DNA of 64,000 nucleotides from Raillietiella orientalis (GCA_036172245.1 JAYWIR010000019.1:124001-188000), one strand, 5' to 3'. Shown: positions 1 through 64,000, counted from the stretch's first letter. The notes: generated by a model not told the origin, from the sequence alone. Made by a program: numbers and translations.

Positions 1-1169
1 GATTCCCTTGGGTGAGGTCCGACATCCGGATGCCGGGCGCGAGTTCCGCTCCGGGAAATTTCCCAGCCTCGTCTCGCCTCAAGGAGCCCGCAGGATCTCG
101 GGGATGGCAACGGGCACACGGCAGGAGGCCAGGAGTCTCAGCCTCGGCAACGAACGCGCGCCAGGGATTTTCCGGAAGGTTTCCGGGAGACGAGGGAGGG
201 GTGCATCGGAAAGCGGTTCCCGAACCGGAGGGGGTACGCGAGCAGCGACCGGCGCAGCGCAGTCCGTGCCGACGGCCCCCTCGGACGCGCGCGTGCGCGC
301 ACGCTCGCTCGCGAACAAGCGCGAAATCTTCACTGCCAGCGGGAAGGCGGGAGAAGACTTTCATGGGCCCTCGAGTGCGCGGACCACGGCCTGGCGACGC
401 CCGAGAACGGCGATCCGCCGCCGAGACACGCGCGGCCCGCGGGCTGTTTTGCCCGGCCTCTGTTCCTTCCTTCCCCCCCCCCCTCTCTTCTTCTCGCCCC
501 GCGAGGCGTGCCCTATCCCCTTGCGATGCCCCCTCCCCGCCTTCTCCTCCTCGAAACCCACCGTTTGTCGGCCGCCCCGCGCGTGAAATCGGCAATTTCT
601 CGCCGCGGAGACGGACCTTCCTCCGAAGCGGCGGCGTCTTTCCTCCGCCGTTTATCTCTTTGGCAACGCACCGAGCGAGCGAGTTCCTCCGGAGATGATT
701 ACGGAGGTCTGCACTAGGCAGGAAGTAATTTGAATGATCCGGGGAGAGAAGAGAGAGCGGATGGACAGTCGGAATCCCTCGGGACGAGAAAACCAACTCC
801 GACCCTCCCACCTTCTCCTTCCCATTCCAGACTGAGCCATGGCCTTCTATCCGCCATGCACCTTTGGTTTCAGCTCCTCGTTGACCCCGCCCGATTATTA
901 TCATCACTATTTTCATGCCAATATGCTTGAGGAACCTGCATAGTACAAAGGTGCATATGCACATGTGAAGACTGTGTGTGTACGTAAGGTACGTTTACAC
1001 GTGAATGTGCCCTCGGCAGTGAAAGTGAGTGCGAAGCGATGTGCATTCGCGAAACGTATGTACTTATGGTGTATGTGGGGCGAACCACTGCATGCCGGCA
1101 CGCCTCACGTGGGGGGTTTGCCACAGGAGGCGAGCTGGTTCCATGGGGCTCGACCCACTCTGCAATAAG

Positions 1170-1285
1170 GCGCGGGAAGCAAAACTGACCTCGACCGGTT
1201 TCAAGGTTGTGGAAGTTCGGACGCAGCCTTGCGTCCATCCACCGAAGTCCTCTCTTGACCCCGTGAGGATGGATCCCCGGATGCC
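1170..1285 (-). repeat. Dispersed repeat core, inverted copy at 61552-61675
   Basis: AACCTTGAAA(C/T)CGGTCGAGGTCAGTTTT(T)GCT.CCCGCG and CACGGGGTCAAG...TCGGTGGA..GACGCAAGG shared. Confidence 0.8.
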
Positions 1286-2094
1286 ATCCTCAAATGGTGT
1301 TCTCCGTGTTGGTTCTCACGTGCAGTGCAGTCAGAGCAGCGTATACATTATAACATACACGCCTAATTTATATGCGTACGCTTCCCGTAATCAGCAGATT
1401 TACAATGGATCCACTTCTTCAGTGAATGAACACACCGTGGCATCATCGTACGTGCTTGTACTGCTGTGAACTACCCTTTGTTCCTTTGTCCGTGTGTGCG
1501 ATATCCAAGACGGTGTATGCAGATCGGATGCTGCAAGCGGGATGTGCACGCAGCGAGATAGGTTTTCACACGTACCTATGAGAGCAACACCCTCTTTGTA
1601 CAGTCGTCTGCCGCAAGTTCTTCCACCCGGACGTCGCTCGCTGAACCGCCGTCGGAGCCGTGGCCGCAGGCCGATTCGCGCGGTCTGCACAGTGCAGCCT
1701 GCGTCGGAAGGAAGCTGCATCCCGAAGTTCCAACCCACCTGAAACGAAGTGATGCATCCGTCGGATGCGAGCACGAGACGAGAGGGGGGGGGGGGAGTCA
1801 GCGCCTCTTTCGAAAACACCGGGCGGAAAACCTTCCCACTGTGCAGAGAACAAGTGCCACGGTGAAATACAGTCCACGGCCAGACTTGCATGTCCAGTGC
1901 TGCATTGTTCCTCCGCACAAAGAGGAAAACGCGTGGGGTCGTGGAAATGAAAGCAAAGCGGAACCTGGCCGTTTCCATTTCACCAGCAGCACAAGAGCTC
2001 GATGGTGGAAGCGTGAATCTATGAGGGCTTTCTCATTTGTTGATCTGATTTAACGCTGCCAATCGTTCCTCCTCACTCTTGCTTGACCGACCAG

Positions 2095-2765
2095 AAGCTC
2101 CCTCCGCCGCATTCGAGTAAGTTGCTGTTTGCGTGTACTGCCGTGTGTATTTGTACATGGAAGCGCAGGTTCCGTGCTCGATGACGCAAAGAGTGCAAGC
2201 CTACTTTCCGATTAGCCCTCGTCCACTGGCAAGCGGGACGGATGCAGCAGATCCGTTTGACAGCAAACGTAAGTGTTCAAGCTTGCTCTTTCGACACCTT
2301 GGCTGGTGGTGCGCCGTCGCGGCCGGCGTCTTCAGGGAGCCGCGACTTCCTTCCCGTGTTGCCGGCTGAAGGGATGCTGGGAAGATGGGATGAGGAAGGG
2401 GGTGCGTTCGGTTTCCCCGTTTCGTCCTCGAACGAATCCCGCGCGGCTTCCAGAGCGTTTGCTCCGTGAAAGACCTCGGTGAATCCGTCGCAGTCCACGC
2501 TGGCCATTCCCGGCACGTCTGGAATTCGATCTTGACGAGGAGCTCCGGCACTCCTCCACAGATGCTCACTTTTACGTCAAGTTCTCGAAGCTTGGGAAGG
2601 TGTGTGGTTCTGCAGGCTCGTTGAAACCAGTTTCCCACCTTTCGTTTTTTTTTTTTTTTTTTTCGTTTGATGAAGTGTGAATATGGATCAACAAAAGATG
2701 CCTGGGCCTTCGAGCAAAGATTCTTCGAAACACGCCCTGGCTCCTTCCAAGATTGTTTGAATTAG
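2095..2765 (+). CDS. Candidate 3' part of an unknown micro-exon gene (97 aa)
   Basis: Exons 2095-2116, 2216-2268, 2336-2401, 2454-2478, 2562-2599, 2676-2765 are phase-consistent; introns 52-99 nt, two with GTAAGT donors; no homology recognised; a competing minus-strand ORF exists at 2277-2516. Confidence 0.25.
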
Positions 2766-5700
2766 TGCTTTACGGCTTATGCATTCGTTAAGATTTCATA
2801 ACTTGGGAAACGAGTACCTTATATATGTAATTTTTGGATATGTGGGCTGTTTAAGCAGAGGTCCGTTCGCCAGCCTTTCCTTTACCTTATCGATGCAAGA
2901 ACAAGTGTCATTATTCTCACTTGCATGTGCTTGTTTCCTTTCTTATGTTTTGTTTTGTCTTTGCTAATCTTCAATTCCTTTTGATGGAGCTGTTTCAGAA
3001 AGTGAGAACCATGGCTGCAACAGTAGGCTTGACACGGAAGCCCCTCATTACACTCAGACATGTTCTTTTTTCCTTCTTTACTTTCTCTTCCTAAATCCAC
3101 CAAGTACTTGTTTACCTCTTAATTTTGCACTATACGTTCCCATGGCTGACAAGATTCTAGGCACATATGCCACGCATAACATTATGGATGTGATGATAAA
3201 ATAGCACGCAGAAGCTGAAAGGATATGCGATGCGACGTAAAACAAACAACTCGATAGACAAGCTAATGTCTCTGAACACCGAACACAGAAACGGGTGTTT
3301 CAAACGAGGAAAGCAAGGAATTGACCGAGTCCTACCAGGTTTCGCTTTCCCCTCGTTCCTGGGATTAGAAAATGCAGTTTTTTGTTGTCGTGGTTTCTGG
3401 CATCACGGAATACCGCGGTTGAATTTTCCACGAAACGCTCACGAGTGTCCGATTCCGTTTTCACTTTACGCGCCGTGTCTTACATAATTGTTCGACCAGA
3501 TTGAATGGCAACCCTGGAGGCGAGCGGGAATTTTCCCGGCTAGCGTAACAATGGCGCATGACGTAGGCGAAGCGGATTTGAATCGCGCCGAAAGTTTTTA
3601 CGCTCCGTTTCTGCTGAAAAGGTTGTTTTCCACTTCTTTTCTTTTCCTTTTTTCTCCCCCTCCCCCCACAATCTATTCCCCCTTGCAAACACCATTTACG
3701 CCACCGGAAGGTGATACTTGAACGACAACCAAGCAGCGAAACGCTGCAATCGTGAAATAACTATGTTTTTCTTTCGTTTCCTTTTTTTTTTTGCAAAAAA
3801 AAAAAAAAAAAAGAGGGAGGCAGAGAGAGAGAGAGAGAGAAAAAGAGCTTCTCCGTGCCTGAGAAATCAAGCCAGCTATCATGTACCCTGGACCCTAGCG
3901 TACATGTGTGCACGCGTACGCTGGAAAGCGTTTGCCTCTACAGTGCCATTTCAGGGATACCAGCAACCATCGCACTCATGCTTGCATTCACAATGTTCCG
4001 CTGATGCGCACATTCGTTCCACAAAAAATGTGCTTACAGTTTTTTCTTCTTCTTTTCGCTGCTGATCTGATTCTGCTCGCAAAGGAAATGGCGAAAGAAA
4101 GGGTGAGTTTTCTGAAGCGGTGGAAAAAAGGAGGAAAAAAGTTCCCGCGGCATCATCCACGCGTCCACCGGGATTGCGTGGAAGCGCAAACGGCGAACGC
4201 TTCTTCTTCGGTCATAAGATCGGGTGGTGGTGAGCAACGGGAACTTCTACGGCGGGAAGAGCTCCAGCGACAAGAAGCGTCGCTCCGTATCCGCCCGAAC
4301 GGCAGCTTCCGAGGTCCGGGACCGGTGATCGTTTTACGAGTGCTGCAAACACCTCTCGCGAACCCTCGGAGGCCTCGCACTTTCGGGAGGGCCCATCCAC
4401 TTTGTCATCTGCTTATCTCTCTCTGCCTTGCGAGGGCGCGTCCGCAGATCGGAGCCGACCTGCGGGAGGCGTAGCATGTCGTCGTGGCTCTTGAGCGCCC
4501 TGTTCTTAATTACGGGAGAGACCATTTCGGAGGAACCGCATCAGTTTTCTTTTGCTGCTCCTTTCGTTGCTGCTGCCATTCATCAGCTGGAAAGCGCGTC
4601 CACGTTGAGTAATGCTTTGAAAGAATGCAAAGACAAAGATTTGCTTTCTCTCGTGTCCCGAATAATTGGTTGTGCAAGTCATAGTTGTTTGCCTGTGTCA
4701 CATTTCGCCTGTCATCCCCAATGGGGGGACCGTTCCTCGTACAGTTCCGGCTGCCTGAATTTTTAGGTGTTTCGAAGAGATCTGATGGATCAAAAAAGCG
4801 CGTCTTTTGCCGTCCTCGTGAAGATCATAAAATGTAACACTCCTCGACCGCGGGAGCCGACTGAATTAAAGAGAAACGATTCCTCCCTCCCTTCCTCGAC
4901 TCTCTTTTCTTTGGAGCAGGTAATCTGACCACTCTAAGAGATTCACGGAGGCGTTGAAGGACTGGAGCGTGCGTAGTCGTGCGTGTAGCTGGGTCTCGTA
5001 CTCAGCAAAATGTGACGACGAATTTCTCCTCAAGGCAAACATGATCTTCGCAGTCATCAAACGAAGCTTTTCCAAAGTCTGTTAATTCAGGTTCTCCAAA
5101 GGGGAAGCGAGTTCGAACGATTCGGGGTTGAATCCAGCTTTTCCTCGATGGGTTGCCTTCGCGGAGGAGTGTTTCTTTCTTTCTTTTTCCAACCACGATC
5201 CACTCTTCCCACAGGAAACCGCCTCACTCGCTTTCCGAGAGGATCCGTGTGGATTCGTTTGCACTCCGCTTCGCTTTTTGACTGCTCGCTTTCGATTTCG
5301 TGGACGCTGCATAATTCTTGCATGGTGGTGGCCGTTGGGACATGGTCAGCCGCCTTCATCTTCCATCGGAGGAAAGGCTGCTCTCCATTCTGGCAAACAG
5401 AAAGCCAACACTACCAGAGTCGAAAAGCAGTCCTCTGAGGACAGGCACAGTGCACATTCGATGCAGTCACCTTCGATGAGGGAGACTTTTGACACAAGCA
5501 GCCCTTGATGCAGTCAACATTTTGAGAGGTAAGAGAAACCTTTTCCGACCGCGCGAAGGATGGGGGAAAAACGAGAGAGATCCATCAACTATCGGACAAA
5601 CGTTGGATGTTTCACGTGAAATCGAAGGAGAGAACGAAGCTGCCGCGTCCGAAATGTTTCCGTGGACCAATCAGCAATTTCGAGAAATCGTGGAAAATGA

Positions 5701-7400
5701 AGAGGACCGAAGGGAAGTCTCGTGCTGCGATGTCCCGACAACACCGAAGAACAAGATGGCGATCTCTAAGTTTCCTGGAATGGGAGGAGCTTCGCATCCG
5801 CGGCTTTTTCTTTGTACAACGGCGAGACTTGAAAAGAGCCACCATCACAAATGGCATCCTGAAAGGAAAGGCCGAGGAAATCCACGTTCGGCTGGGATGT
5901 GATGGGGGATTTTTGGCAAAGGATGGATGGGTGGCAGCTGAGAGCACCTCCAAGAAGAAGACGCGGCGTTGGGAACATCCGGGAAGAAACTTTCCCGCGA
6001 CGCCTCGCAGGTTCCTGTTTTCTCGGGAAGTTGGAAGAGGGGAGAGTCCATGATCTGGATGCCATCACGAACGCTCCTGTGGAGCACGCGGGAGAGAAAA
6101 CTTAGATGAGAGCGACCAAAATTTTCCAAAATTCTATATTGGCGAAGTCGTTGACCACCCGTTCAATTCAGCTCTGCAGTGGTCAGAGAGTGATGTTCTT
6201 CTCCTGAGAAGAATGCGGGAAACGGCAATTCGTGAAGAAGTTTGGATCAAATTCCATATCGTTCCATCATCATTCATGATTTTTACTCTTGTAACGTTAC
6301 TCAATTTGTTGTTCATCTGATTATAAAACTTCACGTGACTGTTCAGCAATTTGGATTCTTTTATTCCATCATCCAAAATGATTTTTTTTTTTCAATTTCG
6401 GTTACCCATCTCGGCACAATCAACGACATCCCATGAAGGCAACGTTTTTGAAATTTCGACTCCAGCAAAGGTGACCATGGCGAACGTACACTGTACCAGA
6501 AATGTTTTAAAAAGAAAGAAAGAAAGAAAAATACTGAAGCATTCGTCAGTACCGAGTGTTGGTAGTCAATCGTGTCAGTGACCGTTTGTGATGGCAAGAT
6601 AACGTGGTGTTGCGTGCATGTTACAAAAAAAAGGGGGGGGAGGGACCAGAACGCAGCAGTGTTTCTTGGAAGGGAACAAAAAGAGAACCGCCGACCCATA
6701 ATTTGAGTGGACGGATCGCGAACTGTGACCTCTGAAGCCATGGAAAATTCCAAGGCACCCCCGTCTGACGAGGTGCCCCACGACTACCGCACGTGGTGTT
6801 CTGCTTGGGGTCTGATCCTCCTCTTGTGGACGGCCGCTCGCACCGTACCACTGCCGAACTACTGCACGGTCGCCTCCTCGCGCACCAATGCGTTCCCTGG
6901 GGTCCAGATTTCAGCTGCTGCGTGAGGATCGTCGGCACGGCGAAGCGTGCGCGACCCCGTATGGAAAATTTCCCTCTTTCCGCGCGCTGCTGCTTTCGTC
7001 TCATCCGCGCAGCGATTCTCCACCTACGCGTTCCCAGCACTAGAAACAAGTCGCGCCGCCACCACCCGCCACATGCAGTGTTGCCAGGGCTTGCTTCTCG
7101 GCGCGCCGATCTAAACGCCGAAATGCTTTCCAATATTTTGGTCTTTCCCTTCAATGTTGGCATTGCGCTCGAAAAAAACAACGCAAAGCATATCGGAAAG
7201 ACCGGCCACGCTCGGTGCGTTCGAAGTCCCCGAGTGCGATGAAACTCCGAATGGACGCAGCAGTAGCTCATAGTGTTTTGGCCCGTCTAAACGCACAGAT
7301 AGATGGAAGCTTCTCATACTGGTCGTGGTGTTTTCTTCCACTGTGGCCATCGAAACTGGGCATTGCAATGCAGGGTTGCCACATTCTAGGGGGGGGGGGG

Positions 7401-7480
7401 GGTTCCGAGATGGAGCTCTGGGTGGAGAACACTCCCGCGGCGGAAGAGAAAGGCTGCGGGTTCGAATCCCGGCGGTGCAC
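7401..7480 (+). mobile_element. tRNA-derived SINE-like head (Pol III B-box)
   Basis: GCGGGTTCGAATCCCGGCGGTGC; the same 3' extension occurs at 59290-59317 and 59439-59472; no complete cloverleaf. Confidence 0.5.
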
Positions 7481-8369
7481 CCCTTCCTCCGAGGATCCCG
7501 CCTCGACGGAAGACTTTCGTGAACATCCGGCGCGGACTTTCACCTAGCAACGGGCAGGTTCGGTTCGAAAGTAGGGAAGGTGCCGCCGGTCACATGGCCA
7601 TTCCCTCTCTCGCCTGGCGCCGTTTCCATGTTTTCCCCGGACATGCATGCAACTTACCCGAGGTCGCTGATCTCCCCTTCGAACGACGTCTCCTTTTCGG
7701 TCCCTCGGGGATTCCTCGGCTCGTCGATCGCGCGCCGCCCACTTCCCGAGAAGCGCTGAGGAAGAGATCGCGCGCGCGTGGCGTGGGATACTGCCACGAG
7801 GATCGCGAGAGGTCCCGGGAGCGAACCTCACTTATCGCTTGAGGAACGGTCCGCCCATGGAAAGAAAGCCGTAGGGAACCAGTAGAGCCGGCGCCCGGCG
7901 GACGCTGACTTTGGGAACCCGGAGGCCGGGCACGTGGCGACCGCCACGCGCTCCTCCGAGCGCGCGGAGCGGCTCTGGCCGGCGGCGTGGTCGGGACGAC
8001 CGCAGCAGGGGTTACTTTGCCAGAGAGACACGGTCCCGCACCGGTCGCGAGCTCCTTCGGCTGGTCCAGTCGCAGCCCTTTCGCTCCAGAAGGACTGCAG
8101 GGTGGTCGATGCTGCCCTGAAGACACTCGTCGTTGTGGTTCTCGACTTTTTTTTTTTTTTCGCTTTTCTTTTCTTTGTTTCCCGGCGAACCAGAGAGCAC
8201 AGCGATCCTTGGAATTCCCTTGGTCCCTTGTTTCCTCGGCCCGCTGGATTTCACTCGGACTGGTCGCTCTTGGTCAGGCCGGATGATTAGTCCGGCTGGT
8301 GGAGGATCTTATCCAGATGGATGATGATGCGAGGCGCGTCCCTGCGCAAGGAGCGCTCCGGTGCTCTCT

Positions 8370-8546
8370 CCGACCGCCTCTTGACGGGCGCGCGGGGGAG
8401 CGATCGTGCTGCCACAGCCGCGAAGCGGAAACATCCGCTACCAGGTGCCGCCGTTCTCACTTCACCTAAGACTCCGCGGCCGTGAGAAATCTCCGCGGAT
8501 GGGGGAGGACACGGAAAGACGCGGGAGGCTCTCATGGGGGCAGAGG
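8370..8546 (+). repeat. 177-bp direct duplication, copy 1 (copy 2 at 10151-10327)
   Basis: Ungapped alignment, 23 mismatches in 177 nt by manual count. Confidence 0.92.
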
Positions 8547-10150
8547 AGAGCTCGTGGCATGGTTAGACTACTTGGAAGGAAAAGAAGGCGTGGGAGACGT
8601 CCATCTGGATGAGAAGCTCGGAGTTCGCGAACCACGGGGCAAAGGGCATGAGAGACGGCGGCGGCAGAGTGGGGGGTGGAAACTCCGTCTCTTTGGCACG
8701 TCAAAGGAACTTGTCCGAGGGGAAGGGGGGAGGGAGGGAGAAGGGTGGGGAAGACGCGGAACTGACTCCTCGGAAGCTGAGGTCGCACGAGGCTGTGTCC
8801 TGCTGCTGAGAGGGAAGATGGCAGGAGAAGGGACGCGTTTCCCCTGACGACCAGGCAGCGCGTTTCTTCGCGAGCTGCTTCCCGCCGCCGCTCAGCCTCT
8901 TTTTCTGGCTACTGTGGGAACACACCTATTGCCGAACTGCTCAGGGGCAGTGCCGCGCCAATAGGGGGGTGAAGGGGTGGGAGGGGGACCCATCAACCGG
9001 GAGCGCGCGCGCTCTCGTCGTCGCAGCGACGCCCTCCTGGCAAGCAGGAGAGACCGCTGCATTGTTGGAAGCGCCGGAGTGTCCGTCTGGCGGCTTTTCT
9101 CGATGGACTCTCGGGATGCATCCTGTTGCCATCGGCAGCGTGGTCCACGGTACATCTAGATCGCGTTCGGCTTCCATGGAGCCTCCACTTTCGCCACTCC
9201 CTGTCGTAGGCGTGCTGGCGGCTTCTCGTCCCGGTCCAGAGAGCGCGCCCGGTGCAATGCTGGACATTGCAAACCGCCAGACACTGCCTTTCTAGTGTTT
9301 CCCTCCTTGACTAGAAGGGAACCGGGTTCTCCGGGTCATCCTGTCCCCGGCGTTCTGGCCGTCGGCTCCGGCAAAAGCGCCGCCGCCGCCTCCTACCGGA
9401 ACCAGAGCTCCTCTGGCGGCGAAAAGCGGAAGCAGCTCCCGGAGTCCGCCTGCAACCGTCTCCGAAAGCCTTCCGATGACGCCAACGGGTTCTCTCTCGG
9501 ACGGACGGCGCGGCGGAGGCTCGACTCCTGTTCCGCGAGCGCCACCGGCTCCGGTTCCGATAGCTCCGCGGCCCGCAGGGAGCACGTTGGAAGCGGCGGG
9601 CTCTCGCGCGTTCTGTTCAGGGGGGAAAGGGCCTCGGGAAGCAGGTGTGCGTCGTCCGGCGGAGTGGGCGCCGCCCGTGGGGTCGCCAGCAGGCAGCTGC
9701 GCGTGGGGAACATAGCGGCACATCGGGGACGACGGACGAGAGTGGAAGGATCCTGGAAGCGTTCCCGAAGGCAGTAGCGCGGCGAACCCGGGCGCCAAAC
9801 GCTCGTGCACCGTTCCGGCTTCGTAGCGAGCGGATGGCGGGAAGGAAGGGGGCCAATCCGATGGCACCGTTTCCTCGCATAACAACGGCCGCAGAGGGTA
9901 CCATCGGCAGGGAAACGCTTTCCTCCTTCCCTCCTCTCTCTCCTCCTTCACCCCCCTCCCCTTCATTGCAGCACCTTCTGGGTGCTTGCTTTCGATTGCT
10001 TTCCGGGTTACGGACCCGACCGTCCCTACAGCTTCGCAGCCCTCTTCGCCCGCCCGATGGTCCCGCAGACCCGTGACCCGGACGTGCCCGTCTTCCTGTC
10101 GGATCTGCAGCGGTGGGCGCGCCCTCCAGCTCTCGGGGATCTCGCGCGTC

Positions 10151-10327
10151 CCGACCGCTTCATGGCGGGAGCGCGGGGGAGCGATCGTTCTGCCGCGGCC
10201 GCGAAGCGGAAACACCCGCTACCAGGAGCCGCCGTTCTGACGTCACCCAAGACTCCGCGGCCATGCGAAATCGCTGCGGACTGGGGAGGACACAAAAAGG
10301 CGCAGGCGGCTCTCATGGGGGCAGAGG
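10151..10327 (+). repeat. 177-bp direct duplication, copy 2
   Basis: Same segment as 8370-8546, 1781 bp downstream. Confidence 0.92.
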
Positions 10328-10800
10328 TCCCGAAGCGGACTGCACCGAGAGACATGGGTCTCCGGGGCTCGCGGCGGCTGCGGCTGTGCGAGTAGAGGAA
10401 CTTATGCACTCCGGAAATCTCCGGTGGTCGGGCCGGTCCTCAGCACGAAGGATGGCAGAGACCGGATGGTCGGTCCAGCGAACATCTTCCTTCCGTCTCG
10501 AACTTTCGGGAACCTCGTCCGTTCGGGATGCGACATGCCTTCATTAATAGGGGTCTCTCTCTCGGACGCCTCGAGTAGTACCGAGGTCTGCATGCTGGGG
10601 CTGGTCGTGACCACGACTTCCTCCGCTCGCTGGCTGCGTCTTTCGATTCGCTTGACCAAGACGACGTCCCTCCTGTGAGGAGGCGGGCACGATGTGGTTT
10701 CGAAACATCCCGTCCTTTCCAGGAGGCTGCCAGATCACCCCTGCTCCGGAGAGTCGTAGCGTCGGTAATTCTTCGAGATAGGTTCCCCGGGAAGGGACTA

Positions 10801-11069
10801 CCCTATGAATCCAAGAAGGGTTCCAGGAAGGGAGCCCGTTCCTCTCACGCTTGGGAAGGGATCTACGAAGGGAACCCTGCATCCTGGTTGTCTCCGGAGG
10901 ACTTCGAAGGGGACCGTTCGGAGACATTTTTACTTCGATTCCCGATTTTTTCTTCAAGGGAACCCAGAAAGGATCCAATATTAGTATTTTTTTTCTCCGG
11001 GGGAGACCTGCAAGGGAACCTCTCCTGTTTATTCCTCTGAAGAGAACCCAAAGGGACGCTTCCGAAATT
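10801..11069 (-). mobile_element. Dispersed non-coding repeat (MITE-like), inverted copy at 40803-41063
   Basis: Shared blocks GGAAGCGTCCCTT..GGTTCTCTTCAGAGGA, CGGAGACAACCAGG, CCCAAGCGTGAGAGGAACGG, TGGATTCATAGGG; internal AAGGG/GGAACCC motifs; no ORF. Confidence 0.75.
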
Positions 11070-11652
11070 TTACACAAGGGCGCTCTCCCCGAGGGGAGCA
11101 GCACCCTTTGCACTCTGGAGGTATCACACCAGCTCCATGGTACGAGACGGAAGGGGTCTCCCCCGAAGGGGGGTGTCCACTCCTTTGCACAACTGAAGGG
11201 GAACCCCCAATCCTTGATTCCTGGAAGGACTCGGAGGTCGATTCCCAGTCCCGGCCCCTCATCGGGGGCATCCTGTTTGAACCGCTACCGGTGCCGCACC
11301 TGAATGGAGGCCAACCAGCGTCATCTCGCGGGAGGACCTCGAACCCACTATGCATCCCCATCTTTCGGCGTCGATTCTTTCCGAGTATTCGAACCCGCGA
11401 CTCTTGGTGGTGGCGCCACGCGCGGAGACCGCAACCACGTGGTGTCCGACGCGGGAAACGTCGATGCGGCAAACGTTGCATTTTCGGGGGGCTGCAAGGC
11501 GAGACTTCTGCTTCCTCAGCTTGCGCGACTGCCACTCCTCAGCATGAGGAGGGTGGCAGTGGAGTCCGCGTGGGGGGTCGATTCCCGATGCTGGCTCCTC
11601 CACCGGCGTTTTGCTTCCAGCAGCGGCGGCGCCCTCTTCGGAAGGAGGAAGA

Positions 11653-12339
11653 ATGACGACCCACCACACGATGGAAAGCTTCATCGAGATCGTGAACAGG
11701 CTGCAAGACGTCCTCACGGCCACTGGTGTCAACCTTGCTTTGAACCTGCCGCAGATCGTGGTGGTGGGAGGTCAGAGCTCCGGAAAATCCAGCGTCCTGG
11801 AAGGGTTCGTGGGAAGGTAAGAAAAAGAAAGAAAGAAAGGGGGAAAAGGCTGGGAAGGCCTCGCAGGAAGAAGCAAACGACCGTCTGTGTTCTGAATCTC
11901 ACGTAGGGACTTCTTGCCGAGAGGCCCTGGCATCGTCACCACGAGGCCGTTGATACTGCAACTGTACAACAGTCAGGAAGGTGCGGTTACGTAGAGACCA
12001 CCACAGCGTGCATCCTCAAACATGACATTTCCAGAATACGGTCAGTTCTTGCATTCGCAGAAGAAATACACCGACTTCCGCGACATCAGAGAGGAAATAT
12101 GGGAGCAGATGAACTACGTGACGAACGTCATTTCCGATCTACCCGTGCACCTCAAAATACACTCACCGAACGGTAAAGGAAACGAAGCTCAAACACACGT
12201 CATGTGTGTTCTCTGCGCGCTGAGAACCTAACCATCTCACCTCTCTCATCCCGTGTTAGTTCTCGACTTGACTCTCGTTGACCTGCCCGGACTGATCAAA
12301 GTTCCTCTTGGTCACCAGCCTCCTGACCTGGAGATGCAG
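11653..12339 (+). CDS. Dynamin-like gene exons 1-4 (N-terminal GTPase domain, G1-G3)
   Basis: [20 protein letters not shown]...GGQSSGKS / [19 protein letters not shown] / EYGQFLH...HSPN / [16 protein letters not shown]; introns of 90, 54 and 87 nt, all GT-AG. Confidence 0.96.
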
Positions 12340-15300
12340 GTACGGAACGCCGCGCGTCCGCGTCGTGTCCCCTGCGCGCCACGCCGCCAAATCCATCCAT
12401 GCGTTCGAGAGCAAACTTGGCCACTTCAGCGGTGGCCTCATAGGGTCAGCTGACTTCGTGGGATGCCGGTAAATCACCTAACGGAAGTCTACAGCGAATA
12501 ATCGTTGTCCACTTCCGTTTGGCGATTTGATTCATCGGTAGTGGCAGCGCTGCCCTTCCGAAATTCGCGTCCTCTGGACAATGGAGGCTCGCCAACATTG
12601 CTGAGGTGGTTCGTCGGTGGCTACGCGGGGCAGGCGCTGGTTGGCAACCAGGTTTCGATTAGCAACGAGCGCGAAAAAATTTGGGGTGCGTCTCGGGAAA
12701 TGGGGCGGAGGGAAGGGGGGCGTTGCAAGTAACGGGGTATCCGTTGTTGTTTGTGCACCAAAAGTGCACCGTCGGAACCGGCATTCGGTTTCCAAGGTTC
12801 CCACGTCATCTCGGCGCACCATCTCTGAAAGCGCTGAATTTCGCGCCCGTGGATGAACGGGTGCTGCCCTCTTGCGTGAAGGAAGTGCTTGCTTGCGCTC
12901 CGCATCTCGCAAGGGAAACGACCTTCGTCTCTGGATGCGTGTGCACCTGGACTCTCCGTGCCTTGAGTTTCCCAGTCAGGCTACGTCCTTGCTCAAGGGT
13001 GGATGGACTTGCGCGGAGGGTAACCAAATGAAAGATTCATTGGAGGAAGAGACGGCCGAAAGGAAGGAAGGGGAGGGGGGGGGGAGGTGTTTCCCTCGAC
13101 ACTACTGGTGTGTGTGATAAAAGCAACAGCAGTAAATAACGGAAGGATAGGAGATGATGCATGTAGCTGATACGCGTATCACGCAAGAGGGCTGGCAGCG
13201 CGGAAGGATACAAGCAGACGGCGATCTAAGATTATACGCTTTGTGGCTTGGATGAGCGTGGAGCCAAAAATGAGTGCTCAAGCCCAGCGTTCCATTCTCG
13301 AGGTAGCTGCTACGTTGAGAAATGCGGAATCAAGTCTCGTTTCCATGGGAACTGCTCGGGGAGACTAAGGAAAGAAAAAGAAAAAAAAAAAGAGGAGGAG
13401 GAAGAACGCTTAAGAGGATTTATTCGGCCCCGTGAATGTCGCCGGAGGAAGAGTAGGAAAATTGGGGTCTCAGGTACGAAGAGAGTCGCTGATGAGCAGG
13501 CGACCAACGGGGGGTGTGCGGCAGAAGAGGAGCAGAGACGGGAAGGGCCCTGGCGTTGCCTCTTCGGCGCAGCGCTCCGCGGGAGGACGCGGATGACGTG
13601 GATGGCAGGGGAAACTATATGTTCCGTTTCCCCTTTTGCAGGAGGAATGCTGGAGGAGTGGGGGGGGGGGAGTACAGACTGCGGGTCTCGAACCGAGGAG
13701 CGACGACGATTTCCTCGGAGGGCGGCGGTATGGAAGTTTTTGTTGGTGCGCCTTCCGGAACCGCCTTCGCGGGAGTGGCGAAGAACACCGGAACAAGAGG
13801 TCAGGCGGTCTCCAGCCGACCACCCGTTCCGGCGGCTATCTGACTGGCGCCGGGTGCCTCCTCTTCGTGGCTGAAGAGCCGAAGGAGCAGGAGTCCTACA
13901 GCTTGAGCCAATGGCGTCCTCGAAGCCAAGGCCTCCGGAACCGGAAGCGAAACCAGTAACCGTCTGGTCAGAGAGCCAAAGGCGTCCTGTATTCGCCATG
14001 GGCACCGCTGGTCAGAAAGGACTCGCGTTTCCCCGTGGGCGGTCCTCCGAGCCGTCGAAGGAGAGCGAGGGTAACGGAAGGGGGGGGGGAGACTTTTTCA
14101 CCGAGGACCCGAAGGATGGAGGGGAGAAGCCGAACGGGTCGCGCGCATGCCGCAGCCTGTCCTCCGAGGGAACCGCGACAGGCGCGTACGCCGGCTGCCT
14201 GCTTCTTCGGAGAGTCCAGCTGGTTTTCGGAAAGGAATGGGACGGAGGGAAGCGACGAACACCGGGAGCCTGGCATCCGGGGGTTCCTTTCCCTCGCGCA
14301 GACCGGTGGTCGCCGGACGGCGTTGCCACTCCGCGTCTTTCCTTCTCTCCCCTTTTCCGTTCCCAGCGAGGAGAACCGCGCCAAAACTCAGACTTCTTGC
14401 CCTCGGGGTTTCCCCTCGCATTCCGGAAGAAAGGAGAGAGAGCTGTCACCGCGGCATGAGCGCGGTCTTCCGCTCCCGCGCGTTTCGTCTCGGAGGGCCC
14501 GCGCCGGCGTCCGGGCGTCGCCTCGACTCTTCCTCCTGCGCCGCCGCCGCCTCAAGCCGCCCTCCTCACGCGTCTCCCTGCTCAGATCCGGGGCATCGTC
14601 CTGAACTATATCTCCCCGGAGAACACCATCATCCTGGCGGTGACACCCGCCAACCAGGACCTCGCCAACTCGGACGCCCTTAAGATCGCACGGGAGGTCG
14701 ACCCGCAAGGTGAGGTCGTCTCTTCCTCCCCGGAGAGTCATCGTCCACTGCCTCCCCTCCCATGCTTCCCAGGAGCGCGCACCATCGGGGTAATCACTAA
14801 GCTCGACTTGATGGACGAGGGCACCGATGCGCGGGCCATCCTGGAGAACAGAGTGCTCCCCCTGCAGAAGGGGTACATCGGGGTGGTGAACCGCGGCCAG
14901 AAGGAAGTCGACGAGGACGTCTGCCTGGCGGAGGCCCTCCGCAAGGAGCGGAAGTTCCTTGGCGGCCATCCGGCCTACAGGTGGCGTCTCCCAGGGAGGG
15001 GACGGAGAAGAGGGGAAGTTGTCGCCCGCGCAGGCACCTGGCAGACCGCATGGGCGTCCCCTACCTGCAGCAGTTCCTCAGCCGGGAGCTGATGGTCCAC
15101 GTGAGGGAGAAGCTGCCGGAGATCCGCTCGCAGCTGCTGCAGCGCCTGCAGGGCATCCGCTGCCGCCTGCGGCAGACCGTGGGCTCCTTCGAGCCCGGCA
15201 AGGAAAGCAGGGACAAGGTCCTGTACAGGTGGGCAGGAGGGCGTGCGAGGAAAGAGGGAGGAAGGGAAGAATGGGAACCGCTCCCCCTTCTTCCTCCCTC

Positions 15301-18300
15301 CTCCTGCGGATTCCGGTCCAGGGTTCGAACCGACCGCCCCGCCCCTCAGGCTGATGAACGGGTTCCAGGAGCAGCTGGCCAGCGTGCTCGAGGGCAACTC
15401 CATTCGTGTGGACGTGGGCTCCGTGCAGGGGGGGTCACTGATCAACCACACCTTCTACTCGGAGATCCAGGACCTCCTTGACATCGTGAGTGGCCGCTCT
15501 ACCGTGCGCCCTTCCACCGAAGCACGGGGTCGAGGCTGCTGGGAACGCCTGCCGCCTTCTAGGACACCAACCCGGACCTCGTGGACATCGCCATCACCAT
15601 AAAGAACTTTCACGGCATCCGCTGCTCCCTCTTCCTTCCGGAGATGGTCTTCGACCGCACCGTGAAGCAGCTGATCGGCCGCTACGAGGAGCCGCTACTG
15701 AAGTCCGTGGACCTCATCACCAGCCACTTGATGAGGATCATCGAAGGATGTGCCAAGGCCGTGAGCATCCCCGATACATCTTCCTGGGCAGCCCGCCCCC
15801 GCTCCCCTTTCGCCTTCTCCTCAACCTCTCCCTCTCTCCCTTCACTTCCTGCTGCCGCAGTTCGACCGCTTTCCGCGCCTGTACCAAGAGGTTCTCCTGC
15901 TCCTGACCCAACATCTCCACAAGCAGGACCTCAAGTGCAAGGAGATGCTGCTGACGCACGTGCAGGCGGAGGCCTGCTACATGAACACGCGGCATCCAGA
16001 ATTCAAGCTGGGGAGGCTGGCCATGAGGTAAGCTTCGTTCCGTCCTTGCCTACCTCCTCCCATCGCGTCCCGCTCCAAAATCCGTGCGTCCACCTCTCAG
16101 ACTCGGGAGAGCATAGCCGAGGACCACGGAGGGGGGAGAGTGAGGGCAAATAAGAGGTCACTCGGGATCACTTAGCCATTTCACGTCGTCGCTTTTTCTC
16201 ATCCCTGCGTCGGTCTGCAAAGCCGCCGCCTTCGTCCTGCTCTTTGCCTTCTTCCCTGGGCCCCGGTGTTTCCGGATCGCTGCGATTCATCTCGCAGAAG
16301 GAACGAGAAGGCTCCTCCTTGCTCTCTCTGGATCGCCTGAACAGGAAAAGCGGCAATCGTGATGGCCAGCGCTGAAGATGCCGAGTTCACCACGCATTGC
16401 TGCAAACCGAAGCAAGGCGGTTGCCGCGAGCGGCGATTCGGTTGCAAGACCACCACGGCATCGTTGCAAAGTCGGCAGACGACAACTGAAACTACCCCTC
16501 TTTTTCACGTGCTCTCTGCTGGCAGAGAGCGCTCAGTCTCGAAATGAGAACGTTCTCGGGAAAGAGAGAGAACGTGGAGACGGAACTCGCTGCAGGCACC
16601 CAAGGGCTCATCCAAGAGCAGAAGCCCACACCGGCTCGGGGTCGTGCGTGAGTTATCCTCCCTGTCTATGCCTCTCCGCTTACTTCTTCCATTGTCTACT
16701 CGAGGCTCGCGGCTGCTCAGGTATCTATCCGCGCTGCTGCACATCAAATTTTCCTGTTCCTCCCTCGAGGAAGGAGAAAAAATCGCTCCCGGGACGAAGA
16801 TCACGGAAACTTTTCTTTTGCAAATGGGACAGCGAAGGTCCTAGGATGCAACCGTTTCTTTCCTGCCTTCCTCTTTCTCTTCCTCTCTTTTTCTTTGCCC
16901 TCTCGAAGGCATGCTTCTTCTGGCTTTCCTCTAGGTGCTGGAGTCCTTGATCTGCCGCGGCTTTGTTCTCCACTGCGGCTCTTCGAGCAGCGCCAGCGAA
17001 GAGGGCGGTGCCGACGAGTTCAGCCCGTGTCCCGACCTTCGGGCTACTCCTTGAATTCATATGCGGTTTTTTCTTTTCCTCTTATCTCCCCTCCCCATCT
17101 CGAAGATCGGAAAGCAGGCGGAAGCAGAGTCGATGCTGCGAGCAGGACGTTCCATCTTTCCCATCGTGATAGCGGCAGCACGCGCACATTCGCGAGGGGA
17201 TCTCTTCACGACGAGGTTTTGGGAGGTCCCATCGCACCGAAAAGAGCAGCCGCGTCCTCCTGGCGAATCGGGAAGCCTTCGCAGTCCTTGGGGTTCCCTT
17301 TCTTTGAGGCAGCGACGACCGCCTCCGCGGATGCACCGCGCATGGTAGAGCGCTCCCGTGAGTTCCTGTTCCTCGCGGGCAGGGAGAGCCGCGTGTCGGC
17401 CCATTCCCTTCTGGTTTCCGGACGCGACTCGGGAGTCCCCCATCACCTCATCCCGGAGTTCTTCCGGTCCTGACTGGGTTGCGTCTGTTTCACGCTTGCC
17501 GGAAGCGCGCTGGAAAAAGAGGTAGTGGAGGTTTTGGTGGCGTGGTGCCTCTTCTTCTTCCTCCGGCCTTCCTCTGGACTCGGCGCAGACCCGTGCTGGC
17601 TTCTGTTCTCCCTTCCCCCCAACGTCGAAGGGATCCCTTCCGCTTTGTGATGGCGAGACCGTGCGCGTTTCTTCGGACGGGGAGGAGGCAGCTCTCACAG
17701 AGGGGCGAGAAGTCGCGCGCAAGGTTGGAGGAGGGAGGGGGAGGGAAGTGTGCATAGAGAAAGAATTCCGGGCTAGCCGGGTGGAAATGAGGCGTCTGCC
17801 CCGGCCCGAATGCCGCGCGTCGGTCGCTCCCGAGAGCTCCTCGTCGTATGCGGACAGAACCTCCGCTGCCCGGAGTTCTTTCTTTCTCCTCCTCCTCCTG
17901 CCACCTCCTCCATTGACCGCCGCTGCTGCCGTCAGCATCGCCATCGTCACCACAGCCGTTGCCACTACTATGGTCGTCTGTTCTTTTTCAGTTCAGAAAA
18001 CTGCCTGGGGACTTCGAACGGAACGGAGCTTTCTGGAAGCGTGGGCTCCTTGAACAGGAAGGTGAGAGAGGGCCACGGGCCATACCTCTCCTCCACACGC
18101 CGTTCGAAGGTCATAATGGAAGGTCGCATGATCCTCTGCTCCCAGGGGCTCCGCAAGCAGAAGCCGTGCTTCGTCGTCCTGACCGAAGGGGAGATGGCCA
18201 TCTATAAGGACGAAAAGGTATGGGGAGCCTCCCCCTCCGTGGGGTGTCTCGGGGGTGGTTGTAAGGACGTGTTGGTAAGAAAGCAGACAGAAGACACCGC

Positions 18301-21300
18301 GTGCTCTTCAAGGAGACGAGATGCGTAGTGAAGCTGGACGAGGATTACCACGCGACCTTCGTGGTCACCTGGGATTCTGCGAAGTAAAGTTACTTCCCAG
18401 GGGTCTTTCGGGGGGAAGGGAAAATCGAATGGAGGGGGAGCCTCCGACCCCGGCTGGAGCCGACCGGTGCTTTCCAGCTTGTTCCACATGGACAGGAAGA
18501 AGCTGAAACTCCACACAAAGGGCAACACGGAGGCGTGGATAGAGGCCTTTGAGAAGGCCGGCGCCGCCATTGAGAACGCTGGAAGCCTCTGCTCGCTCAG
18601 CAGCGTCCCTTCCTCGTATTCGGTAGGTGCACTTCAGGCCACCCGCGGGTATGTCACTGCCAGAGCTCCTTGCAGCCGGAAAGCCTCCAGGAGAACCCGG
18701 ATCCCAGAGTGTTCGAGCGTAACGCGGACTGCAAGACGGTGAGGACCATCCTTCCTGAGAGATGGGGTCCACCACTTGTCTCCTCCCTCCCTTCTCATTT
18801 CATCCCGGTCCCCACCCGAGCTTGCGGGAATTTCTTCGAAGAGTTGGACCGGAGTATGTCATCCCCCGGAAGAGGACAGGTCCCCACGCGTCTCCCTTCA
18901 GTTCCCGCCTCCGTGAGGCGCTGACGCAGGTTGCCCTTCCACCCCACCCATCTTCTACGTGTTCCTGTAGCTTCCGCACTTCCCTACCTTGTCTGAACGC
19001 ACGCACTTCAGACCCCTCTATAGCCGTCCCTTCCTTGACGACCGAGCATCTGTTTCGGGTGGTGAGCTGCCAAGCGAATCGCGGGAGCAGGCGTTTCGTG
19101 ATGGGCAGCCTCCCGCGCACGTGGCCGACGCTCTCATCCACCTGGACGACCCCGCACGAGGTTTGCGGGAGCTCGTCGAAGAAGCAAATTCATCGCATGG
19201 TTCCTCTTTCCGCGCGCAAAGTATTTGGTTGGAAATGCGCAGAATGCTATGGCTATTTTTAGAACTCTAGGGGAATGGAGTTCGTTTTTCACTTGCCAGT
19301 CATGACCAGACTATTGTTAGGCTTATTTTCAGAACTGCTTGGTGAGATCGGATTGTTGCTGGAGATATTCGGGTTATTTTTGGAACTCTTGCGAGAGTTA
19401 CTTTTCTGGCTATTACTGTCACTGAACTGGATGTTATTAGGACTACTTTTAGGACTCATACGGGGTTGTTGTTACCTCTTATTAGGAACCTTGCCAGGAC
19501 TATAATGAAGGACCATTAGCATTTCCATTAAGACTTTCTTTGTTATATGGGTACGACTGTTGTACTATTATTGAGGCTATTGTTAGCTCATTATTAGGCC
19601 TGTTATCAGGCATTGTAATTCTCGGACTATTACTGGGTTATTGTTGGAGCTATTCGGAAGGCTATTCAGGAATATTGTGGCAATCGACACCATTGTCATG
19701 ATATTCCAGGGTTCATTGTTGGAGCCTTCAGTGCTTTGTAGCCGCTATTTTCTTGGAAGTAACGTTCCCCTAGGGGTCCCGGTGCCTCCGTCCCCTGGCC
19801 TTTCTCTGGAAAGGTAGAGGGACGTCTCCCGACGACGACCAGCCAGGAGCAGCTGGCCCCCGTAAACAGTGGTATTTTGGTCCTCGTCTCCTCTCTGCGC
19901 AGAGCGCACCTCCGACCAGAGGAGGCTGCATTTCTGCAAAAGTGCTCAGCGTCCCCTCGCGGCTGCAAGATCGCCCTCGCTCCACTCATCCTTTTCCTCT
20001 TCTTGCGGGAGAGGGAAGGAGACTTCCTTAGGGAATTCGCGATGCCTCTCCAAAATGCCTTGCTTTTCGCCGGTGGACCCGGAAACGGAGAAGGTGCTGA
20101 AGGTGGGGGAGGGGGCCGTACCAAGACCGACGAGGGGCCGTGGGATCCATGCTCAACTGAGAGCTCTACTTTTAGACGTCCCCATCCACGGGATTCTTTA
20201 GTAAAAGGCGAAAGAATTATACGTTAGAATGGGGACCAGAGTAACGCATAATTCTTTCACCTTTCTCTCTTCCTCTCCAAAGGAACTCCCAAATTTGTCA
20301 GGGTTTTCCACATGGAACGTTACCCTCTGACGATCTTCTTCGTCGGGAGACGACTACAAGCTAGGAGCAGCTCGCCCCCGTAAGCAGTGGCTTCTACCCC
20401 CTCCATCCTCTTCGTCTCCCTCCTTCCCGTGACTGCGGAGCAAGAGCTCCAACTCCTGCGGCGCTTCCCCAAACATCATCGGATAAGGCGACAACGGCAG
20501 TGCCATCCTTCTTGCGAGTCCGGCGTGTTTCCCCGACGATGCGAGCACTGAGCGACTGTGGACCATGCGTCCGAACGGCAGGTCCCATGGGGTCAGAGGC
20601 CGCGCGAACCTTCTTGCTCAAAAAAGAGAAGGAACTAGCCGTTCCTCTTCCCCTCAGGTGCCAGAGTGTCTCTCTCGGGAGGAGCCTTCCGCCCCAGCAT
20701 TTTCGCTATCTCTCTCGCCATCGTTCGACTCCCGAGGAAATCCTTCCTTTTGCTCTGCGGGACGCGACTCGCAGCGCTCTAGGCGGAATCTTCCGAAACT
20801 CCCCCACGACCATTCTCGCCTCGGCTGGATGCGCGCGGACGGGGTCAGTCCCTTAGCCCGCTCATTTTTCAAAATCCAGACTGGGGATGCTGGCCGCTTC
20901 CGAAAGCATCGCGCCTTTCGCGCGCCCGAGTGGCATCACCCAAGGCGTGGTCTCCGTGAGCATGTGAGCCACACGCCGCAGCGGGGTGGCGTGTCCGTGA
21001 GCGGTTGGTGGCTCGAGTGCGCGCGTCGCGTTCAGACGGCACAACAGTGGTCCGGGCACAGCGGTGTCGTGCCCGCAGGTCGTTAATAGCGCGGACACTG
21101 CGGGCACACAAACACAATGGTGCAAGGGCAGCGATGCATCCGTTTTCCTGTCAGTTGATTGGTGTATACCTGCTGCCGAGATATGGTTGTATCACATTCC
21201 TGTTTTTCCAGCAGCGGGAATGGAGCCTCAATTCCCGCTGCTTTGAAGCGTTGGGCATATTGATTGCTTCAACGCGCAGCTGTGAAATGACGGCTGCACG

Positions 21301-22202
21301 GGCGCAAGCAAAAGTTGTTGGGACGCTGCAACAGGCACTGTTCGGGAAGCCCCAAGGGGAACGTCTGGTGTGGGCTAGATGAGAGGTTGGAAGCAGGAAG
21401 AAGAGGGGCACTAGTCTGACGTGGGGTTCCCCTCCCCGTCCCTCCGTTTGCTTTCACATTTACCGTTCTCGCTTACGGCAGATGCAGGAGGGACTCCTTC
21501 CGGACTGGGAGCTTTCCGTGCGCCGGAACGAAGCGGAAGTGCCCCGTCGGACGGAGGAGGAGCAAATGCTGAGCGCAGATGTACTGGCGCGCGCCGGGTG
21601 CTTTCGAAAGTCGGTTGGCGGTGGGGTCGGGCGGGAAACTCCAGGAGGGAGGAAGGAGGAAAAGCACACAAGCTTCCCGTCCTTTCGTTTTCCTCCTACC
21701 TCCAAGGGCTGTCCGTGTCCTACCTTTGCATGTCTGTTTCTAGCTGCTCTTCAAGGACGCCAACCTGCGCTCGCAGGCCCAGCTGATCGCCAACATCGTG
21801 CGGTCGTACATGTCCATCATCGATAAGACCATACGGGACATCACCCCAAAGTACATCACTCTCACGATGATCCACGACGTAAGGACGCCTTCGGTTTTCT
21901 CTCACTTTCCTCCTCCTCTTCCTTTTTCCTCCCTGCCATTCTCAGGTGCTGAAATATGTCCGAGAGAACTTGCTGGCTGACTTGCTGTCGGACAGGGACG
22001 ACCCACAGAGTAAGGTACATAGGGATGGGCCCGATAAGGGTGCTCTGGTGGTGGTGCGAGCTTCACCTACTGACCTCGCCGTCTTTCCCAGGAGCTGCTG
22101 ATGCAGGGGTCCTCGGACGACTTCCAGGAGGTGGACGAGCTCAACAGGATGCTGGAAGTGACGAAGAAAGCCCTAGCCCTGACGACGGACATCACAATTT
22201 GA
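11653..22202 (+). CDS. Divergent classical dynamin-family GTPase (GTPase-stalk-PH-GED, no proline-rich domain), 17 exons, ~730 aa
   Basis: Phase-consistent GT-AG exon chain: 11653-11816, 11907-11980, 12035-12172, 12260-12339, 14586-14709, 14773-14980, 15034-15228, 15350-15485, 15563-15760, 15861-16027, 17992-18061, 18110-18217, 18313-18383, 18478-18622, 21744-21878, 21946-22014, 22092-22202 (2193 nt, no internal stop). Motifs: [19 protein letters not shown] (G1), [14 protein letters not shown] (G2), DLPG (G3), TKLD (G4), [47 protein letters not shown] at 22292. Confidence 0.93.
14586..16027 (+). CDS. Dynamin-like gene exons 5-10 (GTPase G4/G5 and stalk/middle domain)
   Basis: [46 protein letters not shown]...[10 protein letters not shown]...[12 protein letters not shown]...IKNFHGIR...FPRL...YMNTRHPEF; introns 53-121 nt. 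Confidence 0.96.
17992..18622 (+). CDS. Dynamin-like gene exons 11-14 (degenerate PH domain)
   Basis: [36 protein letters not shown] and ...[20 protein letters not shown] align by eye to dynamin PH (VIRKG.L...WFVLT...WYKD; W.ASFLRAG); splice phases link to exons 10 and 15. Confidence 0.85.
19246..19755. repeat. Degenerate AT-rich ~11-12-bp minisatellite (GGACTATTGTTA-like)
   Basis: Recurrent CTATT/GTTATT/GGACT units inside dynamin intron 14. Confidence 0.6.
20204..20264 (-). other. 23-bp stem / 15-nt loop hairpin
   Basis: AAAGGCGAAAGAATTATACGTTA ... TAACGCATAATTCTTTCACCTTT; the two A-C mismatches on + become G-U pairs on -. Confidence 0.8.
21744..22202 (+). CDS. Dynamin-like gene exons 15-17 (GED and stop)
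   Basis: [41 protein letters not shown] / [13 protein letters not shown] / [39 protein letters not shown]. Confidence 0.92.
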
Positions 22203-22291
22203 GTCGGAAGAGGCGGCGCTCTGCCTCGCCTTCCCTCTTCCGCAGGTTGCCGCTCGCGGACCTCCGCACTTGCCTCCCACTCCTCCTCGGG

Positions 22292-22297
22292 AATAAA
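22292..22297 (+). promoter_or_regulatory. Putative polyadenylation signal of the dynamin-like gene
   Basis: AATAAA 90 nt after the TGA stop. Confidence 0.55.
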
Positions 22298-22939
22298 CGA
22301 GAGTTCCTCCTGCCGACGCTGGCTCTGCGGGCGTTGGTTGTGGGCACAGCTGGGAGCGAAGCCCAGTCTCGGGTCAGGGGATCGTGCAGCACGGAATCCC
22401 TTGCCTCGTCTTCCGTCTGGAGAGAGGCCGACCCCCTGCAGTCCTAAGAAACAAGTCTTGGACTCGCTCCTCCTCCTCCCTGCTTCCGTTCTGAGGGATC
22501 CGGCACCAGCAGGCGGTCGCTCGTCTCTCCCCTGCCCGGCACCTGCCGTCCACCTTTGGAAGGGTTGCAAGACCCTCGAATCTTTCCAGGGTCCCCCCCC
22601 CCCTCCATGGGGAGACCTTGGTCCTGGGAAGGATTTTTCGACAGCAGAGCAGGACGGGAGGAAGTCGCTCAGTGGATGGCCGCCGCGCAAACGCGTCTCG
22701 CCCGCGCGGACGCGCGTGCTGCCATCTCCAGGCGTCCCGGCGGGAGCCGTTCCGGGCGCGCGTACTGCCGTCGCGTCCTCCTGCGGTACCTAAAGGCGAG
22801 CGCAGGCGACTGGGATGCCCAGTTTTCCGGTGCTCTCTGGGAGGCGCTGTGTGTGCCCAGGGCTTTCGCTTCGTCGCCGCCATCATTGTTTTACGACTCC
22901 CATAAAAGGTGCAATCAGTTTTGCATTTCAGTTGAATTT

Positions 22940-23115
22940 GAAAGAGAGAGAAGAAAAAGAAGAAGGGGGAGGAAAAAAAAAAAAAAAAAAAAAAAAAAGC
23001 AGAGGAGAAGGAAAGAAAAAGAAAGAGGAAAACAAAGCAAAAGAAAGAAAGAAAGAGAGAGAGATTGAGAGAGAGAGAGAGAACGAAAGAAAGAAAGAAA
23101 AAAGAGAAACGAAAG
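22940..23115. repeat. Polypurine tract with poly(A) and (GA)n
   Basis: About 175 nt almost entirely A/G. Confidence 0.9.
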
Positions 23116-24443
23116 ATGGATGCATCGTTTTCGATATCGACTTCACTTTCTCCGATTCGTATGCACGAAATAAGAATAGTGTTCCTGCGGTGCTTTTGAT
23201 TTACGAAGTCTCTTAGCTTTTGAGAAATTGTTATCCCTCGTTGCAATAAGCGGGACGTGATGAGAAATCATCATATCTTCTGGAAAAACAGGTAATTTGT
23301 ATGTGGCCTGTATGTGTCGTGCGTGCGCACGTGTGACTCCTTCCGGGGTGCCGTTTCGATCCAGTCGGACCGAGCACACTTTGCGGAGGGGTGGACGTGG
23401 ACGTCGGAAAGGTGAGCGCCCTTAGGCGCGTTGCTGTGGCAGCCGGTCTCGGCGTCTCCCCACCGTCCGCGTTCCTTTGCTTTGTGTGATTGCAAGCGCT
23501 GACGGTGGACGAGGATGACGACGACGCTGGATGAAAAGAGCGCAGCAAACGGTCTTGGTTCTTGCACCAGCCCAATACTGCCGCGGGCCCTGACGCCTAC
23601 CCCTCCTGCCCTCCCCTCACCGTCCCGAAAGGAACAGGTTTTCGAACCCGAGCGAATGGGGACGCCACCAGGCAAAGGGGGAAAACAATCCCTTTGCTTT
23701 CGGGTTCTTTCGAACCAGTGCAGGAGGAGCAAGCAGCGTCCAGCCTCCGTCCCTGATCCGGATACGTCATCCTGCGGCTGCACGGAAGCACGAGGTGCTG
23801 CCGCGTCGTTTTTCCCTCGCGCGTCCCGAGCACGCGGCAATGGCCGTCCCTCGCTCGTCGGCCACGTTTTCGACCCTTGCACCCCTACCAGGCCGTTCGC
23901 CCTACGGGCAGAGCATCGGATCTCACCGGCAGCAGCAGCAGCAACCCCTGTGCGCCCCCATCCTCCGCCAACGCTGCACACCCCTCGGGGTGCAAGCGGG
24001 AACGTCCCGTGACGTGTTTTCAGGGTCGTCCACCGACCGGCAAAGAAGCTCTTCGCTCGCCTGAGCGTCCGTCGGTGCGGGCGGATCTGCACCGACAGAT
24101 TCCCTCCTACTCTTTCGTCCGTGCTCGAACCATCCATCGAGGAGCAAGAGCACCCCCTCCTCCGTGCAGTACCCGATGACTACGGAGCTGGGGTGTGCAC
24201 GGGCTCCCTTGGATGCGCATCATCCGTCGACAACGCACGCGGCGTCCCCGTGATGGAGAGCGTCTTGACAGTGGCGATGGTCGTGGTCGTGGTAGCTGGA
24301 GCGGATCCCGCCCCGGTGGCAAGTGATGACTGGTCACTCGCTTGGCCACACTCGAAGAACCGTAGCGGACAGAGCAATAGAAAAAGACGCTCAGAACGTA
24401 GAATGAGTCTCGTATTAAATCTAAATTCGAACCGGCGGTGAAA

Positions 24444-25059
24444 TTAGATGAGGGTGTGATGCTCGTGCCGTGTACATAAGTAATTGTCCGATCGCAGATT
24501 TTCGCTCCAGCGGTAGCATTGGGCGCACTTCGGGAAGGAATCAGTGGCGCAGGGCAGTGGCAACGACCAGTGGTACCGAGCGTATTGGTTCACTGTGTCA
24601 TCGTCATCATCTTCCAGGTTACTCGTGAGAAATTCCCAGTGCTGCGGGTCTCCTACAGCGAACCAGCGAAGCGACAGTGATATCAATCAAGATGCGGTTA
24701 CAGGAATAATATGGCAGTTACGAGCTTCGACGACGAGGATGGGAAAAAAGATCGGGGAGGACCGTGAACCAAAGATTAAAGCTTTGTTCTGTGTATTAGA
24801 GCAGTGTGTTTCGGTCACCGGGCAGCCCGGGCTTGCGATCATCAAGTTAGGCAAGAAAATCCTTGCCGGAGAGATTTGTCCTATGTAAATACCCTCCCCC
24901 CTCTCCCTTTCCGCGTCATTACATCTGAACGAAGGTCCTCCCCGTTATAGAGCCATCTATGAACTCATTACTGCACTATAGCAGAGTTGTGGGGTTACCT
25001 GCACGTCTGCCGTTCGTGTCTTCAAGGGTGTGAAGAAAGGAAAGCCTTTTTGCGCTCAT
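24444..25059 (-). CDS. Candidate small protein (89 aa) with acidic patch and C-x2-C-x13-C-x2-H motif
   Basis: Exons 25059-24999 (ATG...CAG|GTAAC) and 24652-24444 (TAG acceptor, TAA stop), phase 1-1: MSAKRLSFLHTLEDTNGRRAGDPQHWEFLTSNLEDDDDDTVNQYARYHWSLPLPCATDSFPKCAQCYRWSENLRSDNYLCTRHEHHTLI. No family recognised; the 5' structure is uncertain. Confidence 0.35.
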
Positions 25060-28000
25060 AGTTTTGCGACTGTGGCATGACCCGATTCGAGTACGAATCG
25101 TACGTCCGAGTGTGTGTGTACAGCGGGTGTGTTCCTGATCCTTTGTTTCCGTCGTGTCGAAGTGTCTTGCATTTTTTAAGGATGAACGCCTACGCCAGCT
25201 TGCCTCTTTCGCACGGATTTTTCGACTCGGCTCGTTACCTGGCCCTTCTTTCTTTATTCCCCCCCCCCCCTTTCCCCTCGGGGAGCTCCCTCCACGTTCT
25301 CTGGTGTCGGTGGCACACCGAATCCGAACCCAGAGGAACGCTGAAGAGGGACCCCGATGGAAGGAAAACCCGAAGAGCGACGGCGATGCCCGTTCGGCCG
25401 AACCTCTCTAAGGGCTTTTGCGGATTCGCAACCAGAGGGAGCCGTGCCCGAAAATTCACGGCCTGCTCCTCCGCGTGGTCGATACGGGGACCGGGAGTAG
25501 GGAAGGGAGGTCGAGGTGGCACCCATATGGAGGGACGCGCAGTTTGTCGCCATCAGGGCTCGCGCGCTGTGGAGTGCTTGGTGTTCCGCTCGTGGGGAAC
25601 TCTCCGCCCGGAGAGTAGGGGGAGGGGGGAGGTACACACACGCACACGCACAAACACACGAGGTTTGCCTGGTGGGTTTGTTCAGCTGCCGCCGCTCCCC
25701 TCGTCTTGGGTGTCATGGAAGCGGCGGAGAGAACCAGGCTTTTTTTTTCTTTTTTCTCGGGGGGGGGGGGGGTTGCCGTTCGGAACGCATTGTTGCGAAT
25801 CCGCTCCTCCTCCCCCAAACAGGCCTAGGCGACCCGCCGTTCGATCCCCTTTAGAAATAGGCCCTCGGAGTTATTTTAGGAATATTCTTCCCCCCAGCGT
25901 CCCCTCCTCCCCTATTTTTTTCCTTCGCAATTCGTCTTTAAAAATAAATTTGGATCGCGAAAACATCGAGGGGGGAGCTCTTTCCTTGCTGTTAGTCGCA
26001 GGCCGCACGTGCGTGACAATTTCGTGTCGATTGGGGGGGGCAGCTTTGCAGAGAGGGACGAGCTCGTTTCCGTGGTTGCGTTTTTCCTTTCCTATTTCCT
26101 CCTCCCCCTCTCTTTTTTTCTTTCTCCCCGAGAAGTTGCTGATCTCTAGAGAGTGGGAGGATAGGGAATTTTATACCGGGGCTCGAGTCGCTTCGGAGGA
26201 GAGGAGGGGGGGGGGTCGTACCTCTTGGAAGTAGCAGGTCTCCTCCCTTCGCGGTGGCAGACTCTCGATCAGGCGGACGTGGTTGAGGGAGGGAGGCAAT
26301 CGGTTTGACCACCCTCTTCCCCCTTTTTTTCCCAGCCTCACCTCGCGCGCGCATCGATCGAAGAGCAGCAGCGACACCTCGCTGTGGCGCGCGCGTTGCC
26401 AAGCTCCTCGAGCAGCCACATGTCGGCGGCGCTGGGCTCTCTGGGGAGAAGGGGAGCGAAAGGGGAGGGAGCGCACGTTGGAATTTTCTCATCCCTGTCT
26501 TTCTCTCCTGTTATCTTCCGAAACGGATGAGATCCGAGAGTTCGCAGGTTGCGCGTCTGCTCGCGAATGCGCATGACTCCCGTCCCCACCCATACTCAGC
26601 TCCATGGATTGCGTGTTGCCCCTCCCCCCCTTCCTTGCGGAGGTCTTCGCGCCGGACCTGCAGGTTCTCCGAAGACTCAGGTCGTGCCCGGGCCGGCGCA
26701 CTTCCTGCCTTTCTTACTGCTCATGCGCAGGTCTGGACCGCGACGCTCCCTCCGTCACGAGCTCGCCAGCCGGCGGTTTCTCTGTGTGTGGACGTCTTCG
26801 TTGCCGTGGGAAAAGAGCCGTCGAGGGAGAGCAGGAGCCCTCGTGCCCTTGTCCCACCCTCAGCCCCTCCCTGTCGTCGGAGCTGTATCTCCAAGGAAAC
26901 CCCCCGTTCGCAGGATGCGCCCGAAAGGGTAAGCCGTGGGGCAGCGAGCCACGGCTCACCCGTCGGTTCTCGTTGCCAACGAGAAAGCGCTTGTCGCGCC
27001 GGGATGACCCGGACTCGCGGGGGAGTTGCTGCTGCCCTGGACTCAAGCTGCCCGCTCGCGGCGACGGGAAACCGCTTCGTCGTCGTCATGGAAACCACAC
27101 TCCGCGCAGGACGAGCGACCTCAGGAAGGGTCAGGGCGGAGGTGTGTGGGACGTGTGGCAGGGAATGTGAGGGCTCACGTCCTCGCGGGCGTGTTTGGGA
27201 CTCTCCACCGAGGAGAAGAAAGAAGAGGAACGAAAAAAAAAAAAATGAGGATGTCGGAAGTGGGAGGAAGAAGGGTGGGAAAAGGACGTCCGTTCGTTCC
27301 CTGGAGCGTCTCCGGGCGAACGGTAGTGCGTGTGTCCGGTCTCAGCAGTCGAGGAACGAACGCGCTGTGAGTTCCTCCAACTGCTTGGTGCATGCCGCAG
27401 GCAATGCCCCGAGGGGGTGTCCAGGAGGAAGCCACCCAGGAGCTGGCGCGAGCGTCCCCCAGTCGGCGCGCCCCTCAGTCAGCTGCGAAAGGGTGAGGAC
27501 CCAGGACCCCCACGACCCTGCTGCAGTCCCCTCGGTAGAGGAGAGGTCAGGGGCCGACGCGGCAGCTGGCTACCCATGTGAACACTGTTCGCCCGCGCAG
27601 TAGACGAGCGTCGCCGTCGCTTCTGCTCCTGCTGCACTACGGCGGGTGACGTCATGCGAGGCGTCCTTCCGGTTCGTTGGAAGCGCGGATCAAGTTGAAG
27701 GACAAAAGGGGGGTTAATAATGAAGGGGGGCGGGACTATACCTCTTTTGGAGGGGGGGGGAGCATAAATCCTTGCTGCGTGCTCCGTTTCTCTCCTGGAC
27801 AACGGCCAGAGGATACTCGAGGTTCTTCCGCGAAATCTGCTTTCGACGGTTCCTCAGGAAAAGTAGGATTTTTCGAACGCTGAGAACGGGAATCCCGCAG
27901 CGCAAGCGCCCCTCTGCCCCCCCACCCCCCCTCCGCGTTCAAACAGTTCGCGCGCGCAAAGCGTTGCGGTACGCGATGTCGGGGTCTCCCATCGATTAGA

Positions 28001-31000
28001 CCGAAAACCTTGCGGGCAAAGCGCGGCCTTCCCTTTTTTCTTTTCCTGCCGCCCTCGATCCGGCTGCTCCACGGCTGCGTCCGGACGAGTCCCCTTCCCC
28101 CTTGCTCCGGCGCGTTTCCAGCATCATCGCCGTCTTCTGCGCCTTCGACGTCCGCCGAGCTTCACGCCTTCTGTCGTCTCCGTCTGCCCGCAGGCGCGCG
28201 CTCGCCGGTGTGCGCACGACGCGCACGACGCGCGCGCGCCTTTTCGGGTAAGCAGACGCGGGCAAGCAGACGGTAGGAACCGAGGACGAGGTCAATCGTA
28301 AGCCCTTCTCCTTCCCGCCCCTTCCTCCCCTAGCTCTCCCTTTCTCCCGGATCTATTGAGGTGTACCGCCGCTACCTCGCGGCACCCGTCCTTCGCAAAA
28401 GAATTTTTTTATATTGCGCTGTCGGAGAGCATCATCAATCGTGAGCCGCGACTACGATCACCAGCATCCCGTGCGTTCGTTCTCCCGCGTCGCCACGGTC
28501 GTAAATTTCGACTGGAACGATTTTTTAAACGGAGACCCTCCGACCGTCGTCGACTCGCGCTGTGGCAGGGGCGCCGGGTGCGTCCCCGCGCTCCAGCCTG
28601 GGGATATGTCCCCCCTCCCTCCTCAGTGGAAATGAAGGTCTGTGGAGGAACTGATGGGTATGGGTTGGGAGGGTGGGGATGGCCTAGGCTCGCGTGCCCA
28701 GGCTTTTTGCTTTTTCACTTCGATCCTTCGTCGAGGAGTTCCCTCTCCGGGGGGGGGGGGCTCTTCCGACGTGCGTCCTCCGTCTCCGCGTCGCCCACCG
28801 TTTCCCCGGCGACGCGCTCTCGGGAGTGGAGGACGGCCCCCTTGCAAGGAGGCAGAGTGCGCTCCTTGCCGACCGTGGCACCTGACCGGTTCTTCCGTCT
28901 CTTCGCTGCTGCTGCCGGAGGCAGGATCCCCACGAGATGCGAGCGCAGCTCTGTCATCGAGCGCTCTGCGTGTGCACAGCGTTTGGGGGCGGCCCTCGCG
29001 ATCGTTTCGCGGTAGACACGCCCGCAGAAGTGGCGTCCCTTTGCGTGCCTCCTCATCGGGAAACTCTGGAGCTGAAACGACGCCAAGGAAGAGCTTCTGA
29101 GGTTCGGCTTAAAGGGGAACGGAGGCAGTCTGCTTGATGGGAGCAAGAGGAATCAAAAGCCACGAATAAATGGGGTGCTTATTAAGTGGCCTGCGAAATT
29201 GTTATCCCCATTTCCTCTTTTCTTCTCTCTGATGCGTTTCGGGCATTATTCAAATTTAATGACAAGCGTGATAAATCTTAAAATGTCGACTCCGCGGGCT
29301 ACCTCAGGAACACATCCCGGAGTTCCTTCGGGTTTGCCCTCCTAATCGCTCCAATGGGGAATTTCGAAGAGCAGGGAGGGAGGGTGGGGGGGGGGGGATC
29401 CTGCGAATTTATCAGCAGCACTCTCGAACTCTTCTGGAGGAACGGCAGCAGTCCGGGAGGAGAGGTATGCGAACCGCAAGATTTTTATGCTTCGACTAAC
29501 AAATGAGGTCGTAAATTACGGCGGAAAAAATATATGGACGAGTCACGTGACGTTTCGTCACGCTTTCTTATCCTTGCCTTAAATAAGTGCCATCCCTGTG
29601 CGCGTCCCTGATTTATCGGCGTCTTGCGGAAGGAGGAGGAGGTGAAGGAGGAAGGAGGAAGGAACGGTCTCTTCGTCTTCCATTTTTCCTCGTTTGTACA
29701 CGTCGATCCTCCGCCGCCATTTTTTCTTTTTTTCTTTTTTTTTTTTCTGGAGGAAGCGCGAGACTTCGATTTCTGCTCCGAACGTCATAGTCGCTCCAGT
29801 CGTTTTCGTCCTGGAGCGGAGATGCAGTGCATTCGATGCCTGTCAATCGGTCTCGGGGAAACGCGAGGAATCTGGATTCCTTCTCCGCGGCGAGTGAGCG
29901 TCCTGTCTGCAGCAACGCGAGGAGAGCGAGGAGGAGCAGCCGTGTAGAGGAGCCGCTCTCTCTAGGAGGAGACGACGGCGGTCCACAGCATCAGGAGCAG
30001 CCTCCACGCATCGTCGAAGCGCTCAGCATCGGGTAGGGAGGAAGAGCCGGTGGAGAAGGCATGGTGCGGGAGTCGAATGCAACTTCCCCTACGTCATTCG
30101 CGCGCGTCGCATGCATTGTTGCTCGTTTCCTTGGATACGGCGACGTGCTTTGAGCTCTTGAGGAGACAGGCATTCGCTTCCTCAGGCCAGAAAGGAAGGC
30201 GAGGGAAGGGGGTGCAAATACGGAAGGGAGCGCAAGCATGGGAGAGAAAGCAAAGCGCGGCGCCGAAGTGATTCGGCGTGGAGACGCGGTAGCCCCCCGT
30301 GACGAGGAGAGCGTGGCAGTGAGCTGGAAGAGACGTTGCATCCCTCCGGGAGCTCTTTTCCCGGCACTCCTGCTCCGTGCTTTCTCCCGTGCGTCCATCG
30401 GCACTCTCCTCCCACCTGACCATGTTCGGCTTGGAACTCGTGTGGTACAGCCTGGAAGCCGGCGGTGCGGCGGCCGGAGTCCCGAGGGCGCTGCAGTCTT
30501 CCTGCCGGAGCCGCGCTACCGTGCGTTCCCGCGGAGAGCTGCCCGTTCCCAGAGGGAGCGCCTTGTGACTCGGGGACCGAGTTCCCCGGTGTGCATCGGA
30601 GCGCGAGGGCGGAAGGCGCCTGAGACCTTGGAGACGCCACGACGGAGCCTCCGAAGCGGGCGCCCCGCCCAGGCGCGCATCTGCCGCCACTGCTCCGGGG
30701 CGGCCAGCTTCGCCCGCCCGGAGCGTCCGTTCCATTCTTCCCCTCAAAGATCCTCTGTCAGGCGGACCGATCTCCCTATCTCCGGCCGCGGGGCCCAGTC
30801 GCGCGGCCCCTTCCGCAGAGCCTAGGGATCGCCTTCGCAGGCGCTCCGTGGCAAGAGCTGTGAGGATGCAACTTCCCTCTCTCTCCTGCTAGAGACGAAA
30901 GGTTCTCTGCTGCATCTCTGCTTTATCCTCCTAGGACGTGCAGGTTTTCCCTTTCTCCGCCTCGCGCTTCGGACCCAAACTGAGAAGCACCACGTGCCCG

Positions 31001-31764
31001 CGGACCCATTCGTCCCCGGAGGACGTACACGAGGGCGCTGCTTGCTCGCCTCTTCGGTTCCGTCGCCGGAGCAACGGTCACCCCCCTTGAGGGTCTCTGC
31101 GGAACGAACGCGCGACCGCAGGGTAGGTTTCCCCGAGCTTTTCCTGATTTTCGTGGGTGCACGCGTGCACCACGAAAATCAACCTGATATTCCTCCTCCT
31201 CACCACCACTATCACCATCATCCATTCCTCCGTCTCCTGCTCATCATCATCATCGTCATCGACGCCACGATGATGGAGTTCCCCCTGCATTTGCACCGCC
31301 GTCCAGTCCTCCGATTTGCCTCTCTACCCTCTTCGGTCCACCCGCCTGCGCCCTCTTAGTTCCTCTCGCGCGTGCTGCCCGCCCACCGCCTCTCGAAGGC
31401 AAGCAGCGGGGCGCGCGCCGCCCGCATCGATCCGCCGCCGGGGAACCCCGCCAGCAGCTGCGTCCGTCCAGCCTCGCCACGGGAAGCCGCGGCGTCGCAG
31501 GGAGGGAGGGCAGCCACGAGCGGCAGGCAGGAGGCTTTCCCCGTTCCCTCTGTCCCGCGGTCCTGGGTGCACCGCGGCGGTGCGCGGCGAGGTGACGGCG
31601 CCCCCGGCTCGGCTTTATCCCCTTCCTCCTCCTCCGCCCCGCTCCCCCCCTTTTTTTTTGTTTCCCCCCTCCCGTTTGCTCACTCTTGAATGAGGAAATC
31701 CCCCGTGAGGCGCGCGCGCGATCGATCGCAGTGCCGGGGACGATCGAGAGAAGCCGGCACGTGG

Positions 31765-31784
31765 CGCGCGCGCGCGCGCGCGCG
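31765..31784. repeat. (CG)10 microsatellite
   Basis: Perfect CG dinucleotide run. Confidence 0.9.
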
Positions 31785-32296
31785 GGCAGTGACCCCTCGC
31801 GCGTTGGGAAGGGCGCGGTCCCTCCCGCCCCGCTGCAGCTGGGGCGGCTTCCACCCATCCACGCTTTCTCCTCTCACTCGTCTGTCGGCGGAGGCGCGCG
31901 ACGCTGCTGGTTTCCCCGCCGGCCGCCAGGAGACACGGCGGCGCGTCTACCGTCGGTCATAGACGCCGTTCGGCACCGTATCCCGTTGCTCTCGGAATCT
32001 TCACGGTTGGGGGATCCTGGCCTCGTCCCTCCCCCAACCCTCCCCTTCTCCTCCTCCTCCCGAACAAACCATTCCGGCTATGCTTTCCATGTGCCGGGAG
32101 AGGCCGGACTCTGACCTATCGACTTTCGACGTTGCCCTCGAGGTTTTCCTCCTTCCGTCGCCTCCTTGGTCCAGATGTCGGCATCTCCAGCTCACAGATC
32201 GGGTCGTCTTCCAGAAAGGAGGTCGTGCGCCATGGAGGCGCGATTCTCGCGTCCATCCCTCCACCTCTTCCTCTCTCCCCCTCCTCCTGCTCACGA

Positions 32297-32830
32297 TCAC
32301 CACCGGTACCACCAACATGGTCACTGCCAGCCAATACCAGCAGTGCATTCAGCGTCTCCACAACTGCCATCTCCACCTTGAGAGCCACCATCATTACCAA
32401 CACCGATATAACCGCTACCATCTCTAGAGCCACCGCTGCCACTATTAACATTACAACCACCACCAGTAACATTACCATCGTCACCACCAGTGCCACCAGG
32501 ACCACCCTCAGCACTACCACCACCAGTGCCACCACTATCGTCATCATCAGGACCCACCCTCAACACTACCATCACCACCCTCGTTACCACCAAGACCACC
32601 CTCAGCACTACCACCATCACCAGTGCCATCACCAATACCGTCGCCATTGCCTCCCGCGCCACCACTGCCACTATTACCACCACAATCATGACTTAAACCA
32701 CCCTCAGCACCATTACTACCATCGTCACCAATTCCAGGGTTACTACCACCATCACCTGTTGCCATCACCATTGATAATACCACCAACACGACCAACGCCA
32801 TCGTCACCAGCACCAGCGCGACCACCCCCC
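32297..32830. repeat. Degenerate (ACC/CAT)n repeat with higher-order ACCACCCTCAGCACTACCA units
   Basis: Unit recurs near 32500, 32551, 32594 and 32696. Confidence 0.85.
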
Positions 32831-33663
32831 ATCCTTTCCTTCAGTCCCTGCCCCCGTTTCCCTTTGCCTCCTCCCCGTCGTCGTTGCCATGACGATCATG
32901 GCCATCCGTCCACTCCTCGCTGCTGGAGCTGGAGGCGTTCGAACCCGAGTAGACTTCGCTGCCGCGACCTGCCGCCGGCTCGAGTGCACCCTCCGCCGGT
33001 TCCCCGCCCTCCTTGCCGGACGGCCGCTGCTCCTCCTTCGCTGCTGCTCCCACTGCCCTACAAGTGCTCCCTCGCGGGGGAGGGAGAAGAGGGTGGGAGG
33101 AGCAGCACCCGTCACGGCGGTCCAGGGCCGAGGGGTGCCTCTGGCGGGGCGCGTCCATGCGCCGCTCGATGGCGGCGGCGGCACGTTCTGTTCCGGCGGG
33201 AGGTTCCGCCTGCCCTCGTTCCCACGCATCCCGTGCTCCCCCGCCAGTCTCCCTGTGGACCCGTTCAGGAAGCGCTCCGAAAGGCGCCCGAACCTTCCCA
33301 GCGATGCGCATCCGCCCTCCGGAATCGGTTCGCCGGGGCGGCCGGACGTGCGCGCCGCGTCCTTCCGCCTCGTGTTCGACTGCTGTGGCTTCTGTCCGGT
33401 GCAGCGCGTGCCCCCCCCCCCGGCTCGCGCGCGGACGATGGCGGTGGCAGCGGCGGAAAAGAGGGGAGGGAGGAAGGGGGCGGGGGGTGGCGAGGCAGGC
33501 GCAGCCGCGTGAGGCCCACAACGCCTGGCCGGACTCGGGAGGGAAGTCGCCTCGTCTGCGTCGCCCCTTTTTCCTCCTCCCCCTTCCCTCCTCCGTCCTC
33601 CCGCGGCGGCTCTTCGGCTCGCGCGGAGGAACCTCCCACTAATCTCGCTGTCTTCGCCCGCAG

Positions 33664-33783
33664 GTGAATGCCATGCCGAGGGGTCTCCCGATGCTGCTGC
33701 TCTGGGGCATCCTTCGCCGGTATCCACACAAGGTCAAGTCCACGTTGCAGCTCGCCGCCATGCTTTGCTGCGGTAGGAAGAAG
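33664..33783 (+). CDS. RhoGAP100F: RhoGAP100F/Syd-1 first coding exon (MLCCGRKK at 33760-33783)
   Basis: Branch-point-like CTAAT, pyrimidine tract and CAG acceptor ending at 33663; strong Kozak gccgccATG at 33760; AAG|GTAAGA donor in phase 0 with the exon at 51602; MLCCGR(K/R)K recalled as the N-terminus of arthropod RhoGAP100F proteins. Confidence 0.75.
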
Positions 33784-36700
33784 GTAAGACGGGGACGTCG
33801 GCCCCTTCCCTCTCCCTCCCGGAGGCGCGCCTTCTCCCCGATCAGCTTCTCGAAGGTGAACCTCCCCCCTTCGCACCCTTCGGTGAAATGACGTCACCAG
33901 CGCGCAGCATTGTCGCTGGAAAAAGAACAAACCAAACGAGCGGAGCGAAGCGTGACGTGTGCTCTTTCAAGTCCTCCGGCATCTCGTTGTCAAGGATGCA
34001 CCCTCTCGCGGTAGGAAGGCCACCGCGGCCCGCCTCTCTGAGGGCGGCACCTCGAGGAAGTTCCTCCTCCTCGGAAGCTGCCCGCCGCTGCGCGCCATCC
34101 CCCTCTTGCGGTCGCGGCGAACTCCCCAGTGACAGAGGGGGCGGCTGGGGCAGGCCGGGCGAGCCGGTAGCATCTGGCCGAACTCTCGGGCGTCCCTCGC
34201 AAGCTGGCGCGGATCCGGCGACGAATTCAGCTCGGGGTACATCCTTTCGACCCGACGGCGGCGACTCCGCCCCCGGGGCGCAGGTGGCAGGGCGGAGCCA
34301 TCCTTGTTGCTTTCTTCTGTGCTTCTCGTGCGTCGGCCTCCCCGTCTGGACGACGGCTCCCCGCTAGGCGACGAGATTAGCGGGACCACTGGAGTCCGTT
34401 TCCCTGGGCAACGGGTCCTCTCTTTCTCCCGGCGGATCGCCGGGGTGCCGACCGGTTGCGTCTCCCTCAGTCTTGCGCCTCCAGGGATCGCTCGGCACCT
34501 CCGTCCGCGAGCTCTGACCGGGAGGCAACGCAGGCGCGCGAACCCAAAGCGGGACGATCCTCAGGTATTCCCCTCCCAGCGTGGGCGCGGGCTCTTCCTC
34601 CCTCCCTCGGGCGGACCCCAGAGCGGTCCTGGCTCTGCAACTGCTGCGTCGCGTGGGCAGGAAGGGACAGTCGAAACTTTTTCCCTCTTCTATGCTGGTT
34701 AATAGGAATATTAATTCACAGAAATGTATATCCATATATTTTTTTCCCGTATTAATTAAGCGTGTAATCAAAGATGCATAAATACTTGAATTCCAGTGAA
34801 TATTCATCAAAAATGGTTATTAAGATATATTGTGAAATGCAGACGTTATTTAATCAACCGCTGCGGGTTCTTCTTTTTTTTCCCAAGATGGACACCGGAA
34901 GGTAATCGAAAATTCTTCGTTCATTTCCAGTGCCCAGTCGGTGTGCTTTAAATTGTATGAACGTAAATTTAATTTCACCTGCTTCTGTCGCGTGCAGTTT
35001 ATGAAATGTAAGCTGCAAAAACATTCGATTCCATTTGAAATTTATCGAAAGTAATCGTGCAGGCATGTTGTGGAATGTAGGCTTTAATTAATCGATGATT
35101 GCGAGCCTTTCCAAGATGGACGCCGGATCGAAAATTTCTTTCTGCTCCCTTCAAGTGTTTCTTCTGCATTTTCACACCGCGTAAATATTTAATTTTACTC
35201 ATTATTTTATTTTATTCAGTTTACTCATTATCTTACTCAATGATTTTACTTTGGAATGTCATGCAAAATTCTCGGTCGATATATAATATGCATCATGGTA
35301 ACAATGATGCATATTATATATACATCCATACTGATATGGTTACTATGTATATATGTATTAATATCAATCATTCAATATGGTAACAATATTCATCATATTA
35401 TTTATGCATACACGCACACACACACACTCATATATATATGATTGTTTATATGAAACACAGTCGTTTGAGCATTATGCATTAATTTGTAGCGCGAAATCTA
35501 ATCTGCAAGAAGAACATCTTCGAGGCGGAGTGGAAGGTGTGCTCTCTGATTTGTGAGCTGAACAAATGTTTGGGGTGTGAATGAACACCATACGTTTGCG
35601 GTACAGGAAAGCTGAATTCCAAAAGGGGAGTCATTTCTTGGAATAGCTGAAAATCAACGGAGGCGAGAAAACCCAGGTTCTTTCGGTCCTTTTTTTTTTT
35701 TTTTTTTCGAACACGTGCACCTTCGCGCAAAGCGGAATCGTACGATTCGGGAACTGAAGGGGGGGGCAGTCGCTCACCCGCTGGACCTCCCGTGCGTTCC
35801 GCGTCGCCACCCGAGTCGGGTCTGCCTCCGACCTTCGCCGCCCGAGGGACCTTCGTCCGTCGGGCGTGAAGAGAAGATCGTCCGCACGTCGGCGGGCTGC
35901 GGTGTTTGCCCGAGTGGCCCTTTCGGCTCGGGGATGCCTTCCTTCCCGATCGCCCGAAGGTGCGTCATCGACAGAGTGCACTCTGTCGATGCCCCCCCCC
36001 CCTTCTTTGTGAGTTCAGATTGATTTTTCTCCCGCTGTATCTTCGCTTCCTGCGTCCCCACTCGGGATCGCCATTCGGTCCCGTTTTGTTTTTCCAGCCG
36101 CTCCTCGACCGTCGCCTTGCTTATCCCATTGGCCGGTGTCTCCTCCCTCGTTCCCGTCCCGGAAAGATAAATCCCGTCGTCACTGATTGCAGGGTAGCCA
36201 GGCAGGAAGGCCTGCTCCTCCGAAGACGCCAAGGAGAGCGGCGGCCTTTCCTGCACCGCTCCCGTCGAGTGGGTTTCGCCGCCGCCGTGATCAGCAGCGT
36301 CCGCCATCTTCGGACACGATAATCGCGCAACGCGCGCGTCTTCTTCCGGCTCCCCGCGCAAAAGGGGTCCCCGGGAGCGTGCGTTCGTGAAAACGCACGT
36401 GCACACGAGCACGTGGGAGAGTGCGTGTACATGTGTACGCGCATGAATACAAATACGTATGCATATGCACGTGTTTTGTGACCTCATTACAAAAGCGCAC
36501 CGGAGCACGTGTGTACTTGCGTATGCGTACATGATGTGCATTTGTGTACACGTGTGCGACAACCCGTGTACGTGCAGATGCACTTGAGCATGTATGCGTG
36601 GCGTGCACGTAAATGTGCACGTACGTGTGGAAAGGTGGGAACACAACTGACCGAGACGCAGCCGGTGAGGACACTGAAGGGTTGGGAGTAGGGGCCGAAG

Positions 36701-39700
36701 ACCAGCGATGAGTCCTTCGTGCGCCTTCACGCTGAGCAATCCCTCTTTCCCGTCGCCGCATCATCCGTGGTCATCGTCGTCATCACGTCCATCATCGCTC
36801 CGCGCCACCTCGTTGCCTACGCGCATCACCTCTTCAGTCAGGCACGTTCTACGAGCCGGAGGTTACCTCCCACCCCACCCCACCCCACCTCACCTCACAC
36901 GGGGGGGGAGGAGACTCGGGTTTGACGACAGGCTGCTGGCGGCAGACCCGTCGTCTCGAATGCCCAACAGCGGTTCAGTGGGTCCGCTACACCCACACGC
37001 CGTTCCTTCCATCCCATGTGGGACTTCCGTTCCCTGGATGGGGAGGGGGAGCTCCTTGCGCGAGCGCCCTGTGCCCGCACCTGAGCCACTCCGATCCATT
37101 TGCGCAGGAGGTCGCGATTGCCGAGGACGTGCTCTCCTGGGAAACTCTGCAGCTTTTTTCCACCAGGAAGCGCTTGCAGGACCTCCAACCGCCCCTTTTT
37201 TTGTGATCAATACCATCTTTCATTATTTCTTAACTGCCTGTACGTCCAGCTTAATGATGCGTTCGCATTCGTGTGTGCATGTCATTTTGTTTGCTGCGAA
37301 ACTTCGCCCCAGCGCCTTCTCCTGGACGGGTTGTTAGCGATCGGTGATTAGGGAAAAACCGACGCGCAGAGTTCCTCCTCCCTCCCCCCCCCCCCCGCAG
37401 CTTTTTGGTTTCCTTTCCCGTCGCCGCCATCCCGGCGACGTCCTGGGAAGCGTGTTCCCTGCCCTCCCACGATCGGGAGGGAGGGTACGGACGAGCGTCC
37501 CGGTGACCAGGCGAACGGGAGCTTCCGGAGCTCGTCCTCGGTCGCGCCGCGCACGGAGGCGATCCTGCCTCCGTCGCCAAGGAACACTCCCAGCCGTCAA
37601 CTGGATGGTCGTCCTCCAGCCAAACTGCCATGAGGGGATGTCGATGCCCCCGGCCCTGTGAGAGAACTCCCTCCTTTGCGGCATCGAAAGAAGAGCGGCG
37701 AACTCCGGGAACTGTTTCCTCTTTGCTCCGCCAGAGTGCAGACTTTGCCAAAGTAGGGGAGAAGCGGGAGGACGAGGAGCTGCTCCGAGGGACTCGGGGT
37801 TCCTTCGAACGCGCGGAAAAGAATGTCAGCAAGGATGGCGTGCTCAACACGCAGTGGCGGTCGGGACGATCTCCTGGACGCACCACCATCCGGGCCGCAG
37901 ACGAATGTCTCCCGCGGCGGAGCGAAATCTCATCCGCTCGCAAGTCTGCAGAGTCTCGCTCCCTCGTCGCGGGCGGGGTTGCGGCTCAACCGACGCCTCC
38001 AGGCCGCGAGGAACGCCGGAACGTCTCTTTGTCGAGGTGCCCCGCCTTTCCCCTAGGGACATTCAGTTTCCACGACGTGAGTTTGCGGTTGCGAGCCTGG
38101 GTCCCTCTTCCCATTCCTCGGGAAAAAAAAAAAAATCCCTCGCTCTTCACCACGTTTGCGATTACCTGCCTCCGGAGTTTCGGGAGCCTGAAGCGGGATG
38201 AGCGGAGAGCAGCGCCAATCTCCGCAGAAGCGAACGAGCGACGGCGAGCGGCAGAGGTCAGGACTGTCAGGACGGCGTCCGCACGCTGGAAACGGTCCGT
38301 GTTCCCCTGAAGGGTAGAGTTACCCTTTCCGAGAACGGGGAACGCTCTCTCTGCTCCCGGAGAGCGCCCGGAGCCCAGAGAATTCGCGTGCAACATCCAC
38401 TCCTTGCGAATGCTCATATGGTTGCCATCGTGTAAGTCGTGCGCGTGTGTTTGTTTTGAGAGCGAGGGAGAGGGATTTCTTTTTTAAAAAAAAAAGTAAA
38501 CTCAAGTGGGCGCACGAAGGCTTCACGTGATTCCCGGCCTGCTGAGTTCCGATGTCAGTCGAGGGTGCCAACCTCGCAGCAATGTGCGCGACAGGTAGGC
38601 GTCGAAAGCAAACGCAAGTTCAGCAGCAGTCCGAGAAGCGCCCTGCGCGCGGCCACCTCGTCACCAAGCGACCGCCGGATCGTCTGGACGGATTTCTGCT
38701 CTTCGGAGAGATGGCTGCGTGGCCGAGGGGTGAGGCGGCCCTGCGAGGGAAACGCGATGTCGGTGGTGATTGGTTTGCGGCAACTTCCCCGGGCGCTGCG
38801 CTCCCTTTCTGCGGGCGCGCCGCTTCGTCTTGGCTCGCGGTTTCTCCCCTCTCATCTCTTCCTGAGGTTGAACTCGCCTTCCCGGACCACATGATTGGTG
38901 CTTGTGTTTATCGACAAGGTCGTGTTGGGTTTCCGTCGCGAGCCTCTCTCTCTCTCCCTCCCACTTTTCTTCTCGGAATCCGTGCTGCGCGCTCACGCGA
39001 CGCTTTCTCCGCTGAACGCCATGGGCTTTCGGCGGAAGACTCCGTCGTGGCCCGCATACGAGCCACGCGAGTGTGGAGAGAGCCAACATTCCGTTACGAG
39101 GTGGCACAGGCGGCGCTCGGTGCTCTCCTGCCAGGCACGTCCCACGTTGAAAGTTTGCTTGCTTCGCCTCGTCGGGTCCTCAACAGGCTGTTCAAAAACC
39201 TCTCTTCTGCCCTGCCTTTTCTTCCCATCCTTCTCAGACTGATACGTGTGATGGCCGCCCTCTCGTCATCCAAAACATCGAGTCGGAAACCGGAAAAATT
39301 CCCTGACTTCGAACGGCAGGCATCCATCTCGCGCTCGGACAAACGAAAGGTGCGCTGCAGCAAGGAGTTCGCAGAAACTCGCCTCGGGAGAGACACTCTG
39401 ATCTTAGCCAAAAGGCCGAGAAGCGAGCACATGTGGCAATAGAGATCCCGGCACAAGTCTCAAGGAAGCGGGTTCGAAACAAGCTCACGCACATACTCTA
39501 GCGACGGGACCCATAGCCAGAACGAGCAGACTTTGTCGGCAGAGGGAATCGGCGAATGAAGGAGGAATTCAGGTGGCGCAAAGCAACCACAAAGCGTTTT
39601 CGTAACACGCACCGCGAAATTTCGTCTGAAAATGGGGAAGGCTTAAGGGCACTTGAAGGGATCCTTTGAATGGGAGCATCTTCTCGAGTATTCAGGTTAA

Positions 39701-42700
39701 ACAATTCCCTCAACGCACCAATGTGCGCGGAGTAGTGAATGAGAACGCATCCCAAGGAAGTGGGCTCGAAACTTGTTACATACGCCTGTGACACGGTCAG
39801 GGGTCGCAGCACGAAAGCTTTGTCAGCAGTAATCTATCTGGATGAGGAAGCCGAAAAGACAGCGCAAGAGCAGAGAGGTCTCTGAGCATCCCTATTGCTG
39901 CCCAAAGTCTTTTGAATAGAACACAGACGGGGAAAGATCACGCCGAACCCTAGGGCGAATCCATCATCCCAACGACATGCGATAAACAAGGAGCGACTCC
40001 GAGACCACTTCAGCGGCAACTTGCCTTCGACTGATTAGAGAGTTTTTTAACTCTGCACCTCAAGAAAACTCTCCCCGAAATCAAGATGAAGACGTGTTTA
40101 TCGGAGATGCTCTCTGAGGCCCACGCCTCCTAACGAGGCCATCCCATCGGAGCATCAGCGGGATGCGGCTGTCGCCTCGGCTGCAAGGAGGTACCCGCGC
40201 GCGACGTCGCACCACCTCGCCGGCATGCCAAGCAAGCGCTGCAGGAGCTGGGAGAGTCATTTCGCGTCTCCAGCGCCTATGCTGCCACTGGTCGGCAAGG
40301 CCTTTTTATTTTTTCCTTCTTTCTCCGCCCCTGGTCCCCAGGGAATTCCAGGGTTCTGAACCGAATCGAGGGAGAAGAGAGAGCAGGACCCGTGGTTATT
40401 GGTGAGCTTAGGATGCCTCTTGGTTACGTTTGCTGCTGTAGCCGCACCTGCCTCGCGGGTTCCGAACCGCCGCGTTGCCTGCGATTCGGTTCGCCCATCC
40501 CGGAGGACTGCCGACCTGGGGTGCTTTCGAGGGTGAATTCTCCCGCCCTTCGCTGTCCAAGGCGAGCCTTCGCGTTTGCCTTTCCCAAACAATCGATTTC
40601 TTTCGAGCATGTGCCCTGCCCCTCATTGTTGTCAAACCATTGTTGATGCTCCGCGAATGATTGCTTCGGCGTGCACTGGAGCCAGAGTCGGCACAGCATT
40701 GGCTGCGAGATCGCGCGTAGCCCGGTCACCGCTCTCGCGTTCTTCCGAGGTGCGACGTGCCCGGCCGGTTCCCAGGGGCTGCGGCGACGGTATTGGCATC
40801 TGAATTTTGGAAGCGTCCCTTCGGGGTTCTCTTCAGAGGAGTGAACAAGAGCGGTCCCCTTGCGGTTTCCCCCGAAGAAGAAATTCCTACTGGCGGATCC
40901 TTTCCGGGCTCCCTTCGAAGAAGATGAAATGGAGAGGACCACCACCCTCCTGGGGGTGTCCCTTCGGAGACAACCAGGGTGGGAGGTGCGACATTCCCCT
41001 CCGGGGGGATCCCTCCCCAAGCGTGAGAGGAACGGACTCCGAGCCCTTCCTGGATTCATAGGGCGGACGCCATGGCCGCGCTCGCTTCTAGCAGCCAGCG
41101 CGGAAGGCATCCGCCCTCCCCTCGACCCGTGACGGGACGGGCACCACGCCAGCGCTCTCTCATCATGGTGATGAGGCGGTTCGACCGAAGATGTCGCAGC
41201 TCGCGAAGCTCCGCTTGGGATTGCTCGAGAAGATCCGTTGCCCCGGCCATGCTTTGCAGGCGTGGATCCATTCCTTCCTTCCCGTCTCCTCTTCGTGCGA
41301 CTGTCATGGAGGTCACCCGTTTCGAAGATGGGTGCCCTTCTTCCTCTCCAGTCAGTTTCGGTCAGTCTGTCTCTGTCCCAGTAATCTTCCTCTGGGACCA
41401 GCTGCTCTCTTCTTCCTGCGACCTTGTCCCCACCGTCCCTGTCCTCGAAGAGCGCGGCGACCGCGAACGCGCTTCGGAAACTCCCATCCTGAGCGCCAAG
41501 CGCCTGGTTGCCGGGACACTCGTCCGTACGTCCGACCCTCCCGATCTTGGGAGGGCAGGGAATGCGCTCTTCCCAAGACGTCGCCGACATGCGTCCAACT
41601 CGAGCAGCCGCTTTCGCGTCCGGTCTCCTCCGCCCTCCCTTCGTGGTCTGCGACCATTCCCCGTGGACGAAGCAGCGTGCGTCGTTTTTCTCTGCGTCTC
41701 TCCGTGCACTTGACTTTTATCGCCGCTTTCGCAATGCCCACTCGGCGGTCGTCCGCTTCCGTCCGGAGTATCGTGCAGCTTCACAAAGTCGCTCCGGGAA
41801 CGACGCACGTGAGCCGCGCAGCGGCGCAGGCGCGACGTCCGAGCGCGCGGAATCCTGCACCGCGAGATTCATCTCCTGAGCTCCTTCTCTCCTGGAGGAA
41901 GCAAGCTCGCACCTCGCGAGGGTGGGTGAGGGTGGAAGTGGGTGGGACGGGCTGCTCACCCTTCGGTCGGGGCAGCGCTTCAGCAGGTAGCTGCTGCCTT
42001 GGGAGCGCCTTCCGTTCCCCTGCGCAGCTGGAGCGGGGGGCTTCCGTGGAAGAAATCGCAGTCCCGTTTCCGAGCAACCCTTTCGGCTCCTCCTCCTTTT
42101 GCCTTCTGGGAGAACCTCTCCCTTCCGCCAGCAGGAGACACCACTTGCAGGAAAGGACCAGGCTGCACCTAGGCATCCCGGCATTCTCCACGTCCGAGGT
42201 CGTCGGGAAACGTTCGGGCTGCCGTCCCAGAACTCCAAGGAAGGGTTGCCGGCTGGCGTCAGGTCGGCTTCGGACGGGTCCCCTTAGCAGGATGGCAACT
42301 CAAGAAGAAAAGGAAACGGGCAGGTCGGGGGTGTTGATGATGATGACGGCGAGGACGCTGCTCGCTGTGAAGATTATGGCGTTGACAACGATGGCTGCGA
42401 GGATACCGGTGGTGCCTGGTGACTATGGCGACGGCGACGATGCGATGGACCAAACGAGGGTTCAGCCCTCAGCTCTCCTGAGGACCCTCCCACGCGCGTA
42501 CATCCCGTGACAGGAAGAAATCGCGCGTGCTGGTGGGCTTGGCTCGTCGCGCTCCCGGGTGTTGCACAGGCGTCCGCCCTCGTCTCCAGGACGCCTCCGG
42601 TCAGCACGATCGGGGGCAGGCTGCTAACACTGGAAGGTTTCTTTTTTCCTCCCGCCAGCGCGGATGCCCTTGCGTGGGCGGGCAGGCAGCTCCGTTGGCG

Positions 42701-45700
42701 GGAGGCGGGAAGCCTCCGCCGCAAACGTCGGTTCGCTCTCGCCAGCCAATCACGGAGGCGATGAAGCTGATGTCTTCCGCCGCCGCGCGGAGAGAGCGAG
42801 GGCGGGGAAGAGGCAAGGCGGCTGCCTGCGCGTCCGAACGGTGCGTGAAGGAGAGCGCGCTGTGGGTGGCTGTGGGAAGCGTCTCTGCCCCTTGTGTTGG
42901 GGGCCCTGCGCACGCCCTCCGCCCCGTCGCGGGCAGGGAGTCATTGAGGAGGCAGACTGACTGAGTGCAAGGCGGTGGTGTCATCCGGCTCCTTCACGCC
43001 AGGACGCCCTTCGTCTGTCTCGCCTGTGCCCCTTTGCCGACTGGGGATGGGCGTCTCCAAAGAGCCCGCTCCACGAGGGTAACAGATGCAGGCCGGTCAG
43101 GACCCTCCTTTCGAACCGGCCTCCTCCCGCAGAGGCTCCAACTTCATCCTTCCGCGGTGCGATCACTTCCTGGAACGCGGAGTGCCTCGTTGTGCTCCGG
43201 GTCGGGGTAGAGCGCCCAGACCGTGACCTCACGGCCCACTCGGAGACCAAGCAAGGAGGTTTCTGGCTGCTAAAGTGCGTGCGTTGTGTACTGCTGCGTG
43301 CGTATCTGTGGGGATGCGTGAGTGCCCACGGATCTGTACGCGAGTGTGTACATGTCCGACTTTACGTGCCTGCGTGTGCTCGTGTTTTTCTCCCTCCCTC
43401 TGATATATTCTCTCTTTTTTTTTTGGGGGGGGGGGGGTCCGTTTTACGTCTCGATATCTTGGCGTTCCATTTTACAGGCCGGATGTGTCTTCCCGCTCGA
43501 CCGTTTTCAACAGTGATGTGCAAGGAATGGAAAACAAGGGTTGCCATAACGACTGTTTTCCGCGTGAATTTATTTGAGGCGAGTTTACCTCAGCGATCGA
43601 TCCACTGTTGTGGGGACGTGCGAAAAACGCGTGGCTCGCAGACCGAGGCGGAGAGGAAAGCCCGTTCGCTCCAGGAGAGGAGAAGGGGGGGGGAGCGATG
43701 GGGCAAAGTGTGGCCACGACGCAGGTGTCCACCCACGGCGAGACGAGTGCGAAACGGGGGGGCTCGGGCACGTCTTGCTTCCGTAAAGTTTCCGTTTCCG
43801 TCAGCCCGCCACGCCACGTTATCGAGCGGAAAGCGGCGGACGCCTTGACGCCGCGTTGTGGGAGCCGCCGCGATCGAACCGCTGCGGAAAATTTCTGCCC
43901 GCCGTGCTGTGGGTGGCGTTCCCGGCTGGGGTCTCTTGCCGGGGGACCGTTTTCCATGGAATGGACGAAGGTCCGAGTGCGGTAGCCCTCAGCTGGATCG
44001 GGACGTCGTGCTCTGTCTCCCTGAAGAATGCTCTAAAGGACCGGACCGATAGATTCCGGAGTTTCGGATTCCGAGGAGATTCCTGCGAACCGGATTTTGT
44101 CTGGCTGCTTTCTGGATGGTCAAGTGATGCCTTTCCGTCTCCTCACCCCCAGTTTCACGTTTTTCCCGTTCGTCCGGCAAGCCAATAGCAGCTGCCCTCC
44201 TGCCGGCGCTGCCCGGTCCCATCTGTTCTTCGGATGTTCCAGATGCTCCTCCCGTCGGAAAGGGAGTCGCCGCCGCGCAAGCCGCCGCGGCGGGTTCAGC
44301 GACCACGACTTACCGAAGGACCGCTCGTATCCGCTTCCGCCTCGGCGGTTGGCAAGCGCGCGGACGATGGGCGCTCTCCTGCTAGGCGCAAGGAGCGACC
44401 GTAGGTCGGTTGCACCTCTAGCCGCGCGATCTCCCGGCCAACTGAATCACACGAGGGCCGGGCAAGTCCCCGCCTCGATCAGTAGAGTCACAAACTATGG
44501 GGCAGGCAGGACTGTGAGGAGCGTTCGTGTTCTTCCCGCGCCCAGGGCAGCTTCCCGGTGCAGCCGCCAACGGCCAACGCGATGCGCCAGCGGGCGGGCC
44601 CTCCCGCCCAAAAGCGTGTACGCGTACGTGTGGGAACGATGCACACGTCCATGGATGGGTTGCCATGACGTGTAATACATATTGAATTCCGAATTTTCGT
44701 ACCTGCGCGCGCGCGTACAGACGCGCGCCTCCTTGCTGCGGATCGATAGCGTACACGTGCGGGCGCGTGTGCCGTGGGGTGCGCGTGGGTGTTCCTGGAT
44801 GGGATGCCGATGCCCGTTGGTGCGCACGTCCTCCCGCGCCGCATCTCCGTCACCCGGCGGTGGCGCGCGCGGCGAAAAGCGTCGTCCGGATGGCGACGGC
44901 ACGTCCTTCCTTCCTCCCCTTCCTCACCTGCCCGGCTCCTGCGGGTGTCCCCATCCTTGCGCGCGTGGGGTGCCGTTCGGCTCCTCTCGCTCGGATGCCC
45001 GCCGGTAGCGGCAACCGATCCACGGGGATCGGGCGGGAATGCAGGAGCAGGTTTCCCAGATCGTGGCTTGCCCCGAGTCTGTGACAGGAGGCCGATCGAT
45101 GCCGAAAAGTTTTCGCCGCTCCTCGTCGGACAGCGAGCGCCTCCCCATCGTGACGGGGGGAAGAAAGCGCGGCAGCCCTCGCACGAGCGGCCCTGTGTGG
45201 TGTGGCTGTGCGAGCAGACCGCCGTCGTCTGGCCGTGTGCGATCGAGGGCGTCGCGGGCGATGGATGCAGACGGTGCCGCAAGCATTCCGCAGTGACGGC
45301 AAGACAGGGTGCACAAGAGCGACCCCCCAAGGATGGTTCCCGATTATGTGTGATTCCCATGGATTCTCGGCATCCGGATTACCTTGTTGGCGGAGGGTGG
45401 GGTGCCTTTTCAGAGGAAAGAATTACGTACGTATGAGACTTCTCGCGTGTGAGCGTGCGTGTGTGCCGAGAGAATGCGTGACGCGACACACTCATGTCTG
45501 CGCACGTATTTATCCGCCGTAAGGTCTGCCAACGATGGCGGATGTCAGGTTGACGCATGGAAGCTGCCCCCTAGTTTTTCCCGTGTCGCGAAGGGACAGG
45601 AGGGGGGAGGGGGCCATCCGGTTATGCGTTATCGACTGTTTCCAGCTGAGATTGGTTAGCATGCATCCGATACGTGCTCCGGGAATCCGGAATACAGGTA

Positions 45701-48700
45701 GTACACATCTGCGGGGACTCGAAGCTGCCTTGAACATGAAGCTACCTGGCCATGAACGTCAGAGTCGAAAAAATTCCATCTCGTTCCGTAATGCGTTCCC
45801 TCCCTCACTGATTCTTCCGTCTTCGCCCCGTTCGCAGCCAGCTCGTCCCTCACGCCTGGTGTTCGATGTCCGCGCCATGGTGGCTCTTCCGCCCAGCGTG
45901 TGCGCTGTCCACGTTCACGAACGACTGTCGGGAATCGGGATTGATTGCATGTAAGATTTTGTTGTTGTTTGTTGATTATCACTTACGCCGTCGTCATCGC
46001 TACGATTGTCACGTTGCGTTTCTGTGATCACGAGTTCACCTTATTAAATGGTTAGTTGGCGCAAGCTCTCTCATACAGCATCTTCCTCCATCTGTTCCTA
46101 TAGGTAAGCCAGCAGCGGCAGTGGCATTTCAAACGAATTCCGAAACAAGAGAAAAAAAAAAAAAGGAAGGAAACTTGGCACTTCTGTTGCACTTCCGCTT
46201 TCTTTGTTGCGAGCAGAATTCTACCGCGTTCCAGAATTGTCGCTCCGCATTGTTTCAGCCGCTGTTGCCTAGACGCGGTTGCCGCGACGGACGGTCGCCG
46301 TCGCAGCATGTGGGACTCCAGGACCGGGGTCGGCACGGGCGATTGCGCCCCTCGTGACGACGACTCGCAGCAGATACTCCCGAGTGCCTCGCTGCACCGG
46401 GCCTCGGCCGGGGGGCCCACCCGACCCAAAGATCTGCGCAGTCCCCCCCCCCTTCTCTCTCTTTTTTTTTTTCTTTCCGGGTGAATTTTCAAGCTCTTGA
46501 AAGTTCAGGCACGCAGGGAACCGTGCGGGGAGACTCTCATATTTTCTGTGCTGCTGCGAACAGGATCGCGTGGCAGCCTCCTCTGGGACACGGCGCGCCG
46601 TTATCTCCCTATCTTTATATCTTTTTTTTTCTTCTTCTTTTTTCCTCGGATCGGGCGCGCTCGCTGCTGCGCCCCCTCCTGCCCCTTCCCATCTGCGCGG
46701 TGAGCGCCACTCGGCACGTCGGCGACGATGAGGCGACCGGTCGCCACGGTTACGTGACTGCGGTTTTCGCGACCTCGAAGGAGGTGGCAGGCTTTTTCCC
46801 ATCCAATAGATAAAATACAAACGGGGAAAAAAAGAGGAAGGAGATCGATGCAAATGCATCACAGAGTTCGTGGGAACTGGCGTTTCCAACGCATTCATTA
46901 TCCACCCTCCCGGAATGTGGAAAATGAGTTTTTTTTTTTTTTTCTTTTCCTTTTCTTCCTCTTCTGGTGTCTGTGTGTGTCTATGGGTGTGCGTGTCATT
47001 ACAAAGAGAGAGCGCCTTTTGTGATTTTCGTTGCAGCCCAGTACGCTTGTTTCAGACCTGTCTGCAACAAGCATCCCGGGGAGTGGAGAGGGGGGGGGGG
47101 GACGCGAAAATGGTTCTTGGGCAACGGGTGAAGGGTGAGTGGGGAGGTCGAAGGGTTACCGACGTCCAGAGGGGAAAAGAAAAAAAAAACAGTCGCCGCA
47201 CGCACACATTGCATGTGTTCGTGTGCACAAGTGCGCACCACGAACCCAACCGTGGACTTCGGGGACGCATCGAGGAAAAAAGTACATTTCGGTCCTTCGG
47301 AGCAGCTGCCACCTCGGCCACGCGAGGCCGTACGTGTACAAAATGGAAAAGGACGTGAAAAAGCTGTGCTGGCATTTCGGCAGGCAAGAGGCTGCGCATG
47401 CAGATGCAAAGGGAGCAGAACGTTCCATGTTTAAGTGCTCTTCCTAATTTAGCAGCTTGCGTTCTGCCTTACCGGCAGTAATCAGCGTCATTAACGCCCC
47501 TCGTTCGAGGATACGGTCGACGAGACATTTCCTCTCTAAAAACAACTGAGAGATATCAGAGAAAGATGTTTGAAAATGTTGAAGGCATGCAACAAGCATG
47601 CGCGCGCCCTTCCTATGCGGCCATTCAATCCTTCGCAGCCGCTCTGACGCAGGGGATGACCTTTGCCCACGGTACCTTGCCGTGTCCTTCCGATTGACTG
47701 CAAACGAACGTAAGAGGAGCAGTTTCCCTTGATCCTCGACGTCGTGTGATCCCCTCTGTGCCTCCCCGTTCGTCCGGCGGGAGGAAAAGGTGGCAGGGAA
47801 ACTTTCGAGCTCGCGTGTGCTGCTCGGTCATCGGCTTCTTCCGTGACTTTGCCAGGAGGGCGTTCCTCGCCGGCAGCAAGCGCGTGGGGTAGCTGCCGTC
47901 TGCATTCCCCGGCTGGACGCGCGTCACCCCTGTTGTGTGCTTCGCTTCCGTGCGGGGATGCACTCGACGGCATCGTCCAAGGAAGCCGTTCGTGACCTTG
48001 GCTCGAAATGCCCTCGTGTGGATGGATCTGCTTCAAGACCTCCTTTGATGTCGATCGCGTATCCCCCTCCCCCCCTCTTTTCTTTCTCGCTCCCTTCGGT
48101 GATGTCCTGTCGAGTCTTACCTGCCGCCCTCGAGGTCTCATAGCTGCCGGACTCGGCGGCAGCAACCATCGCTCTCCCTTCTGTACTGTGCACGTGCACT
48201 AACCAGGCGGACGTAGCGCGCGATGCAACCCCCGTCAACATCTGCCCGCTTACCTCTTCTTCGTCCCCCAGCAGCCATCTGCTCTCTCTCTTGGCTGTTG
48301 CCAGGATATTGCCCAGAGCTGTGAAGCAGTCCCCAATTGTATTTTTGTTGCTTCTTGTTTGCCGACCGCCGCCGGCGCTCAGTGTGTGTCGCCTGGAGAA
48401 CAACGTCAGCAGGTCGGTTTTCTCGCTGTCTTCCCGGTCTCCGTTGAACTCGAAATCGGTAGCGTCGCGGTCAAGGTTTCGCGGATGTTGGCCATCTCAC
48501 CTCAGGGGCATCGCCGTCAGGTCGTTCTTTCCCGGTCCCTCCGCATCCGCCTCCTGCAGCGGAGTTGCCACGCCAGCGGAGGTGCACGTCGGCAACAGTC
48601 GGTCGCCACGGTTACGCAACAGCAGGTTCCGCGTAGCGCGACCACGAAGGAGGTTGCAAGCTTTTTTTTTTTTTTTTTTCTTTTTCAAACTAAAAAATGA

Positions 48701-51700
48701 GCGTAAATGTAGCCGAAATGTAGCAGATGTGCTGAAGAGCAAACGGGAGCAAAACATGTCATGTTTAAGCCGCCCTTCCTGTTTAACAGCTTGCGTTCTG
48801 CCTCGCCGGCAGTGGTCAAAGTCATTAACGCCCCCCGTTCGAGGATTTGTCAACGAGGCTTGGCGCCAGCGGAGGTGGAGATTCCCCAGTCTGCCGCGCT
48901 TCGCAGTTTGGCAAGATGCGGGAGAACTCTTCCCGATTCCCTCCGCCGCTTCATCCCCCGCGCGGATTCCGGTTGGGATGGGAAGGGAAGGGGGTGCGTG
49001 TGGGATGCCGTGGTCTCCCCTTCCGGCGAAACCGAGCCCCCGAACAAGCGGCCGCTGCCCTGTCGATTGGGTTTCGTTCTTGAGGGACAGCTTCTCGGAC
49101 AGCGGGAATCCAAGGAGCGAATGCGCGTGTCCGTGCTTTTCGTACTTTCGGAAAACGCGATCGAGTGAACCTTCGCGATGACGTCAGCAGACATTTGCGT
49201 ACCTCCTGGGAGCAGGGGTGCCACTTACCACGAAGAAAAAAGGCGGGAAGACGGGACCGAAAGCAGGAGGGAGATAACGTCTCTGTCCCGCGGGCGCGTC
49301 TTGACGCCCTCTTGCGAAAAAACAAGGAAGACTTGCCAGCACCTCACGGGGAGCCAAGGTTTCCCCCCCCCCCCCCCGGGCTCTTGTGCATCGGGAAGCA
49401 GCCGGAAATCGGAAACGGAACCGCCACTGCAGGATGGACCTGTCAGGTGCATGCATGCGCACTCGAACGCGGAGCCGTTCGCGCGCTCGGGCACGTTCGG
49501 GCCCTCCGGGAATGCAGCACGCAGGGCCGAGTTGCGGCGTTGCCGGGCGCGGCTCCCACCCGGCAGAAGCGAGGGTGCGGGGGGGAGTGGGCCGTCCACT
49601 CGCTTCGACGCATCCGCACGCGGGACGGGTGGCGCCCACTGGGAGCGCCGTCTGCGCGCTAGTGGCTCGGAAGGATATTGTTGTCCTGCGTTGGGATGCT
49701 ATTGAGCTCGGATCCAGCAAAACCTCCAAGGACGAGTCTTGGACGACGCATCGACGAAGTAGTCAGAGGATAAAGCTGGTGTGCTCCTGCAGCTCAAGCC
49801 CCCCTCCTTCCCCCCTCCCCCCTGCTGCGCAACACGTTCGGTCCTCGGCAGGGTTGCCGGTACGAAATCCCTCACCCGGCATGCTCTAGAACGAGAGGAA
49901 CTTGTGAACTGCATAGAGTTCTGGGACGCGAGGACTCGTTGCGTCGACAAATCCCTGCAGCATAGGGGTGAAGTCTGCAGGTGTGGGAGTGGGGGGAGGT
50001 CATCAGGCGACGCGTGCGTGAACCCGTGCTGCGGGGAAGGTGCGTTCCACGGTCTCTGGGCGGAGGCAGCATCTCGTTGCGGGAGGAGGAAGCGACGGTG
50101 CAGCTTTTGTTAAAGCTCTCTAGAGGGGTCTGCAGTCGAACCAGGGAGACAGGGGGGGGGGGGCAACAAGAGCAACGTCGCTGATCCGTCGCTACCGATC
50201 TCCGCAGCGAGATGCCGGTGCTTCCGCTTTGAAGAGGTTCCGGGGCAACCAGGGGAAGCGAAGGAGAGAGATGTCCCCCTTAGCGTGGCTTGGGGGACTA
50301 TGCGACCCCTGTCGGACGTCCGAGGCGGAAAGGGAGGCAGAGGTGAACAGCTCTCCGACTGCTCCTTGCACAGGGTGTGCGCCACGAGCCCACAGCGGTC
50401 TCGATGGCGATGTTCTCCCGCACGCTCCTCTGTTCATCCCTCGCTTGTAAAGCACGGAGAGGATGGGATGGGAAGAAAGAAGAGTGCATGAGGAGGGAGG
50501 AAGATGGGTGAATGGAAATGAGTAGAGTAGGAAAGGGTGAGAATAAGAAGAGAAGTGGACGAGGAGGAGTGGATGACAAGAAAGAGGAGGTGCTTCCCCC
50601 GCAAGCAGGTGCACCGATTTCGTACCTTGGAAAAGGGTTGACCGAATGGTCCACCGCTGGTCTATCCACATGTTCATCCCTCGCCCCATCCTTCCGCAGC
50701 TGCTCCACTGCCCCAGAGCTGTCTCGCAAGTGTCAGCCGTCGGAACGGCGGGTGGGCAGCTCCGTGCCGTTTGACCTCTTCCTGCGGCTCGAAGCCGTCT
50801 TCCGGCAACCCAATTCCTAGAAGGACGTGCGCCGTTTCGTTGCCCCCAGGGTCGTCCCGAGCGACCGCCAGGACTTCCCCTCCTGGCAGTGCCAAGAGCG
50901 AGTCGATGGCGAGCAGCGCGTCCACTGCTCACGTCCGTCGCGGTGCTTGGACTCGCGATTGCTGAAGTGGACTCGTTCCCGGCGCTTCCCGAACAGCTTG
51001 CAGAGTAGTTTCCCGAGAGTGGACCTTCGGGATTGGCGGGCTGGTCGCATCTTTTTCTTTCTTTCTGTTTTTGCGAAATCGCTTCCTTGGGTTCCTCAAG
51101 GTGCATACTATGCATCGGTGGCGTGAGCCTCGTGAAGGTAGCGGCAAAAGGAATCAGGGGGAGGGAGGAATGACGGGTGGAGATGTGGAGGCTGAAGAGA
51201 TGAAGAACCTCCCTAGGAGGAGGTCTGGAATGCCCCTCGCCTCCTCCTTCTCGCTTCCCAATGCACCGCTTTGCACTCCCTTCGCTCGCGATGCTGCGAG
51301 CGCCAGGGAACATTCGTCGGGGGGCGCAACGAAGCTTCCGGAGGAGCGTCTCTGACCGCATGCTTTTTTGGGTTTTTATCCTGCCCCGTCTGTTGCCCTG
51401 GAAGGGGAGTTCTCTCTAGAGCGCCACGCAAAAGCTGGGTGGCGTCCGTCCTGCCACGCGGGATGCTGCGATCTTCCTGCTCATCTCCTCCTCGTCCTCC
51501 CTCCTACTTCCACCCTCTCGTCGTCTTCCCGGTCTCGGGGATGCGGCGAGTCCGGCGCTCCAGTGGCTCTTTCTCACCGCTCTGTCTCTTCCTCATTCCA
51601 GAATGGGAGGCACCAAGCCGTGGAGATCGTCGCCAACCCCCAGCAAGCAGCAGCAGCAGCGCCACACCCTGCCGTGACGGGATCGGAGCTGGTCGTGCAG

Positions 51701-54700
51701 AGCGACTTCCGCAAGGCGAGTGTGGGGTGACTCCCTGCCGCCCTGGCCGCGGGCGCTGGAAGGCAGGAGCGAAGGATTGTGTCCGTCCTCCACAGCGAAG
51801 TACCTCTTCCCTCACCCCCTTCTTCCCTGACGCGAAGGGGAGCGCGCTCCCGCTGCGGAGAGGGCGAGAAGGGGAGGAGAGGAGGGACGAAGAGGAGGGG
51901 ATTGAATGGGGAGGGAGGGATAAGAAGGAGTGGACGGGGAGAGGGAGGGATGAGAGTCGGGAGGGCAAATGCCGCGTCCTCCCTGGCCTCGGGAGCGGGA
52001 ATTCGGGTCGGCGGGATTCCGCTGCTCCTCCACCCCGCCAGAGCGAACCGCTCGTTCTGAATCGATCGATCGATCGACGGGTGCATCCGTCCGTCCGCGA
52101 GGGGATGGGGGGAGGGAGACACCCTTGAAAAACGTCGGCGAGCCGATCTGGCAACGCTGTTCCCTTCCCACTGCGATAGCGCGCGGGTCGTCTCGCCTCG
52201 ACTGGCGCTCCTGCTGTCACGACCCCAGGGAACCCCCACCCCCATCCCCCTAGAGACCCCGATCCATTGTTGCGGCCGTGCCTCCCATTGTTGCGCAGGC
52301 GCGGTCGCGTCCTGCCGCAGCCGGTCTTTTCAGCGGCGTCCCCTGTGGCGCAACGGGTTTTCCGGTCCCAATTGCAGTTTCTCCGCATTCCGAGGTTCCT
52401 GGAGGCGGAGACGCAGGCGTGGCTGTGATCACGTGTTCCCCCTCATCCACACCTGTTCTCGTCCACACTTGCGCCTCAGTCGAATGCACGCGCTGGCCTA
52501 TATTAATTCACCAAACAGATTTTCCTTTCCGGCCGTGATCCCTGCCTCCAGTAAGGATAATTGAGCGCTCGATTTCGAGCGCACATGTTTCATTTTCGAA
52601 AACCCCCGAGAACACTTAACACCGAGACGATCCCCTGAAGTGCTGCAGAGACTCTTCGCACAATGTCGCGCTTTTGACGCGCCTCGCATCCCCCCCCCCT
52701 CCCTTCTCTCTCTCCCCCCCCTCCCTCCCCCCAAAATCCGAGGAGGCGACTGAACGCAGCAGGGACCGCGTTGGAAAATGCGAAGAGTTTATTTTCGAAA
52801 GCGTGCAGTCGTTTCCTCCAACATGGCGCCCCCGCGCGAACCTCGGTTTTGATCGCAGTCCCTTGATGGGGAGAAACGAATCTTCGTTAAAGCGTTGGAA
52901 TTCGCCCGGTCTGATGTTGGATTCATTAAGTGCGGAATCTGAAGTTCGTGAGTGCGTCTTTCAGTCTGCTTGAATGCACGGAGACGAGGACCGGCTCTTG
53001 GAAAACAACTGTTTGTCGAGCATCGATTGCTCGAAAGAACTCGAGAGGAAGGGAACGCGCTCCCGACCGTCTCCCGCGTGGGGAGCAACACCGGGGAGGG
53101 TCCCCTCCCCCCCGTCGCTTCCAGGTGATAGGCAGCTGCCGGTGCTAAGATTTTTGCAGCTATGCGCTCTCGTTCCGAAGAGTGGATCGTGCGCCAGAAG
53201 GTGGATGCATTTCAGAAACTCCGAAAATCAACCGTACCATCCTCTGGAAGCCCTCCCGCCTTCCCTTTTCTTCCCTGCCAGCCTACAAAAGGATAGAGAA
53301 GGGTCCCGTGTCCCTTTTCTTAAAACATGCAGGCACGGCGGGAAGAATACCCACACAGGAGCCTCATTCCACTCGGGGAGGTGTCGCACCATCACATTCT
53401 ACAGATACAGGAGTAGAGAGGGGAAGATACTGGGGTCTCTCGAGATTTCCAGGACGGAAAGAGAAGGGGACGAACCGACCACGATCGCTTCCGAGATGGG
53501 AAAGACCCGTCGAACGAGCACGAAAACGTCCGCGGCGCACAAGAAGCCACGCGAGGACTTCTCTCAAAGGAAGAAAAACGTTGGGGCCGGGAGGCGAAGC
53601 GCCATCCGGTGTCCTTGCGAGGACACTGGATCGAACAAGGCGACACCATCGAAAAGTTTCCCCGGCCACCGAGGATGTGTGGGTCCATCCCACGGAGATG
53701 CAGCGGCAAGGAAACCTCGATCACGCGCAGGGCGACGCGTTGCCACGACCAAGTACCACCCGATGGACTCGTGGGGGACACGAAAGGCTGAAGAGGCCGT
53801 GCGAAGATCAACGGCGTACTGGCAAGGCAGTTTGTCGCCGGGTGACGGAACGCTGCCTCTCGAGGAAGGAGACTTTTCATCAATCTTCCGTTCGTTTCCC
53901 GTCCAATCCGTCTTGGCTCTTTTCTTTCAACATCTTTCTCTCTTTCATATCACTTTTCCCTCTGCTTTCCATTACCCCGGAACACGGAAGCATCTGGAAG
54001 ATTCGCTCTCGAGGATCGCTCGCGGCAGCCTCCAGCTCCAGTTGGCGGCGAGGCCATCTTCCTCACTGGCGGCGGATCACGTCGCAAAGAAGCCAGGGAG
54101 ACCGGGAGACATCGCTCGCCGGGATTGAGTTCTGAAGTCCCCTGTCAAGCAGGCAGCGGGACCTACGCTTGGCCATGAACCTCCCGGCTGAGCGTATACC
54201 CGCCTGGATCGTGGACAGGGACGAACGGACTAGGAGGCGGATTCGAGCAACCAGTCTTTCCGACTAGGGTGCACTGGTGGCAGAAGGGGAATGCAGTCGG
54301 GGGCGGACTGCGAAACTTGCCTCCTTGCGCGGATACTTACCGTCTTCGACGCAGAGCCGGGGTTTCCGAATCCCGAGCGCTCCGTCCCTACCTGGTTTCA
54401 AGAGCACAGCGAGTGTCCTCGCTTCGGCTTTGCCACAGGAAAATAACGAGTTGGCAGCTGGGTAGCAGGAAGGGAAGTGGTCACGGACAGGCGCGCGTTC
54501 ATGGCGAGAGGCGGGATTGCATGATGCAGCGAGTGGAATCTCCAGGAAATGTGCCGGGAGCGCTGATGCCGCTCCCGATTTCGGAGTCGAAAGGCAGGGG
54601 ATACCTTTTAGCAAGGGGAAAAAAGACTTGGAGTAGCTCGTTTGTGCTAAGCCCACCCAGGATTTGCGATCTCTCAGCACTCGTGTGCCCACATCACTGT

Positions 54701-57700
54701 CATCAGCATTCACGCTGTGTCTATCTGCTCGGGCTATTAATAGATCGGCGTCCGCATTGTTTACGTACGCCTAGGAACTCGCTTTTCGAAAAGGTAATTT
54801 TAGAAGAGGTGGCGCTATTTTTGGACTCGTCTTCGCGATTGTTGTCGACGTGTGGGAATTTTCGCCACGTGTTTCATTAAGGAGCGCGTGGCATCGTGGC
54901 ATTGCGCCCCGTTTGCGCGGTCGGCGTCCAGACTTTGAAAGGGGGGGAATGGGATTTTTTTTTTCCTTTGTGCGATTCCGTCCATGTACGAAATCGAAAA
55001 CCTTCGTCGCTTCTCCTCGCTGAGGGTAACGTCGGAAGAGATGCAAAGGCGCTCTCCCTTTTGCGTGTCGTTCTTCCGGAAGTGCTTCTGATGCCTGCGG
55101 TTCGCTGCTGCCACTGCGTCTGTTCTTTCCCGTCTTCTTCCTGCACCTGAAAGTTTACTCGGCTTGCCAAAGGGAGGGGGAGGGAACGAGAACGAGATCG
55201 CGGGATGCTTTTTCACACGTCGTTTGTTTTCGTTGCAGGTGAGCGGTATATCCAGTGAGATTTTCCGCCAGATCGAGAGCGTAGAGAATGATTACGACGC
55301 GGAAACCGCAGCAGCCCTGGAAGCAGTCGAGAAGCGCGGAGAAATGATGGTTAGGTTTCTCAGCCCCAGGCAACTCAGGAGGACCATGCCGGAGGTCGTG
55401 CGGACGTTCTTGGAGAAGCAGGTACGGGAGAGAAAAGGAAGATGCGCCGGCCGGATGCTCTTCCATGTGGCTGCACCGCCTTTCCCTTCTTCCCACAGGA
55501 CGTCAACTATGTCATTAACTTCGTGGAGATCGTCAAGCGCCCCGGGCAAACTCTGGGCATGTACATACGCGAAGGGAACGGGGTGACGCGCTTCGACGGC
55601 GTGTTCGTGTCCCGCGTCGCTCTGGAAAGCGCCGTGTCGGAGAGCGGATGCGTCCGCGTGGGCGACGAGATCCTCGCCGTCAACCTGGTGGACGTGACCC
55701 GCATGAGCCTGGACGACGTGGTCATCATCATGAGCATCCCGAGGCGGCTGGTCCTGACGACGCGCCAGCAGAGGCACCTCCCCCGCGGCACGCCCTCTCC
55801 TTGTATCCAGAGGACCGAGTTCAAACCTCCTCCAGTCGTCATCATGAAGAAGGGGATGAGCGAGGACTCCGTCGACGACGTGAAGGAGGGATTCTTTGCC
55901 CCGATGGACTACAAGGGGCACCCGACCATCCCGCGCTACACGCCCAGGCGCCACGCGGACTCGCTGCTCGCGGAGCGCGCCGAACCCGTGATTACGGAGC
56001 AGCCGTCCCCAAGGACTTCGCGCACCCTGGAGTCTCTGGCAGAGACCGTGCACTCCTTCTACTCAGGTACGGAGACCCCTCCCCCCCCGCAGAGACGGGC
56101 GACCGCGCCGCCGCGTCGCGGCGGGCAGGCGGTGGCGAAGCGCGGGGGAGGGTCGCCATGCGATCTGTCCCGCCTACGCCTGTCCTCGACCCTGGACCGC
56201 CACTACCAGGAGAGCCGCCAGCGGGTGGCCGCGCTTCGCAGGCGCGGAACGACCCTCGACTACTCGTCGGACACGGAAGTCCCTCCCGCCTACGCCGCCA
56301 CCTACCGGCCCCGCCTGCCTCTCGCCTCCATCCGGAGCAACTCCCTGCCCAGAGAAGCGGTGCGCGGCTGGAACAGAGCCGTCCCGCAGGCCTCCGCCGC
56401 CTCGATCGCCCTGACCGCAGTTCCGGACGGCCCTCCGGGAGGGGGTCGCGACCTCCCGTCCCTGGCCCGCGAGCTTCCCGGCGTCGGCGGTGGGATGCTC
56501 CTGTCCGGAACCCCCGAGGCGCGCAAGAGGATCTTCACGTCCGACGAATACCGCAACTGGCTGTGCCGGGCGCCATCCACCAGCGCCATCTACGAGCGTC
56601 AGCACCCGGCCCCCATGAGGCACGCGTCGCGTCTGGCGTACAGCGCCGAGAACGTCAACGACAGCGGCGAGAGCAGGGCGTGGAGGGACATTTCGACGGC
56701 AGCGGCGGCGGCGACGTCCGCCGCCAGTGACGCGCCCACCTCCGCCGGAGGAGTGGCGCTGCCGCCCGACCTGGAGACGTCCCAGTTCGTGAAGTACCGT
56801 CTGGATCGGTCGCGGACGCCTGTCGGGGGCGAAGGCCTCACCGGGATGCTGTGGATCCACCTGCTGGCGGGCCGCGGGCTGCGGGCTGCTTCGAGGGCCC
56901 ACAGCCAGCCCCGCGACCTCTACTGCGTGCTGGAGTGCGACCGCGTGCACCGGGCGCGCACGGTGGTCCGCAAGGGGGGTCACTCGTTCGACTGGGACGA
57001 GACCTTCGAAGTGGACGTCCTGGATGCCCGCGAGCTGGAGCTGCTCGTCTACTCGTGGGACGCCCAGCTGCGCCACAAGCTCTGCTACAAGGGGAGCATC
57101 CACGTGGCATCCCTGCTCGCCGAGGACCCCGTCCAGCAGCTGGCCCTCCGCATCGACCCCCGAGGCACCCTCTACCTGCGCATCCGCTTCACCGACGCGT
57201 GGCACTCGTTCCGCCGGCTGCCCTCCCCGGCGGCGCGGGTCTTCGGTGCGCCGCTCGAGTCCGTCGTCGCCCGGGAGGGCGCAGAGCTGGGCTGCCCCCT
57301 GCTCGTCCGCCGCTGCGCGGAGGAGGTCGAGCGCCGCGGGCTGGACATCATCGGGCTGTACCGGCTGTGCGGGTCAGCGATCCGCAAGCAGGCGCTCCGC
57401 GAGGCCTTCGACAGGGACCCTGCCGGCGTCGACCTGAGCCCCGCGGGAGTTCCGGACATCAACGTCGTCACAGGTGCGGGGGCGGGCTGGCTGGCGGGGA
57501 TCGCCGCTCCCTCCCTTACCCCAAGGGGCTCTTCCTTCCTCCCCTCCAGGCGTCCTCAAGGATTTTCTGAGGGAGCTACCGGAGCCTCTGATCGCCTCCT
57601 GCTTGTACAGGATGCTGGTCGACGCCGTGGGCGTCTGCCTGCCGGACGACGCTGAGGGCAATGCCAAGCTGCTGTTCTCCATCATCGACTGCCTTCCCCG

Positions 57701-58172
57701 GACGAACCGCGTAAGCGGCGCCGGCGCGCGCTGCTCCACGCCACCGCCCCGCCCTCCCTTCCTCTCGCGCAGTGCACCTTACTCCTGCTCATGGAGCACC
57801 TGCGCCTCGTGGTGAGCCAGGCCGACCGCAACAAGATGAGCCCCCGCAACCTGGCCGTCTGCTTCGGCCCCATCCTCATGCTGCAGTCCTCAGGACCGGA
57901 CCCTCTGGATTTCCGGGCCCCCATCCGGGTGCTGCAGTACCTGCTGGAGCTCTGGCCGTCGAAATCCGGTAGAGGAGGGGGTCAAGGCGCCGGCGCCGTC
58001 CGCTACTCCATCTTCTCCCCCTCGAAAGGACCCGGGGCAGGAGGGGAAGAGAAGGAACGAGGCGGCGGCGGCGGCGGCGCAGGAGGGATTGGTCACGTCA
58101 ACGTCCGTAGATAGCTCGGGCAGCAGCGAGGACAGCCAGGCGGGAGCGTTCGCCAGGAGTCTCCGCTTGTGA
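33760..58172 (+). CDS. RhoGAP100F: Rho GTPase-activating protein 100F / Syd-1 (PDZ, C2, RhoGAP), 7 coding exons, ~904 aa
   Basis: Exons 33760-33783 (gccgcc[17 protein letters not shown]), 51602-51715, 55239-55421, 55499-57473, 57550-57710, 57773-57968, 58111-58172 (2715 nt, phase-consistent). Recognised family sequence [20 protein letters not shown]...[18 protein letters not shown]...[10 protein letters not shown]2 ([12 protein letters not shown]...[16 protein letters not shown]); RhoGAP with arginine finger ([10 protein letters not shown]). The last exon is less certain: unspliced read-through would stop at 58114. Confidence 0.85.
36385..36630. repeat. Alternating purine-pyrimidine low-complexity tract
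   Basis: GTGTAC/GCAC/ATAC runs; similar tracts at ~930-1075, ~44700-44790 and ~61250-61310. Confidence 0.7.
37433..37552 (+). repeat. Inverted repeat arm 1 (arm 2 at 41452-41586)
   Basis: CGGCGACGTC.TGGGAAG...TTCCCTGCCCTCCCA.GATCGGGAGG...GTACGGACGAG.GTCCCGG..ACCAGGCG matches the reverse complement of arm 2. Confidence 0.85.
40803..41063 (+). mobile_element. Dispersed non-coding repeat, copy of 10801-11069
   Basis: Reverse complement of 10801-11069 with indels. Confidence 0.75.
41452..41586 (-). repeat. Inverted repeat arm 2
   Basis: Reverse complement of 37433-37552 with small indels. Confidence 0.85.
47406..47524 (+). repeat. ~120-bp direct repeat, copy 1 (copy 2 at 48739-48857)
   Basis: CATGTTTAAG...CAGCTTGCGTTCTGCCT..CCGGCAGT...GTCATTAACGCCCC.CGTTCGAGGAT shared. 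Confidence 0.85.
48739..48857 (+). repeat. ~120-bp direct repeat, copy 2
   Basis: As above. Confidence 0.85.
51602..51715 (+). CDS. RhoGAP100F: RhoGAP100F/Syd-1 exon 2 (NGRHQ...[10 protein letters not shown]) with GC donor
   Basis: Long pyrimidine tract plus CAG acceptor; encodes VVQSDFRK, which joins VSGISSEIF of the next exon; donor AAG|GCGAGT. Confidence 0.88.
55239..57968 (+). CDS. RhoGAP100F: RhoGAP100F/Syd-1 main coding block (PDZ, C2, RhoGAP)
   Basis: 737-aa ORF plus three flanking short-intron exons; GC3-rich codon usage; [28 protein letters not shown]hoGAP motifs. Confidence 0.97.
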
Positions 58173-58323
58173 AGTCGCCGCCCTGGGGGAAGAGGAGGAG
58201 GAGGAGGACCAGGGCCTCCCGCCCCCCGAGCGCCGAATCCCGACCGCACACTGCCCGTGACCACTGCCCCCATCCGCGGTGACACGTGTTCGCCGTCTGC
58301 TGCCCGTTGGTTCCGCACGAGAG

Positions 58324-58329
58324 AATAAA
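58324..58329 (+). promoter_or_regulatory. Putative polyadenylation signal of RhoGAP100F/Syd-1
   Basis: AATAAA about 150 nt after the predicted stop (58172). Confidence 0.5.
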
Positions 58330-59289
58330 AAGCTCGTGAGCCGCGGGTGGTTTCCAAGGGGCATCTCGGAAGGCCCGAAGAAAGAGAGAAGGACTTTCCC
58401 TCGCCACGCTGGCTCGACCTCTTTCTCCCTAGGAAAGGTTGCGAGCCTACCCGGGATGCCCCCCCTCCCCCCCTCCGACGGAAAGTGGCGTCCCCTTTCC
58501 GCGACCTCAACGGCACCGACAGGGTCCCCCCCCCCTTTTTTTTTTCAGCGACACTCTTTCTCCATGAGCAAGCGACGACGGCCTCCTGCCCCGGAGTAGT
58601 CCCGGGGTCGAATCTCCAGGGCGAGTCGGAGGAGGGAGGAGGGGAAGGTGCCGAGAAACTGGAATGAGGCGACAGCGGGAGTTTTCGTCAGCATCCCTCC
58701 CTCGTCCCCGTCTCTCTCCCTCTGCGGACCCAAACTCACGTCTTGCGATCGCACGACTGTGGGTGCAGCTGGTCGCTGGCGGGGGGAAAGCGTCCTGCCG
58801 GCTTCGCTTATCCCCCCCTCCCCACTCGCACAGCGGGCACTTCCCATCTTCAAAAACCCCGTTTTCGCAGCATCCCTGCTGCTGCTGTCATCTCCTGGAT
58901 CCGGCTAGCCTTATTTGCGGAGCAAAGGGCCCGCCCCCGGTCGACTCGCCCGATGGGAAGGTCATCGAGGTCATCATCGTCCCTTCACTGACCAACTCTC
59001 GGAGCCATCTTGAGAGGCATTTTTTGTCATCCAGGAGGGAGGGGAGGGGCGGATTCGCGAAGCGGGATCGTTTTAGAAGCGTTTCTAGTACTCTGGAAGG
59101 CCATGGGTCCTGCTTTCATCAGTCGACGCAGACTTCCTAAAGCGAGCAGCATCCCTGCTTTTTCGATCTCGCATGTCTTTCAGCCACTGGGGGGGGGGCG
59201 TGGGGTGCTGCGGTAGAGGCACGATTCTTCGCAATCACAGCGCTCCCATCGACCTCTGCCTTTGGTGCGGAGGCTTACTCGCGCAGGCC

Positions 59290-59525
59290 GCACCGCCAGG
59301 ATTCGAACCCGTGTCTTCCCTCTAGCCACCGTTTTCTTTTCTTTTCTTTTTCTTCTTTCTTCCACCTCTGCCAGCGAGCCAAGTCTGTTTGCTCGCGTCT
59401 TCCGCGCTAAAGCAGCGTTGAGGCCTCTCGCGCGCGGCTGCACCGCCGCCGGAGATTCGAACCCGCGCCCTTCCGCCACCCAACAATCGGCCAGGCCTGT
59501 TCGCTCGCGACTCGGCCCTACGCGA
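59290..59525 (-). mobile_element. Two tandem tRNA-derived SINE-like heads
   Basis: Minus strand CGGGTTCGAATCCTGGCGGTGC and CGGGTTCGAATCTCCGGCGGCGGTGC, about 150 bp apart; A-box-like TAGGGCCGAGTCG upstream of the second. Confidence 0.5.
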
Positions 59526-61551
59526 GGTTCGAGCATGGCTGAGGTGCTCTGTCAGGCAAGGTTTTTGGGAGGACGCAGTCCCCCTTTGGTGCTCTTTGGT
59601 CGCTGGGGTTACGCCTTTTATTTGCCCTTGCTTTGCACCTTTAGCAGAGTGCAGCGCCTGCAAAAAAAAAAAAGGGGGGGGGAGTATTGGGCTAATTCTT
59701 GCTTACAGACAGCGCTCCGGTTCTCCCAGCGTTTCCAGTTTGTCCACACTAGTTCAAACAAGAGATCACGAATCCTGTCATCCGACGACGCATCCTGGAG
59801 GCAGGGTCATCGACTCCAGAAAGCAGGGGGAAAAGAATCCGTCGTTTCTTCGGGATTTCATTGTTTCCACGGATCAGAGGGAAAAAGATCGATGGCGGAT
59901 GGCCAGATAGACTGACTGATGACCTTCACAAACTGCTCGCTAAATTGTGCCCTTGACTCTTAGCACCAATTCGTTCCCTTTAGAGAAAATCACGGCTGTC
60001 AAAATAAATAACTATATAATAGGAGGCTTCCGCTGAAAAGCATGACTTTGTTGACAGACTGAAGCCCAGAGTTGCCACAGAACAAACTGAAAGGGAGGGT
60101 GGTAAAATGCGAGGGCAAGAGCGGGGTAGCTGCAGTCTCATTCACGGTCCCCGGGGAGCGTGACAGGAAAAGCTGTGCTATGGCAAAAGAGTGGAACCAA
60201 GGAACAGTGTGCAAGAGTTGTAAGTCGCGAAGATAGGCCACGCGCAGCACTCCAAGGCTCCTCAGGAAAGTGACGTGGACTACGATGTGATAAAGAGCAA
60301 GCGAGGACAGTCTTCCAGAAACGGGAGCCTAGGGAGACGGCGTTCGTGAACACACCTGAGTAACTTTTGAGGCCTACAAGAACTCGTCTCGCCCTCTTCG
60401 TGAAAAGAGCACGGTTTTCATCCTAGGACCTTTCAGTCTAAAGGACAGAACCGAGGACCTATCCACACGTGCACAGCCACCTTCGCTCACCAGCCACAGG
60501 CAGCGACACAGGTCAGGTGAGGCAAAAGCCCAACTTTCAAGGTTTTTCACACTTCGGCTGGGCTTATCATTCGAAAGCAGACCTTTTTTTTTTTTTTTTA
60601 TTTCAGCAACCTCCAAATGCCTGTCGTTGCGAGAAAACGCAGCGGGGAGCGTGAAGAAAATCGCCCACGAAAACATGAATCGGACATACAGCTGAGGCTC
60701 GACGCAATGAAATAACGGAACTCGGCCCCCTCGGCACGAAGTTCCAGCCGGAATCGCAACTGCAACGGAAATTTTCTCAAGTGGACTCTCAGTGGACTCA
60801 GCTCTAGGAAGATTTTTGTTACTTCCAGAGTTCTAAACGGGCGCATCGTGTTCTTCCTCTCCACAAGCATTGGGTGGTGTTTCTCCTTCTGCTTTCGGAT
60901 CGTCTGCTGTCTTTTTCATTGTCTTCAGTGGCTGATGAATGATGTCCGTAGCGGATGTGCGAAACACGAACGGGATGAACTTCCACGCCACAGTCAGACT
61001 ATTCTGAAGAAGTTTCTAGATTTACTGATGAGTTCTAAAGGATGGATGCAATAAATGAATAAGAATCTTGTGGCAAATGAACGAAAGGGGGAGGAGCGAG
61101 CACGATTAGACGTGGCAAGTTAATAAGATTGATCCACAGTGTTCGAATGATACGATTCAGCATCCTCCCCAAGAAACTTCAACATACAATGATGTTTCTA
61201 AATTATGTCTCTAAATGTTTCACAAATGTTTCTAGATGAGAATCAGCGATCTCACGTGTACTTATTTTATATTTGCATGTACATGTGCACGTTACATTTA
61301 CGTACACACTACAGGTGCGGGTGAGCGACTTGGAACCAACGTGTCTTCGCCTCAACCTCGCCACCTTCCTCCGCGAGTCGGCCCACTTTCAAGTGGCTCA
61401 CCGCGTATTTTTAGATTGCATTGTTGGCCGCCATGCTGGTCGCGCACAATGACGTCACGACGCTCCGCAGAGCGTGCCGTTTCGAGCATTTTTTGCGGCG
61501 AAGGGCTCCTTCGTGCAAAGCAGCGGGGCCCTCACCCCAGCACCGAAGAAG

Positions 61552-61675
61552 GGCACTGGGGATCACGCCCGCACGGGGTCAAGGGAAGAGCTCGGTGGAA
61601 GACGCAAGGGTGCGGTTCAGTCCGTCTTTCTCGCATAACCTTGAAATCGGTCGAGGTCAGTTTTTGCTGCCCGCG
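61552..61675 (+). repeat. Dispersed repeat core, copy of 1170-1285
   Basis: As above; weaker similarity continues to about 61812/1083. Confidence 0.8.
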
Positions 61676-62873
61676 TCTTTCCTACGGCTTGTTGCGATAC
61701 GGGAAGGGGGGGGGGGCGGGGAGAAGGGTCCCTCAAAACCGCCCCTCCTCCAGTCTCGCCACGTTCCGCTTCAGAGCCACACGCTTGGGGAGGGCTGGTT
61801 TTAAGTGGTTCCGGAGCGTGTATTTGCCCACTTTGGAGGAACCGCTTCGTCAACAGTCAGGTGGCACAGACCCAGCCACGTGCAGGTGAACCAAGGAATG
61901 CACTGAAGCAGTGTGAGATCCTCCGAGGAGCTGAAACGCACAAACCCCTTCGCGTTTGAGGCGGTTATCTTCGTAAGAATTGCATGACCCCTGAAGTCTT
62001 CCAACGTGAAAAAGGGAAGAGCGAAACTTCGCACCGAGAGAACCTCGAGGAGAGCACGCCTCCTTAGAGCATGCGCAGCCTCCTTGAAAAAAAAAAAAAA
62101 AAAGGCAAATAAATCTAAAGACAAAGAGAATCTAAATCAAGTCATTTAAATGCAGTCTTCGAATGGGGAAAGGGGATGATGGTCAGGGCAAAAGGGAAAT
62201 GCGCCATCGACTGTAGAGTCGTACAGTCGCAAATCTGGTCGTTATCCACTTACGTCGGACTTTTTGGTGCTACGCTGATTGATTGCTTCTCCAGCTTCTC
62301 TTGCTCTAAGAAAACCTGCCCACTTAACAGGAGGGAAGTCCATTGCAGGGAAGCTGTATGGGCTTCGCTTGCGTATTCACAATGTTGAGGATCCAAGGTG
62401 TGTTTGCAAACTTTCTACTTCCAAAAATTCCCAACATGATGAAAGACCTCAGCACGAAGAAGAAAAAAAGAAACCGCTGCGAGAAGTAGATGGGACTTCT
62501 TCTAAAGTGTTCGACAGTTATTTCTGAAAGATTCTCGAAAGCACGCTGAAAACCACACACACACACAGGAAATTTTCTGGTAAAAAACGTAAGAAGGTAT
62601 TGCATTCATTAATATGGAGATTATTTTCCCGGTGAAGACTCCAGGCTGTGTCGAACGCAGACACCGTGCATCACTGCGGAAGCAGCGCGACTTTTTTTGT
62701 TGCATTCCCTCCCCCGCCCCCCAGTCTCGAACTGAATTTGAAAAATGGGTCTTTCCTCCCTGCCCCCCCCCCCCCCCTCCCGATTAATTCCTCGTTGGGA
62801 GATGCTCGGGGATCATCACCCCACGCCGATCTGCCCGAGTGCTCCCTCCCGGACTCCGCTGTCATCCTTCCGT

Positions 62874-62874
<1 letters not shown>

Positions 62875-62910
<36 letters not shown>
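62875..62910. repeat. (CAG)12 microsatellite
   Basis: Perfect trinucleotide run. Confidence 0.95.
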
Positions 62911-62911
<1 letters not shown>

Positions 62912-64000
62912 TCTTCTTTGCCTCGTCTCTCCACGTGGCCATGACCATGCAAATAATCAGATCGTGGGTGTGTCCTTGTGAAAATTTAGGAACGCCGTTT
63001 TCCTGGATTACGTACTCGCCCTTGCATCACCGCAGCTGCACTCCCGTGGACCGGTGAGATGTGTCCTCACCGGACACTCTATTTAGCGCGACAAATAACG
63101 AAGGAACCATGGCTGATTGTATTCCGAGCCACGTTGCTATGGATACGGTTGGAGTTGCTGTTTTGCTACCGTAAACGTGTATAATGCGGATGATTATATA
63201 CCAAAAAAAAAAAAAAAAAACACGAATCATATTAAAACTCGAACGACGCGAATTGTAACCTTCCAAGCTCATCAGAAAGTCTCCACAAAAAAAGGTACGA
63301 ACTTTTTTGGTGTTGGTTGGTAATCGGAACAAGCGAAAGCCTTAATAACGCCAGTGTACGGCAGTTTTGGTTGTGGGCATTTGAGGTGACTCTGCCATTC
63401 GTACACAGAAAGACACTATTGTTAGAAATGTAGTCTGTGGTTGCATATTTGTATTTATACCTAACACCACTGCAGTAAATGCAGGTAGTGTAGCATTTCT
63501 GGAGGCAGTAGAACGCTCTGAGCACAAAGACACTTGGTGACTGTGTAGGTGAAACTCGAATTCGGAATCGAATGAATTTCGTGAGTTCGTGATGGTAAGG
63601 AAAAGTGAAACTGCTAGAATTAAGTGTCTTGCTGAGTGTTCTCGTGTAAAGTTATCCTTAACTGCACGGCGTGTGTTCTTGTGCGGTAGGGGTGTACAAT
63701 GAATGCATCATTGAACTGGTGGCATTAAGTTCACCATGCATTTAGGTCAGTTGGGTGGTAATGTATTATTTTTCAAGTTTCAGAGTTAAAAGTCAAGTAA
63801 GTAAGTTGTTTAAGTTATTTACCAGCACGTTGTTAATGAGCAGGTAAAGCTTTCATGTGGTCATTATGAAGAGAGAACTTGTTAGAGTAATTTTTTTTTA
63901 TTTTTTTTTTATTTTTTTAGATACTGCAAGCGTTATATAACCATAATTCCAATTCTTTGAGTTGCGCTTCAGTTGAAATGTTTTCTGAGTGATACAGATC

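Follow-up and report, generated by a model that had tools for sequence, protein, structure and literature searches.

The window, that is, the whole stretch of 64,000 nucleotides of DNA that was analysed, was found to contain a dynamin gene whose predicted product stops at the end of the GED (GTPase effector domain), and the observation of a tail-less dynamin was confirmed. The reading that we favour with moderate confidence, from the sequence comparisons described below, is that this is a functional gene from an old, fast-evolving side branch of arthropod dynamins that lack the proline-rich domain (PRD), and that it is probably a paralogue of shibire and not the shibire orthologue.

The gene lies on the + strand at 11653-22202, and its ATG (at 11653), its TGA (at 22200-22202) and an AATAAA beyond the stop were all found again where the original prediction had placed them. 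The model predicted from the sequence consists of 16 GT-AG exons with a frame that is open throughout and encodes 757 aa, as follows:

11653-11816, + strand: exon 1, start codon, N-terminal BSE helix and P-loop GGQSSGKSS
11907-11980, + strand: exon 2, switch 1 region, GIVTTRP
12035-12172, + strand: exon 3, GTPase domain
12260-12339, + strand: exon 4, GTPase domain, DLPG motif
14586-14709, + strand: exon 5, GTPase domain
14773-14980, + strand: exon 6, GTPase domain with TKLD motif, then the start of the middle domain
15034-15228, + strand: exon 7, middle/stalk
15350-15485, + strand: exon 8, middle/stalk
15563-15760, + strand: exon 9, middle/stalk with group-specific residues; the query that retrieved the relatives
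15861-16027, + strand: exon 10, last part of the stalk (…HPEF)
17992-18217, + strand: exon 11, linker and first PH-like strands, with an optional 48-nt intron
18280-18383, + strand: exon 12, central part of the PH-like domain; weak acceptor, uncertain boundary
18478-18622, + strand: exon 13, last part of the PH-like domain, including its conserved Trp helix, followed by linker
21744-21878, + strand: exon 14, first part of the GED
21946-22014, + strand: exon 15, GED
22092-22202, + strand: exon 16, last GED/BSE helix and TGA stop at 22200-22202
22292-22297, + strand: AATAAA, candidate polyadenylation signal, 89 nt 3′ of the stop

The model originally predicted had 17 exons and 730 aa, and on sequence alone it is as possible as the one of 757 aa from 16 exons. 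Enumeration of exon boundaries gave 361 GT-AG combinations in the PH region that leave the frame open, and therefore the boundaries there are not fixed by the sequence. Use of the optional in-frame intron of exon 11 (18062-18109) would remove 16 aa. Six candidates for an 81-nt internal intron that would bridge the 757 and 730 aa models were rejected, because they lie inside conserved sequence of exons 6, 7, 8 and 10.

The GC content by codon position in the dynamin frame was 0.58/0.35/0.83, and that of the introns was 0.58 overall. Using a coding-potential model trained on only two genes of the window, the codon log-odds value of the dynamin model was +0.51, compared to -0.47 ± 0.16 for 33 intronic ORFs. 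The dynamin frame has strong codon periodicity and is not a chance ORF.

The protein has the parts of the dynamin superfamily (Dyn/Drp/Mx type), namely a G domain with G1-G4 motifs, a middle/stalk region and a C-terminal GED. Pfam searches with single-exon translations matched Dynamin_N (for exons 5-6), GED (1.6e-7) and, twice, Dynamin_M (6e-17 and 2e-11), which bears out the GTPase, stalk and GED assignments made originally, and the P-loop, DLPG and TKLD motifs were visible in alignments. The window dynamin keeps 62 of the 66 columns that are invariant across classical dynamins and outgroups, and 118 of the 174 that are invariant in 14 classical dynamins. With the parts needed for these activities kept, the protein would be expected to bind and hydrolyze GTP and to self-assemble through the stalk and GED.

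The comparisons point to a weak but real PH-like domain, above chance, between the stalk and the GED. Pfam PH was not matched by any of the three stretches searched, namely exon 11 and the ORFs that surround exon 11 and exon 13. When the spliced 107-aa region was compared by hhalign with a 14-row alignment of dynamin PH domains, a match with P=3.8e-4 over 95 columns was obtained, and none of 300 shuffles reached its score (26.5 vs 11.4 ± 2.4). A dynamin-PH HMM gave only 9.7 bits, although this was above all 2000 shuffles (the best being 8.4); the HMM was built from 44 mostly vertebrate sequences, and the more diverse hhalign alignment was used in its place. Identity of the region to the PH domains of classical dynamins was only 20-27%. 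Exons 11-13 total 475 nt, so that skipping them would break the frame. The PH domain of the original prediction has the support of hhalign and the shuffles, set against the blank Pfam result. A diverged PH-like module is thus retained in its normal position, after the stalk and before the GED, where it may bind lipid.

At the C terminus, the last 10 residues of the window dynamin align on ALNIIGDIST of dynamin-2, the point at which the PRD begins, and the model stops there, at the end of the GED. Among the + strand segments that passed a codon-bias scan of 22.2-55 kb, no coding-like PRD exon was found, and the strongest segments, at 31.2-32.8 kb, were low-complexity stretches rich in Thr/His or in Leu/Ile. 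These results uphold the claim of a dynamin lacking the PRD. By the definition given originally, a PH domain plus a PRD, it does not count as a classical dynamin.

It is improbable that a PRD is encoded after all, either through a 3′ exon that is used alternatively or escaped recognition, or through readthrough of the TGA into the ORF at 22203-22790. This ORF directly follows the stop in the same frame and contains 14% proline, with a best 50-aa window that ranks 33rd of 874 in proline; the ORF at 22448-23065 ranks even higher (10th of 874), and classical dynamin genes are known to use alternative 3′ exons. However, both ORFs lack codon periodicity, with flat GC values by codon position (0.66/0.70/0.64 and 0.54/0.60/0.56, respectively) and codon log-odds values of -0.38 and -0.46, similar to those of intronic ORFs. 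In addition, no proline-rich segment was among those passing the coding scan to 55 kb, the AATAAA lies 89 nt after the stop, and the three closest relatives described below all end with the GED.

The window dynamin was 41-43% identical overall to seven classical dynamins, whereas these were 55-77% identical to one another. The GTPase domain was 60-63% identical to that of classical dynamins (Shibire; DNM1-3), which have the same domain order of GTPase, middle/stalk, insert at the PH position and GED and gave the top PDB match with each of the three stretches tested, but which differ in having a PRD. Some arthropod and metagenome dynamin predictions contain two regions as tandem alternative exons; both of these regions are single-copy in the window gene. 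A word-index protein search with exons 5-6 matched 7999 of 8000 scored candidates, and in the list of the best 120 matches none exceeded 60% identity and none came from the window's own species.

The closest relatives were the Limulus polyphemus protein XP_022243093.1, annotated as "dynamin-1-like" (P0297), the protein A0A646QDW3 of the centipede Hemiscolopendra marginata (P0267) and a metagenome protein (P0274). In a tree of 26 rows by 721 columns, which contained no arthropod Drp1, these three and the window dynamin formed one clade with 100/99 support. The members have in common three derived residues (H->Y, R->E and L->Y) that were found in 0 of 8 outgroups and are also absent from classical dynamins; derived residues of the group include PKYI in the GED and the Y of a ..Y(E/K)xP motif in the stalk. 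The GED profile ends at the last residue of the Limulus protein, within three residues of the C terminus of the centipede protein, and within ten residues of that of the metagenome protein (profile 91/92). None of the three has a PRD, and none gave a match to Pfam PH. The window dynamin thus belongs to the Limulus/centipede-type group by a single clade, common derived residues and an end at the GED.

These short relatives were 31-41% identical to the window dynamin (31% over 474 aligned columns for the partial metagenome protein), and they have a linker of 35-110 aa in place of its 107-aa PH-like domain. The window dynamin does not have the short linker in place of PH, and because the relatives lack a PH domain it is the member of this group with the unusual architecture. 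As Limulus, centipede and metagenome PRD-less dynamins fall in this clade, the lineage is no younger than the arthropods sampled. The original interpretation was thus partly supported: it had proposed a duplicate of shibire, and a paralogous relationship is the one that we favour, whereas a private or recent duplication does not agree with a clade that includes the Limulus, centipede and metagenome proteins.

A word-index protein search with exon 9 gave seven candidates, none of which was scored, and a metagenome scan with an alignment of exon 9 and P0241 gave 205 pattern matches, none of which was confirmed. A metagenome scan with exon 1 yielded 116 relatives, of which 80 loci were kept. At 70 of these a classical dynamin scored higher; at the other 10 (L003, L007, L036, L049, L056, L060, L061, L062, L068 and L071) the window dynamin scored above the classical query P0015, and at L068 it exceeded both classical queries (92 vs 89 and 90 bits). 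None of the loci resembled the window protein, and some were used as outgroups only. The ESM Atlas, searched with the Limulus relative, returned no clusters other than generic ones of dynamin, Drp and Mx.

A grouping of the window dynamin alone with five arthropod classical dynamins was rejected by the AU test (delta lnL 50.4, p-AU 2.4e-5), and by this test the window dynamin was not an orthologue of arthropod shibire. The branches of the four clade members are long (1.1-1.6 changes per column), and long-branch attraction may have inflated both the clade and its position outside the classical dynamins, with the same bias acting on the AU test.

The speed of the host bears on a reading that we consider improbable, namely that the window gene is the only shibire orthologue of the organism, diverged through a fast lineage, with its PRD lost or missed. 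The neighbouring gene, RhoGAP100F/SYD-1, places the host in Pancrustacea. The host SYD-1 was 48% identical to the SYD-1 of other arthropods, compared to 62% among those, and its branch was 1.73, compared to a median of 0.46 and a value of 0.28 for Limulus. By this comparison the host lineage is itself fast-evolving, as the sole-orthologue reading would have it. However, Limulus combines this short SYD-1 branch with a branch of 1.11 for its short dynamin, and therefore the speed is that of the gene family and not only that of the host. The AU test result, and the derived residues and GED-terminal stop that the window dynamin has in common with the Limulus and centipede proteins, likewise argue against a sole orthologue, and the dynamins of cestodes, another fast lineage, are still 55-61% identical to classical dynamins.

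It is very improbable that the gene encodes a Drp1- or Mx-type protein, active in organelle fission or antiviral defence, that was mislabelled as a dynamin. Drp1/DNM1L and Vps1 also have a GTPase-stalk-GED organisation that ends at the GED with no PRD, Mx lacks a PRD and evolves fast as well, and a few stalk residues of the window dynamin may resemble those of human Drp1. Drp1 lacks a PH domain and carries an unstructured B-insert. However, dynamin-1 scored above DNM1L in every stretch tested, with Mx1 lowest or absent: the PDB bit scores for dynamin-1, DNM1L and Mx1 were 138, 93 and 78 for exons 5-6, and those for dynamin-1 and DNM1L were 44 and 38.5 for exon 9 and 30 and 13.5 for exon 14, the last two exons having no match to Mx1. 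The same order was found for the centipede and Limulus proteins (dynamin-1, 555-561 bits; DNM1L, 365-393 bits; Mx1, 198-226 bits). In the tree, which as noted had no arthropod Drp1, the clade fell on the side of the classical dynamins, apart from the Drp/Vps1-like outgroups (93/89 support). The scores agree with the original placement of a strongly diverged, intron-containing dynamin on the classical side with respect to Drp1 and Mx.

An unexpressed or decaying duplicate that has yet to acquire a disabling mutation would account for the high divergence, but such a pseudogene is hardly probable given the 16 exons, which have canonical splice sites and keep the frame open, the third-position GC of 0.83 with strong periodicity, the 62 of 66 universally invariant residues kept, and the persistence of the lineage in at least three other organisms.

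If the preferred reading of a functional, PRD-less shibire paralogue is correct, the product may be a GTP-driven, self-assembling membrane-remodelling enzyme that is expressed and has a cellular role of its own. It would reach the membrane through its PH-like domain and/or unknown adaptors, and not through SH3 partners such as amphiphysin and endophilin. Without recruitment by SH3 partners, it would probably act outside the canonical clathrin/synaptic-vesicle pathway.

Textbooks credit invertebrates with just one classical dynamin, which is highly conserved. The PRD-less arthropod group is apparently undescribed: in the literature library searched by full text, no account of arthropod dynamins lacking the PRD came up, although the supplements of a survey of the superfamily from 2025 (PMC11789081) may list such sequences. 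Passages of the survey assign a PH domain to all animal Dyn proteins, name Dyn duplications only for bony vertebrates and the flatworm Macrostomum and report that D. melanogaster and C. elegans lack Mx; these passages make no mention of a PRD-less arthropod group (PMC11789081).

A more speculative proposal, which we put forward as doubtful, is that an old and rapidly evolving lineage of PRD-less arthropod dynamins has gone unnoticed beside shibire and was freed from SH3-driven endocytosis to take up another task, which might be defence of the Mx kind in animals without Mx. The window gene would then be the least reduced member, having kept an ancestral PH domain that was lost in the Limulus and centipede copies, and the new task would explain both the speed of change and the repeated loss of domains.

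If true, a second, tail-less and fast dynamin lineage present in chelicerates, myriapods and a pancrustacean would widen the membrane-fission toolkit of arthropods. The group would offer a natural experiment in dynamin function, both without a PRD, as in all of its members, and with a PH domain (the window gene) or without one (its relatives). If it is expressed, the window dynamin would be an obvious candidate for some specialised role in fission or defence.

TBLASTN with three classical dynamins (Shibire/DNM1-3, with PH and proline-rich domains) as queries found dynamin peptides that were collinear along the plus strand and recognisable in its stop-to-stop frames from 11.6 to 22.2 kb of the GC-rich, eukaryotic window (GC about 0.58 around the gene). 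The gene model, built from canonical GT-AG sites and the TBLASTN alignments, has 16 exons and a 2274-nt coding sequence for 757 aa. The 17 exons and 730 aa of the original prediction were not reproduced but are not contradicted. There is an optional in-frame 48-nt intron at 18062–18109, and the frame of the PH region stays open under 361 GT-AG combinations. The intron sizes are bimodal, with 12 of 53–121 nt and 3 of 1964–3121 nt. The features that delimit the model, and the sole other clear gene in the window, are:

22200–22202 (+): TGA stop codon, end of the dynamin model
22292–22297 (+): AATAAA, 3′ of the dynamin stop
55355–58000 (+), open frame 55355–57655: RhoGAP100F/SYD-1 gene, with PDZ, C2_SYDE and RhoGAP domains

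The 3.1-kb intron 13 contains a U5 spliceosomal RNA match (Rfam RF00020) at 20133–20244 (−), antisense to the dynamin gene and full length (model positions 1–117; 59.3 bits, gathering score 40). In the same intron, all three plus-strand frames are open at 19263–19700 and encode leucine-rich low-complexity peptides; this stretch resembles a degenerate repeat or the remnant of a mobile element.

The GC content at the three codon positions of the dynamin CDS was 0.58/0.35/0.83, compared to 0.58 overall in the introns, and the codon log-odds score was +0.51 versus −0.47 ± 0.16 in 33 intronic ORFs. The PH-region exons 11–13 alone gave 0.50/0.44/0.78, and they sum to 475 nt, a length whose omission would shift the frame. 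Of the 66 columns invariant across 14 classical dynamins and 8 outgroups, 62 are kept in the protein, as are 118 of the 174 invariant in the classical set. At the sequence level, the codon bias, frame and invariant residues are marks of a dynamin gene under constraint.

Seven classical dynamins, 55–77% identical among themselves, served for comparison with the protein: one each from a mammal, a mollusc, an annelid and a cestode, two from arthropods, and one transcriptome protein.

Identity of the window's protein to the seven classical dynamins
Whole protein: 41–43%
GTPase: 60–63%
Middle: 28–32%
PH core: 20–27%
GED: 29–40%

For all contiguous stretches submitted, the PDB ranking was dynamin-1 or dynamin-3, followed by DNM1L and then Mx.

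Scores of three stretches (bits)
Exons 5–6: dynamin-1, 138; DNM1L, 93; Mx1, 78
Exon 9: dynamin-1, 44; DNM1L, 38.5; Mx1, no match
Exon 14: dynamin-1, 30; DNM1L, 13.5; Mx1, no match

With dynamin-1 ahead of DNM1L and Mx1 in every stretch, the protein is a strongly diverged dynamin on the classical side, as originally predicted. Five classical arthropod and metagenome predictions (P0015, P0007, P0009, P0242 and P0244) have a DLPG-region or stalk exon in two tandem copies, presumably because both members of a mutually exclusive pair were included in the models; these exons are single-copy in the window's gene.

A PH domain had been claimed for the protein, and profile comparison bore this out in a diverged form. 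Pfam detected no PH domain in the three PH-region stretches scanned, and the score with a narrow dynamin-PH HMM was 9.7 bits. A spliced 107-aa segment at the exact PH-domain position aligned with a diverse 14-row dynamin PH alignment over 95 columns, end to end (P = 3.8e-4), with a profile score of 26.5 compared to 11.4 ± 2.4 in shuffles (maximum 19.9; reached by 0 of 300). The second and third strands match well, and the Trp of the C-terminal helix is kept. We take this segment as a putative diverged PH domain.

The predicted absence of a proline-rich domain (PRD) also held in the gene model. The C-terminal residues align to the end of the GED/BSE helix, where the PRD directly follows in classical dynamins. 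Two fairly proline-rich ORFs lie 3′ of the stop, one at 22203–22790 (+), in frame with the stop and 33rd of 874 in proline rank, and one at 22448–23065 (+), ranked 10th of 874; both have flat codon-position GC, intron-like codon scores and no codon periodicity. They could have arisen by chance from the high GC content or be what is left of a PRD that decayed long ago. No proline-rich stretch was found among plus-strand segments passing a codon-bias scan (trained on two genes) of 22.2–55 kb, in which the strongest segments were Thr/His-rich or Leu/Ile-rich low complexity at 31.2–32.8 kb. One Thr/His-rich open frame with a positive score, at 32366–32826 (+) within a 624-aa ORF (31793–33664), contains a 42-bp tandem repeat of 2.6 copies (32529–32639).

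Searched exhaustively with HMMER, exon 9 matched 185 proteins at E ≤ 0.001, and 169 (150 listed of the 185 plus 19 cluster members) were compared. For five of the 169, the window's protein or P0267 outscored the classical dynamins:

P0267: Hemiscolopendra marginata (centipede), A0A646QDW3, 652 aa
P0297: Limulus polyphemus XP_022243093.1, 'dynamin-1-like', 625 aa
P0274: JGI metagenome, 491 aa, partial
P0346: 121 aa
P0241: ENA fragment, 70 aa, 52–53% identical to exon 9

The frame of P0241 seems to continue into an intron where exon 9 has its donor. Pfam found Dynamin_N, Dynamin_M and GED in P0267 and P0297, and Dynamin_M and GED in the partial P0274, with neither a PH domain nor a PRD in the three; the GED ends at the last residue or within 3 residues of the C terminus in P0267 and P0297, and within 10 in P0274. 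At the PH-domain position, P0274 has about 110 aa of proline-rich linker; the stalk–GED insert is therefore highly variable within the group. P0267 and P0297 are not Drp1 or Mx orthologues, because their dynamin-1 scores (555–561 bits) exceed those for DNM1L (365–393) and Mx1 (198–226).

A careful IQ-TREE search (LG+C20+F+G4; 26 rows × 721 columns) used translated Drp/Vps1-like metagenome loci as outgroups, with neither arthropod Drp1 nor invertebrate Mx among its rows. The window's protein, P0274, P0267 and P0297 formed a clade (support 100/99), the 14 classical dynamins another (98/96), and the two together were separated from the outgroups (93/89); an earlier quick tree of 31 rows, in which P0267 was the sole relative, agreed. 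H→Y, R→E and L→Y changes at classical-invariant columns are common to the PRD-less group and absent from every outgroup. The branches of all four members are long (1.1–1.6), and long-branch joining is a caveat on the clade. The SYD-1 branch of Limulus is short (0.28) yet its short-dynamin branch is 1.11, which counts against a pure host-lineage effect. Placing the window's protein with five arthropod classical dynamins, apart from the other short forms, was rejected by the AU test (delta lnL 50.4, p = 2.4e-5). The claim of a shibire paralogue stood in that the window's protein on its own did not group with arthropod classical dynamins, but not as to its origin: the data fit both an early arthropod duplication of shibire and an older split, because joining the whole short group to the arthropod classical dynamins was not rejected (delta lnL 14.5, p = 0.12).

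The SYD-1 gene contains one very long open exon (about 2.3 kb; GC 0.70, GC3 0.885), and among the 120 matches listed, all organism-named rows were arthropod RhoGAP100F/SYD-1, nine rows being without a name. A quick tree placed it within Pancrustacea (97 SH-aLRT), outside every sampled class, on a branch of 1.73 compared to a median of 0.46; over 592 shared columns, it was 48% identical to other arthropods, which were 62% identical among themselves. Because of this placement, branch and identity, the host is, by its sequence, a fast-evolving arthropod, probably of Pancrustacea and with no close relative annotated. Few other coding-like segments emerged from the codon-bias scan at 1–11000 and 23000–55000; therefore, although many of its introns are very short, the dynamin gene lies in gene-poor surroundings.

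No description of a PRD-less arthropod dynamin group was found in a full-text literature search. Passages of PMC11789081 assign a PH domain to all animal Dyn proteins and name Dyn duplications in bony vertebrates and Macrostomum only.

The preferred reading makes the gene a functional member of an ancient, rapidly evolving arthropod lineage of PRD-less dynamins, paralogous to shibire; a putative diverged PH domain is retained here and is absent from the Limulus, centipede and metagenome members. The protein would bind and hydrolyse GTP and self-assemble, because motifs and stalk/GED residues are retained, among them the arginine in the stalk motif ..HG.R.. (R399 of human dynamin-1). SH3-domain endocytic partners recruit classical dynamins via the PRD; without it, such recruitment would be ruled out, and targeting would rest on the PH-like domain or other partners. 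A specialised fission role would be the default expectation, and an Mx-like defence role is a possibility.
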